64,000 bases of DNA from an uncultured Syntrophobacterales bacterium (GTDB lineage Bacteria; Desulfobacterota; Syntrophia; Syntrophales; UBA5619), in NCBI GenBank assembly GCA_903928915.1, contig CAIYSL010000068.1, forward strand, positions 17,005-81,004, written 5' to 3'. Of this stretch, positions 1 to 64,000 are shown piece after piece. Positions within the stretch are counted from its first letter, which is position 1. Each line of letters opens with the position of its first letter. The notes beneath the pieces are model-generated. The model did not search any database. It saw only the letters and a program-made list of their open reading frames with translations, and was not told the DNA's origin. The position numbers were made by a program, and so were the translations under genes.

Positions 1-1
1 C

Positions 2-1196
2 GGCGCGGGCGAGGTCAAACACGAGCAGATAGGCCGTGACCTCCAGGGCAACCGGGTGTGGTCGGAGATCATCGCCCTGCCGATCAAGAACGACGAGGGC
101 GCCGTCGTTTCGGCACTGGAAATCGTCATTCCCGTCACCGAGCGCAGGAATACGGAGTACGCCTTTCGGGCCATCCACGCCATCTCCCAGGCCGTCAACC
201 GCTCGCTCGACCTCGAAACGGTGTTGGACGCCGCGCTGGCAAACGTCATAGAGCTCTTTGCGCCTAATTCCGCCTTCATCCGCCTTCTCGACCCGATCAC
301 CAAGAGACTGGTATTTGCCGCCCAGAAGGGACTCACCGCCGAAGAGCTGGCGCTGCTGAACAAGTCGCAGGACCGGGGGGAGGGCATTACCGCGCTTGCC
401 GTCGATTCAAACGAGATAGTCGTCATCGAGGATATCCTGGCCGATCCGCGGACGGCGAATAAGATGGGTTTCTCGCGGCGGATCGGCTGCCGGTCCGTCG
501 TGTCGCTCCCCCTGTTTGCCAAAGAAAAACTGGTCGGGAACATGAGCTTCCGCACCCGCGAGCCGCGGCCCTATTCCCGGGAGGAGATCGACCTGTTCCG
601 CTCGATCGGCCATCAGATCGGCGTGGCGATCGAGAACGCCACGCAGCAGCGATCATCTGCTGTCGCTGATCAACGATATGCTCGACCTGGCCAAGGTGGA
701 AGCGGGGAAGGAGGCGCTCCTGCTGGCGGAGGTCAAGCTGCCGGAGCTCCTGGAGGAATGCCTGGCCCTGTTCAGGGAACGAACGGCGGCGTGGGACATC
801 CGGTTATCCTTGGACGCAGGCGACTGCCCCGCAGAAGTCCGTGCCGATCGCCGCAAGCTCAAGCAGGTCCTGTTCAATCTGTTGTCCAATGCCGTGAAGT
901 ACACCGCCGACGACGGGCGGGTGTCGCTGAGCGTGCGGAAGCGCCCGGGGGAAGTGGAGATCCGGGTGGCCGATTCAGGCATCGGCCTGCGGCCGGAGGA
1001 CCGGGAGCGGATCTTCGAACCCTTCGAGCAGGTGGAGGACCCGGCCAGCCGCAGGTTCCCGGGCGCCGGCCTGGGGTTGTCGCTGTCCAAACGGTTGGTG
1101 GAGCTGCACGGCGCCAGGATCTGGGCGGAAAGCAACGGGCTCGACCGGGGGAGCACCTTTGCGTTCACGATCCCGTCGGGCACACCTCCACGGTGA
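2..1196 (+). pseudogene. PAS/GAF sensor histidine kinase, 5' end outside window, internally disrupted (phospho-acceptor H-box region missing, frame change near 645-660)
   Basis: Frame 2 is open from the window edge. It reads a PAS-like tail (RDLQGNRVWSEIIALPIKNDEGAVV) and then a GAF domain ending IGVAIENATQQ. Frame 3 continues SDHLLSLINDMLDLAKVEAGK (distal part of a HisKA/DHp helix) followed by HATPase_c boxes (LLSNAVKYT, DSGIGL, GAGLGLS). No H-box is present in any frame between the two parts. Confidence 0.6.
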
Positions 1197-3261
1197 TGCC
1201 GTGCATGATCGCTGCCGCGGCGGGCGCCGTCCCGCCGGTCGCGGTGAACATGTTGGCCGAACCTCCCCGGTCCCTCCCCTCTCCATCGAGGCTGACCCAG
1301 ATACCCTCCGGCAGCGAGACCACCCCGGGCATGACCTCCGCCGAGATGCGGGCGGCGATACGCCCCTCGCCCCGGGCGTTGAACACGCGGACCCTGTCGC
1401 CCTCCCTGATCCCGCGGCTGGCGGCGTCGGCGGGGTGCATGGTCAGGGCGTGCGCGTTCCTCCCGGAGAGGCGGATGAAGTTGCTCTGCGAGTGGGTGTA
1501 GTGGCGCGATTTCGGGGTGATCATGCGCAGCGGGTAGCCCTCTTCCGCGGGCGGCTGCTGCCAGGTCGGGACGGCCGGAAACCCCGTTTCCCGTCGGTAC
1601 CGGTCGCTGGCGATCTCGATCCGGCCCGAGGGGGTGTCCAGGGGGTTTTGCTCCGGGTCGGTCGCGAAGGCGGCCAGGCCGACCCGCTCCGCTGCGGGGC
1701 CCCGGTAGATCCCGGTGCGGCGGAAGGCATCCGGGTCGGGTATTTCGGACAGGGCGATAAACCGCTCCACCCAGGCGGCTGCCGAGCGTCCCTCCGAGAA
1801 GGCCGCGCCGAACCCGAGCCGGTCCGCCAGCTCCCAGAGGGCGTCGTAGTCGCTGCGCGCCTGCCCGCGCGGGGCTGCGGCCGCGGGTTTGTACAACAGA
1901 TAGTTGCCCCCCCAGGGGAGGCCGATGTCCTCCTTTTCCAGCGCCGTGGCTGCCGGGAAGAGCACATCGCACTGCAGGGCCGTGGGCGTCAGGAAGACCT
2001 CGTGGCTCACCGCGAACTCGAGCTTCGCGAAGGCGGCGATGCTCTTGGTGATGTCCGCCCCCTGGTTGACCGGGTTGCCGCCCAGGTTGTACAGCGCGCG
2101 TACGTCGGAGGGATAGCCTCCGGCGCGCCCCGCCAGGATTGCGTCGGGCCAGCGGACGATCGGCAGCGAGGGCTGCGGCGCCGCCGGCGGGATTCCCAAC
2201 CGGCCGACCCGGGGGAGGGGCAGGAGCCGGTTGCTCGCCCCCGTGGACCCGCCGGCCGCCCCGAAATTGCCCGTGGCGGCCTGCAGCGCCACGGTCAGCC
2301 GGTACGGCTCCTCGCCGGCGAACACCCGCTGGATTGAATAGCCCGGAATCAGCATGGCCGGTTTGGCCGCGGCATAGGCCCGCGCGAAGGCGACGATCTC
2401 CTCCGCAGGGGCGCCGCAGATCTCAGCGGCCCAGCCGGGCGTGCAGGCCGGGCCCCCTTCCTGCCCCCGCACGTACCGTTCGAGCCGGTCGAACCCGACA
2501 CAGTGGCTGTCGACGAACGGCCGGTCCAGGAGGTCCTCCGTGCTCAGGACATTAAGCACGGCCAGCATCAGGGCCGCGTCGGTCCCGGGGCGGCAGGGGA
2601 TCCACCAGGCCCCGGTGCGCTCGGCCGTGAAGGAGCGGCGCGGGCCGACGACCACGATCCGGGCGCCCTGCCGGGCGGCGTCGATCAGCCTCCGGTCCAT
2701 CTCGGCGCCCATGCGGGTTTCGAGGACATTTGCCCCCCACAGGACGATCATCCGTGAGCGACGCATCGTCGCCGCGTCATGCCCGGAGTGGATCCAGTCG
2801 CTGCCGAGGAGGTAGGGGAGGGTGAACAGCATCGCGGCATTGCTGTAGTTTCCCGTCAGGCGCGTGCTCCCCCCGAAGAGGTTCATGAACCGGGTCAGCA
2901 GGACGTGGGTGCCGTGGAGCGCCCCGGTCACCGCGAACCCGCTGAAGGACATGACTGCGTGCGGACCGTGCTCGGCACGGATTTCCCCCAGCTTCCGGGC
3001 GGTGATCGCCAGCGCCTCGTCCCAGTCTGCCGGCCGGAACGCCCCGGAGCCGCGGGGGCCTGTCCGTACCAGCGGCGTGAGGATCCGGTCGGACGCCGCG
3101 GTCTCGCGCGGCAGCGCCAGCCCACGCGGGCAGCCGCGAATGTACCTTCCGCCGGCCGGGTTGTACCGGACGCGTTCCACCCGGCCCGCCTCGACGACCG
3201 CCTGCAGCGGACAGGCGTTTCCGCCGCAATCCTTACCGCAGAATGTCGGGATGAGAGCCAT
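1165..3261 (-). CDS. molybdopterin (bis-MGD) oxidoreductase, DMSO-reductase superfamily, cytoplasmic (no Tat signal), substrate unknown
   Basis: 727-aa track ORF. The likely true start is the ATG at 3261 (MALIPTFCGKDCGGNAC), preceded by GGGAGGGAAGGA. It has an N-terminal Cys cluster and long collinear similarity to molybdopterin oxidoreductases (GANVLETRMG, IVVVGPRRS, C-terminal MopB_CT-like PEGIWVS). The 29-codon upstream extension is Arg/Gly/Pro rich and non-coding in character. Confidence 0.85.
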   Translation of the reverse strand: MALIPTFCGKDCGGNACPLQAVVEAGRVERVRYNPAGGRYIRGCPRGLALPRETAASDRILTPLVRTGPRGSGAFRPADWDEALAITARKLGEIRAEHGPHAVMSFSGFAVTGALHGTHVLLTRFMNLFGGSTRLTGNYSNAAMLFTLPYLLGSDWIHSGHDAATMRRSRMIVLWGANVLETRMGAEMDRRLIDAARQGARIVVVGPRRSFTAERTGAWWIPCRPGTDAALMLAVLNVLSTEDLLDRPFVDSHCVGFDRLERYVRGQEGGPACTPGWAAEICGAPAEEIVAFARAYAAAKPAMLIPGYSIQRVFAGEEPYRLTVALQAATGNFGAAGGSTGASNRLLPLPRVGRLGIPPAAPQPSLPIVRWPDAILAGRAGGYPSDVRALYNLGGNPVNQGADITKSIAAFAKLEFAVSHEVFLTPTALQCDVLFPAATALEKEDIGLPWGGNYLLYKPAAAAPRGQARSDYDALWELADRLGFGAAFSEGRSAAAWVERFIALSEIPDPDAFRRTGIYRGPAAERVGLAAFATDPEQNPLDTPSGRIEIASDRYRRETGFPAVPTWQQPPAEEGYPLRMITPKSRHYTHSQSNFIRLSGRNAHALTMHPADAASRGIREGDRVRVFNARGEGRIAARISAEVMPGVVSLPEGIWVSLDGEGRDRGGSANMFTATGGTAPAAAAIMHGITVEVCPTGS

Positions 3262-3581
3262 CGATCGTCCTTCCCTCCCGCCGGAAGGCGGGTGTGCCGC
3301 GGTTCGCCTCCCCGCACCTTGACCGGGAGGAATCCGCAGACACCGCACTGGGCGTTCGGGATTCTCCGCTCCGGTGCGATCGGGCAGCCAATCGGAAACG
3401 GCTGCACCGTAGCGTTCCTCCGGCTATTCAATCCGTTTATCCGGCACGGTTCCCCGTGTCAAGCTCCGTTTGGCGATGCCGGGCCGGCAAGCCGCCGAAA
3501 CGATCCAATTCTGCAGAGAAAACGACATCGTCATCGACAGAGGGCGTGAGCACCGGAACAAAATCGTGTCGCAAATAATGG

Positions 3582-3610
3582 TTGACATCAATCCGGTGGC
3601 TTCGTATCGT
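3582..3610 (+). promoter_or_regulatory. candidate sigma70-type promoter for the ABC transporter operon
   Basis: TTGACA (3582-3587), 17-nt spacer, TATCGT (3605-3610), about 45 nt upstream of the GTG start at 3657. Motif match only. Confidence 0.3.
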
Positions 3611-3656
3611 TCACGCATTGTCCTGTTGATTCCTATCCGTTTCAGGGAGGTGACAC

Positions 3657-5183
3657 GTGGCAGAGGAGCAGGCTCCGGTCTTGATCAAGGCGAGGGGGAT
3701 CCGGAAGGAATTCCCGGGTGTGCTGGCGTTAAGCGACATCGACTTCGATCTGCGGGCGGGCGAGGTTCACGTGCTGCTCGGGGAAAACGGGGCCGGCAAG
3801 TCCACCCTGATCAAGATCTTCTCCGGGCTCTACCCGAAGGACGGCGGGCAGATCTGGATCAGCGGACGGGAAACGGAGATCGGTTCTCCCCGGGAGGCGC
3901 TGAACCTGGGGATCAGCACCATCTATCAGGAGTTCAACCTCGTATCGACCCTGACGGTGGCGGAGAACATCTTCCTCGGCCGGGAGAAGCTCAAGGGCCG
4001 GCTGATCGATTGGAAGCGGACCTTCAGCGAAGCCGACAGCCTTCTGCAGAGCCTGGACATGCACGTCGACTCCCGCACCGTGGTGCGCGACCTGGGTGTT
4101 GCGGAGAAGCAGATGGTCGAGATCGCCAAGGCCCTGAGCGAAAAGGCCAAGATCCTGATCCTGGACGAGCCGACAGCCGTGCTGACGGCCAGGGAGATCG
4201 AAAAGCTCTTCTCGATCATCAAGAACCTGCGGAACCAGGGGGTGGGGATCATCTACATCTCGCACCGCCTGGAGGAAATTCCCCTGGTTGCCGACCGGGT
4301 TACCGTTCTGCGGGACGGCATCCTGGTGGGGACCCTCGGAATCGCGGAGGGCGATCAGAACAGCTGGATCCGGATGATGGTCGGCCGCGAGCTGAAGGAC
4401 AAGTTTCCGGCCCGCACGGTGAAGCGGGGGGATGAGCTGCTGCGGGTGGAGCACCTCAGCCGCGCGGGGGTTTTGGACGATATCTCGTTTACGCTGCACC
4501 GGGGGGAGGTCCTCGGCATTGCGGGCCTGGTCGGGGCCGGCCGGACGGAGCTGGGACGGGCGATCTTCGGCGCGGACAGGATCAGCGGGGGAAAGATATT
4601 CCTGCGGGGAAAGGCGGTCACGATCAATTCCCCCTCCGATGCTATCGCCAACCGGATCTGCTATCTGCCCGAGGACCGCAAGACCCATGGCGTGGTCCTG
4701 ATCCTGTCGGTTGGGAACAACCTGACCCTCGCCTCGCTCGACAGGCTCTGCTTCAAGAATATCATCAATCGCAAGAAGGAAAGGCGATTGGCCGAAGAGT
4801 ACGTTTCCAAACTGCAGATTCGGACGCCGGCGCTCGACCGGAAGGTGATGTTTCTGAGCGGCGGCAACCAGCAGAAGGTCGTCATCGCCAAGTGGCTCTG
4901 CGCACAGAGCGACCTGTTCATCTTCGACGAACCGACCCGGGGGATCGACGTGGGCGCAAAGGTCGAGGTGTACAACCTGATCAACGAACTGGTGCACCAG
5001 GGGGCGGGGGTCATCATGATCTCTTCCGAACTTCCGGAAATACTCGGGATGAGTGATCAGATCCTGGTGATGCGAAAGGGAAGGGTTACCGGCGAATTCA
5101 CGCGGGAAGGGGCTACCCAGGAGGAGATCCTGAGCAGGGCCTGGGGCAATGTGGGCGATCAGGAGGAGGCAAGATTCGTATGA
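3657..5183 (+). CDS. sugar ABC transporter ATP-binding protein, duplicated ABC domains (RbsA/MglA type)
   Basis: GTG start preceded by AGGGAGG. Two Walker A/signature/Walker B sets (GENGAGKST ... ILILDEPT; GAGRTEL ... LSGGNQQKV ... FIFDEPTRGID). Confidence 0.9.
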   Translation: MAEEQAPVLIKARGIRKEFPGVLALSDIDFDLRAGEVHVLLGENGAGKSTLIKIFSGLYPKDGGQIWISGRETEIGSPREALNLGISTIYQEFNLVSTLTVAENIFLGREKLKGRLIDWKRTFSEADSLLQSLDMHVDSRTVVRDLGVAEKQMVEIAKALSEKAKILILDEPTAVLTAREIEKLFSIIKNLRNQGVGIIYISHRLEEIPLVADRVTVLRDGILVGTLGIAEGDQNSWIRMMVGRELKDKFPARTVKRGDELLRVEHLSRAGVLDDISFTLHRGEVLGIAGLVGAGRTELGRAIFGADRISGGKIFLRGKAVTINSPSDAIANRICYLPEDRKTHGVVLILSVGNNLTLASLDRLCFKNIINRKKERRLAEEYVSKLQIRTPALDRKVMFLSGGNQQKVVIAKWLCAQSDLFIFDEPTRGIDVGAKVEVYNLINELVHQGAGVIMISSELPEILGMSDQILVMRKGRVTGEFTREGATQEEILSRAWGNVGDQEEARFV

Positions 5184-6172
5184 CAGAAGCGGCAAGCACG
5201 GCGACGCAGGCAGCGGGGGGGGCACGGAAAAAGAAGTGGTACCGGCGGATCTCGACCGAGCGGGCGGGGCTGATCATCGCCATCATCGCCCTCTCCGCCA
5301 TCTTCGGCACCATCAACCCGAACTTTTTCTCCTACACCAACATCACCAACGTGATGCGGCAGGTTTCCGTGCTGGCGATCGTTTCGGTGGGCCAGACGCT
5401 GGCGATCATGCTGGCGGGAATCGACCTCTCGGTCGGCTCCATCCTCGGCTTCATCAGCGTGTTCGGCGCGGCGCAGATCGTCTCCTTCGGGATACTTCCC
5501 GGGGTCCTGATCGCCCTGCTGGTTTCGGCCGCCATCGGCGCCTTCCAGGGGTACTGGGTCGCCAAATTCAAGATCCCCGCCTTCATCGTCACCTTGGGCG
5601 GGCTTTCCTTCCTCCGCGGGGGGGCGTTCGTCTACTCGAATGGGATGCCCGTTTCCGGACTTCCCGACGAGTTTCTGCTGTTGGGGTCCGGGTCGTTCAT
5701 GGGGGTTCCGATCCCGGCCATCATCGCCCTGGTCGTTTATCTGGTCTTCCACTTCATGCTGACCCGTACCCGGACGGGGCGCTACCTCTACGCCATCGGC
5801 GGAAACGAGGAGGCGGCGGTCCTTTCCGGGATCAAGGTGGGGCGGTACAAGATTTTTGCCTATTGCATGAGTGGCCTGCTGGCCGGGTTGGCCTCGATCA
5901 TCCTCACCTCCCGCGTGGTCTCGGGACAGCCGACCCTCGGTGAGGCCTTCGAGCTGCAGGCGATCGCGGCGACGATCATCGGGGGAACCTCCTTTTCCGG
6001 TGGGCAGGGAACGCTGGTCGGGACCTTCCTGGGGGTCGTCCTGATGGCGATCATCGGAAACGGGCTGAACCTGATCAGGGTCTCCTCCTTCATCCAGATG
6101 ATGGTCCTCGGGGCGATCATCGTGTTCGCCGTCACGCTGGATACGATCCAGCACCGGAAAAGCGGCAAATAA
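5180..6172 (+). CDS. sugar ABC transporter permease (RbsC/BPD_transp_2 type)
   Basis: ATGA overlap with the upstream ATPase gene. The protein is multi-TM and hydrophobic, with typical motifs (GGIDLSVGS, YAIGGNEEAA). Confidence 0.9.
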   Translation: MTEAASTATQAAGGARKKKWYRRISTERAGLIIAIIALSAIFGTINPNFFSYTNITNVMRQVSVLAIVSVGQTLAIMLAGIDLSVGSILGFISVFGAAQIVSFGILPGVLIALLVSAAIGAFQGYWVAKFKIPAFIVTLGGLSFLRGGAFVYSNGMPVSGLPDEFLLLGSGSFMGVPIPAIIALVVYLVFHFMLTRTRTGRYLYAIGGNEEAAVLSGIKVGRYKIFAYCMSGLLAGLASIILTSRVVSGQPTLGEAFELQAIAATIIGGTSFSGGQGTLVGTFLGVVLMAIIGNGLNLIRVSSFIQMMVLGAIIVFAVTLDTIQHRKSGK

Positions 6173-6290
6173 GCGGGGAATGCCTGCCTGCGGACAGGCC
6201 TTTGCCTCCCCGGGGTCGGGGGGGTGGAACAGGTGGCAAGGTCGTTCAACGAAAAAAAAGAGTGGTTTACCGTTAGACGAGGAGGGACAG

Positions 6291-7355
6291 ATGAGATTGC
6301 GGAAAAGAGTATGGATGGTATTGCTTGCGCTCGCGTTTGCCGTGACCGCGACGGGGTTTGCCGGTTCCGTGCAGGCTGCCGACAAGAAGCAGCCCTATCA
6401 GCTGGTGAAGGAGGGGGACACGCGGACCGCACCAGCGGCGGTCAAGGCGTCGAAGCCCTATAAGATCGGGATCGTGGTGCCCCACCTGGCGAATCCCCAT
6501 TTCATCTCCATGGCGTGGGGGTATATCAGCGAGGCACAGAAGCTGGGCGTGAACCCGATCCTGTTTGAGGCGGGCGGGTACAAGAACCTCGACCGCCAGT
6601 TGCAGCAGGTGGAGGATCTCATCGCCACGCCGGTGGATGCCCTGTGTCTGGTTCCCGTCGACTTCAACGGCTCCGTGCCGATGGTGCAGTCCGCGCTGAA
6701 GAAGGGGGTTCCGGTGATCAATGTCAACGTCATGACGGCCGGCAAGGAGGTGGTAACCCGCATCCGCTCCGATGACGAGGAGATCGGCCGGATGCAGGCG
6801 GAACAGATGAGCAAGCGGCTCAACGGAAAAGGGAGCGTCCTGATTCTCGCCGGGCCCGCGGGGACCTCCTGGGCCGTGGGCCGGTCGAAGGGGTTCGAGG
6901 ATTTCATGAAGGCGAAATTCCCCAACATCAAGATCATCGAAAAGCGGTGGCTCGATTCCGACCCTGCCGCGGGGATGAAGGAGATGGAGGACGCCCTTCA
7001 GGCCTATCCGAACATCGATGGGGTCATGACCGGGAGCGACATGCTGGGGCTCGGCGTCGGCCAGGCGATATTCGCCGCCGGTAAGGCGGGGAAGATCGTG
7101 CTCACGACCAGCGACTCCCAGCCCGATTGCATCAAGGCGGTCAAGGACGGCAAGATCAGCGCGACGGTCGTCCAGTCCTCCGCCACCATGGGGCAGTGGG
7201 GAATGAGAGCCGCCGTAGCGGCACTGGAAGGGAAAGCCGCGCAGATGACGACCCGCTATTGGACGCCGCTGTACATCGTCGATAAATCAAACGCCGATAG
7301 CTTCAAGTTCGAAGGAATCTCTCGTCCGCCCGCAGGCTGGACGGTTCCCAAATGA
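6291..7355 (+). CDS. sugar ABC transporter periplasmic substrate-binding protein (PBP type 1, RbsB-like)
   Basis: ATG at 6291 preceded by GGAGGG. Signal peptide MRLRKRVWMVLLALAFAVTATGFAGSVQA. The mature part is PBP1-like (IGIVVPHLANPHF, GVPVINVN). The track ORF start at 6180 is a spurious extension. Confidence 0.85.
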   Translation: MRLRKRVWMVLLALAFAVTATGFAGSVQAADKKQPYQLVKEGDTRTAPAAVKASKPYKIGIVVPHLANPHFISMAWGYISEAQKLGVNPILFEAGGYKNLDRQLQQVEDLIATPVDALCLVPVDFNGSVPMVQSALKKGVPVINVNVMTAGKEVVTRIRSDDEEIGRMQAEQMSKRLNGKGSVLILAGPAGTSWAVGRSKGFEDFMKAKFPNIKIIEKRWLDSDPAAGMKEMEDALQAYPNIDGVMTGSDMLGLGVGQAIFAAGKAGKIVLTTSDSQPDCIKAVKDGKISATVVQSSATMGQWGMRAAVAALEGKAAQMTTRYWTPLYIVDKSNADSFKFEGISRPPAGWTVPK

Positions 7356-7362
7356 CGATCAG

Positions 7363-7392
7363 CCCGTCCCGGACCGACCGGTCCGGGACGGG
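7363..7392 (+). terminator. perfect GC-rich stem-loop downstream of the ABC operon
   Basis: CCCGTCCCGGACC-GACC-GGTCCGGGACGGG forms a 13-bp perfect stem starting 8 nt after the stop codon. No U-tract follows, so function as an intrinsic terminator is uncertain. Confidence 0.45.
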
Positions 7393-7518
7393 ACAGTGAA
7401 GAGGAGGGAGAATCGATCCGGACCGGGGTCCGCCCCGTTCCGGATCGATTCGCTCACACCACCCGGGGGGCGGCGCAGGGCCCCGGCCGGGTTTATTTGT
7501 TTCAGCGAAGGAAGTGCC

Positions 7519-8415
7519 ATGGATATTCAACGGACTGCCGTGATCGGTCTCGGCATGATGGGCACCCCCCTGGCCAGCCTGCTCCTCAAGGCGGGCTACA
7601 TGGTGGCGGGGTACGATGTCGTGGAAAGACAGATGACGGAACTCGTGCCGCTCGGACTCAAGCCGACGAAATCGCCGCGGGAAGCGGCATCAGGGGCGGA
7701 GCTCATCCTGCTGTCGCTTGCCAACTGGACTGTGGTCCGGGAGGTCGTGGAAGGAAAGAACGGCCTGTTCGAGGGGCTCCGCGAGGGGCAGATCATCCTG
7801 GACATGAGCACCTCGCCGCCCGGCGAGTCGATCGCCATGGGGAAGATGCTGGCCGCCCGGGGGGTGGAGTGGATGGACGTACCGATTTCCGGGGCCGCAT
7901 CCCAGGCCCGGGTTGGTAACATGGTCTTCATGGCCGGGGGCAAGCGGCAGGTCTTCGACCGCATCCGCCCCGTCCTCGAAAGAATCGGCAAGAAAACCGT
8001 CTATGTGGGGAAGAGCGGTGACGCGGCGATGCTCAAGCTCGTCGTGAACCTCATCCTCTACCTTACCGAGGGGGCCGCTGTCGAAGGGCTCGTGCTGGGG
8101 CTGAAGGCCGGCCTCGATCCGGACGTGATGTACGACGTGATCACCTCGGGGGCGGCTGCGAGCGATCTGATCATCTCCCGGGGAAGGGATATGCTGGCGG
8201 GCCGTTTCGAACCCAAGGGGCAGGTCAGCGTGGCCGTCAAGGACATGGGCGTGATCCTGGAGCGTGCCAAACAACTGGGTGTGATGCTGCCCGTGGGTGG
8301 GTTGTACCAGCAGCTGCTGCTCCAGGCCCACTACGAGGGGTGGGATAACGAGGATGCGACCTCGGTGATGAAGATCTACGAAAAGCTCTCCGGTCCGTCC
8401 CGCGACGCCCGCTAG
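7519..8415 (+). CDS. NAD(P)-dependent beta-hydroxyacid dehydrogenase (3-hydroxyisobutyrate/6-phosphogluconate dehydrogenase family)
   Basis: ATG at 7519 gives MDIQRTAVIGLGMMGTPLASLLL (Rossmann GxGxxG). The C-terminal NAD_binding_11-like helices follow (KLVVNLILY, VAVKDMG). Confidence 0.85.
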   Translation: MDIQRTAVIGLGMMGTPLASLLLKAGYMVAGYDVVERQMTELVPLGLKPTKSPREAASGAELILLSLANWTVVREVVEGKNGLFEGLREGQIILDMSTSPPGESIAMGKMLAARGVEWMDVPISGAASQARVGNMVFMAGGKRQVFDRIRPVLERIGKKTVYVGKSGDAAMLKLVVNLILYLTEGAAVEGLVLGLKAGLDPDVMYDVITSGAAASDLIISRGRDMLAGRFEPKGQVSVAVKDMGVILERAKQLGVMLPVGGLYQQLLLQAHYEGWDNEDATSVMKIYEKLSGPSRDAR

Positions 8416-8442
8416 GACGCCGCGCGGCTCGGGGAACGAGCG

Positions 8443-9636
8443 TTACCCCGCTTTCCGGACGGAAGCGGCGGAAGCCGCCCGTTCCTTTCGCTCGCGGATC
8501 AGGCGCCGGTAAAAGGCGAACAGCTCCGCGTCTTGCCGCTTCCCGGGCATCGGCTGCCGGGCCTGCAGGTCGGAGTGCGGTTTGCCCACGTCGACCGGGG
8601 ATGCGTGGGTCATCCCGGCCTCGGTCCCGTAATAGATGATCGGGGGCTGGTCGAGGGCGAACTGGAGACGGGCGGCGGCCTTCAGCCTCCCCCTGTCGTT
8701 TCGGCACTCGTACAGGAAGCGGTTCGTGTCGTGGTTGTCGAGAAAGGTCGGCAGGTGATACCCCGCGGGGTACCGCGCGCGGCGCCTGCTGAGGATCTTC
8801 TCCAGCGCCGCGGCGGATTCCCCGCGCCGGGCGATGCGGCCGCAGACCAGGTTCCGGAAGCCGAAATCCAGGACGCCGTCGAGCTCGCCGCAGTACTCTT
8901 TCTGGACGGCATCCTGGGACACGCCCAAGAGCCAGCGGATGTATCGGTTGTTGATCCGCAGGGTCCTGAAGTGCCGCCGGTTGATCCCTTCCAGCCAGGC
9001 TTCGCCGATCAGGACGGCGGCGGGATAATCCCTCGTGATCTCCGCCCGGAAGTGCTTCCAGAATGCGTGCGTCGGGCCGATCACATGGTCCAGCCGGAAA
9101 CCGTCGAGCCCCAGGGAGAGCCACTGTTTCGCCGCGGAGACGATGTGGTCGCGCGCTTCCGGGAAGTCCAGGTTCAGTTTCGGCAGCTCGGCAACGTCGA
9201 GAAAGCAGAGATACCGGTCGGGCCACCCGGTGAAGAAGAACCAGGAGAAATACCGGCTGTGTCTGTTCTGCTGCGCCTCCTGGAAAAAGGGGTGGCTGCG
9301 GGAGCAGTGGTTGGGCACGAAGTCGGCGATGACCCGGATGCCGGCTGCGTGCGCCCGATCGATCAGCCTCTGCAGGTCGTCCGGTGTGCCGAACCGGGGC
9401 TCCACCCGGAAATAATCCGTCACATGGTAGCCGTGGTAAGCGCTGGTCTTACAGAAAGGGGAGAGCCAGAGCGCAGTGACGCCCAGTTCCTCCAGATAGG
9501 GGAGTTGTTGCGTGATGGCCGGGAGATTTCCGCCGAGGAACTCGGGCCGGAGCCCCTCCGGCGAGGACAGGCCGGCAAACCGGTCGATCAGCAGATGGTA
9601 GATGATCGCGTCCCGAAACCAGTCGGTCGAAGCCAT
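8443..9636 (-). CDS. alpha-amylase family glycoside hydrolase (GH13)
   Basis: GH13 conserved regions: DFVPNH, GFRLDHV, GEAW, FLDNHD. N-terminal DAIIYHLLIDRF. Confidence 0.85.
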   Translation of the reverse strand: MASTDWFRDAIIYHLLIDRFAGLSSPEGLRPEFLGGNLPAITQQLPYLEELGVTALWLSPFCKTSAYHGYHVTDYFRVEPRFGTPDDLQRLIDRAHAAGIRVIADFVPNHCSRSHPFFQEAQQNRHSRYFSWFFFTGWPDRYLCFLDVAELPKLNLDFPEARDHIVSAAKQWLSLGLDGFRLDHVIGPTHAFWKHFRAEITRDYPAAVLIGEAWLEGINRRHFRTLRINNRYIRWLLGVSQDAVQKEYCGELDGVLDFGFRNLVCGRIARRGESAAALEKILSRRRARYPAGYHLPTFLDNHDTNRFLYECRNDRGRLKAAARLQFALDQPPIIYYGTEAGMTHASPVDVGKPHSDLQARQPMPGKRQDAELFAFYRRLIRERKERAASAASVRKAG

Positions 9637-9648
9637 GGCAGGTCCCGT

Positions 9649-9831
9649 TCAGCCGCGTGCCGGCTGATCTGCGCAGCCCCGGGTGGCGATCGCCGGCGGC
9701 GCGGCGGTCTCCCCCGGCGTCCGGTCGAGTTCCTTTCCGACCGCCAGCCCCAGCCGCTCCTTCACGGAGGGCTTCCGCTCATAGGCGCCGACGCCCAGGA
9801 TGACGGAGACACTCCGATAATCCAGGACCAT
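9649..9831 (-). CDS. candidate 60-aa small protein, no recognisable family
   Basis: The ATG lies 2 nt after the stop of the upstream FrnE-like gene, with GAGGAGAA/GAGG upstream. The stop lies 12 nt before the GH13 ATG. Third codon positions are strongly G/C-biased, as in neighbouring genes. No homology recognised. Confidence 0.35.
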   Translation of the reverse strand: MVLDYRSVSVILGVGAYERKPSVKERLGLAVGKELDRTPGETAAPPAIATRGCADQPARG

Positions 9832-9833
9832 CC

Positions 9834-10451
9834 TCAGGTTCTCCTCTTCACCCCGTTGTCCAGGAGGAGTTTTTCGAGGGTCTCGTAGGGCTGCGCCCCG
9901 ACCACGGCCCAGCCGTCGAGAAGGAAGGTCGGGACCGCCGTGATGCCCAGCTGCGCCGCCAGGTCCCAGTCGGCATCGACGGCGTCGCGGAAGGCGCGTG
10001 TGCGCAGGACTTCTGCGGCCCCGCTGCCGGGAAGGCCCGCCGCCTCGGCAAGTGCGACCAACTCCCCGGGCTCGGCGATGTTGGTCCCGGCTACGTAGTA
10101 GGCCCGAAAGACGGCGCTGTGATACGCATCGCCCTTTCCCTCGCACTCCGCCCATTTGCCCAGCTCCGTGGCGAGCCTGCTGTTGTAAGTCATCGTCCGG
10201 TCGCCGAGCGGCAATTCCGCCTCGGCGGCCGCCCGGCGCTGACGGGCCTTCAGCTCCTGGGGGTCGAGGTTCCGGCCGGCGTAGAGCGTCTCCAGAGAGA
10301 GCCCCTCCTCCGGGGTGTCCGGGTGCAGGGGAAAGGCCCGCCACCGGATTTCGATGGTAAAGTTGTTCCGCAGTCGTTCAATACGCCCGGTACTGAAGTA
10401 GCACCAGGGTCAGACGTAATCGGAAAAGACCTGAAGAATTCTTGTCGTCAT
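9834..10451 (-). CDS. DsbA/FrnE-like thiol oxidoreductase, predicted selenoprotein (UxxC; TGA at 10410-10412)
   Basis: ATG at 10451 preceded by AGGGAGGG. Translation reads MTTRILQVFSDYV-TGA-PWCYFSTGRIERL... and stays in frame, without further stops, into the 126-aa track ORF. The TGA occupies the first Cys of the family's SD(F/Y)VCPWCY motif. A stem-loop lies directly 3' of the TGA. Confidence 0.75.
10386..10409 (-). promoter_or_regulatory. candidate bacterial SECIS hairpin
   Basis: mRNA CCCUGGUGCUACUUCAGUACCGGG immediately follows the UGA. It folds as an 8-bp stem (one G-U pair) with a bulged U and a 7-nt loop. The loop lacks the G-rich apex of the E. coli fdhF SECIS, so the assignment is tentative. 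Confidence 0.4.
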
Positions 10452-10703
10452 GGGGCCCTCCCTGATCTTCCTGCTTCTCGCACATTCCCGGGGCGGTAAC
10501 TAGTCCGCAGCGGCCGGGAGGGACGGGCGGCCGGACCGTTGGCGCGGCCCTGCCTGGATCGCAGGCGGACCTCCCGGGAAGCGGGTCTTCAATCCGGACG
10601 GGCAAGACGCCGACGGCCGTCGTGGGCAGGGGAAAGGGATGGCGCGCCGTCCCGCTTTTGCGGGAACGGAGCGTACCGCGGGCGAATGCCGGTCCCGCGC
10701 CTT

Positions 10704-11144
10704 TCAGTATGGCGGCAGGTTCATCAAAACCCAGTACAGCCCTATTTCGGAGACCGCCTCGGTAAATTTCTCGAATTCGACGGGCTTCACGATATAGCTG
10801 TTGACTCCGAGATCGTAGCTCCTGATCAGGTCCCGATGCTCCTTCGAGGAGGTCAGGATCACCACCGGCAGGGTCTTGGTCCTCTCGTCCGCTCTGAGGG
10901 CGCGCAGAACGTCGAGGCCGTCGACCTTGGGAAGCTTGAGGTCGAGCAGGACCACGCGCGGCCGCTGTCCCGTGTCGCGTCCGGCGTACTTCCCCGTCCC
11001 GAAGAAATACTCCAGCGCCTCCTGACCGTCCTTGAGCACCGTGACGCGGTTGGCAAGGCGGTGGGTCTGCAGGGCGTCGAGGGTCAACTCCGCGTCGGCC
11101 GGGTTGTCCTCCACCAAGACGATGTCCAGGATGTGTTCATGCAT
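10704..11144 (-). CDS. stand-alone response regulator receiver domain (CheY-like)
   Basis: 146 aa. Acidic pocket (VEDNPAD), phospho-acceptor [13 protein letters not shown] (ILTSS) and K (VKP) all present. No output domain. Confidence 0.9.
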
Positions 11145-11187
11145 GGCGTCTTCCCTTCGTCAGGAGTGCCCCTCGCCGGAGGTGTTT

Positions 11188-11212
11188 AAAAAAATCTGCC
11201 CGGTTTCCCGGG
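11188..11212 (-). terminator. short GC hairpin with GAAA loop followed by U7, about 45 nt upstream of the receiver gene
   Basis: The minus strand reads CCCGG-GAAA-CCGGG-CAGA-UUUUUUU. The stem is only 5 bp, so the terminator or attenuator call is weak. Confidence 0.3.
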
Positions 11213-11524
11213 ATTTGTCAATGGATTTGTTCCCCCAGGCGGTGACCGTTCCCGTGTGCCCCCAGACACCGCGGCGGGTGAGGCCGGGGGCGACGGCCGG
11301 ACGGCGCCCCGGGGCTGCTGCGGCGTCTTCCCCCGACGAAACCCCCTGCTCGTGCCGATAAGCCGGAAACAGTTGAGAAAATTACTGATTGCCGCCCCGC
11401 CTGAACCGGACTGTTAAGCAATGTGGCGATCATGCCGATAAGAGACGTATAGTCGTATCGGAGATGCCCCGGTCCCCCGCGGGAGCGCGGGCTTGCCCTA
11501 ACATGCTGCGAGGATGAAATAGCC

Positions 11525-14500
11525 ATGAAGAGATCGTACGTCGGTGTGCCCCTGTATGTGATCGCGATGACATTCGTCGGCGCCCTTCTGGCAGCGCCGC
11601 AGACCCTGGGCGCCCAATCCGCGGAGGAGTACCGGTTTGTGGCGAAATGGGGTCCTCCCGATTTCACGCGAGACGGAAACGTTAAGAACCCCCAAGGGAT
11701 AGCGGTCGATACCGCAGGCGCTGTCTACGTCGCCGATACGGGGAACCACCGCATCCAGAAATTCACCTCTGCCGGCAGCCTCAGCCTGAAATGGGGGGCA
11801 CAGGGCAGCGGCAACGGGCAGTTCAGTTCCCCGGCGGGAATTGCGGTCGACTCCGGCGGGGGCGTCTATGTCGCCGATACGGGGAACCATCGCATCCAGA
11901 AGTTTTCCTCGTCGGGCGTTTTCACCCTGACGTGGGGTTCACGAGGGGCCGGGGACGGACAGTTCTCTTCTCCCGGGGGGGTGGCTGTCGACGCCGCGGG
12001 AAATGTCTATGTCGCTGATACCGGGAACCATCGCATCCAGAAATTCAGCCCCTCGGGAACATTCCTCACCAAGTGGGGCTCCCAAGGGACGGGCAGCGGA
12101 CAGTTCTATTGGCCGAGCGGCGTAGCCGTCGACGCCACGGGCAGCAATGTCTATGTGGCTGATACCTATAACAATCGCATCCAAAAATTCACCTCGTCGG
12201 GGGCGTTCGTTACCAAGTGGGGCCAGTATGGCCGCTGGGTCCCCATGCAGGGTGAGTTCCAGTTGCCTCAAGGGGTGGCCGTTGACACCTACGGCTATGT
12301 CTATGTCACCGATCATGACAACAATGCAGTCCAAAAATTCGGCGCTTCCGGCAGCTACGTAATGGAATGGTATGGACAGGGAGACGCGCATCTGCAGGGG
12401 CCTTTCGGTATCGCCGCTGACACCGCGGGCAATGTCTATGTAGCGGATCAGCATGCATCAGCCATTCAAAAGTACACCAATCTCGGCGAGTCGCGCGCAA
12501 GGTGGGGAAACCAAATCCCCGAAGGCCAACTGGGAAATCCCGCGGGCATCGCCGTCGACGATGCGGGAAACGTCTACATCCACGACAGGTATAACTTCGG
12601 CATCGAGAAATTCTCCCCCGCGGGAACCTTCATCACCAGGTGGGGCTCATGGGGGCTCGGTGTCGGGTTGGGAGGCGGGCATTTCGAGCTTCCCAGAGGC
12701 GTGGCCGTCGACGGCATGGGGTATGTATACGCGATAGACTCCTGGAACGACACCGTGCAGAAGTTTTCTTCTTCGGGATCGTCAATCATCCACTGGGGGT
12801 CATTGGGGGCAGGCAACGGACAGTTCGATTATCCGGTAGATGTCGCCGCTGATGCGGAGGGAAATGTCTATGTCGTCGACAGCAACAACGTCTGCATCAA
12901 GAAATTTACCTCGTCGGGAGCCTTCATCACGAAATGGGGTTCGCGGGGGACAGGGGATGGGCAGTTCGATTACGCTCCCAATGCCATTGCCGTCGACCGC
13001 GCGGGGCATGTCTATGTCGGCGAGGGCCCTCTCATCCAGAAATTTACCTCGACGGGGACCTTCATCGGCAAGTGGGGTTCAAACGGAACCGGTGACGGAC
13101 AACTCAAATGCATATCCGGGATAGCGGTCGATGCCGCGGGATATGTCTATGTCACTGATACCTGTAATAACCGCATCCAGAAATTCACCTCCTCGGGGAC
13201 ATTCGTCGCCAAGTGGGGCGCACTGGGTTCGGATGACGGCAATTTCAGTGCTTATGGCCCGGACAGGATAGCCGTCGACGCCGACGGGAACGTGTATGCC
13301 ACCGATCCTGCGGCCTGGACCGTTCAAAAGTTTGCTCCTGCCGCGTCGTCCGCATCCGGTATCCCCCTCTACTTCCCCCACATCGCCACAAGCGGAGGCT
13401 GGCAGACGGAGATCGCCGTCATCAACACCAGCGGCAGCCAGACCGTAAACGGAACGCTGAAGGGCTACAGCGATCAGGGGCAGGCGGTCGAGACCAAACC
13501 CGTGACGCTTCCCCCGCATGGCCGAAGAGAGGTCGTCGTTGCCGGCGAGTTTACCAACCACGCGAGCATCGGGTACATCGTCTACGAAGCGGATTCAAGC
13601 ACCGTCCAGGGCTACACGAAGCTTTACAGCAGCGCGGGCGCCTATCGTGCCGCCTTCCCTGCCGTGAAAGAAGTCAATACCGGGGATGTGTACGTCCCCC
13701 ACATCGACGTGACCGCCGAATGGCGGACCATACTCAGCCTGTTGAACACCACTTCGTCGACGAAGACCCTCACGCTCACGTTCAACAGCGGACTTACCCA
13801 GCAGATAGCTCTCGGGGCCAACGAACATCGGACATTCGACATCATGCGGGATTTCTTCTCCAGCCAGCCTCAGCCGGGCATCAAATCGGCGGTGCTCAGG
13901 AGTGCTGGCGGCATCGTCGGGTTGGAGATGTTCGGCAATGCCAACAACCAGCAGTTGGACGGCATTCTCCTGACGGACAAGACCGCTCAGACCCTGTACT
14001 ACCCGCATGTCGATACGAACGGATGGTGGACGGGCATCGTAGCCTACAACCCGTCAAGCTCGGATAGCACCATAATGATCCGGCCCTACGACAGGTATGG
14101 GACCCCCCTTACCCCGATGGTCGATACCATCGGGGCGGGAACCAATTATGTCCGTGCTATTCCGCTTCAACTGGGCCTTTCCGCCAATGCTGCCTGGTTC
14201 AAGATAGACTCTCCGCAGCCGCTCTCGGCATTCGAGCTGTTCGGCAGCAGCGACGGTAACCAGTTAGGTGCCTATGCGGGCAACGGCAGCGCAGGGTCGC
14301 GGTCGGGGGTATTCGCCAAGATCGAGAAGCGGGGCTGGACCGGGATTGCCTTTGTGAATACCGAGGACGGCGCCGCGACCGTCACCCTGACCGCGTACAA
14401 CAACTCCGGCGCCGTCGTGGCCACGAGTGTGCTTTCGGTCGGCGGCCGTGCCAAGGAAGTCCGGGTTGCCGAAGCGATGTTCAGCCAGGATGTGAGCAGC

Positions 14501-14599
14501 GCCACCTACATAGGCTTCAGTTCGGACCGGAACGTTGTGGGGTTTCAGCTCAACGGCAGTTCTGACTGGCTGATGCTTGACGGGCTGCCGGCGCTGTAG
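11525..14599 (+). CDS. secreted NHL-repeat protein (two six-bladed beta-propellers) with a C-terminal four-fold repeat of unknown family
   Basis: N-terminal signal-like segment. Twelve ~47-aa NHL units of consensus KWGSxGxGxGQFxxPxGIAVDxxGNVYVADTxNHRIQKFTSSGxF, followed by four ~105-aa repeats. Confidence 0.9.
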   Translation: MKRSYVGVPLYVIAMTFVGALLAAPQTLGAQSAEEYRFVAKWGPPDFTRDGNVKNPQGIAVDTAGAVYVADTGNHRIQKFTSAGSLSLKWGAQGSGNGQFSSPAGIAVDSGGGVYVADTGNHRIQKFSSSGVFTLTWGSRGAGDGQFSSPGGVAVDAAGNVYVADTGNHRIQKFSPSGTFLTKWGSQGTGSGQFYWPSGVAVDATGSNVYVADTYNNRIQKFTSSGAFVTKWGQYGRWVPMQGEFQLPQGVAVDTYGYVYVTDHDNNAVQKFGASGSYVMEWYGQGDAHLQGPFGIAADTAGNVYVADQHASAIQKYTNLGESRARWGNQIPEGQLGNPAGIAVDDAGNVYIHDRYNFGIEKFSPAGTFITRWGSWGLGVGLGGGHFELPRGVAVDGMGYVYAIDSWNDTVQKFSSSGSSIIHWGSLGAGNGQFDYPVDVAADAEGNVYVVDSNNVCIKKFTSSGAFITKWGSRGTGDGQFDYAPNAIAVDRAGHVYVGEGPLIQKFTSTGTFIGKWGSNGTGDGQLKCISGIAVDAAGYVYVTDTCNNRIQKFTSSGTFVAKWGALGSDDGNFSAYGPDRIAVDADGNVYATDPAAWTVQKFAPAASSASGIPLYFPHIATSGGWQTEIAVINTSGSQTVNGTLKGYSDQGQAVETKPVTLPPHGRREVVVAGEFTNHASIGYIVYEADSSTVQGYTKLYSSAGAYRAAFPAVKEVNTGDVYVPHIDVTAEWRTILSLLNTTSSTKTLTLTFNSGLTQQIALGANEHRTFDIMRDFFSSQPQPGIKSAVLRSAGGIVGLEMFGNANNQQLDGILLTDKTAQTLYYPHVDTNGWWTGIVAYNPSSSDSTIMIRPYDRYGTPLTPMVDTIGAGTNYVRAIPLQLGLSANAAWFKIDSPQPLSAFELFGSSDGNQLGAYAGNGSAGSRSGVFAKIEKRGWTGIAFVNTEDGAATVTLTAYNNSGAVVATSVLSVGGRAKEVRVAEAMFSQDVSSATYIGFSSDRNVVGFQLNGSSDWLMLDGLPAL
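11636..13342 (+). repeat. 12 tandem intragenic NHL units (~141 nt each)
   Basis: Recurrent nucleotide core GTCTATGTCGCCGATACGGGGAACCAYCGCATCCAGAAATTCAC, visible at about 11716, 11866, 12006, 12150 and 13147. These are coding repeats, not a CRISPR array. Confidence 0.85.
13361..14596 (+). repeat. four tandem ~105-aa repeats (motif [YV]-x-P-H-[IV]-[AD]-x(3,4)-W-x-T-x-[IL]-x(3)-N-[TP]-[ST])
   Basis: The repeats start at LYFPHIATSGGWQTEIAVINTS, VYVPHIDVTAEWRTILSLLNTT, LYYPHVDTNGWWTGIVAYNPS and a degenerate GVFAKIEKRGWTGIAFVNTE. Each continues with alternating beta-strand-like patterns. Confidence 0.7.
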
Positions 14600-14639
14600 C
14601 GGTCGACGACAGCCGCGGAAGGCGTGGGCCGGGCGCTGC

Positions 14640-16157
14640 CTATGCCAGAGGAACCCCGCCGTTGATCCGTTCGTAGGCGGCGATGTACTGGTCGACCATG
14701 CGGTCGGGGTTGTCCCGTGTGCGGGTTTCCCGCATGATCCTGCGGAGCTGTGATTCCCGCACCTCGGCGGGCCGGCGGTGGAATTCAACGCTCCGGTGCA
14801 GGCCGTACCACAGCCCGCCGGAATCGTAATCGCGAAACAGAAAGCCGTTGCCCGCGTCTTCGGGGGCGCCGTCGACTGCGAGGGCCATTTCCCGGATCTT
14901 GTCGTGGTAGCCCCCGGTATCCCGATTCGTCACCGTCGCCCCGTACAGATTCCCGAGCTGATCGATCTGCCCGCAGGGCTCGTACAGCGACGCCCCGAAC
15001 ACGTCGCTCGCCGCCGCGAATCCGAGCATCGACAGTGACTCTGCGAAGCGGTGGTAGACGATCTTTCCTCCGGAGGACCAGGCGATCCGGCCGCAGATCT
15101 CTTCGTGGCTCCGGTCCCCGCCCACGCCGTTGCCGACGATGGCGATCTGGACGTCGCCGTGGTCTATGACGAAGCGGTGGGCGATATCCTCCAGGAGGTG
15201 GATCCCCTTCTGGGTCGGGTCCAGCCGCGACGGCCAGTACAGGAGGATCGCTTCCGGGTCGACCCGCAGCCCCGTCCGCCGCTGGAACTCCACGAGGTTT
15301 TGCCGTTTGGCCTCGAGGACGCGGTCCTCCGGTCCGTACGGCACGGTCACGTGGGGGCAGCGTTCGGGATGGAGGACCGGCGACGGGGCGTTGAAGATCG
15401 TCAGCGTCTGCCCGTGCTCGTGTTTGATCCTGATCTCCCGGCGGAGGTCCGCTCCGAACAGCGCCTCCCCCCCGAACTGGCCCTCCACGACCTCCTGGAG
15501 AAACCGCCGTCCGACGAAACTCACCAGGGAGGCGTTTTTGATCGCCGTGGCATGGTTGTCGATATGGTGGCTGCCGTTTCCGCTCATGAAGTACAGATAC
15601 GGGGCCAGCGGCGCCAGTTCGACCCCGGCCAGCATGTCCAGCGGCGTCTGTCCGGTGTGGATGTTGTGGACGGTGTGCAGGACCGGGCAGCCGCGCAGTC
15701 TGGCGTAGGCGGTGATGATTCCCCCTGCCATCCAGTCGTGACTGTGGACGATCAGCCTGCCCGAGTACTTCGCCCGGACGTTGGTGATGATGTGGTTCAC
15801 CACCTGCTTCTGGAATTCGGCGGCATTCTGATGGGGAAGGCCTTCATAGGCGCTGGCGAGATGGGAAAAGACGGAGGAGTTGACCAGATGGATCTTCTCC
15901 GGGTCGATGCGATTCCGGAGTTCGTACCAGGCATCGTCGTCGAGACGGCACTCCTGTTGAAACCGCCGCTTGAGGTACAGGGTAGCGATATGGCACTCGA
16001 CCCCCCGTTCCGTGAGGCCGCTGCAGAGCGCGGCGATCACCTCGCCCAGCCCGCCGCTCTTGCTGGCGATGTAGCGCGCCAGGTGGCCCATCGTGTCCGG
16101 CAGACGGGCCGTCTCCGGCGCGATGAGCAGTACCGCTGTCTTGTCCGGCTTACCCAT
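14640..16157 (-). CDS. glgA: glycogen/starch synthase-like glycosyltransferase (GT5)
   Basis: N-terminal KSGGLGEV (KxGGL motif), HSHDWMAG, and a C-terminal GT1-type half ending SLYEPCGQ. Divergent from classical GlgA, so donor and acceptor specificity is uncertain. Confidence 0.75.
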   Translation of the reverse strand: MGKPDKTAVLLIAPETARLPDTMGHLARYIASKSGGLGEVIAALCSGLTERGVECHIATLYLKRRFQQECRLDDDAWYELRNRIDPEKIHLVNSSVFSHLASAYEGLPHQNAAEFQKQVVNHIITNVRAKYSGRLIVHSHDWMAGGIITAYARLRGCPVLHTVHNIHTGQTPLDMLAGVELAPLAPYLYFMSGNGSHHIDNHATAIKNASLVSFVGRRFLQEVVEGQFGGEALFGADLRREIRIKHEHGQTLTIFNAPSPVLHPERCPHVTVPYGPEDRVLEAKRQNLVEFQRRTGLRVDPEAILLYWPSRLDPTQKGIHLLEDIAHRFVIDHGDVQIAIVGNGVGGDRSHEEICGRIAWSSGGKIVYHRFAESLSMLGFAAASDVFGASLYEPCGQIDQLGNLYGATVTNRDTGGYHDKIREMALAVDGAPEDAGNGFLFRDYDSGGLWYGLHRSVEFHRRPAEVRESQLRRIMRETRTRDNPDRMVDQYIAAYERINGGVPLA

Positions 16158-16612
16158 AGTTCCGTCGAGGTCTCGCAGGCGATTGCGCCGTCAAACGGCG
16201 ATATGAATTCCTCCTTCTTCGGTGGCCTTGACCGCTGTCTCGCAGTTCATCCAATGAAATAAGCAAGATACATGCCGTTACCCCATCCGGAGAGGGGCGG
16301 GCCGCCGCAGACGCGGGGCCTATGGCGCCGACAACCAGTATTCGTTAGTGATATAGGAGAGATGAAAAGCTGCGGCCCGAATCGATCCCGGTGCGGGGTT
16401 TCGGCGCGGGGAGGGCGGCATACAGTCAACGCATTGACGGGGCGGCCGAATGATACATCCTCCTGTCGGGAAAATCCTGCAAGGTGGTTCTCTGCCTGCC
16501 GGACCCGTGCCGCGCGCCTTCGGAGGCTTTACAATCCGTTCCGCCTGGTTTATGGTTGCGGACCCGGGGCAGCATTCCGCTCACGGCAAGACCTCAGCGA
16601 ACGGGGAACTGG

Positions 16613-17842
16613 ATGAAGAAGCTGCTGGAAACCATCGCGCGCCTCATACGGGCCCCGGGGTGGTCGGGCTTTTCTTTGGGGCTGCTGCCGCTGTTCATGC
16701 TGGCCCACTTCGGGCACCACACGGTCAATGCGCTGGCCGTCCCCCTGCTGCCGATGATCCGCGAGGATTTCGGCCTTGACTACACCCGGGCCGGACTCCT
16801 CGTAGCCGCCCTGACGGTGCCGTACGGGCTGAGCCAGTTTCCGGCCGGGTGGCTGGCCGACCGGCTGGGACCCCGCCTCCTTCTGACCGTGGGCATCAGC
16901 GGCGTGGCCGCAGCCGGGCTCCTGGCCGGGCTTGCGCCCGGTTACCCACTGCTGTTTCTCGCCCTGGTTGCGATGGGAATTGCCGGCGGCGGGTACCATC
17001 CGGCAGCCCCGCCGCTGATCGCGGCGGTCGTGGAACCCCAAAACCGCGGCCGGGCCATGGGGCTGCACATGGTGGGCGGCAGCGCCCCCTTTTTCCTGGC
17101 GCCGCTCATGGCCGTCGCCCTGGCCGCAGCCTGGGGATGGCGGGGCACCTTCATCGCGCTGGCACTTCCCACGATCCTGTTCGGCGTCGTTTTCCATCTG
17201 CTGCTGGGGCGGCACCTGAGTGCGAAGGCGGCCGGCGAAGGGGCAGGCCCTTCCTCCCCGCAGACGGAAGCGGCTTCCCCCGGCGCTGCCCGGCGCATCG
17301 CGCCGTTCATCGTGCTCAGCACGGTCACCCACAGCGTGACCTATTGCGTGATCGCCTTCATCCCGCTGTACATGGTCGACCGGTTCGGCCTGGGCAAGGA
17401 GGCGGCCGCGGCCTTCATCGCCCTATTCTACTCCGCCGGGCTCTGGGCGAGCCTGCTGGGCGGTGTGCTGGCCGACCGCTTCGGGAGCGTAGCCGTGGTG
17501 CTTGCGGTCTGCCTCCTGACGGGCCCCGCCATCTACCTCCTGAACGTCATCCCCACCGCCTTCGGCGTCGGCTGTCTGCTGTTCGTGCTCGGGGGATGCA
17601 ACTACGTCCGCACACCCGTGTCGGAAACCTATCTCGTCGCCGGGACGACCGAACGGAATCGTTCCACCGTGCTCGGTGTCTACTATTTTGCCACCTACGA
17701 AGGGGGCGGGGTGTTGACCCCCCTCATGGGGCTCTTGATGGATCGGCTCGGGTTCGCCGCGAGCTTCACACTGGCCGCGGCGCTCCTGCTTGCGGTCTCC
17801 CTCGTCTGCGGGGTCTGGCTGCGGCGCGGCGCGAGGCATTAA
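16613..17842 (+). CDS. MFS transporter
   Basis: ATG at 16613 (MKKLLETIARL). About 12 predicted TM segments, with the MFS loop motif GWLADRLGPR. The track start at 16484 is a spurious extension. Confidence 0.85.
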   Translation: MKKLLETIARLIRAPGWSGFSLGLLPLFMLAHFGHHTVNALAVPLLPMIREDFGLDYTRAGLLVAALTVPYGLSQFPAGWLADRLGPRLLLTVGISGVAAAGLLAGLAPGYPLLFLALVAMGIAGGGYHPAAPPLIAAVVEPQNRGRAMGLHMVGGSAPFFLAPLMAVALAAAWGWRGTFIALALPTILFGVVFHLLLGRHLSAKAAGEGAGPSSPQTEAASPGAARRIAPFIVLSTVTHSVTYCVIAFIPLYMVDRFGLGKEAAAAFIALFYSAGLWASLLGGVLADRFGSVAVVLAVCLLTGPAIYLLNVIPTAFGVGCLLFVLGGCNYVRTPVSETYLVAGTTERNRSTVLGVYYFATYEGGGVLTPLMGLLMDRLGFAASFTLAAALLLAVSLVCGVWLRRGARH

Positions 17843-17998
17843 ATTTGCTAGTGAGTGATCGGGAGGCGGCCGCACGGCCATCCCCCGGGCGGGCGATGCC
17901 GGCCGCAGCGCTGCGGCCAGGGCGCCCGGGGCTGCCGGCGGGAAGCGCTGCGACGCCGGTTTTTTGACGCAATCCATGACAAGGAGACGAGCAACCCT

Positions 17999-18685
17999 AT
18001 GGAGGTACTACCCGCGGGAACAGCCGGAGAGGTCCTTTCCGGGCAGACCGGTAGCCGGCGTTCGGCCGGAACGGAGTCGGGAAGTTTTTCCGCGCTGCTG
18101 ACGGCCAGCCTGGACGCGCAGCAGTCGGCGTCTGTCCCGGTACGGTTGGAGCTGCCGCAGCCGGGACCGGTTCCGGCAAAACCGGAGCCGTCACCCGGCG
18201 ACCCGGGGCGGGGCGGCACCGAACCGGTAGAGTACATCGTCAAGAAGGGCGACACCCTCTGGAAGATCGGCAGGCAGATGTTCAACCGGGACCCGTACCG
18301 GATCGCCAGGGATAACGGGATTGCCAACCCGAACCTGATCAGGCCGGGCCAGAAGCTGCTCATCCACCCCGCCCCCCCCAGCCCCGTCCCTCCCCGCCTG
18401 AAGGGGGAGGTGACCGCCAGCTGGTACGGCGCGGAACACCACGACAAGCTGACGGCCAGCGGCCAGCGGTTCGACATGCACAAGAACACCCTGGCGCACC
18501 GGACGCTGCCCATGGGGACCAAGGTCAGGCTCGTCAACCCCGCGAACGGCAAGTCCGCCGAAGGGGTCGTCAACGACCGGGGGCCCTACATCAAGGGCCG
18601 GGACGTGGATGTCTCCTACGGGCTGGCCCGCCAGCTCGGGTTCGTCAGGAAAGGGGTCACGAAGCTCGACATCGAAACGATCTAG
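17999..18685 (+). CDS. LysM domain plus RlpA-like double-psi beta-barrel protein
   Basis: ATG at 17999 preceded by AAGGAGA. LysM (YIVKKGDTLWKIGRQMF...NPNLIRPGQKLLI). RlpA/DPBB (ASWYGAEHHDKLTASGQRFDMHKNTLAHRTLPMGTKVRLVN...VNDRGPY). Confidence 0.8.
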   Translation: MEVLPAGTAGEVLSGQTGSRRSAGTESGSFSALLTASLDAQQSASVPVRLELPQPGPVPAKPEPSPGDPGRGGTEPVEYIVKKGDTLWKIGRQMFNRDPYRIARDNGIANPNLIRPGQKLLIHPAPPSPVPPRLKGEVTASWYGAEHHDKLTASGQRFDMHKNTLAHRTLPMGTKVRLVNPANGKSAEGVVNDRGPYIKGRDVDVSYGLARQLGFVRKGVTKLDIETI

Positions 18686-18780
18686 GGGGGAATGGGGCAG
18701 CGATCGGCGGCGGGAAGTCGCGTAACCGTGCCGGCGGCAGCGCCGAAGGACTGACGGCGAGGGGAGGGCGCTGCGGGAGT

Positions 18781-19677
18781 TCAGTGGGGTTTGCGCCCCT
18801 CCCGTTTCAGTTTGCGCATCTCCGCCAGGAGCTTGTCGTAGTCCTCGCCCGCCGGGAGCGGCTCATTGCCGCCGGCGGCATCGTACTGTTCCTCCAGTTT
18901 CTTGAGCTGCTCCAGGGCCGTGGCATTCTTGCTGAAGGCCGTATCCATCATCTGCACCAGCGTGCTGCCGGCCTCCCAGAGGTCGTTCAGGTCCACGTCG
19001 AGGCCGGTCAGGGCCAGGACGTTCTTCAGCAGATCGTAGCAGGCCTTCGCGTTCAGGTCCTGGATGTACAGCGGCACCCGCGCGGAGATGCCCGCCATCT
19101 CCACCTCCTGCTCGCGGGCGGCGGAGATCAGCAGCGTGTTGAAACTGGCCGGCCCTTCGTAATCGGTGAACCGGGCGAAGGGGGCAAGATCGTCCTTCAG
19201 CCGCGGGTGGCTGACCGTGGCCATGATCCTCGTCTTCCTGGTGTGCGGGACCTGGTCGAAGATGCCGCCCAGCAGATAGACCCGCGGCGACGCATACTGC
19301 CGGGCCACGGCGAGGATCGCCTGGGCGAATGCCGGCCAGTCCAGGTTCGGCTCGGCGCCCAGAAACAGGATGAGGTCGTGGGCGCCGCCGCTCTTCCAGA
19401 AGAAGAAGTCGTTGCGCGGCATCTCGATCTTCCGCACGATCCCCTCCTTGATCCGGGCCGGGGGGCGCAGGGTTTGCTCGGCGCCGGAGCTCGGGATCTG
19501 ATAGAGGTAAAACCCCGTCGGCTCTATGGAGGCGAACGCGCGCGCCCCGAGTTTGAGACGCAGATAGTCGACGCATCCCGTGGATACATCGCCCGCGTTC
19601 AGCCAGCCCTTGAGGCCGGCCAGGATGTACGGGGCGCTGAGTTGGGGTTTCTCCTGCAGTACGAGACGCCCTTCCAT
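18781..19677 (-). CDS. PAC2 (proteasome assembly chaperone 2-like) family protein
   Basis: ATG at 19677 preceded by GGGAAGGA. YILAGLKGWLNAGDVSTGCVDYL and LFLGAEPNLDW are typical of bacterial PAC2/COG2047 proteins. C-terminal coiled-coil tail. The 88-codon upstream extension in the track is Arg-rich and not coding-like. Confidence 0.75.
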   Translation of the reverse strand: MEGRLVLQEKPQLSAPYILAGLKGWLNAGDVSTGCVDYLRLKLGARAFASIEPTGFYLYQIPSSGAEQTLRPPARIKEGIVRKIEMPRNDFFFWKSGGAHDLILFLGAEPNLDWPAFAQAILAVARQYASPRVYLLGGIFDQVPHTRKTRIMATVSHPRLKDDLAPFARFTDYEGPASFNTLLISAAREQEVEMAGISARVPLYIQDLNAKACYDLLKNVLALTGLDVDLNDLWEAGSTLVQMMDTAFSKNATALEQLKKLEEQYDAAGGNEPLPAGEDYDKLLAEMRKLKREGRKPH

Positions 19678-20288
19678 GCCGTCCTTCCCTGCTCCTTCGC
19701 TACGTGCCGCCCACCGGGCGCGGTACCGGTCACCTCTCCTTATTGGAGTTCGCCTTCGGCGTCGTGTCCGGCGTGTTCTCAGAATAACGGAAAAGAGGCC
19801 GCCCTGACAAGAAGAAATATTTCTGTTTCCGGCGGTCCGGCCGATGTGTATCCCGATTACGGGAATCGGTGAGCGATCCGGGCAGAGCCTCGGAAGGAAC
19901 GTCCTGTCGGTCGAGCGGTCATTTCCTTCTCCCATCGTCAATGAAATGGCTATGCGTCACTAGTGACGTTTTTCGCGAAAAGGGAAACCGTGCTGATTGC
20001 TTTCAAAAAGACTGGTGCGAAATCATGAACATGTGAACAAATCTCCAGTATCTCACTTATACATTATCAATAGCATCCATTAGGCACAGAACGTGCTTAC
20101 GTACCATCGAGATGCTTTAAAGGTTTCCAAGCGGATGCCGATCAGCTTGAATTGACTGGATGACAGCCCCTTAACCGGACAGGCGAGTCCAAGACTGAAC
20201 AGGAAGGCGGAAAGGAGTCTCATACATGAAGGCAGGAAGGAACAAAAAACAGGCGGGCAATCCCGTATCAAAAACAGAGGCGGGGGTT

Positions 20289-22376
20289 ATGAAACCGCGT
20301 GGGGGGGTAACGCGGCGAGATTTTATGAAATATTCGGCCGGAACCGTCGCCTGTCTTTCTTTGGGTTCATTACCCTATGGATGTGGTAGCAGTAACTATG
20401 CACCACAAGTCGCGGGATACCCGATTGATGCCAGGGTTGTAAAAACCACCGAGCGAATGATCGCATTTCCGTATATTGCGGCTTCTGCAGCCCCCCAGCC
20501 GGGTAAGATGCCTAAGCCGGGAGACTCGGCTTTTCCGGCTTCCAGCCCCAACGGCGGGACTGCGCTGACCTGGGATCAATTGTGCCAGATTCAAAACTAT
20601 GACAGACTGGGTTATGGCAAGTGGATATACGTAGACTGGCCCCTCCCGCTCGTGCAGCGGACGGATATCATGCCGGCTAGCTACAATGCCGCAGCCGTCA
20701 CCCCAAAAGCGAGGCTGCTTAACTTTTTCGCCATGACGGATATCCACCTTACCGACAAGGAAGCGCCAAACCAGCTGATCTGGCTCCAGCAGAGTCTTCC
20801 CGGTTACGCCGGGCAAAACAGCTCCATCTACTCGGGGGTCATGCTGTACACCCCCCAGGTCTTCGACGCCGCTATTCAGACGGCAAACGCCCTGCACAAG
20901 AAGAACCCCTTTGACTTCTTCATCTCGCTGGGGGACGTCTGCAACACGAGCATGTACAACGAGCTCAGGTGGTATCTGGACATCATTGACGGCAAGGTCA
21001 TTACCCCCAGTTCCGGCGACCATCGTGGCGCAGACAGCATTGATTATCAGAAGCCGTTCCAGGCAGCGGGTCTGGACAAATCGATCCCGTTCTATCAGAC
21101 CCTCGGTAACCATGACCATTTCATGATCGGTTCGTTCCCTGTCTATGAGTCCGGCCTCGACGGGTCATACATCAGCGATACGGTCTGGTCGGTGTCGAAT
21201 AAACTGCTCACCCCCGTGCCGACCTTTCCGGCCAATATCAACAAGAACAACATCAATGACCCGGATGCAAGATTTTACCAGGGCGTCATCGATGGCACGA
21301 CCCGGTACGGCACCATCAGTAAATCAGGAGCAGTCGGGAGTTATGGCACGCCTCCAAAGGTTGTTGCCGATCCCAACCGCCGTTCACTGCATAGAACGGA
21401 ATGGATTCAGGAGTTTTTCAACACAGCGACCAGTCCGGTTGGCCATGGTTTTAATCTGGTTGCATCCAACCCGAATCTTGGCCTGGTTCCTGCCAACGAA
21501 AGAGCCGGGTTTGCCTGTTACAGCTTTGTGCCCAAGTCGAATGTCCCGCTGAAGGTGATCGTGCTGGACGACACGCAGCGGGAAGACGACGGGTCGGTCG
21601 ACATTCACGGCCACGGGTTTCTTGACGCAACGCGCTGGGCCTGGCTTCAGGCCGAACTTGCAGACGGTCAGGCTGCCAATCAGCTGATGATCATCGCGGC
21701 CCATATCCCGATTGCGGTCGTAAACCCCGGCACTGAGCTAGAATGGTGGCTTGGTGGCTATGATGCTGTTACGAATCCGTTCGGTGACAGGTCTACTACA
21801 ACAAAGAATGCATGTACACTGAAGGAACTGGTTGATACCCTTCAGAACACGACGAACCTGCTGATGTGGATCGCCGGGCATCGCCATGTCAATCACGTTA
21901 AGGCTTTTGTATCGCCTGACCCCGTCAACGCACCCGAAAAAGGATTCTGGCAGGTGGAAAGCTCGTCGTTGCGTGATTTTCCGCAGCAGTTCCGAACTTT
22001 TGAGATCTATCTCAACAGTGACTATACCATTTCAATCGAGGCGGTTAACGTTGATCCGGCAGTTGCGGAAGGAACGCCGGCCGCAACATCGCGAACGTAT
22101 GCGATCGCAACGCAGCAGATACTCCAGAATCCGTTGAAGGCGAATCCTCCGAACTATCAGACGATGTATCATATGGATTTGGGACCGACAGACCCAACCC
22201 GGCTGCGGGGTGGTGACCCACTCAATCAAGGATCAGGAGATGCATATACAGACCCGTCAATCCAGTTTGTTGATCTGACCTCAAAAGGGGTCCCGTACAA
22301 CGCCTCATACAATGCCCAGCTGTTCAAACAATTGAGCCCGGCGATGAAGACACATCTGCGGACACTGTTCCCCTAA
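20289..22376 (+). CDS. Tat-exported metallophosphoesterase (resembles the TIGR03768 RPA4764-type family)
   Basis: Twin-arginine signal MKPRGGVTRRDFMKYSAG. Calcineurin-like motifs I-V: MTDIHLTD, SLGDVCN, LGNHDH, IIAAHIPI, AGHRHVNH. An alternative upstream ATG lies at 20226. Confidence 0.8.
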   Translation: MKPRGGVTRRDFMKYSAGTVACLSLGSLPYGCGSSNYAPQVAGYPIDARVVKTTERMIAFPYIAASAAPQPGKMPKPGDSAFPASSPNGGTALTWDQLCQIQNYDRLGYGKWIYVDWPLPLVQRTDIMPASYNAAAVTPKARLLNFFAMTDIHLTDKEAPNQLIWLQQSLPGYAGQNSSIYSGVMLYTPQVFDAAIQTANALHKKNPFDFFISLGDVCNTSMYNELRWYLDIIDGKVITPSSGDHRGADSIDYQKPFQAAGLDKSIPFYQTLGNHDHFMIGSFPVYESGLDGSYISDTVWSVSNKLLTPVPTFPANINKNNINDPDARFYQGVIDGTTRYGTISKSGAVGSYGTPPKVVADPNRRSLHRTEWIQEFFNTATSPVGHGFNLVASNPNLGLVPANERAGFACYSFVPKSNVPLKVIVLDDTQREDDGSVDIHGHGFLDATRWAWLQAELADGQAANQLMIIAAHIPIAVVNPGTELEWWLGGYDAVTNPFGDRSTTTKNACTLKELVDTLQNTTNLLMWIAGHRHVNHVKAFVSPDPVNAPEKGFWQVESSSLRDFPQQFRTFEIYLNSDYTISIEAVNVDPAVAEGTPAATSRTYAIATQQILQNPLKANPPNYQTMYHMDLGPTDPTRLRGGDPLNQGSGDAYTDPSIQFVDLTSKGVPYNASYNAQLFKQLSPAMKTHLRTLFP

Positions 22377-22425
22377 GGAAAGCAACTGTCTGCGTGGTTA
22401 GTGAAGAAGCCAACCGGGAATTGTG

Positions 22426-22479
22426 AGCGAAAAAAGGCTCAACAAGCAGAGAAAACGCAAGTTGAGCCCTTTTTTCGCT
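22426..22479. terminator. long hairpin flanked by A6/T6 runs (bidirectional intrinsic terminator shape)
   Basis: AGCGAAAAAAGGCTCAAC - 17 nt - GTTGAGCCCTTTTTTCGCT, located 50 nt after the stop at 22376. Confidence 0.6.
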
Positions 22480-22530
22480 ATGCAAAGAGCGATGCCGGAT
22501 AATACGCCCGAGCGATAAGAAAGGTCATCC

Positions 22531-23049
22531 GTGAAACTGTTCAAAGCCATCAAGAACGATTATTTGAAAATTCTTCCGCCAATGATTTATTTCTTCGTCG
22601 CCTTTGTCCTGATCCTGACGACCAAACGAATGATTCTCAGCGAGTATCAAATCTCCTGGACAGGTTTTGGCACGGCGGTTGTCGGCGCCATCCTTGCCGG
22701 CAAAGTGGTGCTGATGGTGGACAAACTGCCCTTTGTCAACCAATTTCCTGATCGGCCGCTGGTCTATAATACGCTTTGGAAAAGCCTTCTTTACTTTCTG
22801 GCCGCGCTGGTTGTCAGTTATCTGAATCAACTCGTTCACTTTCTTCGCAAGCACGAAGGCCTGATGGAAGCAAACCGGCATCTATGGGCTGAAGTGGTAT
22901 GGCCCCACTTCTGGCTTTTGCAGATGTGGCTGGCGGTGCTCTTCCTGATCTTCTGCGCCATGCGGGAACTGATCCGCGTCATCGGCAGAGATAAATTTAT
23001 CCGAATGTTTTTCCGAGTGCGAATTAATAATAGTGAAGGCGGCGTTTAA
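22531..23049 (+). CDS. 4-TM membrane protein of unknown function
   Basis: GTG start. Four hydrophobic segments. The stop overlaps the ATG of the downstream DNase II-like gene by 1 nt (TAATG). Confidence 0.6.
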   Translation: MKLFKAIKNDYLKILPPMIYFFVAFVLILTTKRMILSEYQISWTGFGTAVVGAILAGKVVLMVDKLPFVNQFPDRPLVYNTLWKSLLYFLAALVVSYLNQLVHFLRKHEGLMEANRHLWAEVVWPHFWLLQMWLAVLFLIFCAMRELIRVIGRDKFIRMFFRVRINNSEGGV

Positions 23050-24365
23050 TGAAGCCATCTTCTGAATTGATGGGCAGGGCCATCCGCAACTTCAAGCGAA
23101 AACTCCGCGGGCTCGCCCCGCTGGCCTTAGCACTTGTCCTGCTCGTTTCCCTCAACTCTGCGTGCAGCTCGTCCCCGACTGCTCCATCCGCGCCGGTGCC
23201 GCTTCTTTTTGCCGGTCACCCCGTCGACTGGTGGTTTGTCTTCAAATTCAACTCCGCCAACTTTCCCGAATGCGGCGGAGCTGCCGCGCGTGCCTGCCTG
23301 TTCGGTGGCGAGGTGCAGCAATACTCTCCGTCGTTTGGGCAGCAGTTCGTCTATGCCAGCAATGAAGATGAAGCGCTCCTGGACGGTTCCGGTTGTCTGG
23401 GCGACACCGCCAAGGACCCCGTCGGCGCCACCTTCGATGCGGTGTACAACGGTGACTTCAACTACGTTGTTTGGAACGACCAATTCTACGGCGACCCGCA
23501 GATCGAAGGCTGCACCACGTCTTGCGCCTCTCCCTGGGGCCACTCGAAGGGCATGTTGGCCTGGAATGCCCGGGGTGACGGCCTGGTCATGCAGGTCTCA
23601 ACCCCCTCCTGGCCCGCCGCTGGAAGTAAGTCTTCGCCCCGGCAAACCGACGGCAACACCCTGGGCTGCGTCAAGGACAACAATCTGCTGGTAAGCCAGC
23701 ATTTCTTCGCGCTTAGACTTTCGAAGGATGACGTCGTCAAGGTCCTCACTGCTCTGGTCAACGTCGGCATCGTCACCGACCCCTCGAATCCGCAAATCGT
23801 GCGCAATGGCGGTCCGGTGGACATCCGGCAACTGGTCGGCGCACTCGGCAAACAATCTGCCAGCCGCACCCATATCACCGCCACCCTCTCCAGTGGCGTC
23901 GTGCTGATCTCGAAACCATCGAATCTGCACGTTCCGCCATGGCAGATGGTCTCCGCCATTCTTGGCGGAATTTCCCTGCGTACCGCCACCTGGTGGACCG
24001 ACCCGGAGATCAACTCGACCACCGAATCCACGACCATCGGCTGCTGGGACTCATCGCTCAGCAAACCGGGTGCGGTTGAAATCGCCACCACCGGACAGTG
24101 GAGGAGCCAGACGCTCGGCCTTACCGGCGGGGAGGGTACCGACTTCAACCATGCCAAGATCGGCATTTCCACCTCCGGCGTCGAACCCTATGCCATCTTC
24201 GGTGATATGAATCAGCAGGGCACTCTGTCGGGTCCCAGTTGCGGCAGCAGCCAGAACGGGCGCGGCGGACTTTTCTATGTACTCAAAAACCGGAAACTCC
24301 ACGACAATATCGCGCAATTGATCTCCGGGGCATCGGCGCCTGTGCATGCCAGCCAAGCAAACTGA
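23049..24365 (+). CDS. DNase II family (PLD-superfamily) nuclease, lipoprotein
   Basis: Lipobox LVSLNSAC. Collinear with eukaryotic DNase II: PVDWWFVFKF (PVDWFVVYKLP), WNDQ...GHSKGMLAW...VSTPSWP (YNDQ...GHTKGVL...HSVPNFP), and NHAKIGIS...FGDMNQQ...GRGG (DHSKWCVS...VGDMNRNQ...RGGG). Both HxK motifs are present. Confidence 0.8.
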   Translation: MKPSSELMGRAIRNFKRKLRGLAPLALALVLLVSLNSACSSSPTAPSAPVPLLFAGHPVDWWFVFKFNSANFPECGGAAARACLFGGEVQQYSPSFGQQFVYASNEDEALLDGSGCLGDTAKDPVGATFDAVYNGDFNYVVWNDQFYGDPQIEGCTTSCASPWGHSKGMLAWNARGDGLVMQVSTPSWPAAGSKSSPRQTDGNTLGCVKDNNLLVSQHFFALRLSKDDVVKVLTALVNVGIVTDPSNPQIVRNGGPVDIRQLVGALGKQSASRTHITATLSSGVVLISKPSNLHVPPWQMVSAILGGISLRTATWWTDPEINSTTESTTIGCWDSSLSKPGAVEIATTGQWRSQTLGLTGGEGTDFNHAKIGISTSGVEPYAIFGDMNQQGTLSGPSCGSSQNGRGGLFYVLKNRKLHDNIAQLISGASAPVHASQAN

Positions 24366-24485
24366 ATCAATGGGGGATGGAGGAAGCGTAAAATGACAGG
24401 TGAGAGACCAATTAACGCCCAAGCTGTCTTACCGCGTAAATAACGATTTCCGCTAGCCACGGAACGGATCATTCAAGGAGGATTT

Positions 24486-25946
24486 GTGAAGGTAAAGAAG
24501 ATTTCGGTCATGCAGTTGCTGTTCTTAATGTTTGCCCTGGCTCTGGTTGCCGGATGCGGCGGTTCCGATTCCAATCCAGGCAGTGCGTTAAGCGCCGACA
24601 ATGTCAATTTGATCTTCGTGGTAAGCCCGGATTTGGCCAATCACGCGCAAGGCGACATCAATCCGGACACGGCAAACCTCACCAATCAGGGACTACACCG
24701 TTCGCTGCTCATGGCCACGTACCTGAAAACGCAGATACTGGGGACAAACAACGTAACCGGTATTTACGCACTCGCACCGATGACGCATTTGCAGACCGCA
24801 AACAAATATCCTGACATGACAGCAATCGGGTTCATTCAGCAGTTTGCCCTTCTCAACCAGATCACGCTACCCCTTTATCCTTCGGGGTCCAACTATACCG
24901 CCAACAGCTACCCGATCAATGCTGCGTATGCTCCAGGGGCCGTGCCCAACGGAGTTCATGTGCCGGCTGCATACTGCCCTGATTGCCGGGGGCTGGATTT
25001 CAACAACACCGGAAGCAACAACGATGCGCTGGTATCCGATATCATCAATAAGAAAATCACCGGTTATTATGTCTTTTCGGCGCCTTGGGAGACAATCAGC
25101 TCCTTGTTGGCAAACATAAATACTCTTTATGGATATAACCTGAATCTGCCGGCAACCTATATGGGTACGAATTATGTCTATGCGATCTCCATCGCTCCGT
25201 CGGGAGAAGCGCGCCTCGTTACCTACGACAGCAATCTGAAGCCGTCCTCTGCTTATCCTGTGCTGCCGGCGCCTGTGGCCAGCGCTTCATGCACACACAC
25301 GCAGCAGGTCTATTTCAGCACCGCACGGACCGGAGGGGTTAGTGGCGCCGTAATTCCGGCGAACATAAACACCAACCAAAGGATCTACATTATCCGGCAC
25401 GCAGAGGCGCATCCGGATCCGGGGAACGGTTTTGAAGACGGCAACTTTGTGGGTGCAGGGCAATGGCGGGCGCTGGCCCTTCCCCGTGCTCTCTCCGGGA
25501 AAATACGTCCCAACATGGTTTATTCCATCGACCCCGCACAGTGGTTCTCTACGGGTTATATCAATGTTTCGTATGTCAGGCCCTCATTAACAGTACTGCC
25601 ATATGTTATTGCGAATAATCTGCCCTATTATCTGGTCTCGAGCTTTGATATTGGAGATCCGAACGAACCCCAGCTTGCCGCTGACTTTTTCTTTACCGGC
25701 GGCACGTTCACCAATCAAACCGTGCTGCTGGCGTGGGAGTCCACACGCATTAAACCGCTGATAAATGCGCTCCTCAACAGCTATGGTGCCAGCGGCCTAC
25801 CGCTCCTCCCGACCACTTGGCCGGGTACCGACTACGAAACTATCTGGACCGTGACGCTTGACGCCCGGGGTAACCTGACGGTGAATAACGAGCTGTGCGA
25901 AGGCATCGACTCCGCGGCGCTGCCGGGAACGGCTCCTCAATTCTGA
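24486..25946 (+). CDS. lipoprotein with a histidine-phosphatase (PGAM/SixA-like) domain in the C-terminal half and a degenerate copy in the N-terminal half
   Basis: GTG start, lipobox LALVAGC. C-terminal half has RIYIIRHAEAHPD (RHG-type motif). N-terminal half has LIFVVSPDLANH at the equivalent place. The distal catalytic His could not be located with confidence. Confidence 0.6.
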   Translation: MKVKKISVMQLLFLMFALALVAGCGGSDSNPGSALSADNVNLIFVVSPDLANHAQGDINPDTANLTNQGLHRSLLMATYLKTQILGTNNVTGIYALAPMTHLQTANKYPDMTAIGFIQQFALLNQITLPLYPSGSNYTANSYPINAAYAPGAVPNGVHVPAAYCPDCRGLDFNNTGSNNDALVSDIINKKITGYYVFSAPWETISSLLANINTLYGYNLNLPATYMGTNYVYAISIAPSGEARLVTYDSNLKPSSAYPVLPAPVASASCTHTQQVYFSTARTGGVSGAVIPANINTNQRIYIIRHAEAHPDPGNGFEDGNFVGAGQWRALALPRALSGKIRPNMVYSIDPAQWFSTGYINVSYVRPSLTVLPYVIANNLPYYLVSSFDIGDPNEPQLAADFFFTGGTFTNQTVLLAWESTRIKPLINALLNSYGASGLPLLPTTWPGTDYETIWTVTLDARGNLTVNNELCEGIDSAALPGTAPQF

Positions 25947-26042
25947 GAGTCAGCGCGGGCAACCTGTCGGGCCTGTGAAACGAATAGAGAGGAAATGATC
26001 ATTAACGCAACATAACTCATTACCAAGAATAGGAGACTCACG

Positions 26043-26468
26043 ATGAAGAAAATTACCGTCAGTGCTATTTTGTTGGTCGTTCTGTTTGGACTGGGGATCT
26101 GCTTTGCAGATTCCGGTATTCCCAACCTGGTAGGAACATGGGCCACACAAGCTGAAGGGGCTGTCCTGCTCAAGGGCGGTGCTCACGGAGCCAAGACCCA
26201 CCACAGAGGCGACTTCAGCACCCTCAAGGGCGAAGTGGTCGTAACCAAGCAACAGGGAAGAGTCCTGCATGGAACATTCAAGTCATCACAAGCCACGGAA
26301 AAATTTGTTGCCGTTATTGCCATGGACAACAAGAGCTTCTACCTTGTCGATGAAGATGGTTTCATGGAAGGCCAGATCAGCAACAAAGATCAGATAACGA
26401 TGATTTATCGTCATTCAAGTCCCACCGATACGGTCGTGGCAGTGGGGACCTGGACGCGGAAAAAATAA
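26043..26468 (+). CDS. small secreted protein, lipocalin/beta-barrel-like, unknown function
   Basis: Signal peptide MKKITVSAILLVVLFGLGICFA. The mature part begins NLVGTW and ends VGTWTRKK, with a beta-rich pattern. Confidence 0.55.
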   Translation: MKKITVSAILLVVLFGLGICFADSGIPNLVGTWATQAEGAVLLKGGAHGAKTHHRGDFSTLKGEVVVTKQQGRVLHGTFKSSQATEKFVAVIAMDNKSFYLVDEDGFMEGQISNKDQITMIYRHSSPTDTVVAVGTWTRKK

Positions 26469-26537
26469 CCCATAAACAGGTAATGATCGTCAATACGACG
26501 ATGCATGCAAGAAAGACAAATTGAATAAGGAGAAGAA

Positions 26538-27832
26538 GTGAGTGCAACAAATGTCGAAACCGTAAGAGGAAAGGGCGCCTTTCCCCATATCCGAAAACTG
26601 GATGGGGGCCGCGCTATCAGCAAAAGACATGCATTGACCACGGTGACCGTATGCGTTCTTGTCCTCGCGCTCGCAATGGCTGGCTGCAATGGTGGCGGAA
26701 ACCAGTCGATCCTCATGGAAAGCGGTCCACGGGTTGGAATGGTCACCACCACCGACGCGGTCATCTCCTGGGACCTCCAATCTTCGTCCCATAGTGCTGT
26801 CAACTACCGGGTTGCAGGGGAACGTGAATTCACCGGCAAGGTTCTGTCGAGCAAGGACACGAAACACCACAGTGTCAAAATCACCAACCTGAGGCCCGGC
26901 ACGGTGCATGAGTTTCAGGTCGACGGGCATCCGACGGTAGGGTCGTTCAGGACTGCGACGACGGATGAGACGCCGTTCGTTTTTGTTTCCATGGCGGATA
27001 ACCGCGGGCAATCCGACCAGGATGATATAAAAGGGCTGCCTCAGTCATTGATCAACATCATCAATGATGCCGTCAAAAGGAGCCCGGTATTTGCCGTGAA
27101 CGCCGGTGATCTCTTCTACGGGAAGAACCCCGACAGCGGCATATTTGAAAAGCTCTATCTCTCCTTCAAGAATGCCATCCAGCCGCTGGCACTAAAAACA
27201 TCCTATCTCATCTCTCCGGGGAACCACGAGATGTCTCCCTTTAAATCATCGACGGATCCCGTAGGGTTCGACGCGGCTGCACTCTTCAACGAGAAATTTC
27301 CACAGCCCGGACCGCTTCCCGGCTACGAAGGATTTGTGTTTTCCTGGGACTGGGGCAAAGTGCACTTTGTTTCCATCGCCACAAACCACTTCGACGCGAA
27401 ATTGCCCCCCCCCACTATGGCATGTACCGCATCAGCGACGCGCAAATTGCATGGCTTGATGCCGACCTGCAGAGCGCCAAGAGCAGGGGATCGCTATTCA
27501 TAATCGTGTTCGGCCACTCGAATGCCTACTCAAAACCGTCATGGCCCGATCCTACTCTTGCTGATCTGAACAACACCGACCCTCTCCAGCGAGACAAGTT
27601 CTGGGCGGTTCTCGTTAAGCATAATGCGGATATTTACGTCTGCGGACACCGCCACTTCTTTGATGATTCAATTACAAAGGATGGAGTTGTGCAGTGGATG
27701 AACGGCAACAGCGGTTCCGTTGTCGGAGGCCCCAATCAGTATACCGTATGGACGGTCAACGGCAGCGCCATCACGGCGGAGCTTGTAGACGACACGGGAA
27801 AAACGACCTATACGAGAACGTTCACGAAGTAG
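26538..27832 (+). pseudogene. purple-acid-phosphatase-like metallophosphoesterase lipoprotein, frameshifted at a C9 tract (27405-27413)
   Basis: Lipobox LALAMAGC and an FN3-like N domain. Motifs I-III (SMADNRG, NAGDLFYG, SPGNHE) lie in frame 0. Motifs IV-V (VFGHSNAY, VCGHRHFF) lie in frame 2, in the 27422-27832 ORF. Ten or seven C residues would join the two parts as ...KLPPPHYGMYRISDAQIAWL... Confidence 0.75.
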
Positions 27833-27903
27833 CAGAAAAGACATATGTCATGAACACGGCCGATGTGCGTGTTCAGGGAGAAATTCCTGGAAAGGGGATT
27901 ACA

Positions 27904-29520
27904 ATGGGAAAAAAGAGTTTGCGGATTTGCGTATCGATGGTTTTCATCTTCATACTGGCGTTTTCCGGATGGCAGATACTTGTGGGGTGCAGCAACAAAA
28001 CCGAGGCTACTCCTCTGACAACGATTGCCCCCCCTGCCTATTCTCCCGTTACCCTACCGGATTCCGTGAAGATGGGCCCCTGGCTCGTGTCTTACGGAGA
28101 TCCCCAGGCAATGCTGATCAGGGTTGCACTCTACAAGGACTGTTCCCACGATGCTATGACCGATGGATCTGTATCGGTCTACGATCTTGCGGGAAAAGAG
28201 GTAACCGGCTCTCCATTCAAGCTGGCGCCTTTCAAAACAGCCGAACAGATGGAGAACGGCAAGTTCGTAAGATTTGGACAGTATCCTCCCCACTGGGACA
28301 ATAGCTCCAATGACATTGCCACTCCCTGGTGGGTCCATCTGCTCGAGGCTCAAATAACCGATCTTTCTCCGGCGACTACCTATACCTATGTGATACGTCA
28401 TTCGGTTCTGAGTTCTCCCGGGACAATTACCGCCTCCTTCAAGACAGCGCCTCCGGCGGGCAGCACGAACAATGTGGTCTTTTACGCCTATGGTGACAAT
28501 CGTACATGGCATAACAAGACGTATGGTGAATCACAATTTCCAAAAGTGGAAGAGACGATGGTTGATGACATGGCAGACAGGAGCTTCGTGATTCATGTCG
28601 GGGACGCATCGAACCTTGGCTGGTGGCTTAATTACATGCCCGATGAGCTCCAGTTGGGTTGGCAGGCAGAGTATCTCCGCAGCTCCAATGATAAGGAGTG
28701 GCAAAAGCACGTGTGGTTGAGGGCCAATTATCCGACGTTTATGAGCGTCGGAAACCACGAATTGAAACGAAAAACCGGTGTTACTCAATTTTACCCCGAG
28801 GATCATGCGATGTACGATTTCATCATGGGGAATTTCTCGCGGTATAAAAAGGAAAACACGTTGTTTTTTACCTATGGCAGCGAAAATCCGTTCTCGAGCG
28901 ACCTGACCTACGAAGGCACGTTTGACAGCCAGACCTATATGACAGACTGGGGCGATCTTCGCATCATCAACTTGAACACCTATTTCTGTTTTACCGACAG
29001 TGATCTGACTAATCTGAAAAGCAAACTGAAACTGTGGGTCACCGGGAGAAAGGCGGCGGGAAAGCCCACCATCCTTGTGCTGCACTCTCCCATCTTCTGG
29101 AATGAAAACGTCGTTCAGACCGGGGATAAGCTTGATTCACAGACTACGATACGGGATCAAATCATCCCCATCATCCAGGATGATGTAAACCTGGTCTTAT
29201 CGGGGCATACGCATATTACGACACGAACCAAAGAAATATATTACGAAAAAGACAAAACGATCACGATTGGCGCTGGAAAGGGGCCCGTCTATTACATCAT
29301 TGGAACCGGCGGCGCTCAGGATATGACGAAACCGAAACCGACAGCGACCCAATATTCCGATGTATTGACGAAAACGGGTGAGAAATCCTTGAGTGATTAT
29401 GCCTGGGCGAAATTCACCGTGGACTATGCCGCAGGTAAAATAATCGGCGACATAAAGAGCGGGAATCTGGAAAATAGTCCACGGGAATTGATGGACCATT
29501 ATGAGATTCCCTTTAAGTAA
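27904..29520 (+). CDS. metallophosphoesterase lipoprotein (purple-acid-phosphatase-like)
   Basis: ATG at 27904, lipobox ILVGCS. Motifs AYGDNR, HVGDASN, SVGNHE, LVLHSP, SGHTHI. Confidence 0.8.
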   Translation: MGKKSLRICVSMVFIFILAFSGWQILVGCSNKTEATPLTTIAPPAYSPVTLPDSVKMGPWLVSYGDPQAMLIRVALYKDCSHDAMTDGSVSVYDLAGKEVTGSPFKLAPFKTAEQMENGKFVRFGQYPPHWDNSSNDIATPWWVHLLEAQITDLSPATTYTYVIRHSVLSSPGTITASFKTAPPAGSTNNVVFYAYGDNRTWHNKTYGESQFPKVEETMVDDMADRSFVIHVGDASNLGWWLNYMPDELQLGWQAEYLRSSNDKEWQKHVWLRANYPTFMSVGNHELKRKTGVTQFYPEDHAMYDFIMGNFSRYKKENTLFFTYGSENPFSSDLTYEGTFDSQTYMTDWGDLRIINLNTYFCFTDSDLTNLKSKLKLWVTGRKAAGKPTILVLHSPIFWNENVVQTGDKLDSQTTIRDQIIPIIQDDVNLVLSGHTHITTRTKEIYYEKDKTITIGAGKGPVYYIIGTGGAQDMTKPKPTATQYSDVLTKTGEKSLSDYAWAKFTVDYAAGKIIGDIKSGNLENSPRELMDHYEIPFK

Positions 29521-29681
29521 TATTCATGAACCGGTTTGCAGCCTGATCGTGACCCTCGGCAGAGAGACACGTTATGGGCTGTTCTCACGAATTTAAGCCG
29601 CCGTGCGCGATTCCCGTGGATGTTGCCTCCCGGCGTGCGTTCGGAGGATGGGATCCCGGTAACACAAAAATGTAAGGAGCA

Positions 29682-30704
29682 TTGAAGGTGAACGTAAAAA
29701 GAATTCAAGCGTTAACGATTGCACTTTGGGTGAGTCTTACCCTTGTCGCATGTGGAGGGCAAAATTCAGCTTCGGCGCCGCAAGCTGCCGATTACTCGCA
29801 GGCCGCGCATTGGTTGTCTCTACCTGCTCCGGTCAAGGCAGTGGATGTCTTTTACCTTTATCCGACCGCCTGGTAAAAGGTTAATGCCGGCGATCCAAAC
29901 ATTTGCGACATCGACAACCCGTCCATGCTGGCCGGTTCAGCATCGGCCTTCACGCGAACGGCAACCGCCTTTGAAACCGTTGCCAACATTTATGCGCCGT
30001 ACTACAGACAAGCAGATGCGACATATGTCTTGAAATTGCCTTTGAAAGAGCACGACGCAGTTATCGCAGGCATGCCGACATTAGATGCAGTTGCTGCCTT
30101 CGACTACTATATCAAGAACTTCAACAAGGGCCGTCCGTTTATATTAGCCGGTCACTCGCAGGGATCAAACGTGTTGATTAACCTTCTTGCCGGATATCTG
30201 AAAGATAACCCCGAAGTGTATAAGAGAATGATTGCTGCCTATGTTATCGGCTATCCGGTGACGGCTCAGTATATTGCTGATAATCCGCACGTGATATTTG
30301 CCGAAGGTCCTGATGACACGGGGGTGATCATTTCCTATAACACGCAGGCGCCTGATGTTGTTCCGGGTGTCAATCCGGTCCTGTCAGGATTGATAGGTCT
30401 TGTGATCAATCCGATTACCTGGACGAGAACCGAGACAACGGCGGCCAAGGATGATCCTGCAGCTCTGGGGTCATTAATGCCAAATGGGTCAAGAGTATTT
30501 GTTGCGGTGCCTCAGTACGCTGATGCCAAAGTCGATATTGCCAACGGCGTGTTGGTCTGCACGACTGCTGACGAAAATGGATTATATGAATTAACCCAGC
30601 ATGCCATGCCGAGGGGCGTTTACCATAGCTTTGATCATCCTTTTTATTATTTTAATCTTCGGGAAAATGCTCAAAACAGAGCCAACAGGTACTTGGGAAA
30701 ATAG
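29682..30704 (+). pseudogene. DUF3089-type alpha/beta hydrolase lipoprotein interrupted by an in-frame TAA (29874-29876)
   Basis: The two track ORFs (29682-29876 and 29925-30704) share a frame and are separated only by one TAA. Read through, the sequence is VDVFYLYPTAW*KVNAGDPNICDID...YAPYYRQAD...FILAGHSQGS, which matches DUF3089 hallmarks. Lipobox LTLVACG. Confidence 0.7.
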
Positions 30705-30802
30705 AAGAGACAAAATCAAAGTCAGTCCGAACGTTACCCGATAGCTTCCGATGTTTTACGGTGTGCCGGAAGATGATCGACCCTGGCTCGAAACCAGGAT
30801 GA

Positions 30803-31630
30803 TCAAAGGGGAGCGAGATCCTTTAGCGCAGCGATGAGTGCTGCGGGGTCGTCGAATACCGGTCCGGCAGCGGTGGCTTTTGGTCGGCTGAGGACGATGA
30901 CCCGGCAATCAGCGTGGCGCGCCGCGGCGAGTTTGGCGTCGAAGCCGCCGGCCAGGCCGCTCTCCTTGGTGACGATCACCCCGATCCCGAACCGCCGGAT
31001 GGCGGCGAGGTTTTCCCCGAGCGCGAAGGGGCCGCGCCCGGCGATGATCTGGTCTTCGGCGATCCCCGCTGCCCGGCAGGCGGCCAGCGACTCCGGGGCG
31101 TCGAGGACGCGGACGGCGAAAAGGATGCCGGTCCGGCGGGCGGCCTCAGTGTAAGGGACGAGGTTCCGCGAGCCGGTAGTGATCAGGACGGGGCGGCCGT
31201 CGGCGAAGGCGAGGGCCGCGGCCTCGCGGTGGTCGGCGGCGAAACGGACCGGTGTGCCTGGGGATTCGGGGCTGCCGGAAGGGCTGTCGGCGGGACGGGA
31301 TTCGCTGTCCCGGCTCTCCGGGGGCAGCGCCTCGGGACGGTGGAGCCTGAGGCAGGGGATTCCCCGCAGTTTTGCCGCGTTCTGCGCGGCCTCATGGACG
31401 GTGGCGGCGTAAGGGTGGGCGGCGTCGACGATCGCCCGGATCTGCCGTGCCGTGACGAGGTCGACGAGCCCCGCTTCGTCGAGACGTCCCGTCCGGCGGC
31501 GGATCCGGGGGTGCTCCCCGATCGCCAGCGGGGCATCCGTCGCCGTCGAGACGAGGATGTCGTAACCCGCCGCGGCGAGGCCGAAGGCGAGGGGGGCGGT
31601 TTCGCTCGTCCCGCCGATGAGGAGGATCAT
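30803..31630 (-). CDS. cbiJ: cobalt-precorrin-6A reductase
   Basis: MILLIGGTSE, AIVDAAHPYA, ITTGS and VTKESG are CbiJ/CobK hallmarks. Contains a Ser/Pro-rich insertion. Confidence 0.85.
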   Translation of the reverse strand: MILLIGGTSETAPLAFGLAAAGYDILVSTATDAPLAIGEHPRIRRRTGRLDEAGLVDLVTARQIRAIVDAAHPYAATVHEAAQNAAKLRGIPCLRLHRPEALPPESRDSESRPADSPSGSPESPGTPVRFAADHREAAALAFADGRPVLITTGSRNLVPYTEAARRTGILFAVRVLDAPESLAACRAAGIAEDQIIAGRGPFALGENLAAIRRFGIGVIVTKESGLAGGFDAKLAAARHADCRVIVLSRPKATAAGPVFDDPAALIAALKDLAPL

Positions 31631-31688
31631 ACCCCATACCCCCTTCGTGCAAAATCAATGCGGTGATGCGCTCGGGGCGGCTGAGCCG

Positions 31689-32462
31689 TCATACCCCGTA
31701 CCCCCGGGGCGTGACGAACCAGTCGCCGATCCGCTTCGTAGTTGTGTTGCCCACGATCACGATGCTCCGCATGGTGATCGGGAGCTCCAGGAAGCTCTCC
31801 AGGTCGGACAGGAGGATCTGTTCCTCCGGCGATCCCAGGGCGGTTCCCACCCCCACGGGGGTCGTCCCCGGGCGGTGGCGGCGGAAGATGGCCGCTGCCT
31901 CGGCGAGTTGCCGGGTGCGTTTCTGCGACCGGGGGTTGTACAGGGCGACCACGAGGTCGGCCGCCGCTACCGCCTCCAGCCGCACCCGGATCTGCTCCCA
32001 GGGGACGAGCAGGTCGCTCAGGCTGATCACGGCGAAGTCGCAGACGAGCGGCGCGCCGAGGCGGGCGGCGAGGGAGGATGCGGCGGTGACGCCCGGGCAG
32101 ATCTCGACGGGGAGGGCGATTCCCCCGGAGGCGATCAGCTCCAGGACGAGCCCGGCCATCCCGTAGACCCCCGGATCGCCCGAGGAGACCACCGCGACGG
32201 TCTTTCCCGCCCGAGCCCGCTCGATCGCCAGGCGGCAGCGCTCCTCCTCGCGGGTCATCCCCGTGGCGATCACCTCCTTGCCCGCGGTGAGGTCCTCCAC
32301 GAGCTCCAGGTAGCGGGTGTAGCCCACGACGCAGTCGCTCTGGGCGATCGCCTCTACCGCCCGGCGGGTCCGGTCCCGGGGGCCCCCCGGACCGATTCCG
32401 ACCACCAACAGCTTGCCTTGCAGGCTCCGATCCTCGTTCTGGCGCGTCTTACCGTTCTGCAA
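31689..32462 (-). CDS. cbiH: cobalt-factor III / precorrin-3B C17-methyltransferase
   Basis: LLVVGIGPGG...VVGYTRYLELV...VVSSGDPGVYGMAG, a TP_methylase fold of CbiH type. Confidence 0.9.
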   Translation of the reverse strand: MQNGKTRQNEDRSLQGKLLVVGIGPGGPRDRTRRAVEAIAQSDCVVGYTRYLELVEDLTAGKEVIATGMTREEERCRLAIERARAGKTVAVVSSGDPGVYGMAGLVLELIASGGIALPVEICPGVTAASSLAARLGAPLVCDFAVISLSDLLVPWEQIRVRLEAVAAADLVVALYNPRSQKRTRQLAEAAAIFRRHRPGTTPVGVGTALGSPEEQILLSDLESFLELPITMRSIVIVGNTTTKRIGDWFVTPRGYGV

Positions 32463-32507
32463 ATCTCTCGGGTCCTCCTTCCCGCAGTTGGTGTCGCCGC
32501 AGCGGTG

Positions 32508-33452
32508 TCACTCGGCAGACTGCCGGTCGGTCCGGGGGGCGGCGGCTGCCGGTGCGCCGCTTGCCCCGCCGTCCCGGGCGATGGTTGCCAGCGCGATGCC
32601 GCTGAAGATCAGCCCCGCGCCGGCCAGATGAAACAGACTCAGCCGCTCGCCGAGAAACGTCACGGCGAGCAGGACGCCGAACAGCGGCACCAGGTACAGG
32701 AACAACCCGGCGCGGTTGGCGCCGATGAGCTGCACCCCGCGGTTCCAGAACAGGTAGGAGAGGATCGACGGAAACACCGCGAAGTACGCGATCCCGGCGA
32801 GTGTCCTCCCGTTCCATACGGCCGTCCGTCCGCTCGCCAGCTCGAGAAGGTACAGCGGCAGCATCAGCAGCGCGATGCCGGCGACGACCGTGGCGCCGAG
32901 GAAGGCCCGGGTGTCGATGCCGGCGGGCCGCCACCGCAGGAGCACCGTGTACAGGGCCCAGGTCAGGGCGCCGCCCACCAGGAGGAGATCCCCCTGATTG
33001 AAATCCAGCCGCAGCAGCACCGCCGGATCGCCGCGCCCGACGATCCCGACGATCCCCGCCAGGGACAGCAGTATGCCGGCCGCCTGCCTGCCGGTCATCT
33101 GCACGCCGAACAGCGCCCGGCCGATGACCACGATCAAAAGCGGCGTGATCGAGTTGATCAGCACGCCGTTGGTGGCCGTGGTGCTCTGGAGTGCCGCGTA
33201 CAGAAAGGTGTTGTAACAGCCCACCCCCAGCACGCCGAGGATCGCCAGGCGCAGCCAGTGGGCGGCGATCAGGACGCGCTGCTCGTACATCGGCCGCAGG
33301 ATGAAGGGCATCAGCAGCAGCAGGGCCAATACCCAGCGCCAGAGGGCCATCGCTGCCGGCGGCAGCAGCGTGTGGAGCGCGCGCGCCACCACGGCGTTTC
33401 CCGCCCAGAACAGCGCGGTCAGTGTCAAGAGCAGATAGGGCGATGGATTCAT
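32508..33452 (-). CDS. DMT-superfamily (EamA) permease embedded in the cob cluster
   Basis: ATG at 33452 (MNPSPYLLLTLTALFWAGNAV). Ten TM segments as two EamA halves. G+C content resembles the surrounding operon. The track start at 33692 is a spurious extension. Confidence 0.85.
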   Translation of the reverse strand: MNPSPYLLLTLTALFWAGNAVVARALHTLLPPAAMALWRWVLALLLLMPFILRPMYEQRVLIAAHWLRLAILGVLGVGCYNTFLYAALQSTTATNGVLINSITPLLIVVIGRALFGVQMTGRQAAGILLSLAGIVGIVGRGDPAVLLRLDFNQGDLLLVGGALTWALYTVLLRWRPAGIDTRAFLGATVVAGIALLMLPLYLLELASGRTAVWNGRTLAGIAYFAVFPSILSYLFWNRGVQLIGANRAGLFLYLVPLFGVLLAVTFLGERLSLFHLAGAGLIFSGIALATIARDGGASGAPAAAAPRTDRQSAE

Positions 33453-33501
33453 CGGCCGCCACCGCCCCCTTCCGCCGTACGGGACCGAGCGTCCTGCATA
33501 C

Positions 33502-34440
33502 TCATCGCTCCGGGTCCGCGGTCTTGGAATGCGGGACCGGGGAAGGCGATTCCGGCTGGGGGATATCCTCCCGGGCAAGGGCGATCGTGATTCCGCGGTA
33601 GGATTTCTTCCTGCGGATGAACCGCGTCCTCGTTCCCGCCAGGAGCGCCGCCGGTTCGGCCACGGCGGGCAGGTCCACCTTCTCTTCCACAAAATTCGAG
33701 TGCGAGAAATCGCGCAGCGAGGCGCGGATATCCGCCCCCGGGATGAAGCGGAGCGGGATGCCGAGCCGCTCTGCCGCGGCGATCAGTCCCGGCTCGTTCG
33801 CCTTGACCTCGGCCGAGGCGAGGAGACGTACCTCGACGAGGGGCACGCCCGCTTCGGCGAGGGCGGCTTCGATTGCGGCGGTGATCTGCTCCGCAGGGGT
33901 GCCGCGGCGGCAGCCGATCCCGACGATCACGCTCTTGAGCGCCTCGGTCGTGGTCGTGATGACCGGCTCCGCCCCGAGGATGTTCGCCACGCGGATTGCA
34001 AGGGCGTTGGCCCCCCCCTCGTGGCCGGCCAGGAGGCTCAACGCCCAGCGGCCCCCTGCGTCCAGGACGACCACGGCCGGGTCCTCGTACTTGCTGCGGA
34101 TGAGCGGGGCGATCGCCCGGACGACCACCCCCGCCGGGGCGGCATAGACGAGTCCCCGGCAGAGGGGGAACAGCGTCGCGGTGAGGTCGGCGATCTTCGT
34201 AAAGCGTTCCGCATTCGTACATCCTGTAGCCCCCCGATCCGGCTGCTTCGATGCCCTCGGTTGTGGTGCTGTCGGCCCCTGTCGCAAAGCAAGGTTCCTG
34301 TCCGTCTCCTCTTGTTGCGGGTTGTACCGTACCGAGTCGTGCAGGTACAGGCGGGTCTCCGGAAGGGCGGTGAGGAGCGGCGCCAGGAGCCTCGCCCCGG
34401 CGTCGGAAAGGGTGATGAGTGCAATCGTCGGCGCGTTCAC
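33502..34440 (-). CDS. cbiG: cobalt-precorrin-5A hydrolase
   Basis: The GTG at 34440 overlaps the cbiF stop (GTGA). CbiG N, middle and C domains are present (VVLDAGGRWALSLLAGHEGGAN; VIVGIGCRRG; VAEPAALLA). Confidence 0.85.
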   Translation of the reverse strand: MNAPTIALITLSDAGARLLAPLLTALPETRLYLHDSVRYNPQQEETDRNLALRQGPTAPQPRASKQPDRGATGCTNAERFTKIADLTATLFPLCRGLVYAAPAGVVVRAIAPLIRSKYEDPAVVVLDAGGRWALSLLAGHEGGANALAIRVANILGAEPVITTTTEALKSVIVGIGCRRGTPAEQITAAIEAALAEAGVPLVEVRLLASAEVKANEPGLIAAAERLGIPLRFIPGADIRASLRDFSHSNFVEEKVDLPAVAEPAALLAGTRTRFIRRKKSYRGITIALAREDIPQPESPSPVPHSKTADPER

Positions 34441-35195
34441 GGCTTCTTCGCCTCCCGGTAACCGTGGGAGAAGGCCGCGTCGTACAACTTCGAGCCGGGG
34501 ACGTCGCGGCCCAGCGCCCTGCCCACGAGGATGAGGGCTGTGGAGCGGATCCGATCGGGATCGGTCTTGGCGGCGATGTCGGCGAGTGTCCCCAGGATCA
34601 CCTTTTCCTCGGGCCAAGAGGCGCGGTGGACCACGGCCGTCGGGCAGTCCTCCCCGTAGTGGACGGCGAGGGTCGCGGCCACATCCCGGAGCTTGTCCAC
34701 GGACAGGAAGATGCAGAGGGTGGCCTGGGTCCGGGCAAGGTTCTCGAGCGCCTGTGGCTCGGGCAGCGGCGTCCTGCCCGCGGTCCGGGTGAGAATGACC
34801 GTCTGGCTGACCTCCGGGGCGGTCAGTTCGGTCTTGAGCGCCGCCGCCGCGGCCTGGAAGGAGCTCACCCCCGGGCAGACATCGTAGGGGATGCCGAGAG
34901 CGTCGAGGCTGTTCATCTGCTCGCGGATCGCCCCGTAGATCGAGGGGTCCCCGGAGTGGAGGCGGACCACGTCGATCCTTCGCTCCTGGGCGTCTTTGTA
35001 GACGGCGACCACCTCCTCGTGCGACATCCGCGCCGAGTCGTGGCGCTCTGCATCAGCCGGGACGAGGGCCATGACGCTCGGGCTCACCAGCGACCCGGCG
35101 TACACGCAGATCCGGCAGGCGGAAAGCAGCCGCGCCGCCTTCAGCGTCAGGAGCTCAGGGTCACCGGGCCCCGCGCCGACGAAATGGACGATCAT
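34437..35195 (-). CDS. cbiF: cobalt-precorrin-4 C11-methyltransferase
   Basis: MIVHFVGAGPGDPELLTLKAARLL...RLHSGDPSIYGA. Confidence 0.9.
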   Translation of the reverse strand: MIVHFVGAGPGDPELLTLKAARLLSACRICVYAGSLVSPSVMALVPADAERHDSARMSHEEVVAVYKDAQERRIDVVRLHSGDPSIYGAIREQMNSLDALGIPYDVCPGVSSFQAAAAALKTELTAPEVSQTVILTRTAGRTPLPEPQALENLARTQATLCIFLSVDKLRDVAATLAVHYGEDCPTAVVHRASWPEEKVILGTLADIAAKTDPDRIRSTALILVGRALGRDVPGSKLYDAAFSHGYREAKKP

Positions 35196-35302
35196 CTTGT
35201 TCTCTCCTTCGATAACCCTGCGATGAGGTGTTTCACCGGCGCCATGCCTGAATGCCGGAGTCTGGTACCGAACCGCGTGCCGGATCAGATCCGCCGGGAG
35301 GT

Positions 35303-35638
35303 TTATTCCGGGGAAGGTCCGACAATGATTTCAATAGCGTCCGAAGCGACTTCCCTTACATCACCCGTAGCGCGTATAGTGTAGCCCGGTGGAAAATAGG
35401 GCATGCCTTTTTCGTTATGGCTGACCGAGGTTGTCGGGTACATGCCGCAGATTGATACCTTACCCGTTTTCTTCAGTTGGGCGTAGAAAGGCTTTGCGAT
35501 CATCGTTCGAAAATATAACCCTTCGTCGTCGCAGGCAAACAGGTGCGCGATGCGTGTTTGGGGGACGTCATCGTCGATGGTAGCGAAGGTAAGACACCCG
35601 ATTTTATCAAATCTATCGTAAATATCTGCGATAGTCAT
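35303..35638 (-). CDS. short PNPOx-like (FMN-binding split-barrel) protein, lower G+C than the operon, possibly truncated
   Basis: 111 aa (FDKIGCLTFATIDDDVPQTRIAHLFACDDEGLYFRT). The start lies 2 nt after the cbiL stop. Lines 35401 and 35581 count 52 % and 38 % G+C. Confidence 0.55.
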   Translation of the reverse strand: MTIADIYDRFDKIGCLTFATIDDDVPQTRIAHLFACDDEGLYFRTMIAKPFYAQLKKTGKVSICGMYPTTSVSHNEKGMPYFPPGYTIRATGDVREVASDAIEIIVGPSPE

Positions 35639-35640
35639 GG

Positions 35641-36432
35641 TTACGTATCCCTACGACAATCCGGGGAGAAAGGTGCCACAGCAACATCGGACTGCGAGAT
35701 CGGCACTCTCCCCGATTTGCCCGCATGGACCAGGATGATCGAGAGGTACCCCGCCTCGGGGGCTTCGGCCCGCAGGCGGCGGAGGTCGGTCTCGATCCGC
35801 TCGTCCTCCATCGTCGCCCGGGAGACGAAGACGCTCGCCTCTAGGAGTCCTTCGCTCTCGAGGAGGTCGAGGACCTCCGGGAGCCTTCTGCCGATCTTCA
35901 TCAGGACGACGGTGCCGCCGGCTGCAAGCGCCCGCCGGACAGCGGCAAGGTCGTCCTCCGCTGCCGGACAGATGGTCACCGGCTCGCGCCCTTCGCCCAC
36001 GGGAAACTCCGCCCGGGCCGCGGCAGCGCCGAAGGCCGTGATCCCCGGGACGGTGACGGCCGCGAGATCCGGAAGCCGGCTGCGCAGCGCCCGGACGAGG
36101 TAGATGTAGGTCGAGTATAAAAGTGGATCCCCGAGGGTAAGAAAGCAGGCGTCCTCGCCCGTCTCCAGGATCGCGGCGACGCGGCCGGCAGCCGCGTCCC
36201 ACTTGGCGGCGAGCTCGCCCTGGTCCGCCGTCATCGGGAAGTGGAGCTCCTCGACCCGCGCCTCCGGGTCGACCAGCGGCCGCGCAATGGCCAGGGCGAC
36301 GCTCTCGGCCGCGGTCCGCGCCTTAGGGACGAAGAGGTTCCGGCAGCTGATGATCAGCCGCGCACCCTTGAGGGTGATCAGCTCCGGGTCTCCCGGGCCG
36401 ATTCCGATGCCGTAGAGCGTTCCGAGTTTCAT
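35641..36432 (-). CDS. cbiL: cobalt-factor II (precorrin-2) C20-methyltransferase
   Basis: The ATG at 36432 overlaps the cbiE stop (ATGA). MKLGTLYGIGIGPGDPELITLKG...TLGDPLLYSTY. Confidence 0.85.
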   Translation of the reverse strand: MKLGTLYGIGIGPGDPELITLKGARLIISCRNLFVPKARTAAESVALAIARPLVDPEARVEELHFPMTADQGELAAKWDAAAGRVAAILETGEDACFLTLGDPLLYSTYIYLVRALRSRLPDLAAVTVPGITAFGAAAARAEFPVGEGREPVTICPAAEDDLAAVRRALAAGGTVVLMKIGRRLPEVLDLLESEGLLEASVFVSRATMEDERIETDLRRLRAEAPEAGYLSIILVHAGKSGRVPISQSDVAVAPFSPDCRRDT

Positions 36433-37076
36433 GGGATGAGCTCCTCCCTGATGACGAGGATGATCGCCCGCGACGCGACCGGGACCTTGAGCAACTCCTC
36501 TGCCTCGACCTCGCGGACCTTTTCGCCGGGCAGGGTGAGCTCCTCGCAGAGAAAGATGCGCCGCCCGCTGCCCAGCTCCGGGATCAGGCCTGCGGCCCAT
36601 TTGAGCGAACCTTCGCGTCCCCCGAGGATAGCCAGTTTGCCCGCATCCCGCAGGTCCGCGGCCGATTCCTCCGGGTCGCGGCTGTGTGCCGAGACGATCC
36701 GGGCGTCTTCCCAGGCAACGCCGAGCCTCGCAAAGGCGACCTGAACCGAGCTGATCCCGGGGATGACCTCGCAGTTCTCCCGGCCGAAGCGTCTGATCAC
36801 CGGCTGCGCCAGCGAGGCGATCCCCGGGTCGCCCGTGGCGAGGAGGACCACCTGGAGCCCGGCGTCGCGGCGCGCGGCCATCAGGTCAATGGTGCCTTCG
36901 ATATCGGTGCCCGAATCGATCCGTTCCGCAAGGACTTCCGGAAAGAGGTCCTGCAGGCGCCGCGACACGATAAGGACGTCGGCTTTTTGCGCCGCCTCCC
37001 GCGCCGCCGGGGTGAGGTAGGATTCCGCTCCGGGGCCGCAGCCGACGATGATGATCTTTTCCAGTGCTCGTGCCAT
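36429..37076 (-). CDS. cbiE: cobalt-precorrin-7 C5-methyltransferase (CbiE only, no fused CbiT)
   Basis: IIIVGCGPGAESYLT...LATGDPGIASL...VIPGISSVQ. 215 aa. Confidence 0.85.
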   Translation of the reverse strand: MARALEKIIIVGCGPGAESYLTPAAREAAQKADVLIVSRRLQDLFPEVLAERIDSGTDIEGTIDLMAARRDAGLQVVLLATGDPGIASLAQPVIRRFGRENCEVIPGISSVQVAFARLGVAWEDARIVSAHSRDPEESAADLRDAGKLAILGGREGSLKWAAGLIPELGSGRRIFLCEELTLPGEKVREVEAEELLKVPVASRAIILVIREELIP

Positions 37077-37144
37077 GATTCCGATTCTCCCGCCGATCTT
37101 CTCTACCCTGCCCGTTGTGTTGCCTGCGGCTATGCCGTTCCGTT

Positions 37145-38236
37145 TCAGACCGCCCGAACCGTGCCGGCCGGTCGTTTGGCACTCCTGTCGGGGGGCGTAT
37201 CCCCCGCCTCCCCCACGGTCCGGCCGCCGAGGTCGATCAGCACCACGCCCGGAGAGAGGCGTCCTGCCGTCCGCGTCACGACCGCATCCCGTACTGCCGC
37301 TGCGAGGCTGTCGCCCAGGCGCCTCTTCTTATCGGCCGCCAGGGAGGCGAAGAGCCCCTCGACCGTCGCTGCCGAAGGCGCCGGCCGGCCGAGGACCGCT
37401 TGGTGCATCCGCTCCACGACGGGAAGCGCGCTTCCCGACCGGCTGGAATGGGTGTCCCAGTCGCCTGCCGCCAGCTTCGCGAGTTTGCCCGGATGGCCCA
37501 GGATCAACAGCCCCGTGAAGGGGCGGCGGAGGGCCTCGTCGAGGGCGAAGCCCCACTCGTTTCCCACTTCGACGATCTGCGCGTTCGCCACAGGGAAGCG
37601 CTGCCGCGCCGTCCGCTCGCCGATGTGGCCGGGCACAAACACCGGCAGCCGCACACCCGCCGCCGCGGCCACGGCGAGGCTGCAGCGAAGCGACTCCCGG
37701 ATCGCCGAACAGCTGAAGGGGCGGACGATCCCGGTGGTCCCCAGGATCGACAGCCCGCCGGCAATGCCCAGCCGCGGGTTGAAGGTCTTTTTCGCGATCT
37801 CCGCGCCGCCGGGGATTGCGATTGTGACCCGGACGCCCCGGGGGCTGACTTCTCCGAGGGCCTGGGCGATCATCCGCCGCGGCATAGGGTTGATCGCCGG
37901 CTGGCCGGGCGGGACCGCGAGGCCCGGTTTCGTCACCGTCCCCACCCCTTCGCCCGCGGCGAACTCCACGCCTGCGCCTCCGGTCCAGGCCACCGTTGCC
38001 CGAATCAGCGCCCCGTTCGTAACGTCAGGGTCGTCGCCGGCGTCCTTCACGACCGCGGCCTCCGCGCCGCCGTCCACCGGCCGGACAGAGGCGATGGGAA
38101 GCGCGACCCTCGTCCCGCCCGGGAGCGGGATCTCCACGGCCGTCACCGCCCTGCCCTCGGCGAGCAGCAGGAGGGCCGCCTTTGCCGCGGCGGCGGCGCA
38201 GCTTCCGGTGGTGTATCCGCTGCGGAGCGCGCTCAC
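37145..38236 (-). CDS. cbiD: cobalt-precorrin-5B C1-methyltransferase
   Basis: LRSGYTTGSCAAAAAKAA...DAGDDPDVTNG...LGTTGIVRPFS. Confidence 0.9.
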   Translation of the reverse strand: MSALRSGYTTGSCAAAAAKAALLLLAEGRAVTAVEIPLPGGTRVALPIASVRPVDGGAEAAVVKDAGDDPDVTNGALIRATVAWTGGAGVEFAAGEGVGTVTKPGLAVPPGQPAINPMPRRMIAQALGEVSPRGVRVTIAIPGGAEIAKKTFNPRLGIAGGLSILGTTGIVRPFSCSAIRESLRCSLAVAAAAGVRLPVFVPGHIGERTARQRFPVANAQIVEVGNEWGFALDEALRRPFTGLLILGHPGKLAKLAAGDWDTHSSRSGSALPVVERMHQAVLGRPAPSAATVEGLFASLAADKKRRLGDSLAAAVRDAVVTRTAGRLSPGVVLIDLGGRTVGEAGDTPPDRSAKRPAGTVRAV

Positions 38237-39105
38237 GGCTTCGTCTCCTCCTCCAGCGAGTCGATGATCATCTCCTTCGGGATCAGCTCGAGCAGCTGCG
38301 CCCGCGCCTCGCCGATCGTCAGCGGCAGGCGGTCGATCGGGACGCCGTCGTGCCGCTTCATTTCATACATCAAACGCGAGACGTAGGGAAGCCGCAGTTT
38401 CGCCCGGACGATCATCTCCTGATGGCAGAAGATCTCCTCGGCCGGCCCTTCGCAGAGCACCCGCCCCCCGTCGAGGACGGTGATCCGGTTGGCAAACAGC
38501 GGCAGCATGTCCACCGAGTGGGTGGCGAGCACGATCGTCAGCCCTTCCCCGCGGTTGAGCCCCTTCAGGAGCTGCATCATCTGCGCCTCTCCTGCCGGGT
38601 CGAGCCCTGCCGTGGGTTCGTCGAGGATCAGGATTGCCGGGCGCATGGCGATCACCCCGGCAAGGGCGACCCGCTTCTGCTCGCCGAAGCTCAGGTGGTG
38701 GATCGCCCGGCCGCGGAGCGGCAGGGCCGCCACAGCGGCGAGCGCCTCGGTGACGCGTTGCTGCACCTCTGCCTCGGGGAGGTTCAGGTTGCGGGGGCCG
38801 AAGGCCACGTCCTCCTCCACGGTGGCGGCGAACAGCTGGTCGTTCGGGTTCTGGAACACGAGCCCCACCCGTTGGTGGAGCTCCTCCGCGGAGAGCCCGC
38901 CGATCGGCCGCCCGTTGATCCGGATTTCTCCGGAACGGGCCGTGAGCAGACCCACGAGGAGGTTGATCAGCGTGGTCTTGCCCGACCCGTTCGACCCCAG
39001 GATGGCCACGAACTCCCCCTCGCCGACGGTGAAGTCGATCCCGGCGAGCGCCTCGGTGCCGTCGTCGTAGCGGTAATGCACCCCGTGGACTTCGATCGCC
39101 TTCAT
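38233..39105 (-). CDS. cbiO: cobalt ECF transporter ATPase
   Basis: The ATG at 39105 overlaps the cbiQ stop (ATGA). Walker A GSNGSGKTT, signature LSFGEQKRV, Walker B ILILDEPT. Confidence 0.9.
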   Translation of the reverse strand: MKAIEVHGVHYRYDDGTEALAGIDFTVGEGEFVAILGSNGSGKTTLINLLVGLLTARSGEIRINGRPIGGLSAEELHQRVGLVFQNPNDQLFAATVEEDVAFGPRNLNLPEAEVQQRVTEALAAVAALPLRGRAIHHLSFGEQKRVALAGVIAMRPAILILDEPTAGLDPAGEAQMMQLLKGLNRGEGLTIVLATHSVDMLPLFANRITVLDGGRVLCEGPAEEIFCHQEMIVRAKLRLPYVSRLMYEMKRHDGVPIDRLPLTIGEARAQLLELIPKEMIIDSLEEETKP

Positions 39106-39878
39106 CCGGCCACCCCCCATTCGATCAGCCGGCCGGCGGTGATCAGGATGACCGCGACGACCAGGACCAGCCGGTCCCTCCTGCCTATCGCCGGGAGCGG
39201 GCCGAAGGGCATGGTTCCCCGATAGCCGCGCAGCCGCATCGCCTCGCCGGTCCGCTCTGCCTGCTCGCAGGAGTGGATCAGCGTCGCCCCGGCGAGCATG
39301 GCGAAGGAGCCGAGCGAGCGCCGCCCCCCCCGGTAGCCCAGGCGAAGCCGCTGGGCCGCGGCGATGTTCGCCGTCCGGTCCATCAGGACGAAGATGTAGC
39401 GGTACATCAGGATCGCCACCTCCAGCCAGGTCTGCGAGATCCCGAAGGAGCGGAGGGCCTGGAAGATCCGGTGGGCCGGGGTCACGAGGCCGAGCAGAAA
39501 GACCACCGACAGGGCGCCCAGGACCCGGGAGCCCAGGAGCGTCCCCTGGCGGAGCCCTTCGGCCTTCAGGATCAGCTGCCATCCCGCAAGGGTGAAGGAG
39601 TACAGCGGCGTCGACCCCGTGACAAAGGCCTGCAGGACGACCAGCAGCGCCGTGACTGCAAGCGGCGCTGCCAGGCGGGCGGCGGCCAGCCGGAGAGGGA
39701 CCCGCAGGACGGCGCCGGCGCCGAGGCAGAGGCCGGCCAGCAGAAGCGGCAGGAAGGTCCGCTCCGCGGTGACCACGGCGACGAGCGCCGCCAGGGCGAT
39801 CAGCAGTTTCGCCCGGGGATCGATCCGGGTGAGCGCGTTGTCCCGGTAGGTGAAGATGTCTGAAAAAAGGTCAAACAT
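39102..39878 (-). CDS. cbiQ: cobalt ECF transporter T component
   Basis: Multi-TM protein with the conserved ARG-type motif region (AAAQRLRLGYRG). Confidence 0.85.
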   Translation of the reverse strand: MFDLFSDIFTYRDNALTRIDPRAKLLIALAALVAVVTAERTFLPLLLAGLCLGAGAVLRVPLRLAAARLAAPLAVTALLVVLQAFVTGSTPLYSFTLAGWQLILKAEGLRQGTLLGSRVLGALSVVFLLGLVTPAHRIFQALRSFGISQTWLEVAILMYRYIFVLMDRTANIAAAQRLRLGYRGGRRSLGSFAMLAGATLIHSCEQAERTGEAMRLRGYRGTMPFGPLPAIGRRDRLVLVVAVILITAGRLIEWGVAG

Positions 39879-40902
39879 AATTATCTTTGCGGCGCCGCGG
39901 GGGGAAGAGGGTCCGGAAATTGTAGCCGGCGACGAACCCGCCGCCGATCCCTGCCAGCAGAAAAACGAACAGCAGCAGGTCTCCCTGGTCGGTGTTGAGC
40001 AGGGGTTCGCGGCTGGGCCGCCCCGCCTTCTCGGCGACCTTCTCGATCACCGCCTCGTCCACGCCCGGCCAGGAGGCGGCCCGGACAGGGGCGGGGGCGG
40101 CGATCAGAAGTATCGCGAGGATCATGGCCAGGCCGGCCTTGCCCGGAGCCGTCCCTCCTGCCGCCATCCCCAGTAGCTCCGGCTTGCGGCTCCTGATGAA
40201 GGCGAGGGCGCCCGCGGACAGGAATCCTTCGAGGATCCCCAGAGGCAGCTGGGTGGGGACGAAGGCCAGCAGGATCAGCGAGAGCATCGCCGAAAATGGG
40301 CCGCTGCCGTGGAGGGCCGCGGCCAGCTCGACCGAGGTCATGGCATAGGTGGCCCAGTCGGAGAAGAGCCCTGCCAGGAACGCCGCACCTGCCCACGGGA
40401 GCCCCAGCCGGCGGCCGATCAGGTACGCGGCGTAGCCGGCATAGGCCCCGGCCACCCCCATCGAGAGGATGTTCGCCCCGAGGGTGGTGAGCCCCCCGTG
40501 GGCGAGGAAGAGCGCCTGGAGGGTGAGCGCGATGCTCGCCACGACCACGGTGAGCCCCGGGCCGATCAGGATCGCCGCAAGCCCCGTCCCGGCGGGGTGG
40601 GAGCAGGTCCCGGCGGTGGGAATGGGGATGGGCATGCAGGAGATCAGAAACACCGCCGCCCCTACCAGGCCGACGAAGGGTTTGAAGGAGGGGGCGTCTT
40701 CGCTCCTGTGCCGGATGTCCCGAAGACCCCAGGCAACGAAGGGGAGGGCGACGGCGTACCAGAGCGCCGCCCAGGAGAAGGGGAGTATCCCCTCGGAGAT
40801 GTGCATCGCCAGGGCCGGCGGCGGCGCGAAGAGGGATGCGCCCGCCGCAACGGTAGCCAGCAGTATCGTCAGCCGGTTGTTTTCGCTGATCCGTAGCCGC
40901 AT
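39871..40902 (-). CDS. cbiM: cobalt ECF transporter S component CbiM fused to CbiN
   Basis: Leader followed by the mature-type MHISEGILP N-terminus of CbiM. The C-terminal ~90 aa (WPGVDEAVIEKVAEKAG...GDLLLFVFLLAGIGGGFVAGY) has CbiN topology and motifs. Confidence 0.85.
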   Translation of the reverse strand: MRLRISENNRLTILLATVAAGASLFAPPPALAMHISEGILPFSWAALWYAVALPFVAWGLRDIRHRSEDAPSFKPFVGLVGAAVFLISCMPIPIPTAGTCSHPAGTGLAAILIGPGLTVVVASIALTLQALFLAHGGLTTLGANILSMGVAGAYAGYAAYLIGRRLGLPWAGAAFLAGLFSDWATYAMTSVELAAALHGSGPFSAMLSLILLAFVPTQLPLGILEGFLSAGALAFIRSRKPELLGMAAGGTAPGKAGLAMILAILLIAAPAPVRAASWPGVDEAVIEKVAEKAGRPSREPLLNTDQGDLLLFVFLLAGIGGGFVAGYNFRTLFPPRRRKDNYV

Positions 40903-40906
40903 GGCT

Positions 40907-41380
40907 TCACTCCTTTCGTTCCATTTCCGTGGGATGCCGGTCGATCGGCGCCGGCGGGAGCGTCCGGATGTCGCAGAGCTCCAACGATTCCCCGACCCTT
41001 TTACGGACGAGGGCGACGAGGGAGTCGTCGTAGCCCAGGTGCCTGCCCAGGATCAGGCGGACTTCCGGGTGCTTTGCCGCCGCCTCCCGGAGCATCTCCG
41101 GGATGTCCAGGCGCAGATGGACGCCGAAGTGGAGGAAGTAGGGCAGGACGATGACCTCCCGCGCCCCCCGCCCGACGCACCTGTCGAACACCTCGGCGAA
41201 GGGCGTCCCCCTGCCGCCCATCCGGCAGAGCTCCACAATCCCGCCGTCCTGTCTGCGCAGGGCTTCGGCGACCGTCTCCATGTCCTCGTCTGCCCCGGCG
41301 GCGCGGCTCCCGTGGCCGATGAGGATCACGGCCCGCGGCCCTCCTTCCCGTGGATTACATGCAACGCGATCCTGTGTCAT
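40907..41380 (-). CDS. cbiX: sirohydrochlorin cobaltochelatase, small CbiX type
   Basis: AVILIGHGSR...VLPYFLHFGVHL... Confidence 0.8.
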   Translation of the reverse strand: MTQDRVACNPREGGPRAVILIGHGSRAAGADEDMETVAEALRRQDGGIVELCRMGGRGTPFAEVFDRCVGRGAREVIVLPYFLHFGVHLRLDIPEMLREAAAKHPEVRLILGRHLGYDDSLVALVRKRVGESLELCDIRTLPPAPIDRHPTEMERKE

Positions 41381-41410
41381 GCTCTTCTCCTGAAAGCCTT
41401 TCTGAAACCT

Positions 41411-42109
41411 TCATGCCGTTTCTTCACCAGCCGCCTCCGCCGCCAGGCCGCAGAGGGCGTGCAGGACGCTCACCGCCAGCGGACTGCCGCCGCGGCGTCC
41501 GGCCGTGGCGATGTAGGGGACCCCGAGCGACATCAGCTCCTCCTTGCTCTCCGTGACGTGGACGAACCCCACCGGGAGCGCCACGACCAGGGCCGGGAGG
41601 ATTCGCTCCTCGGCGATCATCCGGCTGATCTCCATCAGTGCCACCGGGGCGTTGCCGATCAGGACGATCGCGCCGTCGATGAGCGGCTTTGCCTTCTGGA
41701 CGGCGTGGAGCGAGCGGGGAAGACCGCTCCGCCGGGCCATGCGCTCCACGTCGTCGTCGGCGACATGGCAGACGATGCTCTCGCGCCGGTAGAACCCGCA
41801 GACGCCGCGGAGGCGGGCGAGCGAAATCCCCGTGCGGATCATGTTCGAGTCGGCGAAGATCGTCCGGCACCCCTTGATCGCCTTGACGCCGGCAGCGACG
41901 GCGTCGGGCGAGAAGCGGACCGACTCGACGATTGCGAAATCGCCCACGGTATGGATCATCCGCCGGACGATCCGCCACTCTGCCGGCCCGAAGCGGTGGG
42001 GCGGGGCTTCGCGATCGATGATCTCCAGCGAACGCGCTTCGATCTCGGGGCCGCTCATCGGCGCCTCCAGGAAGGCCCTGATCAGCGGCCGGTCGGGTGT
42101 CTCGTTCAT
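41411..42109 (-). CDS. cbiC: cobalt-precorrin-8 methylmutase
   Basis: The ATG at 42109 overlaps the cbiA stop. IHTVGDF...VLIGNAPVAL...VVALPVGFV. The remainder of the 569-aa track ORF is an out-of-gene extension. Confidence 0.9.
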   Translation of the reverse strand: MNETPDRPLIRAFLEAPMSGPEIEARSLEIIDREAPPHRFGPAEWRIVRRMIHTVGDFAIVESVRFSPDAVAAGVKAIKGCRTIFADSNMIRTGISLARLRGVCGFYRRESIVCHVADDDVERMARRSGLPRSLHAVQKAKPLIDGAIVLIGNAPVALMEISRMIAEERILPALVVALPVGFVHVTESKEELMSLGVPYIATAGRRGGSPLAVSVLHALCGLAAEAAGEETA

Positions 42110-43605
42110 GGCAGGCCTCCCAATCGGTTGACGAACCGTTCGATCGCCGCCGGAGACGCGGCGTGGTAGAGGTGGGTGTACGAGGCCAGGATCGCCTCCT
42201 TCTGGAACCCCTCGGCCTCGAAGGCCGCGGAGCGGCGCCGCCGGAGGCCGTAGACCCGCCGCCAGGCAGGATCGGCGGCCGGGTCGCCGACCAGCTCGGA
42301 ATAGTGGAACTCGTGTCCCCGCATTGTCGCACCGCGGACGCCCCAGAGTGAATCCTCGGCCAGGGTGACTTCGACGTACCCGAGCGTCTTCTTCCGTTCC
42401 AACATCCGCGTACGCGCCGGCAGTATCCCGAGGAAGGGGGTGAAGCGGCCGTCGGCCAGCAGCCCCTCCGAGAGGTACATCAACCCGCCGCATTCGGCGT
42501 ACAGGGGCTTCCCGGAAGCGGCGAAGGCCCGGACCGCGGCGAGCATCTCGGTGTTTCCCGCGAGGGCCGCGGCGTGGGCCTCGGGGTAGCCGCCGCCGAG
42601 GTAGAGGCCGTCGATTTCGGCGGGGAGCCGGCGGTCGGCCAGCGGCGAGAAGAAGGCGATCTCGCACCCGGCGGCGGCGAGGGCGTCGAACAGGGCCTGG
42701 TAGTAGAAGTGGAACGCGGCGTCCCGGGCCACGCCGAGGCGGCACCGGGCGGGCCGGCGGCTGGGGGCTGTCTCTTCCACCGCATCCGCGGTATCCGCGG
42801 GGCAACGCGGCAGGTCCGGCGGAAGATCGTTCACCCCGGCGAAAATCGGTGTCCCGCGTGATTCTGGATGCCCGGTCGAGTCCGGCCTGACAACAGCGGG
42901 CCCATTGCCCTGCTGGATGAAGAGCGTCGGGAAGAGCTTCCCGATGGAAAGATGGCGTTCCAGGGCCGCGGAGAATTCGTCGAGGAGCGCCTCGGGCACC
43001 AGCCCCTGGTCGGCGGTGACGAGGCCGAGGTGGCGCCGGCTGAGCTCCGGGAAGGCGCCACGCGGGACCGCCCCGAGCAGCGGAGGCTGGCCCGCTGCGG
43101 AAAGCGCGTCGGAAAGCCACTCCGCGTGGCGTTCGGAGCCGCAGTGGTTGGCGACGACGCCGGCGAACCGGATGTCCGGCGCGAACCCCGTGAACCCCGC
43201 GACCAGGGCGGCGATGCTCCGCCCCATCCCGTGGACGTTCGCCACGAGGAGGACCGGGGCGTCGAGCCAGCGGGCGATCTCGGCGGTGCTCCCCGCGTCG
43301 GTTGCCGTGTCGGCCCCGTCGTATAGCCCCATCACCCCCTCGACGACGGCGCAGTCGGCATCGGCCGCGGCCCGGCGAAAGAGGCTCCCGACGTGCTCCC
43401 GGCCGGCCATCCAGCCGTCCAGGTTGTGACAGGGCCGCCCCGAGGCAAGGCTGAGGTAGGTCGGGTCGAGGAAGTCCGGCCCCACCTTGAAGGTCTGGAC
43501 GCGGAGCCCCCGGCGGCTGAGCGCCCGGCTGAGCGCGAGGCTGAGCGAGGTCTTTCCCGATCCGCTGTGGGTTCCGGCGATGACCAGTGTCGGGAGGTCC
43601 GCCAT
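42106..43605 (-). CDS. cbiA: cobyrinate a,c-diamide synthase
   Basis: ATG at 43605 (MADLPTLVIAGTHSGSGKTS). VGPDFLDP, and a C-terminal GATase domain (AECGGLMYL). Confidence 0.9.
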   Translation of the reverse strand: MADLPTLVIAGTHSGSGKTSLSLALSRALSRRGLRVQTFKVGPDFLDPTYLSLASGRPCHNLDGWMAGREHVGSLFRRAAADADCAVVEGVMGLYDGADTATDAGSTAEIARWLDAPVLLVANVHGMGRSIAALVAGFTGFAPDIRFAGVVANHCGSERHAEWLSDALSAAGQPPLLGAVPRGAFPELSRRHLGLVTADQGLVPEALLDEFSAALERHLSIGKLFPTLFIQQGNGPAVVRPDSTGHPESRGTPIFAGVNDLPPDLPRCPADTADAVEETAPSRRPARCRLGVARDAAFHFYYQALFDALAAAGCEIAFFSPLADRRLPAEIDGLYLGGGYPEAHAAALAGNTEMLAAVRAFAASGKPLYAECGGLMYLSEGLLADGRFTPFLGILPARTRMLERKKTLGYVEVTLAEDSLWGVRGATMRGHEFHYSELVGDPAADPAWRRVYGLRRRRSAAFEAEGFQKEAILASYTHLYHAASPAAIERFVNRLGGLP

Positions 43606-44132
43606 CAGTATTCCACCCCTTTCGTCGCCTTCAGGCCCGCGTCGAACCCGTGTTTCACGCAGCGGACCTCGGAGACCGTGTCGGCGGCGGCGATCAGCCC
43701 CTCCGTGGCCCCCCGCCCGGTCAGGACGATGACGACGCCCGGGGCCCGTTCCCGGAGGAGGCGCAGGACTAACTCCTCTGCGATCAGGTTCCGGGCGACG
43801 GCGTAACACCCCTCGTCGAGGATCACCAGGCCGTACCGCCCCGAGCAGGCGGCCTCCGAAGCGATGCGGAGCCCTTCCTCGGCGGCCAGGCGGTGCTCCC
43901 CGAAGCGGGGATCGTCCTCGGGCGGCACGAACCCGCGCCCCGTGACGAACATCTCGACACCGGGGAGTCGGCTCAGGGCCGCAAACTCGCCGGTCTGTAC
44001 GTCGGACTTGACGAACTGGATGATGGCGACGGGGATCCCGTGGCCGTGCGCCCGGACGGCCATCCCCAGGGCAGCCGTGGTCTTTCCCTTGCCGTCACCG
44101 GTAACGATCAGGGTGCGCTCTTCTTCTGCCAT
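43605..44132 (-). CDS. cobO: cob(I)yrinic acid a,c-diamide adenosyltransferase
   Basis: GDGKGKTTAALG...IQFVK...LDE. Confidence 0.9.
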   Translation of the reverse strand: MAEEERTLIVTGDGKGKTTAALGMAVRAHGHGIPVAIIQFVKSDVQTGEFAALSRLPGVEMFVTGRGFVPPEDDPRFGEHRLAAEEGLRIASEAACSGRYGLVILDEGCYAVARNLIAEELVLRLLRERAPGVVIVLTGRGATEGLIAAADTVSEVRCVKHGFDAGLKATKGVEY

Positions 44133-44152
44133 GGATTGGTGCCTCCTTTTTT

Positions 44153-44198
44153 CACCCTCACCCCGGCCCCGCTCCCGTCGAGGGAGAGGGAGAGCCCC
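44153..44198. repeat. G/C-rich imperfect palindromic intergenic element (REP-like), copy 1
   Basis: CACCCTCACCCCGGCCCCGCTCCCGTCGAGGGAGAGGGAGAGCCCC, between cbiB and cobO. Shares CACCCTCA and a GGGAG(A/G)GG hairpin with copy 2. Confidence 0.4.
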
Positions 44199-44243
44199 TG
44201 TCTGCCCTTGCTCCGGGAAACGGGGAACCCGCCGCTTATCCTC

Positions 44244-45206
44244 TTACGCGCCCCCGAGGAGCCTTGCCGCTGCCCAGCGCAGTGAAGGGAAGCTTGTCGC
44301 GGCGATGGCCGTGGCCAGGAACATCAGCCGGTTTGCCGTCACGATGTGGCCGCGGACAAGCGGCACGACCGGGTCGCCGATCTGCGGCTGGTTCACGGGC
44401 CGGCCCCGCCGTTCCATCACCCCCCCCAGCCGGACCCCCAGGGCCCCGGCGACCGTAGCCTCGGCGATCCCCGAGTTGGGGCTCGGATGCTTCCGGCCGT
44501 CGCGGCGGGCGATCCGCCAGGCGGCAGCCGCCGGGAGGCCCAGGAGCGCCGCCGAGGCCGTCAGGATCGGCGCCGCGAGCCGCGCGGGGAGATAGTTCGC
44601 CGCATCGTCGAGCCGCGCGGCGGTCCTGCCGAAATCGATGTAGCGTTCGTTCTTGTAGCCGATCATCGAGTCGAGGGTGTTGATGGCCTTGTAGGTCATC
44701 GCCCCGACCGGACCGCCGAGCGCCGCGAAAAACAGCGGCGCGATGATCCCGTCGACGGTGTTTTCGGCAACGCTCTCGACGGCGGCACGGACGACCTCCG
44801 TCTCGGTCAGCCGTTCCGTGTCGCGTCCCACCATCCAGGAGACGAGGCGCCGGGCCTCGGCCAGGTCGAACCGCTCCAGCGCCCGGTACACGGCGACACT
44901 GTGGCGGGCCAGGTCCCGGGCGGCGACGGTCGTGTACAGCACGACGATCCCGACCGCGTCGCCGACGAGCGGGTGGATCGCCCGGGCGATCCCGAGCAGC
45001 GCCGCCGTGGCCAGGGCCGTGGCGGCGATCACCGTCAGGGCCGTCACTCCCCCGGCGAGGCGCGCATCCGGAAACGCCCGCCGCGCCGGACCCTCCAGGG
45101 CCCCGATCATCCGGCCGATCAGGCGGACCGGGTGGGGGAGCCAGCGCGGATCGCCGAAGGCGAGGTCGAGCAGAACGGCGATTATGATCTGATACTCCAA
45201 TCTCAT
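44244..45206 (-). CDS. cbiB: adenosylcobinamide-phosphate synthase
   Basis: LLDLAFGDPRWLPHPVRLIG...PSPNSG..., multi-TM. Confidence 0.9.
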   Translation of the reverse strand: MRLEYQIIIAVLLDLAFGDPRWLPHPVRLIGRMIGALEGPARRAFPDARLAGGVTALTVIAATALATAALLGIARAIHPLVGDAVGIVVLYTTVAARDLARHSVAVYRALERFDLAEARRLVSWMVGRDTERLTETEVVRAAVESVAENTVDGIIAPLFFAALGGPVGAMTYKAINTLDSMIGYKNERYIDFGRTAARLDDAANYLPARLAAPILTASAALLGLPAAAAWRIARRDGRKHPSPNSGIAEATVAGALGVRLGGVMERRGRPVNQPQIGDPVVPLVRGHIVTANRLMFLATAIAATSFPSLRWAAARLLGGA

Positions 45207-45253
45207 CGGTGGCTCCGGAAATGCTGCTTGACGATCTCGTAAAAAATCAATTT

Positions 45254-45300
45254 TCCCCTCCCCTGGCGGGAGGGGATTAAGGGGAGGGGGCTCACCCTCA
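45254..45300. repeat. G/C-rich palindromic intergenic element (REP-like), copy 2
   Basis: TCCCCTCCC-CTGGC-GGGAGGGGA, a perfect 9-bp stem, followed by TTAAGGGGAGGGGGCTCACCCTCA. Lies between the cobD-cobQ fusion and cbiB. Confidence 0.4.
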
Positions 45301-47865
45301 TCACAATCCCATGATCCGGTAGATCGCGTCCATGTTCAGGCTCCTGCGCACCACGGCGGCCAGCCGCTCGAAGGCCGGCTCCAGGTCGTACACGGCGGCG
45401 ATCCGGCCGAGCGGCGCCAGCCCCCGGCGCGACCGGAGGCGGTCGATGAACCAGCGGCGGAAGGGGTCGGCGTCGAAGATCCCGTGGAGGTAGGTCCCCC
45501 AGAGGAGACCGTCCGCCGTTCCGAACCCGATCGTCTCGCCGTCCTCCCGACCGATCAGGGGTTTGCCGTCGCCGGTGGTGATGCCGTGGTGGATCTCGTA
45601 TCCGGCGAGCTGATGGCCCGACACCAGGTGCCGGGCCGCGACGCGCTTCAGCGTCTTCTCCCGGGCGAGCGTCGTCCGCAGGGGGATGAGCCCCAGCCCG
45701 GCGAGACTCCGGCCCGCTGCGGATTCCACCCCCAGGGGATCGGCGATCTCGGTCCCGAGGATCTGCAGGCCGCCGCAGATCCCCACGACCTCCGTCCGTC
45801 CGGCCTCCGCGAGCTCCCGGATCCGCCCCGCCATGCCCCGCGCCCGGAGGTCCGCCAGGTCGCCGATCACGTTCTTGCTCCCCGGAAGGACCACCGCATC
45901 GGGGGTCCCCAGCTCGGCGGGATCGCGCACGACGCGGAGCCGGACGTCCGGCTCGATCCGGAGGGGGTCGAAATCGGTGAAGTTCGAGATGTGGGCGCAA
46001 TCGACTATCACGATCTCCACGTGCTCGCCCGCCGGGGCGCGGCCGTCGATCAGGCCGCTCTTGAAGCTGACCGAGTCCTCTTCCGGAAGACCGAGGTCCT
46101 GGAGCCAGGGAACGACGCCGAGGACGGGGCGGCCCGCATGGGCCAGGACGTAGTCGTTGGCCGCGGCGAGGAACTCCTCCTTCCCGCGGAAGCGGTTCAC
46201 CACGAACCCCTTCACGAGGCTGCGCTCCCGCTCGGCGAGCACCTCCATCTGACCGATGAAGGAGGCGTACAGCCCGCCGCGGTCGATGTCTCCCACGATC
46301 AGGACCGGCGCCCGGGCGTACAGGGCCATGTTCATGTTCACGATGTCGCGCCGCTTCAGGTTGACTTCCCCGGGACTTCCCGCCCCCTCCATCACGATGG
46401 CGTCGTACTCGGCGGCGAGCGAGTCGAAGGCCTGCTTTGCCGCGGCAAAGGGGGGCTCCCGGTCGCGGGTGTACTCCCAGAACTCCCGGTTGCCGATCGG
46501 CTTGCCCAGGACGATCACCTGCGATCCCGTGTCGCTGTTGGGCTTGAGCAGGACCGGGTTCATCCGGACGTCCGGGTCGATCCGGCAGGCCTGGGCCTGG
46601 ACCACCTGCGCCCGCCCCATCTCGCCGCCGGCGCGGGTGACGTAGGAGTTGAGCGACATGTTCTGCGCCTTGAACGGCGCGACCCGCAGTCCGTCCTGGA
46701 GCAGGATCCGGCAGAGGGCCGCGGCCAGCACGCTCTTGCCCGCGTTTGACCCGGTCCCCTGGAACATGATCCGGGGCTTCGGCCGCGCCGCGGCCCGGCC
46801 GGGGCAGCCGAGCGCATCCCGGAGGGAATCGCAGAGGCGTTCGTTCTCTGCGGCGGTCCGGACGGCCACGCGGAAGAAGCGCCCGTCCAGGCCGGCGAAG
46901 TTGTCGCAGACGCGGACGGCGATCCCGCCGCTGAGGAGGCGGGCGGCGAGCTCGGGGGCGGTGACGTCGCCGCGGTCGAGCCGGCAGAGCAGAAAGTTCG
47001 CCGTCCCCGGGTAGACGAAAAGCCCGGGGATCGCCCCGAGCGCGGCGGAAAGCTCGGCGCGCCGTTCGCGCACGAACCGGCGCGTCGCTTCGGCGAAGGC
47101 GGCGTCGGCCAGCGCCGCCGCACCCACGGCCTGGGCGATGGTGTTGACCGACCAGGGGGGGGCCAGGCTGCGGAGCCGCCGGATGACCTCCCGCTCGGCC
47201 ACGACGGCGCCCAGGCGGAGGCCCGGGATCGCGTACATCTTGGTGAACGACCTGAGCACGACGAGGTTGGCCGGCCGCTCCCCGTCCAGCAGGCTCTCCC
47301 CGTCGGTAAGATCGACGAAGGCCTCGTCGGCGATCACGATGGTCGTGGGGCGGCGCCGGGCGAGCTGCCGGAGCCCCGCGGCGGGAACGAGCGCGCCGGT
47401 GGGGTTGTTCGGCTGCCCCAGGATGAGGACCTCGTCCCCTTTCAGCGCCCCTTCGATCTCGGCCAGGTCCGGGGCGAATCCCCGCTCTTCCCTAAGCGGA
47501 AGGGGTTCCACGCTGAGCCCCGCGAGGCTGCAGGCGGCCGCATAGTCGCTGTACGAGGGGACCGGGATCAGGGCGCGCCGCTTGCCCAGGACCCGGGGCA
47601 GGAGGTGGAGGAGTTCGGTCTCCCCGTTTCCCATCAGGACCTCGCCGGCGGCACAGCCGAAACGCCCGGTAAAGGCCCGGACCAGCTCGGTGCACTCCGG
47701 GTCGGGGTAGTGGACCAGTGAGCTCACGGAGCTGCTGATCAGCGGGCGAAGCCATTCCGGCGGTCCCAGGGGGTTGATGCTCGCCGAGAAGTCCAGGATC
47801 TCCGCCGCCCCCTTTCCCGCGGCCGCGGCCAGCTTTGCGATGTTTCCGCCGTGCCTCTCCGTCAT
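45301..47865 (-). CDS. cobD/cobQ: fusion of L-threonine-O-3-phosphate decarboxylase (CobD) and cobyric acid synthase (CobQ/CbiP)
   Basis: The ATG at 47865 overlaps the cobS stop (ATGA). The N half reads HGGNIAKL...[12 protein letters not shown]...[14 protein letters not shown] (aminotransferase class I/II). It is joined without a stop, through ...[15 protein letters not shown]-, to [13 protein letters not shown]...GATase (ICGGLQILG). The track ORF start at 48468 is an extension overlapping cobS. Confidence 0.85.
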
Positions 47866-48614
47866 ACTGCCCCTCCGTGGAGCATCGCTGCCGCGGCGAG
47901 CGCCGGGCCGAGTTCGGCCAGCTCGCAGGCGGCCCCGAGGGTGTCGCCGGTGAGCCCGCCGATCCGGCGGAAGAAATAGGCTGCCAGCAGGAGCGCGGCA
48001 AGAAAGGAAACGGCGCCGGCGATCAGGCCGGGCAGGCGGCCCATGAGAAAACCGGCGGCCAGGAGCGCCGCGAACGCCCAGAGGGCATGCCCCTGCGAAC
48101 GATTCCGGTGAAAGATCCCGGCGAGTCCCCCTTCGGGGCGGACGTAGGGGAGCAGCGCCATGTGGACGATCAGCGCACACCTGCCGGCGAGCGGCGTCAT
48201 GACCAGGACCCACCAGCGCCAGGGGCCGGCGAGCGAGACGAGAAGGCTGGCCTTGAGCAGGACCAGCGCAACCACCGCCGCGACCCCCATCGGGCCGGTG
48301 CGGCTGTCCCGCATGATCTCCAGGACCCGCTCGCGGGGGCGGCCGCTGAACAGCCCGTCCGCCGTGTCGGCGAGCCCGTCGATGTGGAGGCCGCCCGAGG
48401 CGGCGATCAGCAGGATGACCGTAACGACGCTCGTGACCCCGATCGGGAAGAGCAGCCCCAACCCCCAATCCGCCAGGCTGATCGCCGCGCCGATCAGCAG
48501 GCCCACGACAGGGAAGAAGGGGAGGGAGCCCCCGAGGACCCCTTCGCCGGGGGGGCTTCCTCCCGCGAGCGGAATGATCGTCAGGAACTGGACGGCGGCC
48601 AGGAACCGTTTCAT
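47862..48614 (-). CDS. cobS: adenosylcobinamide-GDP ribazoletransferase (cobalamin synthase)
   Basis: AVQFLTIIP...[14 protein letters not shown]..., multi-TM. Confidence 0.9.
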
Positions 48615-49675
48615 GAATCCGCCTTTGAAACGCCGGCCTCGTCGAAGGTGGCCACCTCGGTCAGGACCCGTACGGCGGCCTCGATGAAGTTCATCGCCAG
48701 CGCCGCCCCGGTCCCCTCGCCGAGGCGGAAGTCGAGGTCGATCAGCGGGTGCTTCCCGAGGATTTCCACGGCGATGCGGTGACCCTTCTCCACGCTCCGG
48801 TGGGCGGCGATCATGTACTCGGCGGCCGCCGGGCAGAGGCTGTGGGCGATCAGCGCCCCGGCGGTGGAGATGAACCCGTCCACCACCACTGGCTTCTTGA
48901 GCGCGGCTGCGCCCAGGCAGAGACCGGCGATCCCGCCGATCTCGAACCCGCCCACCTTGGCCAGGACATCCAGACCGTCCGACCGATCAGGGGCGTTGAT
49001 CGCCAATGCCCGCTCGATCACCGCGACCTTGTGGGCGAACTGGCCGGCGTCGATCCCGGTCCCGTGGCCGGTCACCTTGGCAACCGGTTCACCGCTGAAG
49101 GCGGCGACGATGGCGCTGCTGGGGGTGGTGTTGCCGATCCCCATGTCCCCGGTGCCGAACACGTCGACCGCGGAGTCGGCCTTGCGGGCCACATCGATCC
49201 CGGCCTCCACGGCCCGGATCGCCTCCTGCCGGCTCATGGCGGGACCGTGGGCGATGTTCTTCGTCCCCGGGCCGATCCGCCGGGAGACGATCTTTCCCGC
49301 GTCGGCGAGCGCGCAGAGGTCGGCGGCGACCCCCATGTCCACCACGGTTACCGAAGCGCCCGCCTGGCGGGCCAGGGCGTTGATCCCTGCCCCGCCGGCG
49401 ACGAAGTTGTACACCATCTGGGGCGTCACCTCCTGGGGGTACTTGCTCACCCCTTCGGCCACGACCCCGTGGTCGCCGGCCATCGTGAAGATCGCCTTGC
49501 GGCTGATCGGCGGGTGCAGCGAGCGGGTGATCCCGGCGAGGTCCTCGGCGAGGTCGAGCAGACGCCCGAGGGCCCAGTGGGGCATGGTCAGCGCTTCCAG
49601 GCGGCGGTGCGCCTGGGCCCGGACCGCGGCGTCCTGGGGGACGATGGCGGTGATGGTTTCCTTCAGCAGCGTCAT
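48611..49675 (-). CDS. cobT: nicotinate-nucleotide--dimethylbenzimidazole phosphoribosyltransferase
   Basis: MAGDHGV...GGAGINAL...GDMGIGNTT...GEGTGA. Confidence 0.9.
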
Positions 49676-49812
49676 GTCAGCTCCTTGCTCGGTTTGTTCG
49701 CGCCGCCTTTTTCGCGCCGCGGTTTCTCTGGTCGTCTTCTTACCGTTTCTGGGGAGGTGCGTTTCTCCGCTTCACCCCCGGCCGCGGCCGGACAGCAGCC
49801 TTTCCGTTCGGG

Positions 49813-50364
49813 TCAGCCGGCGATTCCACCCTTCAACCGGAGGGGGATCCCGGAGACGACGAGCGTGACCTCCCCTGCCGCGGCCGCGATCAACTGGTTG
49901 CACCGCCCGGCGCAGTCGCGAAACAGCCGCGCCGCGGCATTGTCCGGGACGATCCCCATGCCCACCTCGTTTGTGACGAAGATGACCGTTCCGGCGAAGG
50001 CCGCGCAGGCGGCGATCAGCCCGCGGCAGCGAACTGCCGCCGCCTCTTCGGTAAACCTCTCCCCCCGCTGCTCCGCCTCGTACAGGAGGTTGTTGACCCA
50101 GAGGGTGAGGCAGTCCACGAGCAGCACCCGGTATCCCGCGGCCCGGCCGATGGCGCCATCGAGGTCGAGGGGCTCTTCGATCGTCTCCCAGAGGGCCGCG
50201 TCCCGCGCCTCCCGGTGCAACCTCACCCGGCCGGCCGTCTCCGCGTCTATGACGGGGCAGGTCGCCAGGTAGGCGCGCGGCCCGGGGAGGGACTCGGCGA
50301 GCCGCTGGGCATGGGCGCTCTTTCCGCTCCGGCTGCCGCCGGTGACGAGGATCAGCCCCGCCAT
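49813..50364 (-). CDS. cobU: adenosylcobinamide kinase / adenosylcobinamide-phosphate guanylyltransferase
   Basis: LILVTGGSRSGKS P-loop. ...VTNEVGMGIVP. Confidence 0.9.
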   Translation of the reverse strand: MAGLILVTGGSRSGKSAHAQRLAESLPGPRAYLATCPVIDAETAGRVRLHREARDAALWETIEEPLDLDGAIGRAAGYRVLLVDCLTLWVNNLLYEAEQRGERFTEEAAAVRCRGLIAACAAFAGTVIFVTNEVGMGIVPDNAAARLFRDCAGRCNQLIAAAAGEVTLVVSGIPLRLKGGIAG

Positions 50365-50419
50365 GGTTCAGCCCCCCGGGGGCGCCGCACTTCGCGCCCG
50401 GTGCGGTCCCGCTGTTCTC

Positions 50420-51031
50420 TCATTGCATCTCCTCGCGGCGGCAGCGTTCGTTCAGACGGATGAGGACCCCCCGGTCCCCGTCGATCGCAAACTCGGACAG
50501 GGAGCCCGGGCGGATGTCGAAGAGGAGATACCGCCGGTATTCCAGCCCCAGGAACCGGCAGACGAGCATCCGGATGACCCCCCCATGGGCGAAGGCGATG
50601 ACGGTCGCGGCGGGATCGGCCGCGATCCGGCCGGCCAGCGCACCGACCCGCCCGCGAAAGGCGCCGATGCTCTCCCCGCCGGGGAAGGCGAAGTCGTCCT
50701 CCAGCAGCGCCCAGCGGTCGACCGCAGCCGGGTCGGCGGCGGCGATCTCCGGGAAGCTCATCAGCTCCCAGCGGCCGAAGTCGATCTCCCGGAGGTCCTC
50801 GTCGACGGTGAAGGACGTCCCCGTTCCCAGGGCGAGTTCGGCGGTCCGGCGGGCCCGCAGGAGGGGACTGCAGAGGATGCGTGCCCTCTCGATGCGGCCG
50901 ATCTCCCCGGCCAGTGCCGTTGCCTGGAGTTCCCCCTCCGCGCTGAGGGGGAGGTCGGTGCTGCCTACGTACCGGCCGCGGTACCTTTCCCCCAGATCGC
51001 CGTGACGGACGAGGATCACCCGCTTGGTCAC
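50420..51031 (-). CDS. cobC: alpha-ribazole phosphatase (histidine phosphatase family)
   Basis: GTG start 5 nt after GGAGG. VILVRHGD...PLSAEG...AFAHGGVIR. Confidence 0.85.
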   Translation of the reverse strand: MTKRVILVRHGDLGERYRGRYVGSTDLPLSAEGELQATALAGEIGRIERARILCSPLLRARRTAELALGTGTSFTVDEDLREIDFGRWELMSFPEIAAADPAAVDRWALLEDDFAFPGGESIGAFRGRVGALAGRIAADPAATVIAFAHGGVIRMLVCRFLGLEYRRYLLFDIRPGSLSEFAIDGDRGVLIRLNERCRREEMQ

Positions 51032-51043
51032 CGTGCCTCCGAA

Positions 51044-51079
51044 AACAAAAAAATCCCCACGCCTGTCGACGTGGGGATG
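51044..51079 (-). terminator. intrinsic terminator of the riboswitch expression platform
   Basis: The minus strand reads AUCCCCACG-UCGACAGG-CGUGGGGAU followed by U7, ending about 12 nt before the cobC RBS. Confidence 0.75.
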
Positions 51080-51148
51080 CCGTATTTCATCCTCAACCCG
51101 TTTCCGATCCGCGACCCCTCTCCGCGAGGGTCATACCACTCAGGACAG

Positions 51149-51305
51149 CCTGCGGCTAGGTCTTCTGGCTTCCGGATCCTCCTCCGGCCGCGTCTTCCCG
51201 TTCATCGGAACAGTGACATTCAGCGGCCTTTGTCCCCGGTAACAGCGGCGGGACCGCGACGGACTCGCACCGTCTTCCCTGTCGCCCGCGCGGGCGACCC
51301 GCAGG
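51149..51305 (-). promoter_or_regulatory. cobalamin (AdoCbl) riboswitch aptamer
   Basis: The minus strand reads ...CCUGCGG...AGGGAAGACGGUGCGAGUCCGUCGCGGUCCCGCCGCUGU...GUCACUG...GGGAAGACG...GGAAGCCAGAAGACCUAGCCGCAGG. This matches the conserved AGGGAA/GGUG/UCC/CCCGC/CUGU core, the B12 box (GYCACUG ... GGGAAG) and GCCAG-AGACCU-GCC, closed by P1 CCUGCGG/CCGCAGG. Confidence 0.9.
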
Positions 51306-51318
51306 GAATTATGGCCTA

Positions 51319-51347
51319 TTTCTAGTATACGCCCCGGCCGGTGTCAA
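51319..51347 (-). promoter_or_regulatory. candidate sigma70-type promoter for the riboswitch and cob operon
   Basis: Minus strand TTGACA (51347-51342), 17 nt, TAGAAA (51324-51319), about 15 nt upstream of the aptamer. Motif match only. Confidence 0.35.
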
Positions 51348-51474
51348 GGAGAATTCATCCGGCCGCCTCTTGCGGGGGCCGGAGGGGGCCACGGGTGATA
51401 AAAAAACTTGACAACAGCCCGTCGCCTCACTTCTATAGGAGGACGATAGGATCAATAGGAAAGGAGACGGTGCC

Positions 51475-51802
51475 GTGCAGGAGATATACGAACTTCAGGC
51501 GGATGTGTGCAAGGTCTTCGCGAATTCCAGACGTCTCGAAATCATCAACCATCTCAAGGAAAAGGAGCTGTCGGCCGGCGAATTGATCAGCAAGACGAGC
51601 CTCAACAAGACCAACCTCTCCCCAGCATATGGCGGTTCTCAAGTCCAAGGGGGTCATCCTGAGCAGGCGGGAAGGGGTGACCGTGTATTACCGGATCGCG
51701 AGCCCCAGGATCATCGAGGCCTGCATCCTGATGCGGGAAGTGCTGATGGAACAGCTGCAGGAAAAGGGGCGGATGATTTCCCGGCTGAACAGACTGAAGT
51801 GA
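51475..51802 (+). pseudogene. ArsR/SmtB-family transcriptional regulator with a +1 frameshift in a C4 run (51620-51623)
   Basis: GTG start after AAGGAGA. Frame 1 reads ...VFANSRRLEIINHLKEKELSAGELISKTSLNKTNLS. Removing one C continues QHMAVLKSKGVILSRREGVTVYYRIASPRIIEACILMREVL...RLK*, which is the recognition helix and wing of the wHTH. Confidence 0.7.
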
Positions 51803-51904
51803 GTCTCCCGTCCCGGGGCGGACCTGCGGTCGCGCCGCGAGAGGTGCCTCCCGCAGCGGAGGGCGGAGGAGACCGTATTCGGGTGCGGGTGAGAGGAGCG
51901 GATC

Positions 51905-52909
51905 ATGGAAGGAGCGTTTTTGGCCTATCGGGTCGTCCGTGAGGGAGAGGGATTCCGGGGGAGCGTGGTGCGGCTTCCCTGCGAGGCGCTGCCGCCGGGC
52001 GACGTCCTGATCAAGGTGGCATATTCGTCGCTCAACTACAAGGATGCCCTGTCCGCCACGGGGAACCCCGGGGTGACCCGGAAGTATCCCCACACCCCCG
52101 GGATCGATGCGGCCGGGACAGTGGTCGAGTCCGCGGCAGCGTCCTTCAAGCCCGGGGACCCGGTCCTGGTGACCGGCTACGACCTGGGGATGGACACGGA
52201 CGGCGGATACGCCGAATACTGCCGCGTCCCGGCAGGGTGGGTGGTCCCGCTCCCCCCGGGGCTCGACCTGCGGGAGTCGATGATCCTGGGGACCGCCGGG
52301 TTTACCGCCGCGCTCGGGATCCGGCACATGCTCCACGACGGCCTTGCCCCCGACAAGGGGCCGGTCCTGGTCACCGGCGCGGCCGGCGGCGTGGGGAGCG
52401 TGGCGGTCTCGATCCTCGCGAAGCTCGGGTTTGCGGTTACCGCGGCCAGCGACCCCGCCAACGCCGACTACCTCAGGGAGATCGGGGCCGCCGAGGTGAT
52501 CTCCCGGGAGACCCTCGCCGCCGAATCCCCCAAGGCGATGCTCAAGGAGCAATGGGCCGGGGCGTACGACACGGTAGGCGGGAAGACCCTGGAGAACGTG
52601 ATCAAATCGATGCGCTACCTGGGGGTCATCGCCAACTGCGGGATGGTGGGGGGCGGGGCGATCTCGACCACGGTCTTCCCCTTCATCCTCCGGGGGGTCA
52701 AGCTTCTGGGCACCGATTCGGTCCAGTGTCCGACGGACGTGCGCCGCGACGTCTGGGAGAATCTCGCCGGTCCCTGGAAACCCGCCCGACTCGAACGGCT
52801 GGTGCGGACGATCACCCTCGACGACCTGGACGGGGCGATCGGGACGATCCTGGCGGGCAAGGGCGCCGGCCGGACCCTTGTTGTGCCGAAGACCAAGCTG
52901 CAGGGCTGA
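51905..52909 (+). CDS. YhdH/AcuI-type NADPH-dependent quinone/acrylyl-CoA reductase (MDR superfamily)
   Basis: VLIKVAYSSLNYKDALSATGNPGVTRKYPHTPGIDAAGTV...VTGAAGGVGS. Confidence 0.85.
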   Translation: MEGAFLAYRVVREGEGFRGSVVRLPCEALPPGDVLIKVAYSSLNYKDALSATGNPGVTRKYPHTPGIDAAGTVVESAAASFKPGDPVLVTGYDLGMDTDGGYAEYCRVPAGWVVPLPPGLDLRESMILGTAGFTAALGIRHMLHDGLAPDKGPVLVTGAAGGVGSVAVSILAKLGFAVTAASDPANADYLREIGAAEVISRETLAAESPKAMLKEQWAGAYDTVGGKTLENVIKSMRYLGVIANCGMVGGGAISTTVFPFILRGVKLLGTDSVQCPTDVRRDVWENLAGPWKPARLERLVRTITLDDLDGAIGTILAGKGAGRTLVVPKTKLQG

Positions 52910-52961
52910 CGGGACGTGAAGGCCGAGTCCGGCTGCGGCGCCGGACCGGATTTTCAGCGGA

Positions 52962-53981
52962 TTGCAGGGTGACAAGATGAAGGATGGGACGCCTATGCGC
53001 GAGATAGAGTTTGCTGCGATCGGCGGAATCAGGATCGGGCATGCCGAAGACCGGAAGGCGGCCACCGGGGCCACGGTCGTCATCTGCGAGCAGGGGGCGA
53101 CAGTCGGTGTGGACGTGCGGGGCGGCGCCCCGGGGACGCGGGAGACCGACCTCCTGGACCCGGTCAACCTGGTGGACCGGGTGCACGCCGTGCTGCTCGC
53201 CGGAGGGAGCGCCTTCGGGCTCGACGCTGCCGCGGGGGTGATGCAGTACCTCGAGGAGCGCAAGATCGGGTTCGACGTCGGGGTGACCCGGGTGCCGATC
53301 GTGTGCGCGGCGGTGCTGTTCGATCTGACGATCGGGGATCACCGCGTCCGGCCGGACAGGGAGATGGGCTATCGCGCCTGCCTGAACGCCGGCGCCGCGG
53401 AATGTCGGCAGGGCTCCGTCGGCGCAGGCGCCGGTGCGACCGTCGGGAAGATCCTCGGCATGGACCGGGCTATGAAGAGCGGCCTGGGGTGCCATGCCCT
53501 TCAGGTAGGGGAGCTGAAAGTCGGCGCGCTGGTCGCGGTGAACTGCCTGGGAGACGTGGTCGATCCGCTTGCGGGCAGGAAACTCGCGGGGCCGCTGAAC
53601 GACGACCGGCGGAGCCTGGCCGACACCGAAGCGATCATGGTCGAGGCATACGCCGACAGGAAGAACCTGTTCACGGGCAATACCACGATCGGCCTGGTCG
53701 TCACCAACGCCGCCCTCACCAAGGCCCAGGCGACCAAGCTCGCCTCGATGGCCCATGACGGATACGCCAGGACGATGCGGCCGGCCCACTCGATGGTCGA
53801 CGGGGATACGATCTTTGCCATGTCGACGGGCCCCGTGGAGGCGGACCTCAGCGTCATCGGGCTCCTCGCCAGCCGGGCGATGGAGCGGGCGGTCGTCGCC
53901 GCGGTCAAAAACGCCGAACCCCTCTGCGGCCTCGCCTGCTGGGCCGACCTCGCACCGCGCGAAATGCAGACAACCCGATAG
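52962..53981 (+). CDS. P1/DmpA-family aminopeptidase (peptidase S58)
   Basis: GIRIGHAED...TGATVV...GGAPGTRETDLL...LLAGGSAFGLDAA...NTTIGLVVTNA. The true start may be one of the internal ATGs (for example MREIEF). Confidence 0.85.
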   Translation: MQGDKMKDGTPMREIEFAAIGGIRIGHAEDRKAATGATVVICEQGATVGVDVRGGAPGTRETDLLDPVNLVDRVHAVLLAGGSAFGLDAAAGVMQYLEERKIGFDVGVTRVPIVCAAVLFDLTIGDHRVRPDREMGYRACLNAGAAECRQGSVGAGAGATVGKILGMDRAMKSGLGCHALQVGELKVGALVAVNCLGDVVDPLAGRKLAGPLNDDRRSLADTEAIMVEAYADRKNLFTGNTTIGLVVTNAALTKAQATKLASMAHDGYARTMRPAHSMVDGDTIFAMSTGPVEADLSVIGLLASRAMERAVVAAVKNAEPLCGLACWADLAPREMQTTR

Positions 53982-53993
53982 GAAGGAGGCGCC

Positions 53994-54662
53994 ATGGACA
54001 TCGCAGAGGTCGTCAGGGAACGCAGAAGCATCCGCAAGTTCAAACCCGACCCGGTCCCCGAGGGGCTGCTGCGGGAGATTCTGGCGGCAGCGCGCTGGTC
54101 GCCCTCCTGGGGAAACACGCAGCCCTGGGAATTGTACGTTCTCAGCGGCGAGCCGCTCGACAGGTTCAAGACCGCCAATTGCGCCAGGTTGGACGAAGGA
54201 AGCGCGGCGGCACCGGATATCAGAATGCCTGAGCAGTGGACAGAACCGCTCAAGAAGCGGTACGGCGCCGTCGGAAAGGGCGTACTCGCCGCTCTGGGGA
54301 TTGCCCGGGACGATACAAAGGGCAGGACCGAGCAGACCCGGACGATGTTTCGTCTCTTCGATGCACCCTGTCTTATCGCGGCCTGCATCGACAAGCGTTC
54401 CTCGTCCCTCGAGTATGCCATGCTCGACGTGGGGCTGATCACCCAGACCATCTGCCTGCTCGCCCACGACCGCGGCCTGGGCACCTGCATCATGGCCTGC
54501 GCTGTCTTCTATCCCTCCGCGCTGCGGGCCGTCCTGCCCGATACGGAAGACAAACTGCTGGCCGTCGGAATCGCCGTTGGCTATCCGGAGAGGGATGCGC
54601 CGATCAACGGCTTCGCCCGCGAGCGGGCCCCGCTGGAGGAAACTGTCGTCTGGGTGAAGTAG
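53994..54662 (+). CDS. nitroreductase family protein
   Basis: RRSIRKFKPDPVP...ARWSPSWGNTQPW. Confidence 0.9.
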   Translation: MDIAEVVRERRSIRKFKPDPVPEGLLREILAAARWSPSWGNTQPWELYVLSGEPLDRFKTANCARLDEGSAAAPDIRMPEQWTEPLKKRYGAVGKGVLAALGIARDDTKGRTEQTRTMFRLFDAPCLIAACIDKRSSSLEYAMLDVGLITQTICLLAHDRGLGTCIMACAVFYPSALRAVLPDTEDKLLAVGIAVGYPERDAPINGFARERAPLEETVVWVK

Positions 54663-54761
54663 CTCCCGCACGCAACGAGCCCGGGGGACGAATTCACCAC
54701 GAAGCCGCAGGGGGCGCATCGGCACCGCACGATCGGAACGTCATTTCGGAGAGGGCTGCAC

Positions 54762-55415
54762 ATGAACCCCGTCTATCTCTCTGCGCCGGTTTCCGCGCTG
54801 ATGAAAGGGCTGTACGAAGAAGACACCACGCTGGCGTACCTCAAGAAACAGGGCGACTTCGGGCTCGGCACCTTCAACGACCTCGACGGGGAGATGGCGC
54901 TGCTGGACGGGGCTGCCTATCAGTTGAGGACCGACGGCCTCGTCCACCCCGTCGACGATGCCCGCAAGCTGCCCTTCGCCTGCGTGACCTTCTTCGCCCC
55001 GACCACTGTGGAGAGCGTGGAGCAGGACCTCGACGACGCGGGGTTCCGGAGCCTTCTCGACCGTCTCCTCCCCTCGCGGAACGTGTTCACCGCCATCCGC
55101 ATCGACGGCCGATTCCCCGCCGTGCAGGTCTGGTCCGTGCCCCGGCAGGACAACCACCGGCCGATCGCCGAGGTGCGGCCCACGGGCCACGACTTCCGGG
55201 ACATCGAAGGCACCCTGGTCGGCTTCTACACGCCCCCCTTCATCGCGTCGCTCAGCATGCCGGGATACCACCTCCATTTTCTGTCCGCCGACAGAAGGCA
55301 GGGAGGGCATCTGTTTCGCTGCGGGCTGAGCAAGGCGTGCATCGCCATCCAGGTCGTGCCGGAGCTGAGACTGAGCCTGCCGATGACGCTCGACTATCTG
55401 ACCACCGAGTTGTGA
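54762..55415 (+). CDS. budA: alpha-acetolactate decarboxylase
   Basis: LMKGLYEEDTTL...FGLGTFNDLDGEMALLDG..YQL...GYHLHFLS. Confidence 0.9.
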   Translation: MNPVYLSAPVSALMKGLYEEDTTLAYLKKQGDFGLGTFNDLDGEMALLDGAAYQLRTDGLVHPVDDARKLPFACVTFFAPTTVESVEQDLDDAGFRSLLDRLLPSRNVFTAIRIDGRFPAVQVWSVPRQDNHRPIAEVRPTGHDFRDIEGTLVGFYTPPFIASLSMPGYHLHFLSADRRQGGHLFRCGLSKACIAIQVVPELRLSLPMTLDYLTTEL

Positions 55416-55437
55416 ATTTCGATACAAGGAGGGGGAT

Positions 55438-55791
55438 ATGGGATTTTCACTGCTTCTCACCGTACTGGCCCTGAAGTTCAAGAAGGTGTCGAAGACGAAC
55501 AAGGACTTCAGGAAATTCCTGATGGGTCACGAATGCAGGGTCGTGATCAAGACGAAGGACGGCACCCGGGGGAAACGGTTCATCTTCAGGGACGGCGCGT
55601 TTTCGTCGGACCGGGTGCTGGACGAGTACGATGCGGCGATGATCTGGAGCGACCCCAAGACCGCGTTTCGGTCCCTCAAGGCCGGAGAAGAGGGGATCAA
55701 GGCCGCGCTCCAGAACCATCTCGTCGGGATCGACGGCAGCGTCCACTCCTTCACCTGGTTTGGCGCCGCCATCAAGTTCGTCACGGCGTAG
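55438..55791 (+). CDS. small SCP2-like / unknown protein
   Basis: 117 aa, starting 22 nt after budA. Pattern RFIFRDG...DAAMIWSDPKTAF...ALQNHLVGIDG. Weak family assignment. Confidence 0.5.
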   Translation: MGFSLLLTVLALKFKKVSKTNKDFRKFLMGHECRVVIKTKDGTRGKRFIFRDGAFSSDRVLDEYDAAMIWSDPKTAFRSLKAGEEGIKAALQNHLVGIDGSVHSFTWFGAAIKFVTA

Positions 55792-55865
55792 AACCGTTCG
55801 GCGGCGTGCGGATAGCGGGGCCGCGTTGCCGGCGCCGCACCCGACAGTGTAGGCAAGGAGGGAGT

Positions 55866-57161
55866 ATGAGTTACTGGTCGCATGAATATCTGCTGCGGAC
55901 ATGGGGCGGCCCGATGGTGCAGGCCGAGTTCCTGAAGGAGGTCCAGAAACCGTTCTTCGTGCCCCGCATTTTTTCCGGGCTCAATCTCTTTCTCGACAAG
56001 GCCGGTCTGCTGCCCGATGCGGTCGACCTGGTGGCGAAGGAGTGCAAGACGAAACGGGCGTTCATCGTGACCGACGAGTACGCCGTCCGGTACGCCCCGA
56101 AGGTGATGGGTCCCTACGAAAAGCGGCATGGGATCAAATTCGAGGTCTGGGCCAAGGCAAAGCCGGACGCCCCGATCGATACGGTAAAGGACTGCGCCCG
56201 GATGATGCGGCAGTTTGGCCCCGACCTGATCTTCGCCATCGGCGGCGGCTCGTCGATGGATACCGCCAAAGGGGCATGGCTGCTGTACGAGCATCCCGAC
56301 GCCGATATCGAGATCCTGAGCCCCCTCGTCCCCCTGAACCTGCGGAATAAGGCCAAGCTGGTTGCCGTCCCGACCACGAGCGGGACCGGTTCGGAGGTCA
56401 CCGGGATCGCCGTGATCTCCTTTCCCGACGGCGTCAAGCTCGGCACGGGCGGCGCATTGCCGGAGTTCGTCCCCGACTTTGCCCTGCTCGACCCGACGCT
56501 GACCGTGGGGATGCCGCCGCAGCTCACCGCCGGGACCGGGGGCGACGCCCTGGCCCACGCCATCGACGGTTTCCTGGTCCCCCGGGCGGATGAATTGAAC
56601 CAGGCGATCGCGCTCAAGGCGATCCGGATGGTGTTCGAATGGCTGCCCAGGGCGTACAAGGACGGCACCGACCTGATGCCCAGGATCAAGATGCAGCAGG
56701 CGGCGATGATGGCGGGAATCCCCTTATGCAACGCGGGCTCCGGGATCTCGCACGCCCTCGGCCACACCATCGGCGGCCTGTATCACATCCATCACGGCGC
56801 CATGGTCCTGCTGTTTATCCCCTATGAACTGCAGGTCTATGCGAAGGCGACCGACCGGTACCTGGAAATCTGCGACGTCCTGGGCATCCGGGACAGCGGC
56901 TCGGCCGCGCAAAGCCTCTCCAACCTCATCGCAAAGATCCGCGGCCTGATGGCGGAGGTGAACCTCCCCGTGAGTCTGCAGGACGCCGGCATCTCCCGGA
57001 GCGACTTTGCAGGGAATCTCGGCACCATCCTCGACCAGGCCCCGACCGACCCGGCCTTCTATTTCGGCTGGTTCGACCTGACCCGCGAGCAGCTGGAGGA
57101 CCTGTTTATGTGCGCCTACGAGGGCAGACTGCTCGACATGAATTCAGAGCTCTGGAGGTGA
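55866..57161 (+). CDS. iron-containing alcohol dehydrogenase
   Basis: ATG at 55866 after AAGGAGGGAG. IFAIGGGSSMDTAK...PTTSGTGSEV...HALGH...HG. The track start at 55533 overlaps the previous gene and is spurious. Confidence 0.9.
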   Translation: MSYWSHEYLLRTWGGPMVQAEFLKEVQKPFFVPRIFSGLNLFLDKAGLLPDAVDLVAKECKTKRAFIVTDEYAVRYAPKVMGPYEKRHGIKFEVWAKAKPDAPIDTVKDCARMMRQFGPDLIFAIGGGSSMDTAKGAWLLYEHPDADIEILSPLVPLNLRNKAKLVAVPTTSGTGSEVTGIAVISFPDGVKLGTGGALPEFVPDFALLDPTLTVGMPPQLTAGTGGDALAHAIDGFLVPRADELNQAIALKAIRMVFEWLPRAYKDGTDLMPRIKMQQAAMMAGIPLCNAGSGISHALGHTIGGLYHIHHGAMVLLFIPYELQVYAKATDRYLEICDVLGIRDSGSAAQSLSNLIAKIRGLMAEVNLPVSLQDAGISRSDFAGNLGTILDQAPTDPAFYFGWFDLTREQLEDLFMCAYEGRLLDMNSELWR

Positions 57162-57165
57162 CCCC

Positions 57166-59001
57166 ATGAAAGGATATTTCGGCAGACTCCTGAAGGTGGA
57201 CCTGACGACCGGGAACGCGGAAGACCTTCCGCTCGGCGACGACGACCTGCGGCGCTACGTCGGCGGCTCGACCCTGGCGGCCCGGATCATCTACGACTAT
57301 GTAACGCCCGGGATGGACCCGCTGGCGCCGGAGAACCCCCTGGTGTTTGCCGCGGGCCCGTTCATCGGTTCCAACATCCCCATGGTCAGCCGCGCGGCGG
57401 TTTGCGGCATCGCCCCGGCGAGCGGCCTCTGGGGCGAGGCGACCACGGGCGGGACCTTCCCCGTTCGCCTGAAAGGCTCCGGGTATGACGGGATCCTGAT
57501 CACCGGCAGGGCCGCCAAGCCGGTCTGGCTTCTCGTCGAGGGGGGCAAGGCGGAGATCAGGGACGCCGGCGATCTCTGGGGCAGGGACACCTATCGGACG
57601 CAGGAGCTGATCGACCGGGAGGCCGGGGGAAAGGCCTCCACCGCCTGCATCGGCGCGGCAGGGGAGCGGTTGATCCGGTATGCCGGGATCATGAACGACG
57701 AGGGCAGGGCCGCGGGCAGGTGCGGCCTGGGGGCGCTGATGGGGGCGAAGAATCTCAAGGCCGTGGCCGTATCCGGGAACCGGAAGGCCGAGGTTGCGGA
57801 CGCGGAAAAACTCAAGACCCTGGTCGAGGAGGCGCGGGAGTGCATCAGGAGCTACCCGAACACCAACGGGTACAAGCTCTTCGGTACGAACATGTACATG
57901 GACCTGGGGATGCGCCTGGGGGACGTGCCTGCCAAGTATTTCACCAAGAGCATTTTCCCGGTGGAGAAGGTTCACGGCCCTGCCTTCCGGACGCGCTACA
58001 CCATGACGAATTACGCCTGCAGCGGCTGCCTGATCGGATGCGGCCGCGTCATCAAGGACTTCAGCGCCGAGATCAAGCGGGTCGACGGGCCCGAATACGA
58101 AACCGTGGCCGCCTTCGGGCCGCTGTGTATGAACTTCGACATCGACTCGATCGTCCGGGCGAACCATTTCTGCAATCTCCACGGGATCGATTCCATGTCC
58201 TGCGGCGTGTCGATCGCCTTCGCGATGCACCTGTACGAGAAAGGGATCCTCACCAGGGAACGGGCGGGCAGAGAGATCAGGTGGGGAGACGGGGCGGTCA
58301 TCCTCGATCTCCTGGAGCTGATCATCAGCCAGCAGGGGATCGGCGCAGTCCTGTCCAGGGGTGTCCGGGAAATGGCCGCCGCGTTCGGGGCGGACCCCGA
58401 AGAAGCGGCGCAGGTGAAGGGGCTGGAATTCCCGATGCACGATTCCCGCGCCTATCAGGGGGCGGCGCTGGCCTACGCCGTCGGTCCCCGGGGCGCCTGC
58501 CATCTGAAGGGCAGCTTCTACAACCTCGACGCCCCGGGAAACGAATCCGGCCTGGATCTCGGGATAACCTTCAGCAACAAGAACGACCCCGCGCAGAAGG
58601 GGGCGCTCACGGCGAAGATGCTCCATTTCTGCGAGCTGTACAACAGCTTCACCCTGTGTCAATTCTCGCCCATGCCGGCCGCGATGATCGCCCGGACGCT
58701 GGCGGCCATCACCGGCGTCCCGACGGGCGCGATGGACCTGCTCGCCTTCGGCGAACGGTCGCTGAACCTCAAACGGGCCATCAACAACCGGCTGGGCGTC
58801 ACGCGGCAAGACGACAGACTGCCGCGGATCGTCCGGCAGGCGCTGAAGGAGGGGGCGACAGCGGGGATCGAGCCCGACATGGAGACCATGCTGAAGGAGT
58901 TCTACGCGGTGAGCGGGTGGGACTGGGAAACGGGCAAACCGGAGAAGGGGAAACTGCTCGAACTGGGGCTTGACCGGGCGGCTAAGGACCTCTGGGGGTA
59001 G
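57166..59001 (+). CDS. aor: aldehyde:ferredoxin oxidoreductase (tungsto/molybdopterin AOR family)
   Basis: MKGYFGRLLKVDLTTG...YVGGSTLAARI...CSGCLIGCGR...EFPMHDSRA. Starts 4 nt after the ADH stop. Confidence 0.9.
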   Translation: MKGYFGRLLKVDLTTGNAEDLPLGDDDLRRYVGGSTLAARIIYDYVTPGMDPLAPENPLVFAAGPFIGSNIPMVSRAAVCGIAPASGLWGEATTGGTFPVRLKGSGYDGILITGRAAKPVWLLVEGGKAEIRDAGDLWGRDTYRTQELIDREAGGKASTACIGAAGERLIRYAGIMNDEGRAAGRCGLGALMGAKNLKAVAVSGNRKAEVADAEKLKTLVEEARECIRSYPNTNGYKLFGTNMYMDLGMRLGDVPAKYFTKSIFPVEKVHGPAFRTRYTMTNYACSGCLIGCGRVIKDFSAEIKRVDGPEYETVAAFGPLCMNFDIDSIVRANHFCNLHGIDSMSCGVSIAFAMHLYEKGILTRERAGREIRWGDGAVILDLLELIISQQGIGAVLSRGVREMAAAFGADPEEAAQVKGLEFPMHDSRAYQGAALAYAVGPRGACHLKGSFYNLDAPGNESGLDLGITFSNKNDPAQKGALTAKMLHFCELYNSFTLCQFSPMPAAMIARTLAAITGVPTGAMDLLAFGERSLNLKRAINNRLGVTRQDDRLPRIVRQALKEGATAGIEPDMETMLKEFYAVSGWDWETGKPEKGKLLELGLDRAAKDLWG

Positions 59002-59076
59002 TTCCCCGCTCAAAACCGCTTTCCGTTTTGTCCGCTGCGTGTTAAGAAGCTCCGCAGTTACGGGGACAGGTTTACC

Positions 59077-60054
59077 ATGTACCGATCGATCAAAAGCGCG
59101 GCGCTCGGAGCGAGCGGCCTCATCCTTTTCTTCTTCATTCTGTTTGTCGTCAACCAGACGGCGCAGGTGGTGGAGCTTGCCTCGCGCCTGAGTCCGGCCG
59201 CCGGCACGATCATCCTGTGGCTGCTGCTCGGGCTGTACGCCGCCGCTGCGGTTTCGGCTGCGGTGTTCTTCCTGCGGCTGCCGAGGCCGCTCGCGCAGCC
59301 GGAAAGCGAAACGGAGCCGGAGTTCTCCCGGTACCTCGACGCCCTGCGGAGCCGGCTGGCGGTGAACCCCCGCCTGGGGGGACGCGACCTCGCAGGCCGC
59401 GCCGGGGTCGAGAAGGCCCTGGAGGAGCTCGGCCGCGACTGCGACGTCGTCATCGGCGACACCGCCACGGCCGTGTTCATCAGCACGGCCGTCTCCCAGA
59501 GCGGCCGCCTGGATACCCTGTTCGTCCTGACGGCCCACCTGCGGATGGTCTGGCGGATCGCCCACGTCTACGCGCAAAGACCGGCGCTGCGGGACCTGAT
59601 CAACCTGTATGCCAACGTGGCTGCCACGGCCTTTGTCGCGGGCGAGCTGGACGATGCCGAGATCAGCGAGCAGATCGAGCCCATCCTCTCGTCGGCCCTC
59701 GGCGCCGTGAGCATGTCCGTTCCGGGCGTCCAGGTCGCCGCCTCCCTCGTCGTCACTTCGATCCTCACCGGGGCGGCGAACGCTTTTTTCACGCTGCGCG
59801 TGGGGGTCATCGCGCGGCGCTACTGCGGGAGCCTCGTCGTTTCCGACCGCGGCGCCTTGCGGAAATCCGCCACCGCCGAGGCGGCGAAACTCCTCGGGGC
59901 CATCGTGAAGAACGGCACCGCTCGGATCTCGCGGGCCCTGTGGGGAGCCTCGAAAGGCAAGGTGGGGGGGATGTTTTCCAGCCTCACGGGATTTGCCTGC
60001 GAGGTACGGGACTCCTTTATCGATTTGCTGAAGGGGAACAAGGGCGAGGGGTGA
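59077..60054 (+). CDS. membrane protein, DUF697/YcjF-like
   Basis: Two N-terminal TM helices, then DTLFVLTAHLRMVWRIAHVY and further hydrophobic segments typical of DUF697. Family call is moderate. Confidence 0.5.
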   Translation: MYRSIKSAALGASGLILFFFILFVVNQTAQVVELASRLSPAAGTIILWLLLGLYAAAAVSAAVFFLRLPRPLAQPESETEPEFSRYLDALRSRLAVNPRLGGRDLAGRAGVEKALEELGRDCDVVIGDTATAVFISTAVSQSGRLDTLFVLTAHLRMVWRIAHVYAQRPALRDLINLYANVAATAFVAGELDDAEISEQIEPILSSALGAVSMSVPGVQVAASLVVTSILTGAANAFFTLRVGVIARRYCGSLVVSDRGALRKSATAEAAKLLGAIVKNGTARISRALWGASKGKVGGMFSSLTGFACEVRDSFIDLLKGNKGEG

Positions 60055-60253
60055 AGCCCTGCGACTTTTCGCTCCCAACCGAACGCGGCGAGAGGACATA
60101 CCGGCGCCCGCGCTGGCGGAACGGAGATCCATGGGTTCCGGGGCACGGACTCCCGGAGCTTTGGCGGGGCGGGGACGGCAGGGGCTGGCGGCATGCGCAC
60201 CATGCCGCCCAAGGCATGGATCCGGTGCGCAGATCAATCAGCCAGGAGGAAAC

Positions 60254-62794
60254 ATGAACCCTGTCGTTCGTCGTGCAGCGTGCAAAGTGACCGCGAATTT
60301 CATCGCCCTGCTGGCGATGTCTCTACTGGGAGGCTGCGGCGGAGGCGGCGCCTCGCCGGCGTCGCCCGTGCTCGCCGATTCCTTCCGGACGGACGCCAAC
60401 CGGAACGTGGCGATCCGGGCCGAGGCGCTGAACCGGGAGTTTCTGCTTCAGGGGAACATGATCACCCTCGACGGCGCGCAGCAGTTCAGCGGGCTGAAGA
60501 GCAGGGTCGTGGTCTTCCAGAGGCAGGCGGGCAAGCTCTTCATGCTAGAATCCCAGATCGGGCACACCGTCATGCCCGACAGCCCCTTTGCCCTGATTCT
60601 TGCCGAATTCCCCATCATCGCCGCGGAGGACGGCTGGATCTTCTTCGATTTCAACCAGGGGATGTCCCAGATCTTCGTCACCGCGGAGATGTACGCCCCC
60701 GACAGAGACGGCACCGGGTATCAGCCTTCTTTTACGATCGCCAAGGTGCGGAGCTGTTTTCTGAGGGAAGCGGACGCCGGGCGGCTGAACCGGCTTTCCC
60801 TGCGCCAGGCGGCTCAGGTCGAGGGGGTGAACGGCGTCTTGCAGAATGTGGAGGTGCGCTACTACCTCACCCCCTACCTGCCCGATCCCACGTTCACGCC
60901 CACCGAATCGCCGGGATTCGACCATGCCGGCTATTTCACGGTCATGCCCCAGCTGGAAGGCGGCGGCGCGACCAAGGTCCTGGCCACGAAATGGAACCTG
61001 AATCGGAAGCCGATCACCTATCACCTCTCCGCCAACACCCCGCCGGAATACCGCCAGGCGATCCGGGACGGTGTGCTGTACTGGAACAGGACGCTCGGCC
61101 AGGAGATCTTCGCCGTGGCCGACGCCCCCGCCGGGATCACCGCGCCGGACATGGAACGGAACATCATCCAGTGGGTGGATAATGCGACTTCCGGCTCCGC
61201 GTACGCCGACGTCCAGGCCGATCCCCGGACCGGCGAGATCCTCCACGCCCAGATCTTTCTGCCCAGTTCTTTCGCGGTCGGCAGCCGGAAGACGGCATGG
61301 CGGTTCCTCAAGCTTGCCTACCAGTCCTCCGGGAATTCCGCCGCCGGCCTGTTTTCGCTGCGGCACCTGTACAGTCCGCAAGTCTGCGATTTTCCCGCGC
61401 ACGCGCAGATGGTGAAGAACGTCAGCGCCCTCCTGGCTGCCGACGCCACCGATGAGATGATCCTGAAGGCCTCCCGGGCGTACGTCCAGGAATCGCTCAC
61501 CCACGAGGTCGGCCATACCCTGGGGCTGCGCCATAACTTTGCCGGCACCCTGTACGCCGACCACGGTGGCTACACCCGCGAGGAGCTGTACGAGAACTAC
61601 CTCACGGGCGGCCCCTACCGCAGGGTGCTCCCCTCCAGCAGCGTCATGGACTATCACGACGCCATCGAATCGGGCCTGGTCGTCGATCGGTACAACACGG
61701 AGCAGCTTCCCCTACCGCACGACAGCAGCGCCATGCGCTTCCTGTACCTGAACGCGCCGCTGGACAGGACCATCCCCTTCTGCACCGATACGGACACGGA
61801 CCCGGAAATGATCGACTGCCGGCGCTTCGACTACGGCAACTCGCCGTTGGAGTACGCGGCATTGACCCTGAAGTCGAATCTGAGCGTGGAGATCCTGCCC
61901 GCTTCCCTCTATCTGGAGCTGGCGGCCGCGGTCATGGGAGGGACTGCGATCGGTAGCCTGCACCCCTCACCTTCCCGGAAGGCGGAGGCCCTGCTGAGGG
62001 GAAAGGCCCTGCTCTTTGCTGCCTTTACCCAACAGGGGTTCTACAGCCGGACCCTCAAGCGGTATTACCCCGGCACGCTCCTGAAAAATGCCGACCAGAC
62101 GGAGCTCCGCAAGGCGGTCATCCCGGTCGTGCGAACCGACCTCGACGCGTGGTTCCGGAAGAATTCCTTCGGCCAGCGGACGGTTGGCGACATGTTCCAG
62201 CCAATCAATCCCGCCTGGAAGGACGCCTGGATCGAGCGCTTCGAACGGCTCACCGAAGACCCCGCGTTCTTTCACATCGTCGATGCGGACGGGAAGAGCA
62301 TCACCTTCACCCCGGCCGAACGGGAGCAGCTCAGGAACATTGCCCGCACCTTTTTCACCGACCTCATCCCCGCACTGGCGGCGGAGGATGTCAAGTTGCT
62401 CTCCGCAGCGACCGCCAAAATCGACGTGGTGGACGGAGCGGCGGGGGAGGGCTTGCTGGCGGCCATGAACGCCACGAGCCGCGGCTATCTGCTGGCCCGG
62501 ACCGGCGAGACGCTGAGCGCCCTGGTGAAGGGGTCCGAACTGTCGCTGCCCCTGTTCAGGTACTCGTGGACCCTGCGCCTGGACGCCTCGCGCCTCCTTA
62601 CCAACCGGGCCGTGCCGTCCGCGCTCTGGTGGGGGGTGCGGGAAGCCGCTGCGAACAAGGCGGAGCTCACCGGGGTCCTGGATGCGGCGGTCCAGCCGAC
62701 CGGGAGCGCGTTCGCGGCGAAGGAGATGCCCGGTTACTTTTCCGCGGCGAGCAATGCCGCCTATCAGTGGTACCTGGAGAATGCGGTCTTCTGA
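60254..62794 (+). CDS. zinc metalloprotease lipoprotein (Met-zincin, DUF4953/DUF5117-type)
   Basis: ATG at 60254 after AGGAGGAAAC. Lipobox LLGGCGG. HEVGHTLGLRHNF zinc site with downstream SSVMDY. Confidence 0.8.
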   Translation: MNPVVRRAACKVTANFIALLAMSLLGGCGGGGASPASPVLADSFRTDANRNVAIRAEALNREFLLQGNMITLDGAQQFSGLKSRVVVFQRQAGKLFMLESQIGHTVMPDSPFALILAEFPIIAAEDGWIFFDFNQGMSQIFVTAEMYAPDRDGTGYQPSFTIAKVRSCFLREADAGRLNRLSLRQAAQVEGVNGVLQNVEVRYYLTPYLPDPTFTPTESPGFDHAGYFTVMPQLEGGGATKVLATKWNLNRKPITYHLSANTPPEYRQAIRDGVLYWNRTLGQEIFAVADAPAGITAPDMERNIIQWVDNATSGSAYADVQADPRTGEILHAQIFLPSSFAVGSRKTAWRFLKLAYQSSGNSAAGLFSLRHLYSPQVCDFPAHAQMVKNVSALLAADATDEMILKASRAYVQESLTHEVGHTLGLRHNFAGTLYADHGGYTREELYENYLTGGPYRRVLPSSSVMDYHDAIESGLVVDRYNTEQLPLPHDSSAMRFLYLNAPLDRTIPFCTDTDTDPEMIDCRRFDYGNSPLEYAALTLKSNLSVEILPASLYLELAAAVMGGTAIGSLHPSPSRKAEALLRGKALLFAAFTQQGFYSRTLKRYYPGTLLKNADQTELRKAVIPVVRTDLDAWFRKNSFGQRTVGDMFQPINPAWKDAWIERFERLTEDPAFFHIVDADGKSITFTPAEREQLRNIARTFFTDLIPALAAEDVKLLSAATAKIDVVDGAAGEGLLAAMNATSRGYLLARTGETLSALVKGSELSLPLFRYSWTLRLDASRLLTNRAVPSALWWGVREAAANKAELTGVLDAAVQPTGSAFAAKEMPGYFSAASNAAYQWYLENAVF

Positions 62795-62815
62795 GACGAG
62801 GGAGGGAGGGAGGGG

Positions 62816-63967
62816 ATGAAAAATCACTTGGTTCGTGCAGTGCAGGCGGTGCTGCTGGGGACGATGACGCTTTTGGGAGCCGCGTCATGCGCGGGCACGC
62901 ACAGCGGCCAGCCCTTCAGCCAGGACGTCCAGGACCGGCTGAACCGCGCCGTGGACGCCAAGATGGCGGAGTTCGGGGTGCCGGGTGCGATCGTCGGCGT
63001 CTGGGTTCCCGGCAAGGGCGAGTGGATCGCCTGCAAAGGGGTGGCGGATATCCGGACCGGCGCGGCGCCGAGAGTCCAGGACCGCGTCCGCATCGCTAGC
63101 ATAACCAAGACCTTCGCCGCCACGGTGATCCTCCAGCTCGCCGACGAGAAGCGGCTCAGTCTGAGCGATACCCTGAACCAGTACGACCTGGGGGTGACCG
63201 TGCCCAACAGCGACCGGATAACCATCCGCAACCTGCTGAACATGACCTCCGGGCTTTTCAACTACACCGACGACGAGAATTTCTGGCAGCAGTTCCTCGC
63301 CGCCCCCACGGCGGTCTGGACGCCGAAGCGGCTCGTGGAGATGGCCGCGGCCAAGGGGGCGGTGTCGCCGCCGGGCCAGGCCTATGCCTACAACAACACG
63401 AATTACGTGCTGCTCGGCATGATCATCGAGAAGGTCACGGGCAACACCGCGGCTGCGGAGATCACCCGCAGGATCATCGACGAGCTCGGCCTGAGGAACA
63501 CCAGCTTCCCCACCACGGCCGCGATGCCGGCGCCGTTCATGCACGGCTACATGCCGGAGGCAGGCATCGGGGGCGATACGGGCGGGCCGGCGGTGATCGA
63601 CATGTCGGTCGAGTCGCCCACCCCCTTCTACACCGCGGGCGGGATGATCTCCGACCTCATGGACCTGAAGACCTGGCTGCAGGCTCTGGCGAGCGGCTCG
63701 CTCGTGAGCCCGGAGATGCAGAAGGAGCGGATGACGTTCGGGTCTCCCAACACGCCCTACTACGGTCTGGGCGTCATGAACGGCGGGAACATGCTCGGCC
63801 ACTCCGGCGAGATCACCGGGTACAACAGCTCCGCCTACACCCATCCCGGGGGAAACGGCGCGACGATCATCGTCCTCATCAACCGGTACCCGAGCAAGGT
63901 CGAAGGGGTCTCCGACCAGATCCTGGCTGAAGTCGGGAAGGCCGTCGCGGACCTGATCCAGCGGTAG
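62816..63967 (+). CDS. serine hydrolase (beta-lactamase class C / DD-peptidase family) lipoprotein
   Basis: Lipobox LGAASCAG. SxxK (ASITK), YxN (YNNTNY) and HSG (GHSGE). Confidence 0.85.
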   Translation: MKNHLVRAVQAVLLGTMTLLGAASCAGTHSGQPFSQDVQDRLNRAVDAKMAEFGVPGAIVGVWVPGKGEWIACKGVADIRTGAAPRVQDRVRIASITKTFAATVILQLADEKRLSLSDTLNQYDLGVTVPNSDRITIRNLLNMTSGLFNYTDDENFWQQFLAAPTAVWTPKRLVEMAAAKGAVSPPGQAYAYNNTNYVLLGMIIEKVTGNTAAAEITRRIIDELGLRNTSFPTTAAMPAPFMHGYMPEAGIGGDTGGPAVIDMSVESPTPFYTAGGMISDLMDLKTWLQALASGSLVSPEMQKERMTFGSPNTPYYGLGVMNGGNMLGHSGEITGYNSSAYTHPGGNGATIIVLINRYPSKVEGVSDQILAEVGKAVADLIQR

Positions 63968-64000
63968 GGACGGCGGGCCCCTGCGGTGCCGGTGCGAGGT

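Follow-up and report, generated by a model that had tools for sequence, protein, structure and literature searches.

A probable selenocysteine codon at the active site of a DsbA/FrnE-type protein gene from an uncultured Syntrophobacterales bacterium, with a covarying hairpin downstream

Introduction

Does a TGA codon that interrupts an otherwise open frame terminate a short peptide, or does it encode the catalytic residue of a redox enzyme? The question is raised by a gene on the minus strand of a 64-kb window (the whole stretch of DNA analysed here, 64,000 nucleotides from an uncultured Syntrophobacterales bacterium). In the list of open reading frames of this window the gene is present only as a 126-aa tail started at a TTG (9834-10214), and the public records of the same gene likewise hold nothing but fragments, of 119 and 126 aa.

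DsbA-like proteins with selenocysteine have a history of two decades. A "DsbA-like protein, COG2761, UxxC" was described as a new selenoprotein family, with nine sequences, in the Sargasso Sea survey of 2005 (PMC1088965). In 2006 DsbA-like UxxC proteins were reported from complete genomes, among them those of Anaeromyxobacter dehalogenans, Desulfovibrio desulfuricans and Desulfotomaculum reducens (PMC1794560), and a 2026 review carries the entry "DsbA-like protein form 1, PF01323, UxxC" (PMC13188914). Proteins of the FrnE type belong to the DsbA family, carry a CP(W/F)C motif and are predicted to be cytoplasmic. In vitro the Deinococcus protein isomerises disulfides and reduces insulin; its mutant shows sensitivity to cadmium and diamide, and its C-terminal CxxxxC motif has been proposed to regenerate the active site (PMC8945050).

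Results

Gene layout and product

Read on the minus strand, the frame from 10451 to 9834 has a sole interruption, the TGA at 10412-10410. The parts of the gene are the following.

9834-10451, minus strand: complete candidate selenoprotein coding sequence of 205 codons, with putative selenocysteine as codon 14 and its own stop codon TGA at 9836-9834; Pfam match
10463-10456, minus strand: Shine–Dalgarno-like sequence AGGGAGGG, 4 nt 5′ of the start codon (direct reading)
10451-10449, minus strand: ATG start codon (direct reading), with a Met at the equivalent site in homologues of 79 species
10413-10448, minus strand: codons 2-13, TTRILQVFSDYV, upstream of the TGA and encoding β-strand 1 of the thioredoxin fold
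10410-10412, minus strand: in-frame TGA, the putative selenocysteine U14 and attacking residue of UPWC; TGA at 79/79 genome and 79/79 metagenome loci, in a Cys column
10401-10403, minus strand: TGC, Cys17, the resolving cysteine of the UxxC, invariant across all homologues

The ATG and the codons after it make up thirteen codons, MTTRILQVFSDYV, ahead of the TGA. Directly 3′ of the TGA comes PWCYFSTGRIERL..., from where the same frame stays open as far as the TGA at 9836-9834 and merges on its way into the TTG-started 126-aa ORF. The equivalent Met of the homologues often lies right behind a stop codon or behind non-conserved residues. This layout is the one given in a preliminary description of the locus (ATG at 10451, TGA at 10412-10410, then an open frame into the 126-aa ORF), which had also taken the product for a DsbA/FrnE-like oxidoreductase. 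The family assignment holds: translated with Cys at the TGA, the product of 205 aa scores 109.5 bits in the comparison with Pfam DSBA (PF01323), for which the cut-off is 25.6, covering profile positions 2-190 of 191, and the nearest solved structure is FrnE of Deinococcus radiodurans (5CNW, E = 2.6e-20). At the level of sequence comparison the predicted read-through product is confirmed as a full-length DSBA/FrnE-type protein of the thioredoxin fold, with UPWC replacing CPWC.

There is no room for a signal peptide, the Pfam domain beginning at residue 6 and the redox motif occupying residues 14-17, and from this N-terminal layout we predict a cytoplasmic protein. Besides Cys17 its sole cysteine is the non-conserved C103. 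The C-terminus reads ...LLLDNGVKRRT and has no CxxxxC motif.

Conservation of the TGA and its alignment with a catalytic cysteine

Scanning a single genome for each species gave 80 loci, 79 of which reach the TGA column. All 79 have TGA there, preceded by (F/Y)SDY(V/I/A/T) and by a Met about 13 codons upstream. The metagenome scan was seeded with Cys forms, and it too yielded TGA at every locus (79/79), with the same upstream peptide and start. Genomes and metagenomes combined thus provide 158 related loci, 158 of them with TGA at the column and all with a conserved FSDY(V/I) in front of it. In the codons before the TGA, the first two positions are invariant and only the third is free to vary, which indicates that the 13 codons ahead of the apparent stop are under protein-level purifying selection. 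Coding conservation extends to either side of the UGA, and other organisms keep this codon as well.

The best 120 database homologues fall into three groups at this column: 68 are N-terminally truncated just after the CxxC, 28 have Cys (SDYI-C-PWCY) and 24 have Trp (SDYI-W-PWCY), a form to which we return below. At the DNA level the Cys forms (n = 4) have TGC or TGT in place of the TGA. In the alignment with D. radiodurans FrnE, SDIACPWCY lies on SDYV-U-PWCY, so that the TGA corresponds to the N-terminal residue of the CxxC, the one that attacks. The in-frame UGA is therefore matched to a conserved catalytic Cys in FrnE 5CNW, in the 28 proteins of the Cys form and in the four Cys-form DNAs. 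The preliminary description had assigned the TGA to the first cysteine of the CxxC, and the alignment upholds this column, the Cys being that of CPWC in the homologues as well as in FrnE. On these comparisons, selenocysteine is almost certainly what the TGA at 10412-10410 specifies in the active site.

Two exclusive hairpins downstream of the UGA

The current model of a bacterial SECIS is a hairpin with a loop of 3-9 nt and a stem of 4-16 bp, a G within the first two loop positions (G[G|U]), a distance of 16-37 nt between UGA and loop and a minimum free energy of at most −7.5 kcal/mol (PMC13188914). Two hairpins have to be considered here, with positions in the first numbered from the U of the UGA.

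10383-10410, minus strand: first hairpin, stem +2..+12 / +18..+29, loop ACUUC; excludes the proposed SECIS hairpin
10377-10397, minus strand: proposed SECIS hairpin, 5′ arm 10397-10390 UUCAGUAC, loop 10389-10385 CGGGC, 3′ arm 10384-10377 GUAUUGAA

In the same numbering the proposed SECIS has an 8-bp stem (+15..+22 / +28..+35) and a loop at +23..+27 that reads C-G-(G/U)-G-C, and it starts 12 nt after the UGA. It overlaps the first hairpin, so that only one of the two can form at a time. Sequence comparison supports this downstream hairpin at 10397-10377, and not the first hairpin, as the probable SECIS directing selenocysteine insertion.

The evidence begins with the third codon positions, which among the 80 species are frozen only at +15 to +35 (C at +17 in 80/80, C at +23 in 74/80, G at +26 in 77/80, U at +29 in 80/80 and U at +32 in 72/80). 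The first seven pairs of the stem covary with a score of 0.180 against 0.098 in shuffled alignments, and changes on both sides are seen in 24 cells where 4.7 are expected; neither value was reached in any of 500 shuffles. RNAalifold independently returns the same hairpin. In 152 unique Sec sequences six of the eight pairs are 100% paired, and three pairs switch on both sides with the pairing unbroken:

Pair +18/+32: A-U 136, G-C 9, G-U 5, U-A 1, U-G 1
Pair +20/+30: U-A 137, C-G 14, U-G 1
Pair +22/+28: C-G 151, U-A 1

The switches at +20/+30 and +18/+32 occur in 11 and 13 separate clades, respectively, of a tree computed from the remainder of the protein (a quick neighbour-joining tree, which may overcount them), and being spread in this way they do not go back to one inherited event. 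Moreover, +20 is a synonymous site that nevertheless covaries, at a distance of four codons, with an exchange between Ile and Val, for which protein-level selection offers no explanation.

The Cys forms serve as a control, one that consists of four DNA sequences only, two of which still have the proposed SECIS. In the diverged forms L164 and L167, three of the seven checked pairs have been lost through synonymous changes. In L165 and L166, both with TGT, the hairpin is intact, and these two look like recent Sec-to-Cys conversions by their sequence. The residue encoded by the loop is restricted to Gly or Val (GGG/GUG) in the Sec forms, as against A, G, P, V, R or S in the Cys forms.

Compared with the bacterial model, the proposed SECIS has what is expected of a hairpin within a coding region: a small apical loop of 5 nt with G followed by G/U near its 5′ end (loop positions 2-3), an 8-bp stem and a spacing of 20 nt between UGA and loop. 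It differs from the model consensus and from the fdhF element of E. coli in being shorter and weaker and in having a central G•U or U•U pair instead of a bulged U (the central pair +19/+31 is U•U in ~30% of the sequences). At −6.5 kcal/mol (z = −1.5) its energy misses the cut-off of −7.5 kcal/mol, a value attained by only 14 of 159 family members and one that may be intended for a structure extending beyond the core hairpin whose energy is given here. The SECIS region has no match among the Rfam families, and a sensitive search of 10300-10480 gave chance snoRNA hits only (E > 4).

The spacing fits what is known of the ribosome footprint. When the UGA occupies the A site, the ribosome encloses the 5′ arm of the first hairpin, and a hairpin that starts 12 nt downstream is positioned at the mRNA entrance, like the fdhF element, whose spacer between UGA and stem is ~11 nt and hence similar. 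We propose the following course of events. By the time the ribosome arrives at the UGA at 10412-10410, it would already have melted the stronger hairpin that begins at this codon. The hairpin formed by 10397-10390 and 10384-10377, with CGGGC as its loop, would then stand just outside the mRNA entry channel and recruit SelB with Sec-tRNA(Sec), so that selenocysteine would be inserted instead of termination taking place. The product would act as a cytoplasmic thiol/selenol-disulfide oxidoreductase in which Sec14 attacks the disulfide of a substrate and Cys17 resolves the mixed selenenylsulfide. By analogy with Deinococcus FrnE it may have reductase and isomerase activity.

It is the first hairpin that had caught attention initially, the preliminary description having noted a fold in the 24 nt 3′ of the TGA and expected the SECIS there. 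The fold itself is real. It comprises ~11 bp with one bulge between 10410 and 10383 and, at −14.8 kcal/mol, is the minimum-free-energy structure; the 76-nt stretch around it reaches −22.4 kcal/mol (z = −2.8), and in a codon-anchored alignment of the 80 species its positions are 90.8% paired. These properties would be in favour of a functional SECIS at this place, or of both hairpins acting jointly as a switch triggered by the ribosome, yet the pattern of substitutions argues against a SECIS role. Covariation does not rise above that of shuffled alignments in the 80 species (211 to 274 of 500 shuffles score as high), two pairs are broken in 33 and 36 of the 80 species, and the third-position sites +5 and +11 of the 5′ arm vary freely. 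The loop contains no G and follows the UGA by only 10 nt, where the model asks for 16-37 nt. In two diverged Cys forms, for which a SECIS is superfluous, 10 of the 11 pairs of this hairpin persist. Finally, its 5′ arm would be inside the ribosome at the moment of decoding. A SECIS role for the first hairpin is not supported by these data, and we propose that the structure is mainly a by-product of coding for P-W-C...T-G.

We accordingly give little credit, though slightly more than to any other alternative discussed here, to the first hairpin as the functional element or as half of a joint device. A particular version, to which we attach the same low probability, is that the two exclusive hairpins make up a ribosome-driven switch in which the strong one (−14.8) would hide the SECIS in free mRNA and the weak one (−6.5) would form only after the strong one has been melted. 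If this were true, SelB would be engaged only on mRNAs under active translation.

Is the gene decoded in this organism?

Could the gene be a relic? In an organism that has no selenocysteine machinery, the TGA would terminate translation after 13 codons, and at most a fragment without the active site could be made from a downstream start. The contents of the window leave room for such a reading. Pfam scans of ~30 window genes detected no selA, selB or selD, ARAGORN found no tRNA at all in the 64 kb and hence no tRNA-Sec, and the 10 kb past the right end of the window contain no Sec machinery either. A search for coding-like segments joined in frame by one TGA did not reveal a second selenoprotein gene in the window, nor was one seen in the adjacent 10 kb. 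That databases record only the 119-aa and 126-aa fragments would also be in line with a relic.

However, as the window covers just a small fraction of the genome, the missing sel genes weigh little, and the gene has no sign of decay. The Shine–Dalgarno sequence and the ATG, the 13 codons ahead of the TGA, this TGA and a SECIS that is perfect with respect to the family consensus are all intact and are identical in three independent assemblies. The closest homologues of the gene are in genomes of the Deltaproteobacteria/Desulfobacterota type (MAGs), a group named among the most selenoprotein-rich of bacteria (PMC13188914). A relic is in our judgement unlikely, a shade more so than a role for the first hairpin. 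The intact gene, its start signal and the consensus SECIS suggest that selenocysteine is inserted in this organism. Our preferred reading, which we consider highly probable as a whole, is that 10451-9834 (minus strand) encodes a 205-residue cytoplasmic FrnE-type protein of the DsbA family with a UPWC site, into which selenocysteine is inserted by means of the 10397-10377 hairpin.

Two further readings of the TGA codon

There is hardly any case for an alternative genetic code in which the TGA would stand for a standard amino acid, Trp or Gly. It takes its appeal from the SDYIWPWCY of the 24 Trp entries mentioned above, most of which, however, come from contigs of ~1 kb. The one Trp form that was checked at the DNA level has a TGA, which is not Trp under the standard bacterial code, and we conclude that the Trp entries are artefacts of gene calling in which TGA was read as Trp. 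Non-TGA homologues always have Cys in this column and never Trp, and a Trp in place of the CxxC nucleophile would be inactive. A reassigned code is excluded by stop codon usage: TGA ends 21 of the 35 Pfam-validated genes of the window, the present gene included. Equally negligible is a sequencing or assembly error in an ordinary Cys enzyme since, although TGA is one base away from TGC and TGT and the family has recent TGA-to-TGT conversions (L165, L166), the identical gene has the same TGA in three further assemblies, each of them independent (L001-L003), as do the 158 related loci.

Discussion

The gene is a previously unannotated member of the DsbA-like selenoprotein family known since 2005. 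That this class had already appeared in selenoproteome surveys was anticipated in the preliminary description and is borne out by the literature (PMC1088965, PMC1794560, PMC13188914). The window gene has in common with these proteins the Pfam and COG families, the UxxC with Sec as the first Cys, a coding-region SECIS just downstream and a host of the anaerobic Deltaproteobacteria type. Nothing essential is different in family, motif or occurrence; what distinguishes the present case is that the gene was unannotated and belongs to an uncultured, high-GC genome.

The relationship to FrnE is close. The window protein aligns with D. radiodurans FrnE (DR_0659; 5CNW) over residues 7-193, the CPWC-type site is in the same place and both are without a signal peptide. 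With a DSBA domain above threshold, a CP(W/F)C motif in which Sec takes the first position and no signal peptide, it has the features of FrnE-type proteins except for the C-terminal CxxxxC, which many members possess, but not all. FrnE of D. radiodurans is a Cys protein of 260 aa with CxxxxC at residues 239-244, whereas the window protein has Sec, is 205 aa long and lacks the motif, as do the FrnE proteins of Streptomyces roseofulvus and D. maricopensis.

With periplasmic DsbA of the E. coli type it shares the thioredoxin fold, into which a helical domain is inserted, and a CxxC-type redox centre where helix 1 begins (PF01323). Classical DsbA carries a signal peptide, its motif is CPHC and its partner is DsbB. 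The window protein differs in having UPWC from residue 14 onwards, so that a signal peptide would not fit in front of it, and it lacks a conserved partner gene nearby. The Rcas_1661 thioredoxin-like (seleno)lipoproteins (NF041057) are another thioredoxin-fold family with Sec members, and their similarity to the window protein is weak and limited to its C-terminal 95 residues. Membership in that family is rejected at 33.2 bits against a cut-off of 190, and as this was the best match (33 bits versus 190), NCBIfam holds no dedicated model for the family of the window protein.

For this genome, the analysis restores a complete redox enzyme with its active site where the annotation had a fragment of 119 to 126 aa. 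It also illustrates how badly a known selenoprotein family is handled in sequence databases. Gene callers had been suspected from the outset of truncating the protein, and this is the case not only for the gene itself, with 119 and 126 aa on record, but also for 68 of its 120 best relatives, which are cut before the active site. Together with the 24 entries that have a spurious Trp, 92 of the 120 closest entries are mis-called. The family further gains a comparatively well-supported SECIS, backed by covariation. This element does not reach the customary energy threshold and shares its sequence in part with a more stable decoy hairpin, a practical warning for predictions that start from the SECIS. 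General knowledge of selenoproteins is unchanged by the finding.

A few observations concern the surroundings of the gene. No gene neighbourhood is conserved among 79 loci, any neighbour being common to at most five of them, and the 60-aa ORF directly downstream (9649-9831) has no conservation outside this organism. Three other selenoprotein candidates of the window (33782-31689 on the minus strand, 54663-57161 and 60032-63967 on the plus strand) turned out to be merely adjacent genes, and the molybdopterin oxidoreductase at 1165-3348, which starts with MALIPTFCGKDCGG, was discarded as a candidate as it has no in-frame TGA. The Rfam scan of the window identified a cobalamin riboswitch and nothing else. 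Markers of an anaerobic way of life are present in the window in the form of an aldehyde:ferredoxin oxidoreductase and a cbi-type cobalamin pathway.

Cys-form relatives of the selenoprotein gene

In two of the four Cys-form DNAs examined, L165 (gene at 259-879) and L166 (gene at 294-1025), the codon at the selenocysteine column is TGT while the SECIS hairpin, the proposed Sec-insertion stem-loop, is intact and identical to the Sec-form consensus. The retention of this hairpin in genes that encode Cys suggests that both represent very recent Sec-to-Cys conversions. The hairpin is lost in L164 and L167, the more diverged Cys forms.

Tryptophan at the selenocysteine column in database entries

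Among the 120 closest database proteins, 24 have a Trp at the selenocysteine column (P0005, P0008, P0014, P0018, P0026 and P0038 are examples), and these entries stem mostly from short contigs of about 1 kb. The DNA of P0038 (locus L168), the sole W entry checked, has TGA at this position. The W-form entries are genes called under a code in which TGA is read as Trp, and this way of calling puts a false W into the active site.

Other genes in the window

The individual features are:

9649-9831, minus strand: 60-aa ORF, beginning 2 nt past the stop of the selenoprotein gene
11525-14599, plus strand: 1024-aa protein, an extended array of repeats and then a C-terminal half without repetition
18781-19941, minus strand: protein of 386 aa with a PAC2 family match (E = 1e-36)
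23049-24365: bacterial DNase II homologue (PF03265), inside a low-GC island
45301-48468, minus strand: 1055-aa ORF within a cobalamin operon, with fused aminotransferase class I/II, CbiA and GATase_3 (CobQ-like) domains
51137-51318, minus strand: cobalamin riboswitch (105.6 bits), at the head of that operon

The 60-aa ORF is annotated as a gene in public assemblies. Since it has no match in Pfam or NCBIfam and shows no conservation beyond the same organism, it is unlikely to be a genuine partner of the selenoprotein gene. The repeats of the 1024-aa protein, of the type '...GNHRIQKF...G.F...WG..G.G.GQF..P.G(I/V)AVD..G.VYV(A/T)D...', look from their sequence like NHL/beta-propeller repeats.

The low-GC island spans about 10 kb (20001-30000), with a GC content of 0.50-0.55 against 0.62-0.71 in the surroundings, and was probably acquired horizontally. 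Besides the DNase II homologue it encodes a metallophosphatase and a DUF3089 protein, and three large ORFs (20226-22376, 24486-25946 and 26538-27503) without a Pfam match.

A long operon for cobalamin biosynthesis and cobalt uptake occupies 30803-51318 on the minus strand, and contains His_Phos/CobC-like, CobU, CobT, CbiB, CbiA, CbiM, CbiQ, CbiD and CbiJ genes together with four tetrapyrrole methylases. A cluster of acetolactate decarboxylase-like, Fe-alcohol dehydrogenase and aldehyde:ferredoxin oxidoreductase genes covers 54663-59001 (plus strand) and about 5 kb past the right end of the window; just past this end, public contigs encode a 949-aa protein in which AFOR and Fe-ADH domains are fused.

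What the first reader, a model, noticed from the sequence alone, without database searches (positions are those of the whole stretch)
19945..30790. Mobility-gene-free low-G+C island encoding mainly exported phosphoesterases, a possible extracellular DNA/organophosphate scavenging module
Between two high-G+C native blocks lie eight co-oriented genes with clearly lower G+C (hand counts 40-57 % per line against about 80 % at 31201). Each product has an export or membrane signal (Tat, lipobox, Sec or TM).

Six of the eight are phosphoester hydrolases or related hydrolases:
- a Tat metallophosphoesterase
- a DNase II-family nuclease
- a histidine-phosphatase-like lipoprotein
- two purple-acid-phosphatase-like lipoproteins
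- a DUF3089 hydrolase

DNase II-type enzymes leave 3'-phosphate ends, so a set of downstream phosphatases would make biochemical sense as a pathway releasing phosphate and nucleosides from extracellular DNA. There is no integrase, transposase, tRNA or obvious flanking direct repeat. Two genes are already inactivated, which suggests an old acquisition under relaxed selection. I do not know of this gene combination as a described system.
Basis: partly seen in the sequence, partly recalled or inferred. Interest (0 to 1): 0.65.

Follow-up and report, generated by a model that had tools for sequence, protein, structure and literature searches.

The report
Acquired island of exported phosphoesterases
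An 11-kb stretch of foreign, lower-G+C DNA in a high-G+C anaerobic (Syntrophales) bacterium carries eight genes for exported hydrolases, mostly phosphate-ester-cleaving enzymes. It is a borrowed, reshuffled copy of a gene cluster common in related low-G+C anaerobes and probably frees phosphate from dead-cell material, but no experiment has tested that.

Summary
Window 19.9-30.8 kb has 52.6% G+C against 66.9 +/- 2.3% for equal-sized flank pieces. It holds eight co-oriented genes for exported or membrane proteins and no mobility genes, tRNA or flanking repeats.

New evidence shows horizontal acquisition. Two related Syntrophales genomes have the empty site, with CbiJ directly next to PAC2. A sister genome has the island at the same site. 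Smithellaceae chromosomes carry the homologous cluster in DNA of matching composition (tetranucleotide r 0.86-0.88).

- The gene set does recur elsewhere, but it is modular.
- In an unbiased sample of 42 loci centred on g4 (the histidine-phosphatase-like lipoprotein), 29 had adjacent metallophosphoesterases and none had DNase II. DNase II is therefore an accessory gene, not the hub.
- DUF3089 is a carboxylesterase. Relatives add lipases, phospholipase B, PAP2 and a PLC/AcpA-type enzyme, so lipids and phospholipids are as likely a substrate as DNA.
- Selection is purifying (dN/dS 0.16-0.37, like the flanks), not relaxed.
- One "dead" gene is a C9/C10 homopolymer slip that is intact in another sample. 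The other is a true CAA->TAA nonsense mutation.
- No Pho box was found.

Verdict: a real, well-documented acquisition of an undescribed but unsurprising nutrient-scavenging cluster. Interest is moderate.

The parts
18781..19677 (-). Host flank: PAC2-family gene. The true start is probably the ATG at 19677 (298 aa); the 386-aa ORF is over-extended.
   Evidence: TIGR00162 and PF09754 hits. Homology to the empty-site genomes L095 and L096 resumes at 19668-19681.
19682..20225 (.). Left junction and g1 upstream region. It contains a 14-bp perfect palindrome, CGTCACTAGTGACG (19953-19966), and a sigma54-like GGCACAGAACGTGC element (20083-20096, + strand).
   Evidence: G+C drops to 0.44 at 19900-20099. 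About 280 nt upstream of g1 are conserved in L091 and L090. The sigma54-like pattern has only one match in 64 kb, but it is not conserved upstream of g1 in L007, L009 or L087.
20226..22376 (+). g1: Tat-exported TIGR03768-family metallophosphoesterase (716 aa).
   Evidence: TIGR03768 781 bits against a cut-off of 387; TAT signal 21.2 bits against 16.7. Motifs TDIH, GDVCN, GNHD and GHRH are present. Orthologues are 81-90% identical in L088, L090 and L091.
22531..23049 (+). g2: 172-aa multi-TM protein of unknown family. It always lies directly downstream of g1, and its stop overlaps the g3 start (ATGA).
   Evidence: No Pfam, NCBIfam or PADLOC hit. g1-g2 adjacency is seen in the window, L091, L090, L009 and L007.
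23049..24365 (+). g3: DNase II-family (PLD-superfamily) protein with a signal peptide. It is an accessory member of the cluster.
   Evidence: PF03265 E 1.3e-16, covering profile positions 7-321 of 326. Two HxK motifs are invariant: H165-S-K167 and H368-A-K370 (compare PMC5449587). At least 2990 homologues exist. The structure model failed.
24486..25946 (+). g4: 486-aa lipoprotein of an undescribed family. Its C-terminal domain is histidine-phosphatase-like. It is the core member of the cluster.
   Evidence: No Pfam or NCBIfam hit. At least 1734 homologues. All top Foldseek hits are histidine phosphatases. H305 is invariant and R304 nearly so. 28% identity to a RefSeq 'histidine phosphatase family protein', with RHGE, YVRP and WEH aligned. 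A fusion with DUF3089 exists (P0155).
26043..26468 (+). g5: 141-aa secreted protein of unknown family. In the window's clade it lies directly downstream of g4.
   Evidence: No family hit. 73-88% identical orthologues lie next to g4 in L009, L090, L091, L092 and L087.
26538..27832 (+). g6: purple-acid-phosphatase-like lipoprotein. It is interrupted by a -1 frameshift in a C9 run at 27405-27413; adding one C restores a 431-aa protein.
   Evidence: Hits to Pur_ac_phosph_N, fn3 and Metallophos, all just below their curated cut-offs. Motifs GDLFY, GNHE and GHRH are present. Site compared with L091 and repaired. The gene is called intact (431 aa) in sample ERZ1426820 and in L091.
27901..29520 (+). 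g7: second PAP-like metallophosphoesterase lipoprotein. The start is uncertain (27694, 27850 or 27901). It is absent from the sister genome.
   Evidence: Metallophos 1e-10. Lipobox LVGC and motifs GDNR, GNHE and GHTH. No orthologue in L091.
29682..30704 (+). g8: DUF3089 (lipolytic family XV-type) carboxylesterase lipoprotein, a pseudogene through a CAA->TAA nonsense mutation at 29874-29876.
   Evidence: PF11288 2.2e-39. GHSQG nucleophile motif (PMC4431682). Both ORF pieces are in the same frame. Gln occupies this position in P0155, and the gene is intact at 337 aa in L091. The same 259-aa truncated call appears in all sibling contigs.
30705..30802 (.). Right junction between the convergent genes g8 and CbiJ. 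It holds a short hairpin, CCTGG-N7-CCAGG.
   Evidence: Homology to the empty-site genomes ends at 30797-30808. The window and L091 diverge immediately after the CbiJ stop.
30803..31630 (-). Host flank: CbiJ (precorrin-6A reductase), the last gene of the anaerobic cobalamin operon.
   Evidence: PF02571 and the cbi operon context. The nearest named homologues are from 'Syntrophales bacterium' MAGs.

Best explanation
The region is a horizontally acquired chromosomal island in a high-G+C Syntrophales-type anaerobe.

ORIGIN. It was inserted between the cobalamin gene cbiJ and a PAC2-family gene, before the window's lineage and a sister lineage separated. It came from a roughly 50% G+C Syntrophales (Smithellaceae-like) lineage, where the same kind of cluster is compositionally native. 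Since then it has been inherited vertically under purifying selection, while individual genes were swapped, lost or replaced.

FUNCTION. It is one version of a modular, undescribed gene cluster. The constant core of that cluster is the g4 lipoprotein (histidine-phosphatase-like) plus one or more exported metallophosphoesterases (TIGR03768 type, a ~470-aa type, or PAP-like). Variable add-ons are DNase II, DUF3089 and LIP esterases or lipases, phospholipase B-like, PAP2 and PLC/AcpA-type enzymes.

MOST LIKELY MECHANISM (inferred). The products are exported by Tat, Sec or the lipoprotein pathway to the periplasm or cell surface. There they hydrolyse organic phosphate esters from dead-cell material: nucleic acids through g3, phosphodiesters and monoesters through g1, g4, g6 and g7, and acyl esters or phospholipids through g8 and its relatives. 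The released phosphate is taken up by host transporters that are not encoded in the island.

SHOWN VERSUS INFERRED. Shown: foreign composition, the empty site, the sister site, the donor-type clusters, domain identities, catalytic motifs and export signals. Inferred: the substrates, phosphate acquisition as the purpose, and the regulation.
For: ACQUISITION
- G+C is 0.526 against 0.669 +/- 0.023. Tetranucleotide r is 0.70 to the flanks (null range 0.85-0.96) but 0.86 to non-homologous Smithellaceae DNA.
- The empty site (cbi operon-CbiJ, 140-175 bp, then PAC2) is present in two Syntrophales MAGs, L095 and L096.
- The sister MAG L091 has the island at the same site. Its flanks are high in G+C, and the island-flank contrast is the same.
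- Smithellaceae L009 and L007 carry the cluster in DNA of native composition.
- The junctions are reproduced in independent assemblies.

VERTICAL RETENTION AND SELECTION
- dS of g1-g3 is 0.23-0.31, matching the flanks at 0.24-0.26. dN/dS is 0.16-0.27, against 0.16-0.24 for the flanks.

MODULARITY
- g4, g6 and g8 have higher dS (0.43-0.76).
- The window's g4 is 68-71% identical in protein to the sister's but 85-86% to L090's.
- L090 keeps a 98-bp remnant of DNase II.
- Gene content differs across the window, L091, L090, L088, L087, L009, L007 and L092.

CORE
- 29 of 42 g4-centred metagenomic loci have cluster-type metallophosphoesterases, mostly directly upstream and co-oriented.
- Other recurrent neighbours are a PLC/AcpA-type phosphoesterase-propeller protein (13 loci), LIP (9 loci) and phospholipase B-like (4 loci).
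- A DUF3089-g4 fusion protein exists.
- g4 is fused to Ig-like surface domains in some members.

ENZYMES
- Family hits and intact catalytic motifs.
- g4 fold and motif evidence.
- Export signals on every product.
Against: - No biochemical or expression data exist for any of these families, apart from distant DNase II and DUF3089 relatives.
- There is no Pho box above chance, and no pst, phoU or phoBR genes beside any version of the cluster.
- The island encodes no phosphate, nucleoside or fatty-acid transporter.
- g4 lacks a sequence-level match to Pfam His_Phos or to any solved structure. Its subfamily also has Ser where the family consensus has the second catalytic His.
- The g3 model failed, so its fold is unverified.
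- The transfer vehicle is unknown: no mobility genes, no target-site duplication, and no plasmid or phage match.
- The order of events rests on four genomes without a species tree. L094, whose CbiJ is the closest in protein sequence, has a third arrangement.
Confidence: 0.6

Rival explanations
1. The island is a dedicated extracellular-DNA scavenging pathway: DNase II cuts DNA to leave 3'-phosphate ends, and the downstream phosphatases then release phosphate and nucleosides.
For: - g3 passes the Pfam DNase_II threshold and keeps both HxK motifs.
- DNase II chemistry gives 3'-phosphate ends (PMC5449587).
- Exported phosphatases are needed for growth on eDNA in V. cholerae, including a metallophosphoesterase-type 3'-nucleotidase, CpdB (PMC4714964).
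- In the window's own clade, DNase II sits in the middle of the cluster.
Against: - DNase II is absent from 42 of 42 unbiased g4-centred loci.
- It has been lost from the closest relative, L090, which keeps the rest of the cluster.
- It is solitary in 76 of 80 genomes.
- Recurrent partners are lipases, esterases, phospholipase B, PAP2 and PLC/AcpA-type enzymes, which do not act on DNA.
- DNase activity of this remote subfamily is untested, and it has no detectable similarity to the crystallised enzyme.
Confidence: 0.2
2. The cluster is mainly a phospholipid or membrane-debris degradation module. Esterases, lipases or phospholipase B remove the acyl chains. PLD-superfamily (g3), PLC/AcpA-type and metallophosphodiesterase enzymes cleave the head-group diesters. 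g4, the PAP-like enzymes and PAP2 remove the terminal phosphate.
For: - DUF3089 is a characterised carboxylesterase family, and g8 has its GHSQG motif.
- A DUF3089-g4 fusion exists.
- LIP, Phospholip_B, PAP2 and PF04185 phosphoesterase genes recur in the clusters.
- g3 belongs to the phospholipase D superfamily (PMC5449587).
Against: - In this window the only acyl-esterase gene (g8) is a pseudogene, and LIP, PLB and PAP2 are absent. This copy therefore retains only phosphoesterases.
- Most g4 loci have metallophosphoesterases but no lipase.
- No lipid-binding or fatty-acid uptake genes were identified.
Confidence: 0.15
3. The block is not foreign. It is a native region whose low G+C reflects gene-specific constraints, or it is an assembly or binning chimera.
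For: - There are no mobility genes, tRNA or direct repeats.
- The source is a metagenome-assembled contig.
Against: - Empty-site genomes exist.
- The tetranucleotide match to non-homologous Smithellaceae DNA is r = 0.86.
- GC3 of island genes (0.56-0.74) equals that of orthologues in low-G+C lineages and lies below that of nearly all host genes in the window, most of which are at 0.75-0.93.
- Both junctions recur in independent assemblies, and the sister genome L091 has the island at the same site.
Confidence: 0.03
4. The island is a defence or toxin module, for example a nuclease toxin with a membrane immunity protein.
For: A nuclease-family gene (g3) is translationally coupled to a small membrane-protein gene (g2).
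Against: - No PADLOC hit for any of the genes.
- All the enzymes carry export signals.
- g2 tracks with g1, not with g3; in L009 it is coupled to DUF3089, and in L007 a PAP2 gene follows it.
- There are no secretion-system or effector-delivery domains.
Confidence: 0.02

Closest known systems
Extracellular-DNA/nucleotide phosphate acquisition in Vibrio cholerae (nucleases Dns and Xds plus phosphatases UshA, CpdB and PhoX; PMC4714964, PMC3212620), and the Pseudomonas aeruginosa eddAB nuclease-phosphatase operon (from my own knowledge, not checked here)
   Same: Exported nuclease(s) work together with exported phosphatases, including metallophosphoesterase-type enzymes, to free phosphate outside the cytoplasm. 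The logic of a nuclease plus phosphatases is the same.
   Different: The enzyme families differ: DNase II/PLD type rather than EndA or Xds type, and TIGR03768, PAP-like and g4 rather than UshA, CpdB and PhoX. The V. cholerae genes are dispersed and regulated by PhoB. Here the genes are clustered, no Pho box was found, the nuclease is dispensable across the family, and lipid-ester hydrolases are frequent partners.
Burkholderia thailandensis DNase II (acid DNase, PLD superfamily; PMC5449587)
   Same: g3 passes the Pfam DNase_II model over nearly its full length and has two HxK motifs with similar spacing.
   Different: There is no detectable pairwise or profile similarity to any solved chain. 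g3 is about 90 residues longer and carries a signal peptide. The paper describes bacterial DNase II as limited to 'a few genera', whereas this subfamily has at least 2990 clusters, mainly in Acidobacteriota and Desulfobacterota MAGs. Activity is untested.
Lipolytic family XV / DUF3089 esterases (Est10, EstD2 and others; PMC4431682)
   Same: g8 matches PF11288 and has the GHSQG nucleophile elbow and a signal peptide.
   Different: g8 is a lipoprotein, and in this window it is a nonsense pseudogene. In P0155 the domain is fused to g4.
TIGR03768 / TIGR03767 Tat-exported metallophosphoesterase families (NCBIfam 'hypothetical equivalogs')
   Same: g1 scores 781 bits over the full length of TIGR03768 and has the Tat signal.
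   Different: The family has no characterised member, and no paper in the searched library mentions it. Its regular pairing with g2 and its membership of this cluster have not been described.
Classical genomic islands
   Same: The composition is foreign, the island is present or absent at a fixed chromosomal site among relatives, and it carries adaptive cargo.
   Different: There is no integrase, no tRNA target, no direct repeats and no target-site duplication. The content is remodelled gene by gene, apparently by homologous recombination with related clusters.

Membership tests
Horizontally acquired genomic island | Composition deviates from the host genome | tested here: met
   G+C about 6 SD below the flanks. 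Tetranucleotide r is 0.70, against a null range of 0.85-0.96.
Horizontally acquired genomic island | Present or absent at the same site among related genomes (an empty site exists) | tested here: met
   L095 and L096 have CbiJ and PAC2 adjacent. L091 has the island at the same site.
Horizontally acquired genomic island | A plausible donor lineage carries the homologous cluster in native composition | tested here: met
   Smithellaceae L009 and L007 have G+C of 0.44-0.58 throughout, and r is 0.86-0.88 to the island.
Horizontally acquired genomic island | Mobility signatures (integrase, tRNA target, direct repeats) | tested here: not met
   No tRNA, no flanking repeats or target-site duplication, no integrase or transposase domains, and no plasmid, phage or viral carrier.
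DNase II (PF03265, PLD superfamily): g3 | Passes the curated family model | tested here: met
   61.1 bits against a gathering score of 23, covering profile positions 7-321 of 326.
DNase II (PF03265, PLD superfamily): g3 | Two catalytic HxK motifs | tested here: met
   H165-S-K167 and H368-A-K370 are invariant in 12 sequences. The reference motifs are H100/K102 and H279/K281.
DNase II (PF03265, PLD superfamily): g3 | DNase II fold | tested here: inconclusive
   The AlphaFold model had pLDDT 35. There are no sequence matches to the PDB.
DNase II (PF03265, PLD superfamily): g3 | Metal-independent acid DNase activity that leaves 3'-phosphate ends | not testable with these tools
   Needs an enzyme assay.
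TIGR03768 metallophosphoesterase: g1 | Score above the curated cut-off, a Tat signal and metallophosphoesterase metal-binding motifs | tested here: met
   781 bits against 387. TAT 21.2 bits against 16.7. Motifs DIH, GDVCN, GNHD and GHRH.
Purple acid phosphatase-like: g6 and g7 | N-terminal PAP Fn3-like domain | tested here: inconclusive
   Pur_ac_phosph_N scores 25.1 bits (g6) and 17 bits (g7), both below the cut-off of 30.
Purple acid phosphatase-like: g6 and g7 | GDxxY (tyrosine ligand), GNH[DE] and GHxH motifs | tested here: met
   g6 has GDLFY, GNHE and GHRH. g7 has GNHE and GHTH but GDASN (no Tyr), so g7 meets this only in part.
Histidine phosphatase superfamily: g4 C-terminal domain | Curated sequence model (Pfam His_Phos or NCBIfam) is hit | tested here: not met
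   No hit for g4, for divergent relatives or for the bridging homologue.
Histidine phosphatase superfamily: g4 C-terminal domain | Fold similarity | tested here: met
   All 11 Foldseek hits with E <= 1e-3 are histidine phosphatases (RosC, PGAM5, and the MutT1-family protein Rv2985), with SixA just below that cut-off. Target TM scores are 0.33-0.57. The model is only moderate (pLDDT 62).
Histidine phosphatase superfamily: g4 C-terminal domain | Catalytic RHG motif plus a second catalytic His | tested here: inconclusive
   H305 is invariant and R304 nearly so (RHAE). The family consensus has WEH at 417-419, but the window's subfamily has WES.
Lipolytic family XV / DUF3089: g8 | Family model plus the GHSQG nucleophile | tested here: met
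   PF11288 2.2e-39. GHSQG at residue 157.
Lipolytic family XV / DUF3089: g8 | Intact reading frame | tested here: not met
   In-frame TAA at 29874-29876, present in all sibling contigs.
Pho regulon member | Pho box upstream, or pho/pst genes adjacent | tested here: not met
   The E. coli-type Pho-box scan is at chance level, and there are no pho or pst genes in any cluster version. The Pho-box consensus for this lineage is unknown, so the test is weak.
Anti-phage defence system | Any component matches a known defence family | tested here: not met
   PADLOC gives no hit for any of the 8 proteins.

The most novel reading that the evidence does not exclude
The g4 lipoprotein plus exported metallophosphoesterases may define an undescribed, widespread extracytoplasmic digestion module of anaerobic Desulfobacterota (Syntrophales, Geobacteraceae). 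g4 belongs to a family of at least 1734 sequences that has no Pfam model.

The accessory set of this module (DNase II, purple-acid-phosphatase-like, histidine-phosphatase-like, phospholipase-B-like, PAP2, lipases) resembles the acid-hydrolase repertoire of eukaryotic lysosomes.

The module moves between lineages and exchanges cassettes without any mobility genes. In this strain it may also be tuned by a phase-variable poly-C tract in one lipoprotein gene.
Probability: 0.3. Interest if true: 0.55.

Novelty: new variant of a known kind. Interest (0 to 1): 0.4.

Why it matters
If the functional reading is right, syntrophic and metal-reducing anaerobes in peat, sediments and digesters share a portable toolkit for recovering phosphorus from dead biomass. 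That bears on phosphorus cycling in anoxic, phosphate-poor habitats.

The finding also flags three sizeable protein families that have no characterised member and have clear genomic partners, which makes them good targets for biochemistry:
- the g4 lipoproteins;
- the TIGR03768 phosphoesterases with their g2 partner;
- a DNase II-like subfamily far more widespread in environmental bacteria than the 'few genera' reported in 2017.

As an evolutionary case it is unusually complete. The donor type, the empty site and the sister site are all known, and there is gene-by-gene remodelling without mobility genes. None of this overturns current understanding.

Tried and rejected
- **g3 structure.** Prediction from a 12-sequence alignment failed (pLDDT 35), so no fold comparison with DNase II was possible.
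- **Solved structures.** Sequence and profile searches of the PDB for g1, g3 and g4 found nothing meaningful.
- **Pho box.** The E. coli-type scan gave 2 matches against 2.6 expected.
- **Sigma54-like element.** The -24/-12-like element upstream of g1 is the only GGCAC-N6-TGC match in the window and is conserved in L091 and L090. It is absent upstream of g1 in L007, L009 and L087, so I kept it only as a low-confidence lead.
- **Promoter and terminator scans.** These were at background level.
- **g4 internal duplication.** hhalign gave only E 0.016 (probability 3%). It is suggestive (an LT-x-x-G helix motif occurs in both halves) but unproven.
- **Defence role.** PADLOC found nothing.
- **RNA elements.** Rfam found only a cobalamin riboswitch, outside the island.
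- **Transfer vehicles.** No plasmid or phage match to the island DNA. g4 and g1 have only remote plasmid hits. The viral contig scan for g4 was empty.
- The look-up of the Citrifermentans bemidjiense g4 homologue was not on record.
- **Literature.** No paper mentions TIGR03768. The D. alaskensis phosphate-limitation study had nothing specific.
- **Host species.** It could not be named. The window's genome is not among the species representatives returned. Only 'Syntrophales bacterium' labels on the closest homologues are available.

Full report

Yes. In 1-kb windows, G+C is 0.50-0.60 from 20001 to 31000. Immediately outside it is 0.63-0.69 on the left and 0.68-0.71 on the right. At 200-nt resolution the drop is at about 19900 and the rise at about 30900.

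The block as a whole is 0.526. Twenty-two flank pieces of the same length average 0.669 (SD 0.023, minimum 0.628). After normalising for base composition, tetranucleotide usage of the block correlates at only 0.70 with the flanks, whereas flank pieces correlate at 0.85-0.96 with the rest of the flanks. Third-position G+C is 0.50-0.74 in the block, against 0.75-0.93 in most host genes.

Eight co-oriented + strand ORFs fill the block.
- g1: TIGR03768 metallophosphoesterase (781 bits, cut-off 387) with a Tat signal.
- g3: Pfam DNase_II (61 bits, cut-off 23).
- g6 and g7: Metallophos with weak purple-acid-phosphatase N-domain hits.
- g8: DUF3089.
- g2, g4 and g5: no family.

Read directly from the sequence, g4, g6, g7 and g8 have canonical lipoboxes. 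g1 has TRRDFM, g3 has a signal peptide with a non-canonical LNSAC, g5 has a Sec-type signal, and g2 is a multi-TM protein.

There is no tRNA anywhere in the window, and no convincing flanking repeats.

The block is not an assembly artefact. The CbiJ/g8/g7 junction recurs in at least five independent assemblies at 99.97-99.99% identity where DNA is available, and the left junction recurs in another.

**2. Corrections to the observation**

The two 'inactivated' genes differ in kind.
- g8 carries an in-frame TAA at 29874-29876; both ORF pieces are in the same frame. A fusion protein, P0155, reads ...YPTAWQKVN... at that point, so the mutation is CAA->TAA. All sibling contigs call the same truncated 259-aa product, and the sister genome has an intact 337-aa gene.
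- g6 is broken by a C9 run at 27405-27413. Adding one C gives a 431-aa protein. A 431-aa gene is called at that position in sample ERZ1426820, on a contig that carries the same flanking CbiJ protein, and also in the sister genome. This is either an assembly error or homopolymer slippage in the population; I could not tell which.

DUF3089 is not a phosphoesterase. It is the domain of characterised carboxylesterases (Est10, EstD2 and others) with a GHSQG nucleophile elbow (PMC4431682), and g8 has GHSQG.

**3. Where the block came from**

The host flanks encode anaerobe metabolism: a DMSO-reductase-family enzyme, aldehyde:ferredoxin oxidoreductase and the anaerobic cbi cobalamin operon. The nearest named homologues of CbiJ come from 'Syntrophales bacterium' MAGs.

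Four lines of evidence show acquisition.

(a) Empty site. In two Syntrophales MAGs (L095, L096; G+C 0.63-0.71) the cbi operon ends with CbiJ, and the PAC2 gene follows after 140-175 bp. Their homology to the window stops at 30797-30808 and resumes at 19668-19681.

(b) Sister site. MAG L091 has MFS-RlpA-PAC2-[island]-CbiJ. Its flanks are 80-90% identical to the window's and high in G+C, and its island is low in G+C.

(c) Donor type. A scan of species-representative genomes with a DNase II alignment returned 80 loci. Only the Smithella, Smithellaceae, Syntrophorhabdaceae and one 'Geobacter'-labelled MAG loci (L007-L010) contain other island families nearby, both by tblastn and by custom HMMs. 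In the Smithellaceae chromosome L009 the cluster runs g1-g2-DUF3089-DNase II-two Metallophos-two g4-g5-g1 paralogue-TetR. It sits in DNA of 0.44-0.58 G+C throughout, with the same local bump over the DNase II gene.

(d) Signature. The island's normalised tetranucleotide usage correlates at 0.88 with L009 and L007, and at 0.86 with only their non-homologous flanks. GC3 of island genes equals that of orthologues in the low-G+C lineages.

No vehicle was found. There are no mobility genes, no target-site duplication, and no plasmid, phage or viral-contig match.

**4. History after acquisition**

Between the window and L091, synonymous divergence of g1-g3 (0.23-0.31) equals that of the host flank genes (0.24-0.26). 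dN/dS is 0.16-0.27 for g1, g2, g3, g5, g6 and g8, and 0.37 for g4, against 0.16-0.24 for the flank genes. The island has therefore been inherited vertically since before the two lineages split, and it is under ordinary purifying selection. This contradicts 'relaxed selection' as a general description. The small expected amelioration at dS of about 0.25 fits the nearly unchanged GC3.

The content, however, is fluid:
- L091 has an extra ~470-aa Metallophos between g3 and g4, a LIP lipase and a second g1 paralogue, and it lacks g7.
- g4, g6 and g8 have elevated dS (0.43-0.76).
- The window's g4 is only 68-71% identical in protein to the sister's but 85-86% identical to that of L090.
- L090 is a different genomic context. 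It shares g1-g2 and g4-g5 with the window at 86-91% nucleotide identity. It has a PAP-like gene and a 357-aa gene where DNase II should be, and it retains a 98-bp remnant of the DNase II 3' end in front of g4.

This looks like cassette replacement by recombination among related clusters.

**5. What the cluster is**

Nine versions were compared: the window, L091, L090, L088, L087, L009, L007, L010 and L092. The recurrent members are g1 (often with a paralogue), g2 directly after g1, g4, g5 directly after g4, a ~470-aa Metallophos, PAP-like proteins, DUF3089 and PAP2. Occasional members are LIP, a phospholipase B-like protein, a tannase and a C69 peptidase.

Most of those loci had been found through DNase II. 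I therefore scanned metagenomes with g4 as the query. Among the 42 loci of at least 8 kb:
- 18 had g1, 15 had the ~470-aa Metallophos and 5 had a PAP-like protein.
- 29 had at least one of these three, mostly directly upstream of g4 and co-oriented.
- 3 each had DUF3089, g5 and g2.
- None had DNase II.

Clustering all neighbours across 50 loci added three more partners:
- a ~1000-aa beta-propeller protein with a PF04185 'Phosphoesterase' (phospholipase C/AcpA-type) region, in 13 loci;
- LIP-type lipases, in 9 loci;
- sensor histidine kinases, in 16 loci.

So the conserved core is g4 plus exported metallophosphoesterases. DNase II is an accessory confined to the window's clade. Conversely, the DNase II subfamily is large (at least 2990 clusters, mostly from Acidobacteriota and other soil or sediment MAGs) and normally solitary.

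**6. The unknown core protein g4**

The family has at least 1734 members at the 90% level and 436 representatives at 50% (121 with E <= 1e-30). None has a Pfam domain. Named members come from Syntrophales, Smithellaceae, Syntrophus, Geobacteraceae (Citrifermentans bemidjiense, Geotalea) and Ozemobacteraceae.

Evidence on its fold and chemistry:
- An AlphaFold model (pLDDT 62, pTM 0.60, good in the C-terminal half) matched only histidine-phosphatase-superfamily structures at E <= 1e-3. These were RosC, PGAM5 and the MutT1-family protein Rv2985, with SixA just below that cut-off.
- H305 is invariant, and R304, E307, H309, R365 and E418 are nearly so, in a broad alignment.
- A 210-aa Paraburkholderia protein that RefSeq names 'histidine phosphatase family protein' aligns with g4 residues 298-463 (28% identity, pairwise E 3e-15). 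RHGE aligns opposite RHAE, YVRP opposite YVRP, and WEH opposite WES.
- Neither protein hits a curated HMM, and the window's subfamily has Ser where the consensus has the second catalytic His.

Catalytic competence is open.

Other members are fused to Ig-like surface domains and to DUF3089. This fits a surface or periplasmic location and a functional link to an acyl-esterase.

**7. Mechanism**

Shown: every product carries an export or membrane signal, and the catalytic motifs of g1, g3, g6 and g7 are intact.

Inferred: the enzymes act in the periplasm or at the cell surface on organic phosphate esters, and the benefit is phosphate (and perhaps carbon) from necromass.

In this window's version the nucleic-acid branch (g3) and four phosphoesterases (g1, g4, g7, and g6 if the C10 allele is present) remain, while the acyl-esterase branch (g8) is dead.

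Regulation is unknown. There is no Pho box above chance. A sigma54-like element at 20083-20096 and a palindrome at 19953-19966 are leads only.

**8. Comparison with known systems and novelty**

The closest functional analogues are the eDNA-to-phosphate systems of V. cholerae (PMC4714964, PMC3212620). P. aeruginosa eddAB is a further analogue that I cite from my own knowledge. They share the logic of a nuclease plus phosphatases, but they use different families and are Pho-regulated.

I found no description of this gene combination, of TIGR03768 or of the g4 family.

The finding is a new variant of a known kind: a nutrient-scavenging exo-hydrolase cluster on a genomic island. It is solidly documented as an acquisition, functionally plausible but untested, and not very surprising to a specialist. 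Interest 0.4.

Noticed in passing
window 11234-16406: This 5.2-kb segment is absent from the sister genome L091, where the flanking homologous blocks are only about 24 nt apart. It holds a 1024-aa NHL-repeat, ScyF-like ORF (11525-14599, G+C 0.57-0.59) and a GlgA-like glycosyltransferase gene (14640-16157). Tetranucleotide similarity to the rest of the window dips to 0.68 here. It is a second indel or a possible second island.
   Followed up: partly
window 27405-27413: A C9 homopolymer inside the lipoprotein gene g6 causes the frameshift. The gene is called intact (C10-equivalent) in another sample that carries the same flanking CbiJ protein. This is either an assembly error or a phase-variable tract.
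   Followed up: partly
window 19953-19966 and 20083-20096: A perfect 14-bp palindrome, CGTCACTAGTGACG, lies at the left island edge, about 120 nt upstream of a sigma54-like GGCACAGAACGTGC element. That element is the only such match in 64 kb. It is conserved in the close relatives L091 and L090 but not in more distant clusters.
   Followed up: partly
window 51137-51318 (- strand): A cobalamin riboswitch (RF00174, 105.6 bits) lies among the cob/cbi genes.
   Followed up: no
window 45301-48468 (- strand): A single 1055-aa ORF joins a CobD-like threonine-phosphate decarboxylase region (residues 206-549) to full-length CobQ cobyric acid synthase (566-1053). This is an apparent gene fusion.
   Followed up: no
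L096 4064-6339; window 35303-35638: The empty-site relative L096 has two low-G+C (0.52-0.54) genes without Pfam hits inserted inside its cbi operon. At the corresponding place the window has a 111-aa ORF with low GC3 (0.55). This may be another small insertion hotspot.
   Followed up: no
L090 7068-7165: A 98-bp remnant of the DNase II 3' end (92% identical to window 24283-24380) sits directly upstream of g4 in a cluster that otherwise lacks DNase II. It is a footprint of cassette replacement.
   Followed up: yes
P0155 (810 aa, JGI metagenome): A natural fusion of a DUF3089 carboxylesterase with the g4 domain. Other g4 relatives are fused to He_PIG or Big_5 Ig-like domains.
   Followed up: partly
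g4-centred loci, e.g. L124 6877-9951 and L010 6348-7679: Sensor histidine kinases (hybrid dCache-HAMP-PAS-HisKA-REC in L124, PAS-HisKA in L010) lie directly upstream of g4. Kinases of this cluster occur in 16 of 50 loci. This may be a dedicated regulator that the window's island lacks.
   Followed up: no
DNase II-like family: This DNase II-like subfamily has at least 2990 sequence clusters, mostly from Acidobacteriota, Bryobacterales and other soil or sediment MAGs. That is far more than the 'few genera' of bacteria described in the 2017 structural paper.
   Followed up: partly
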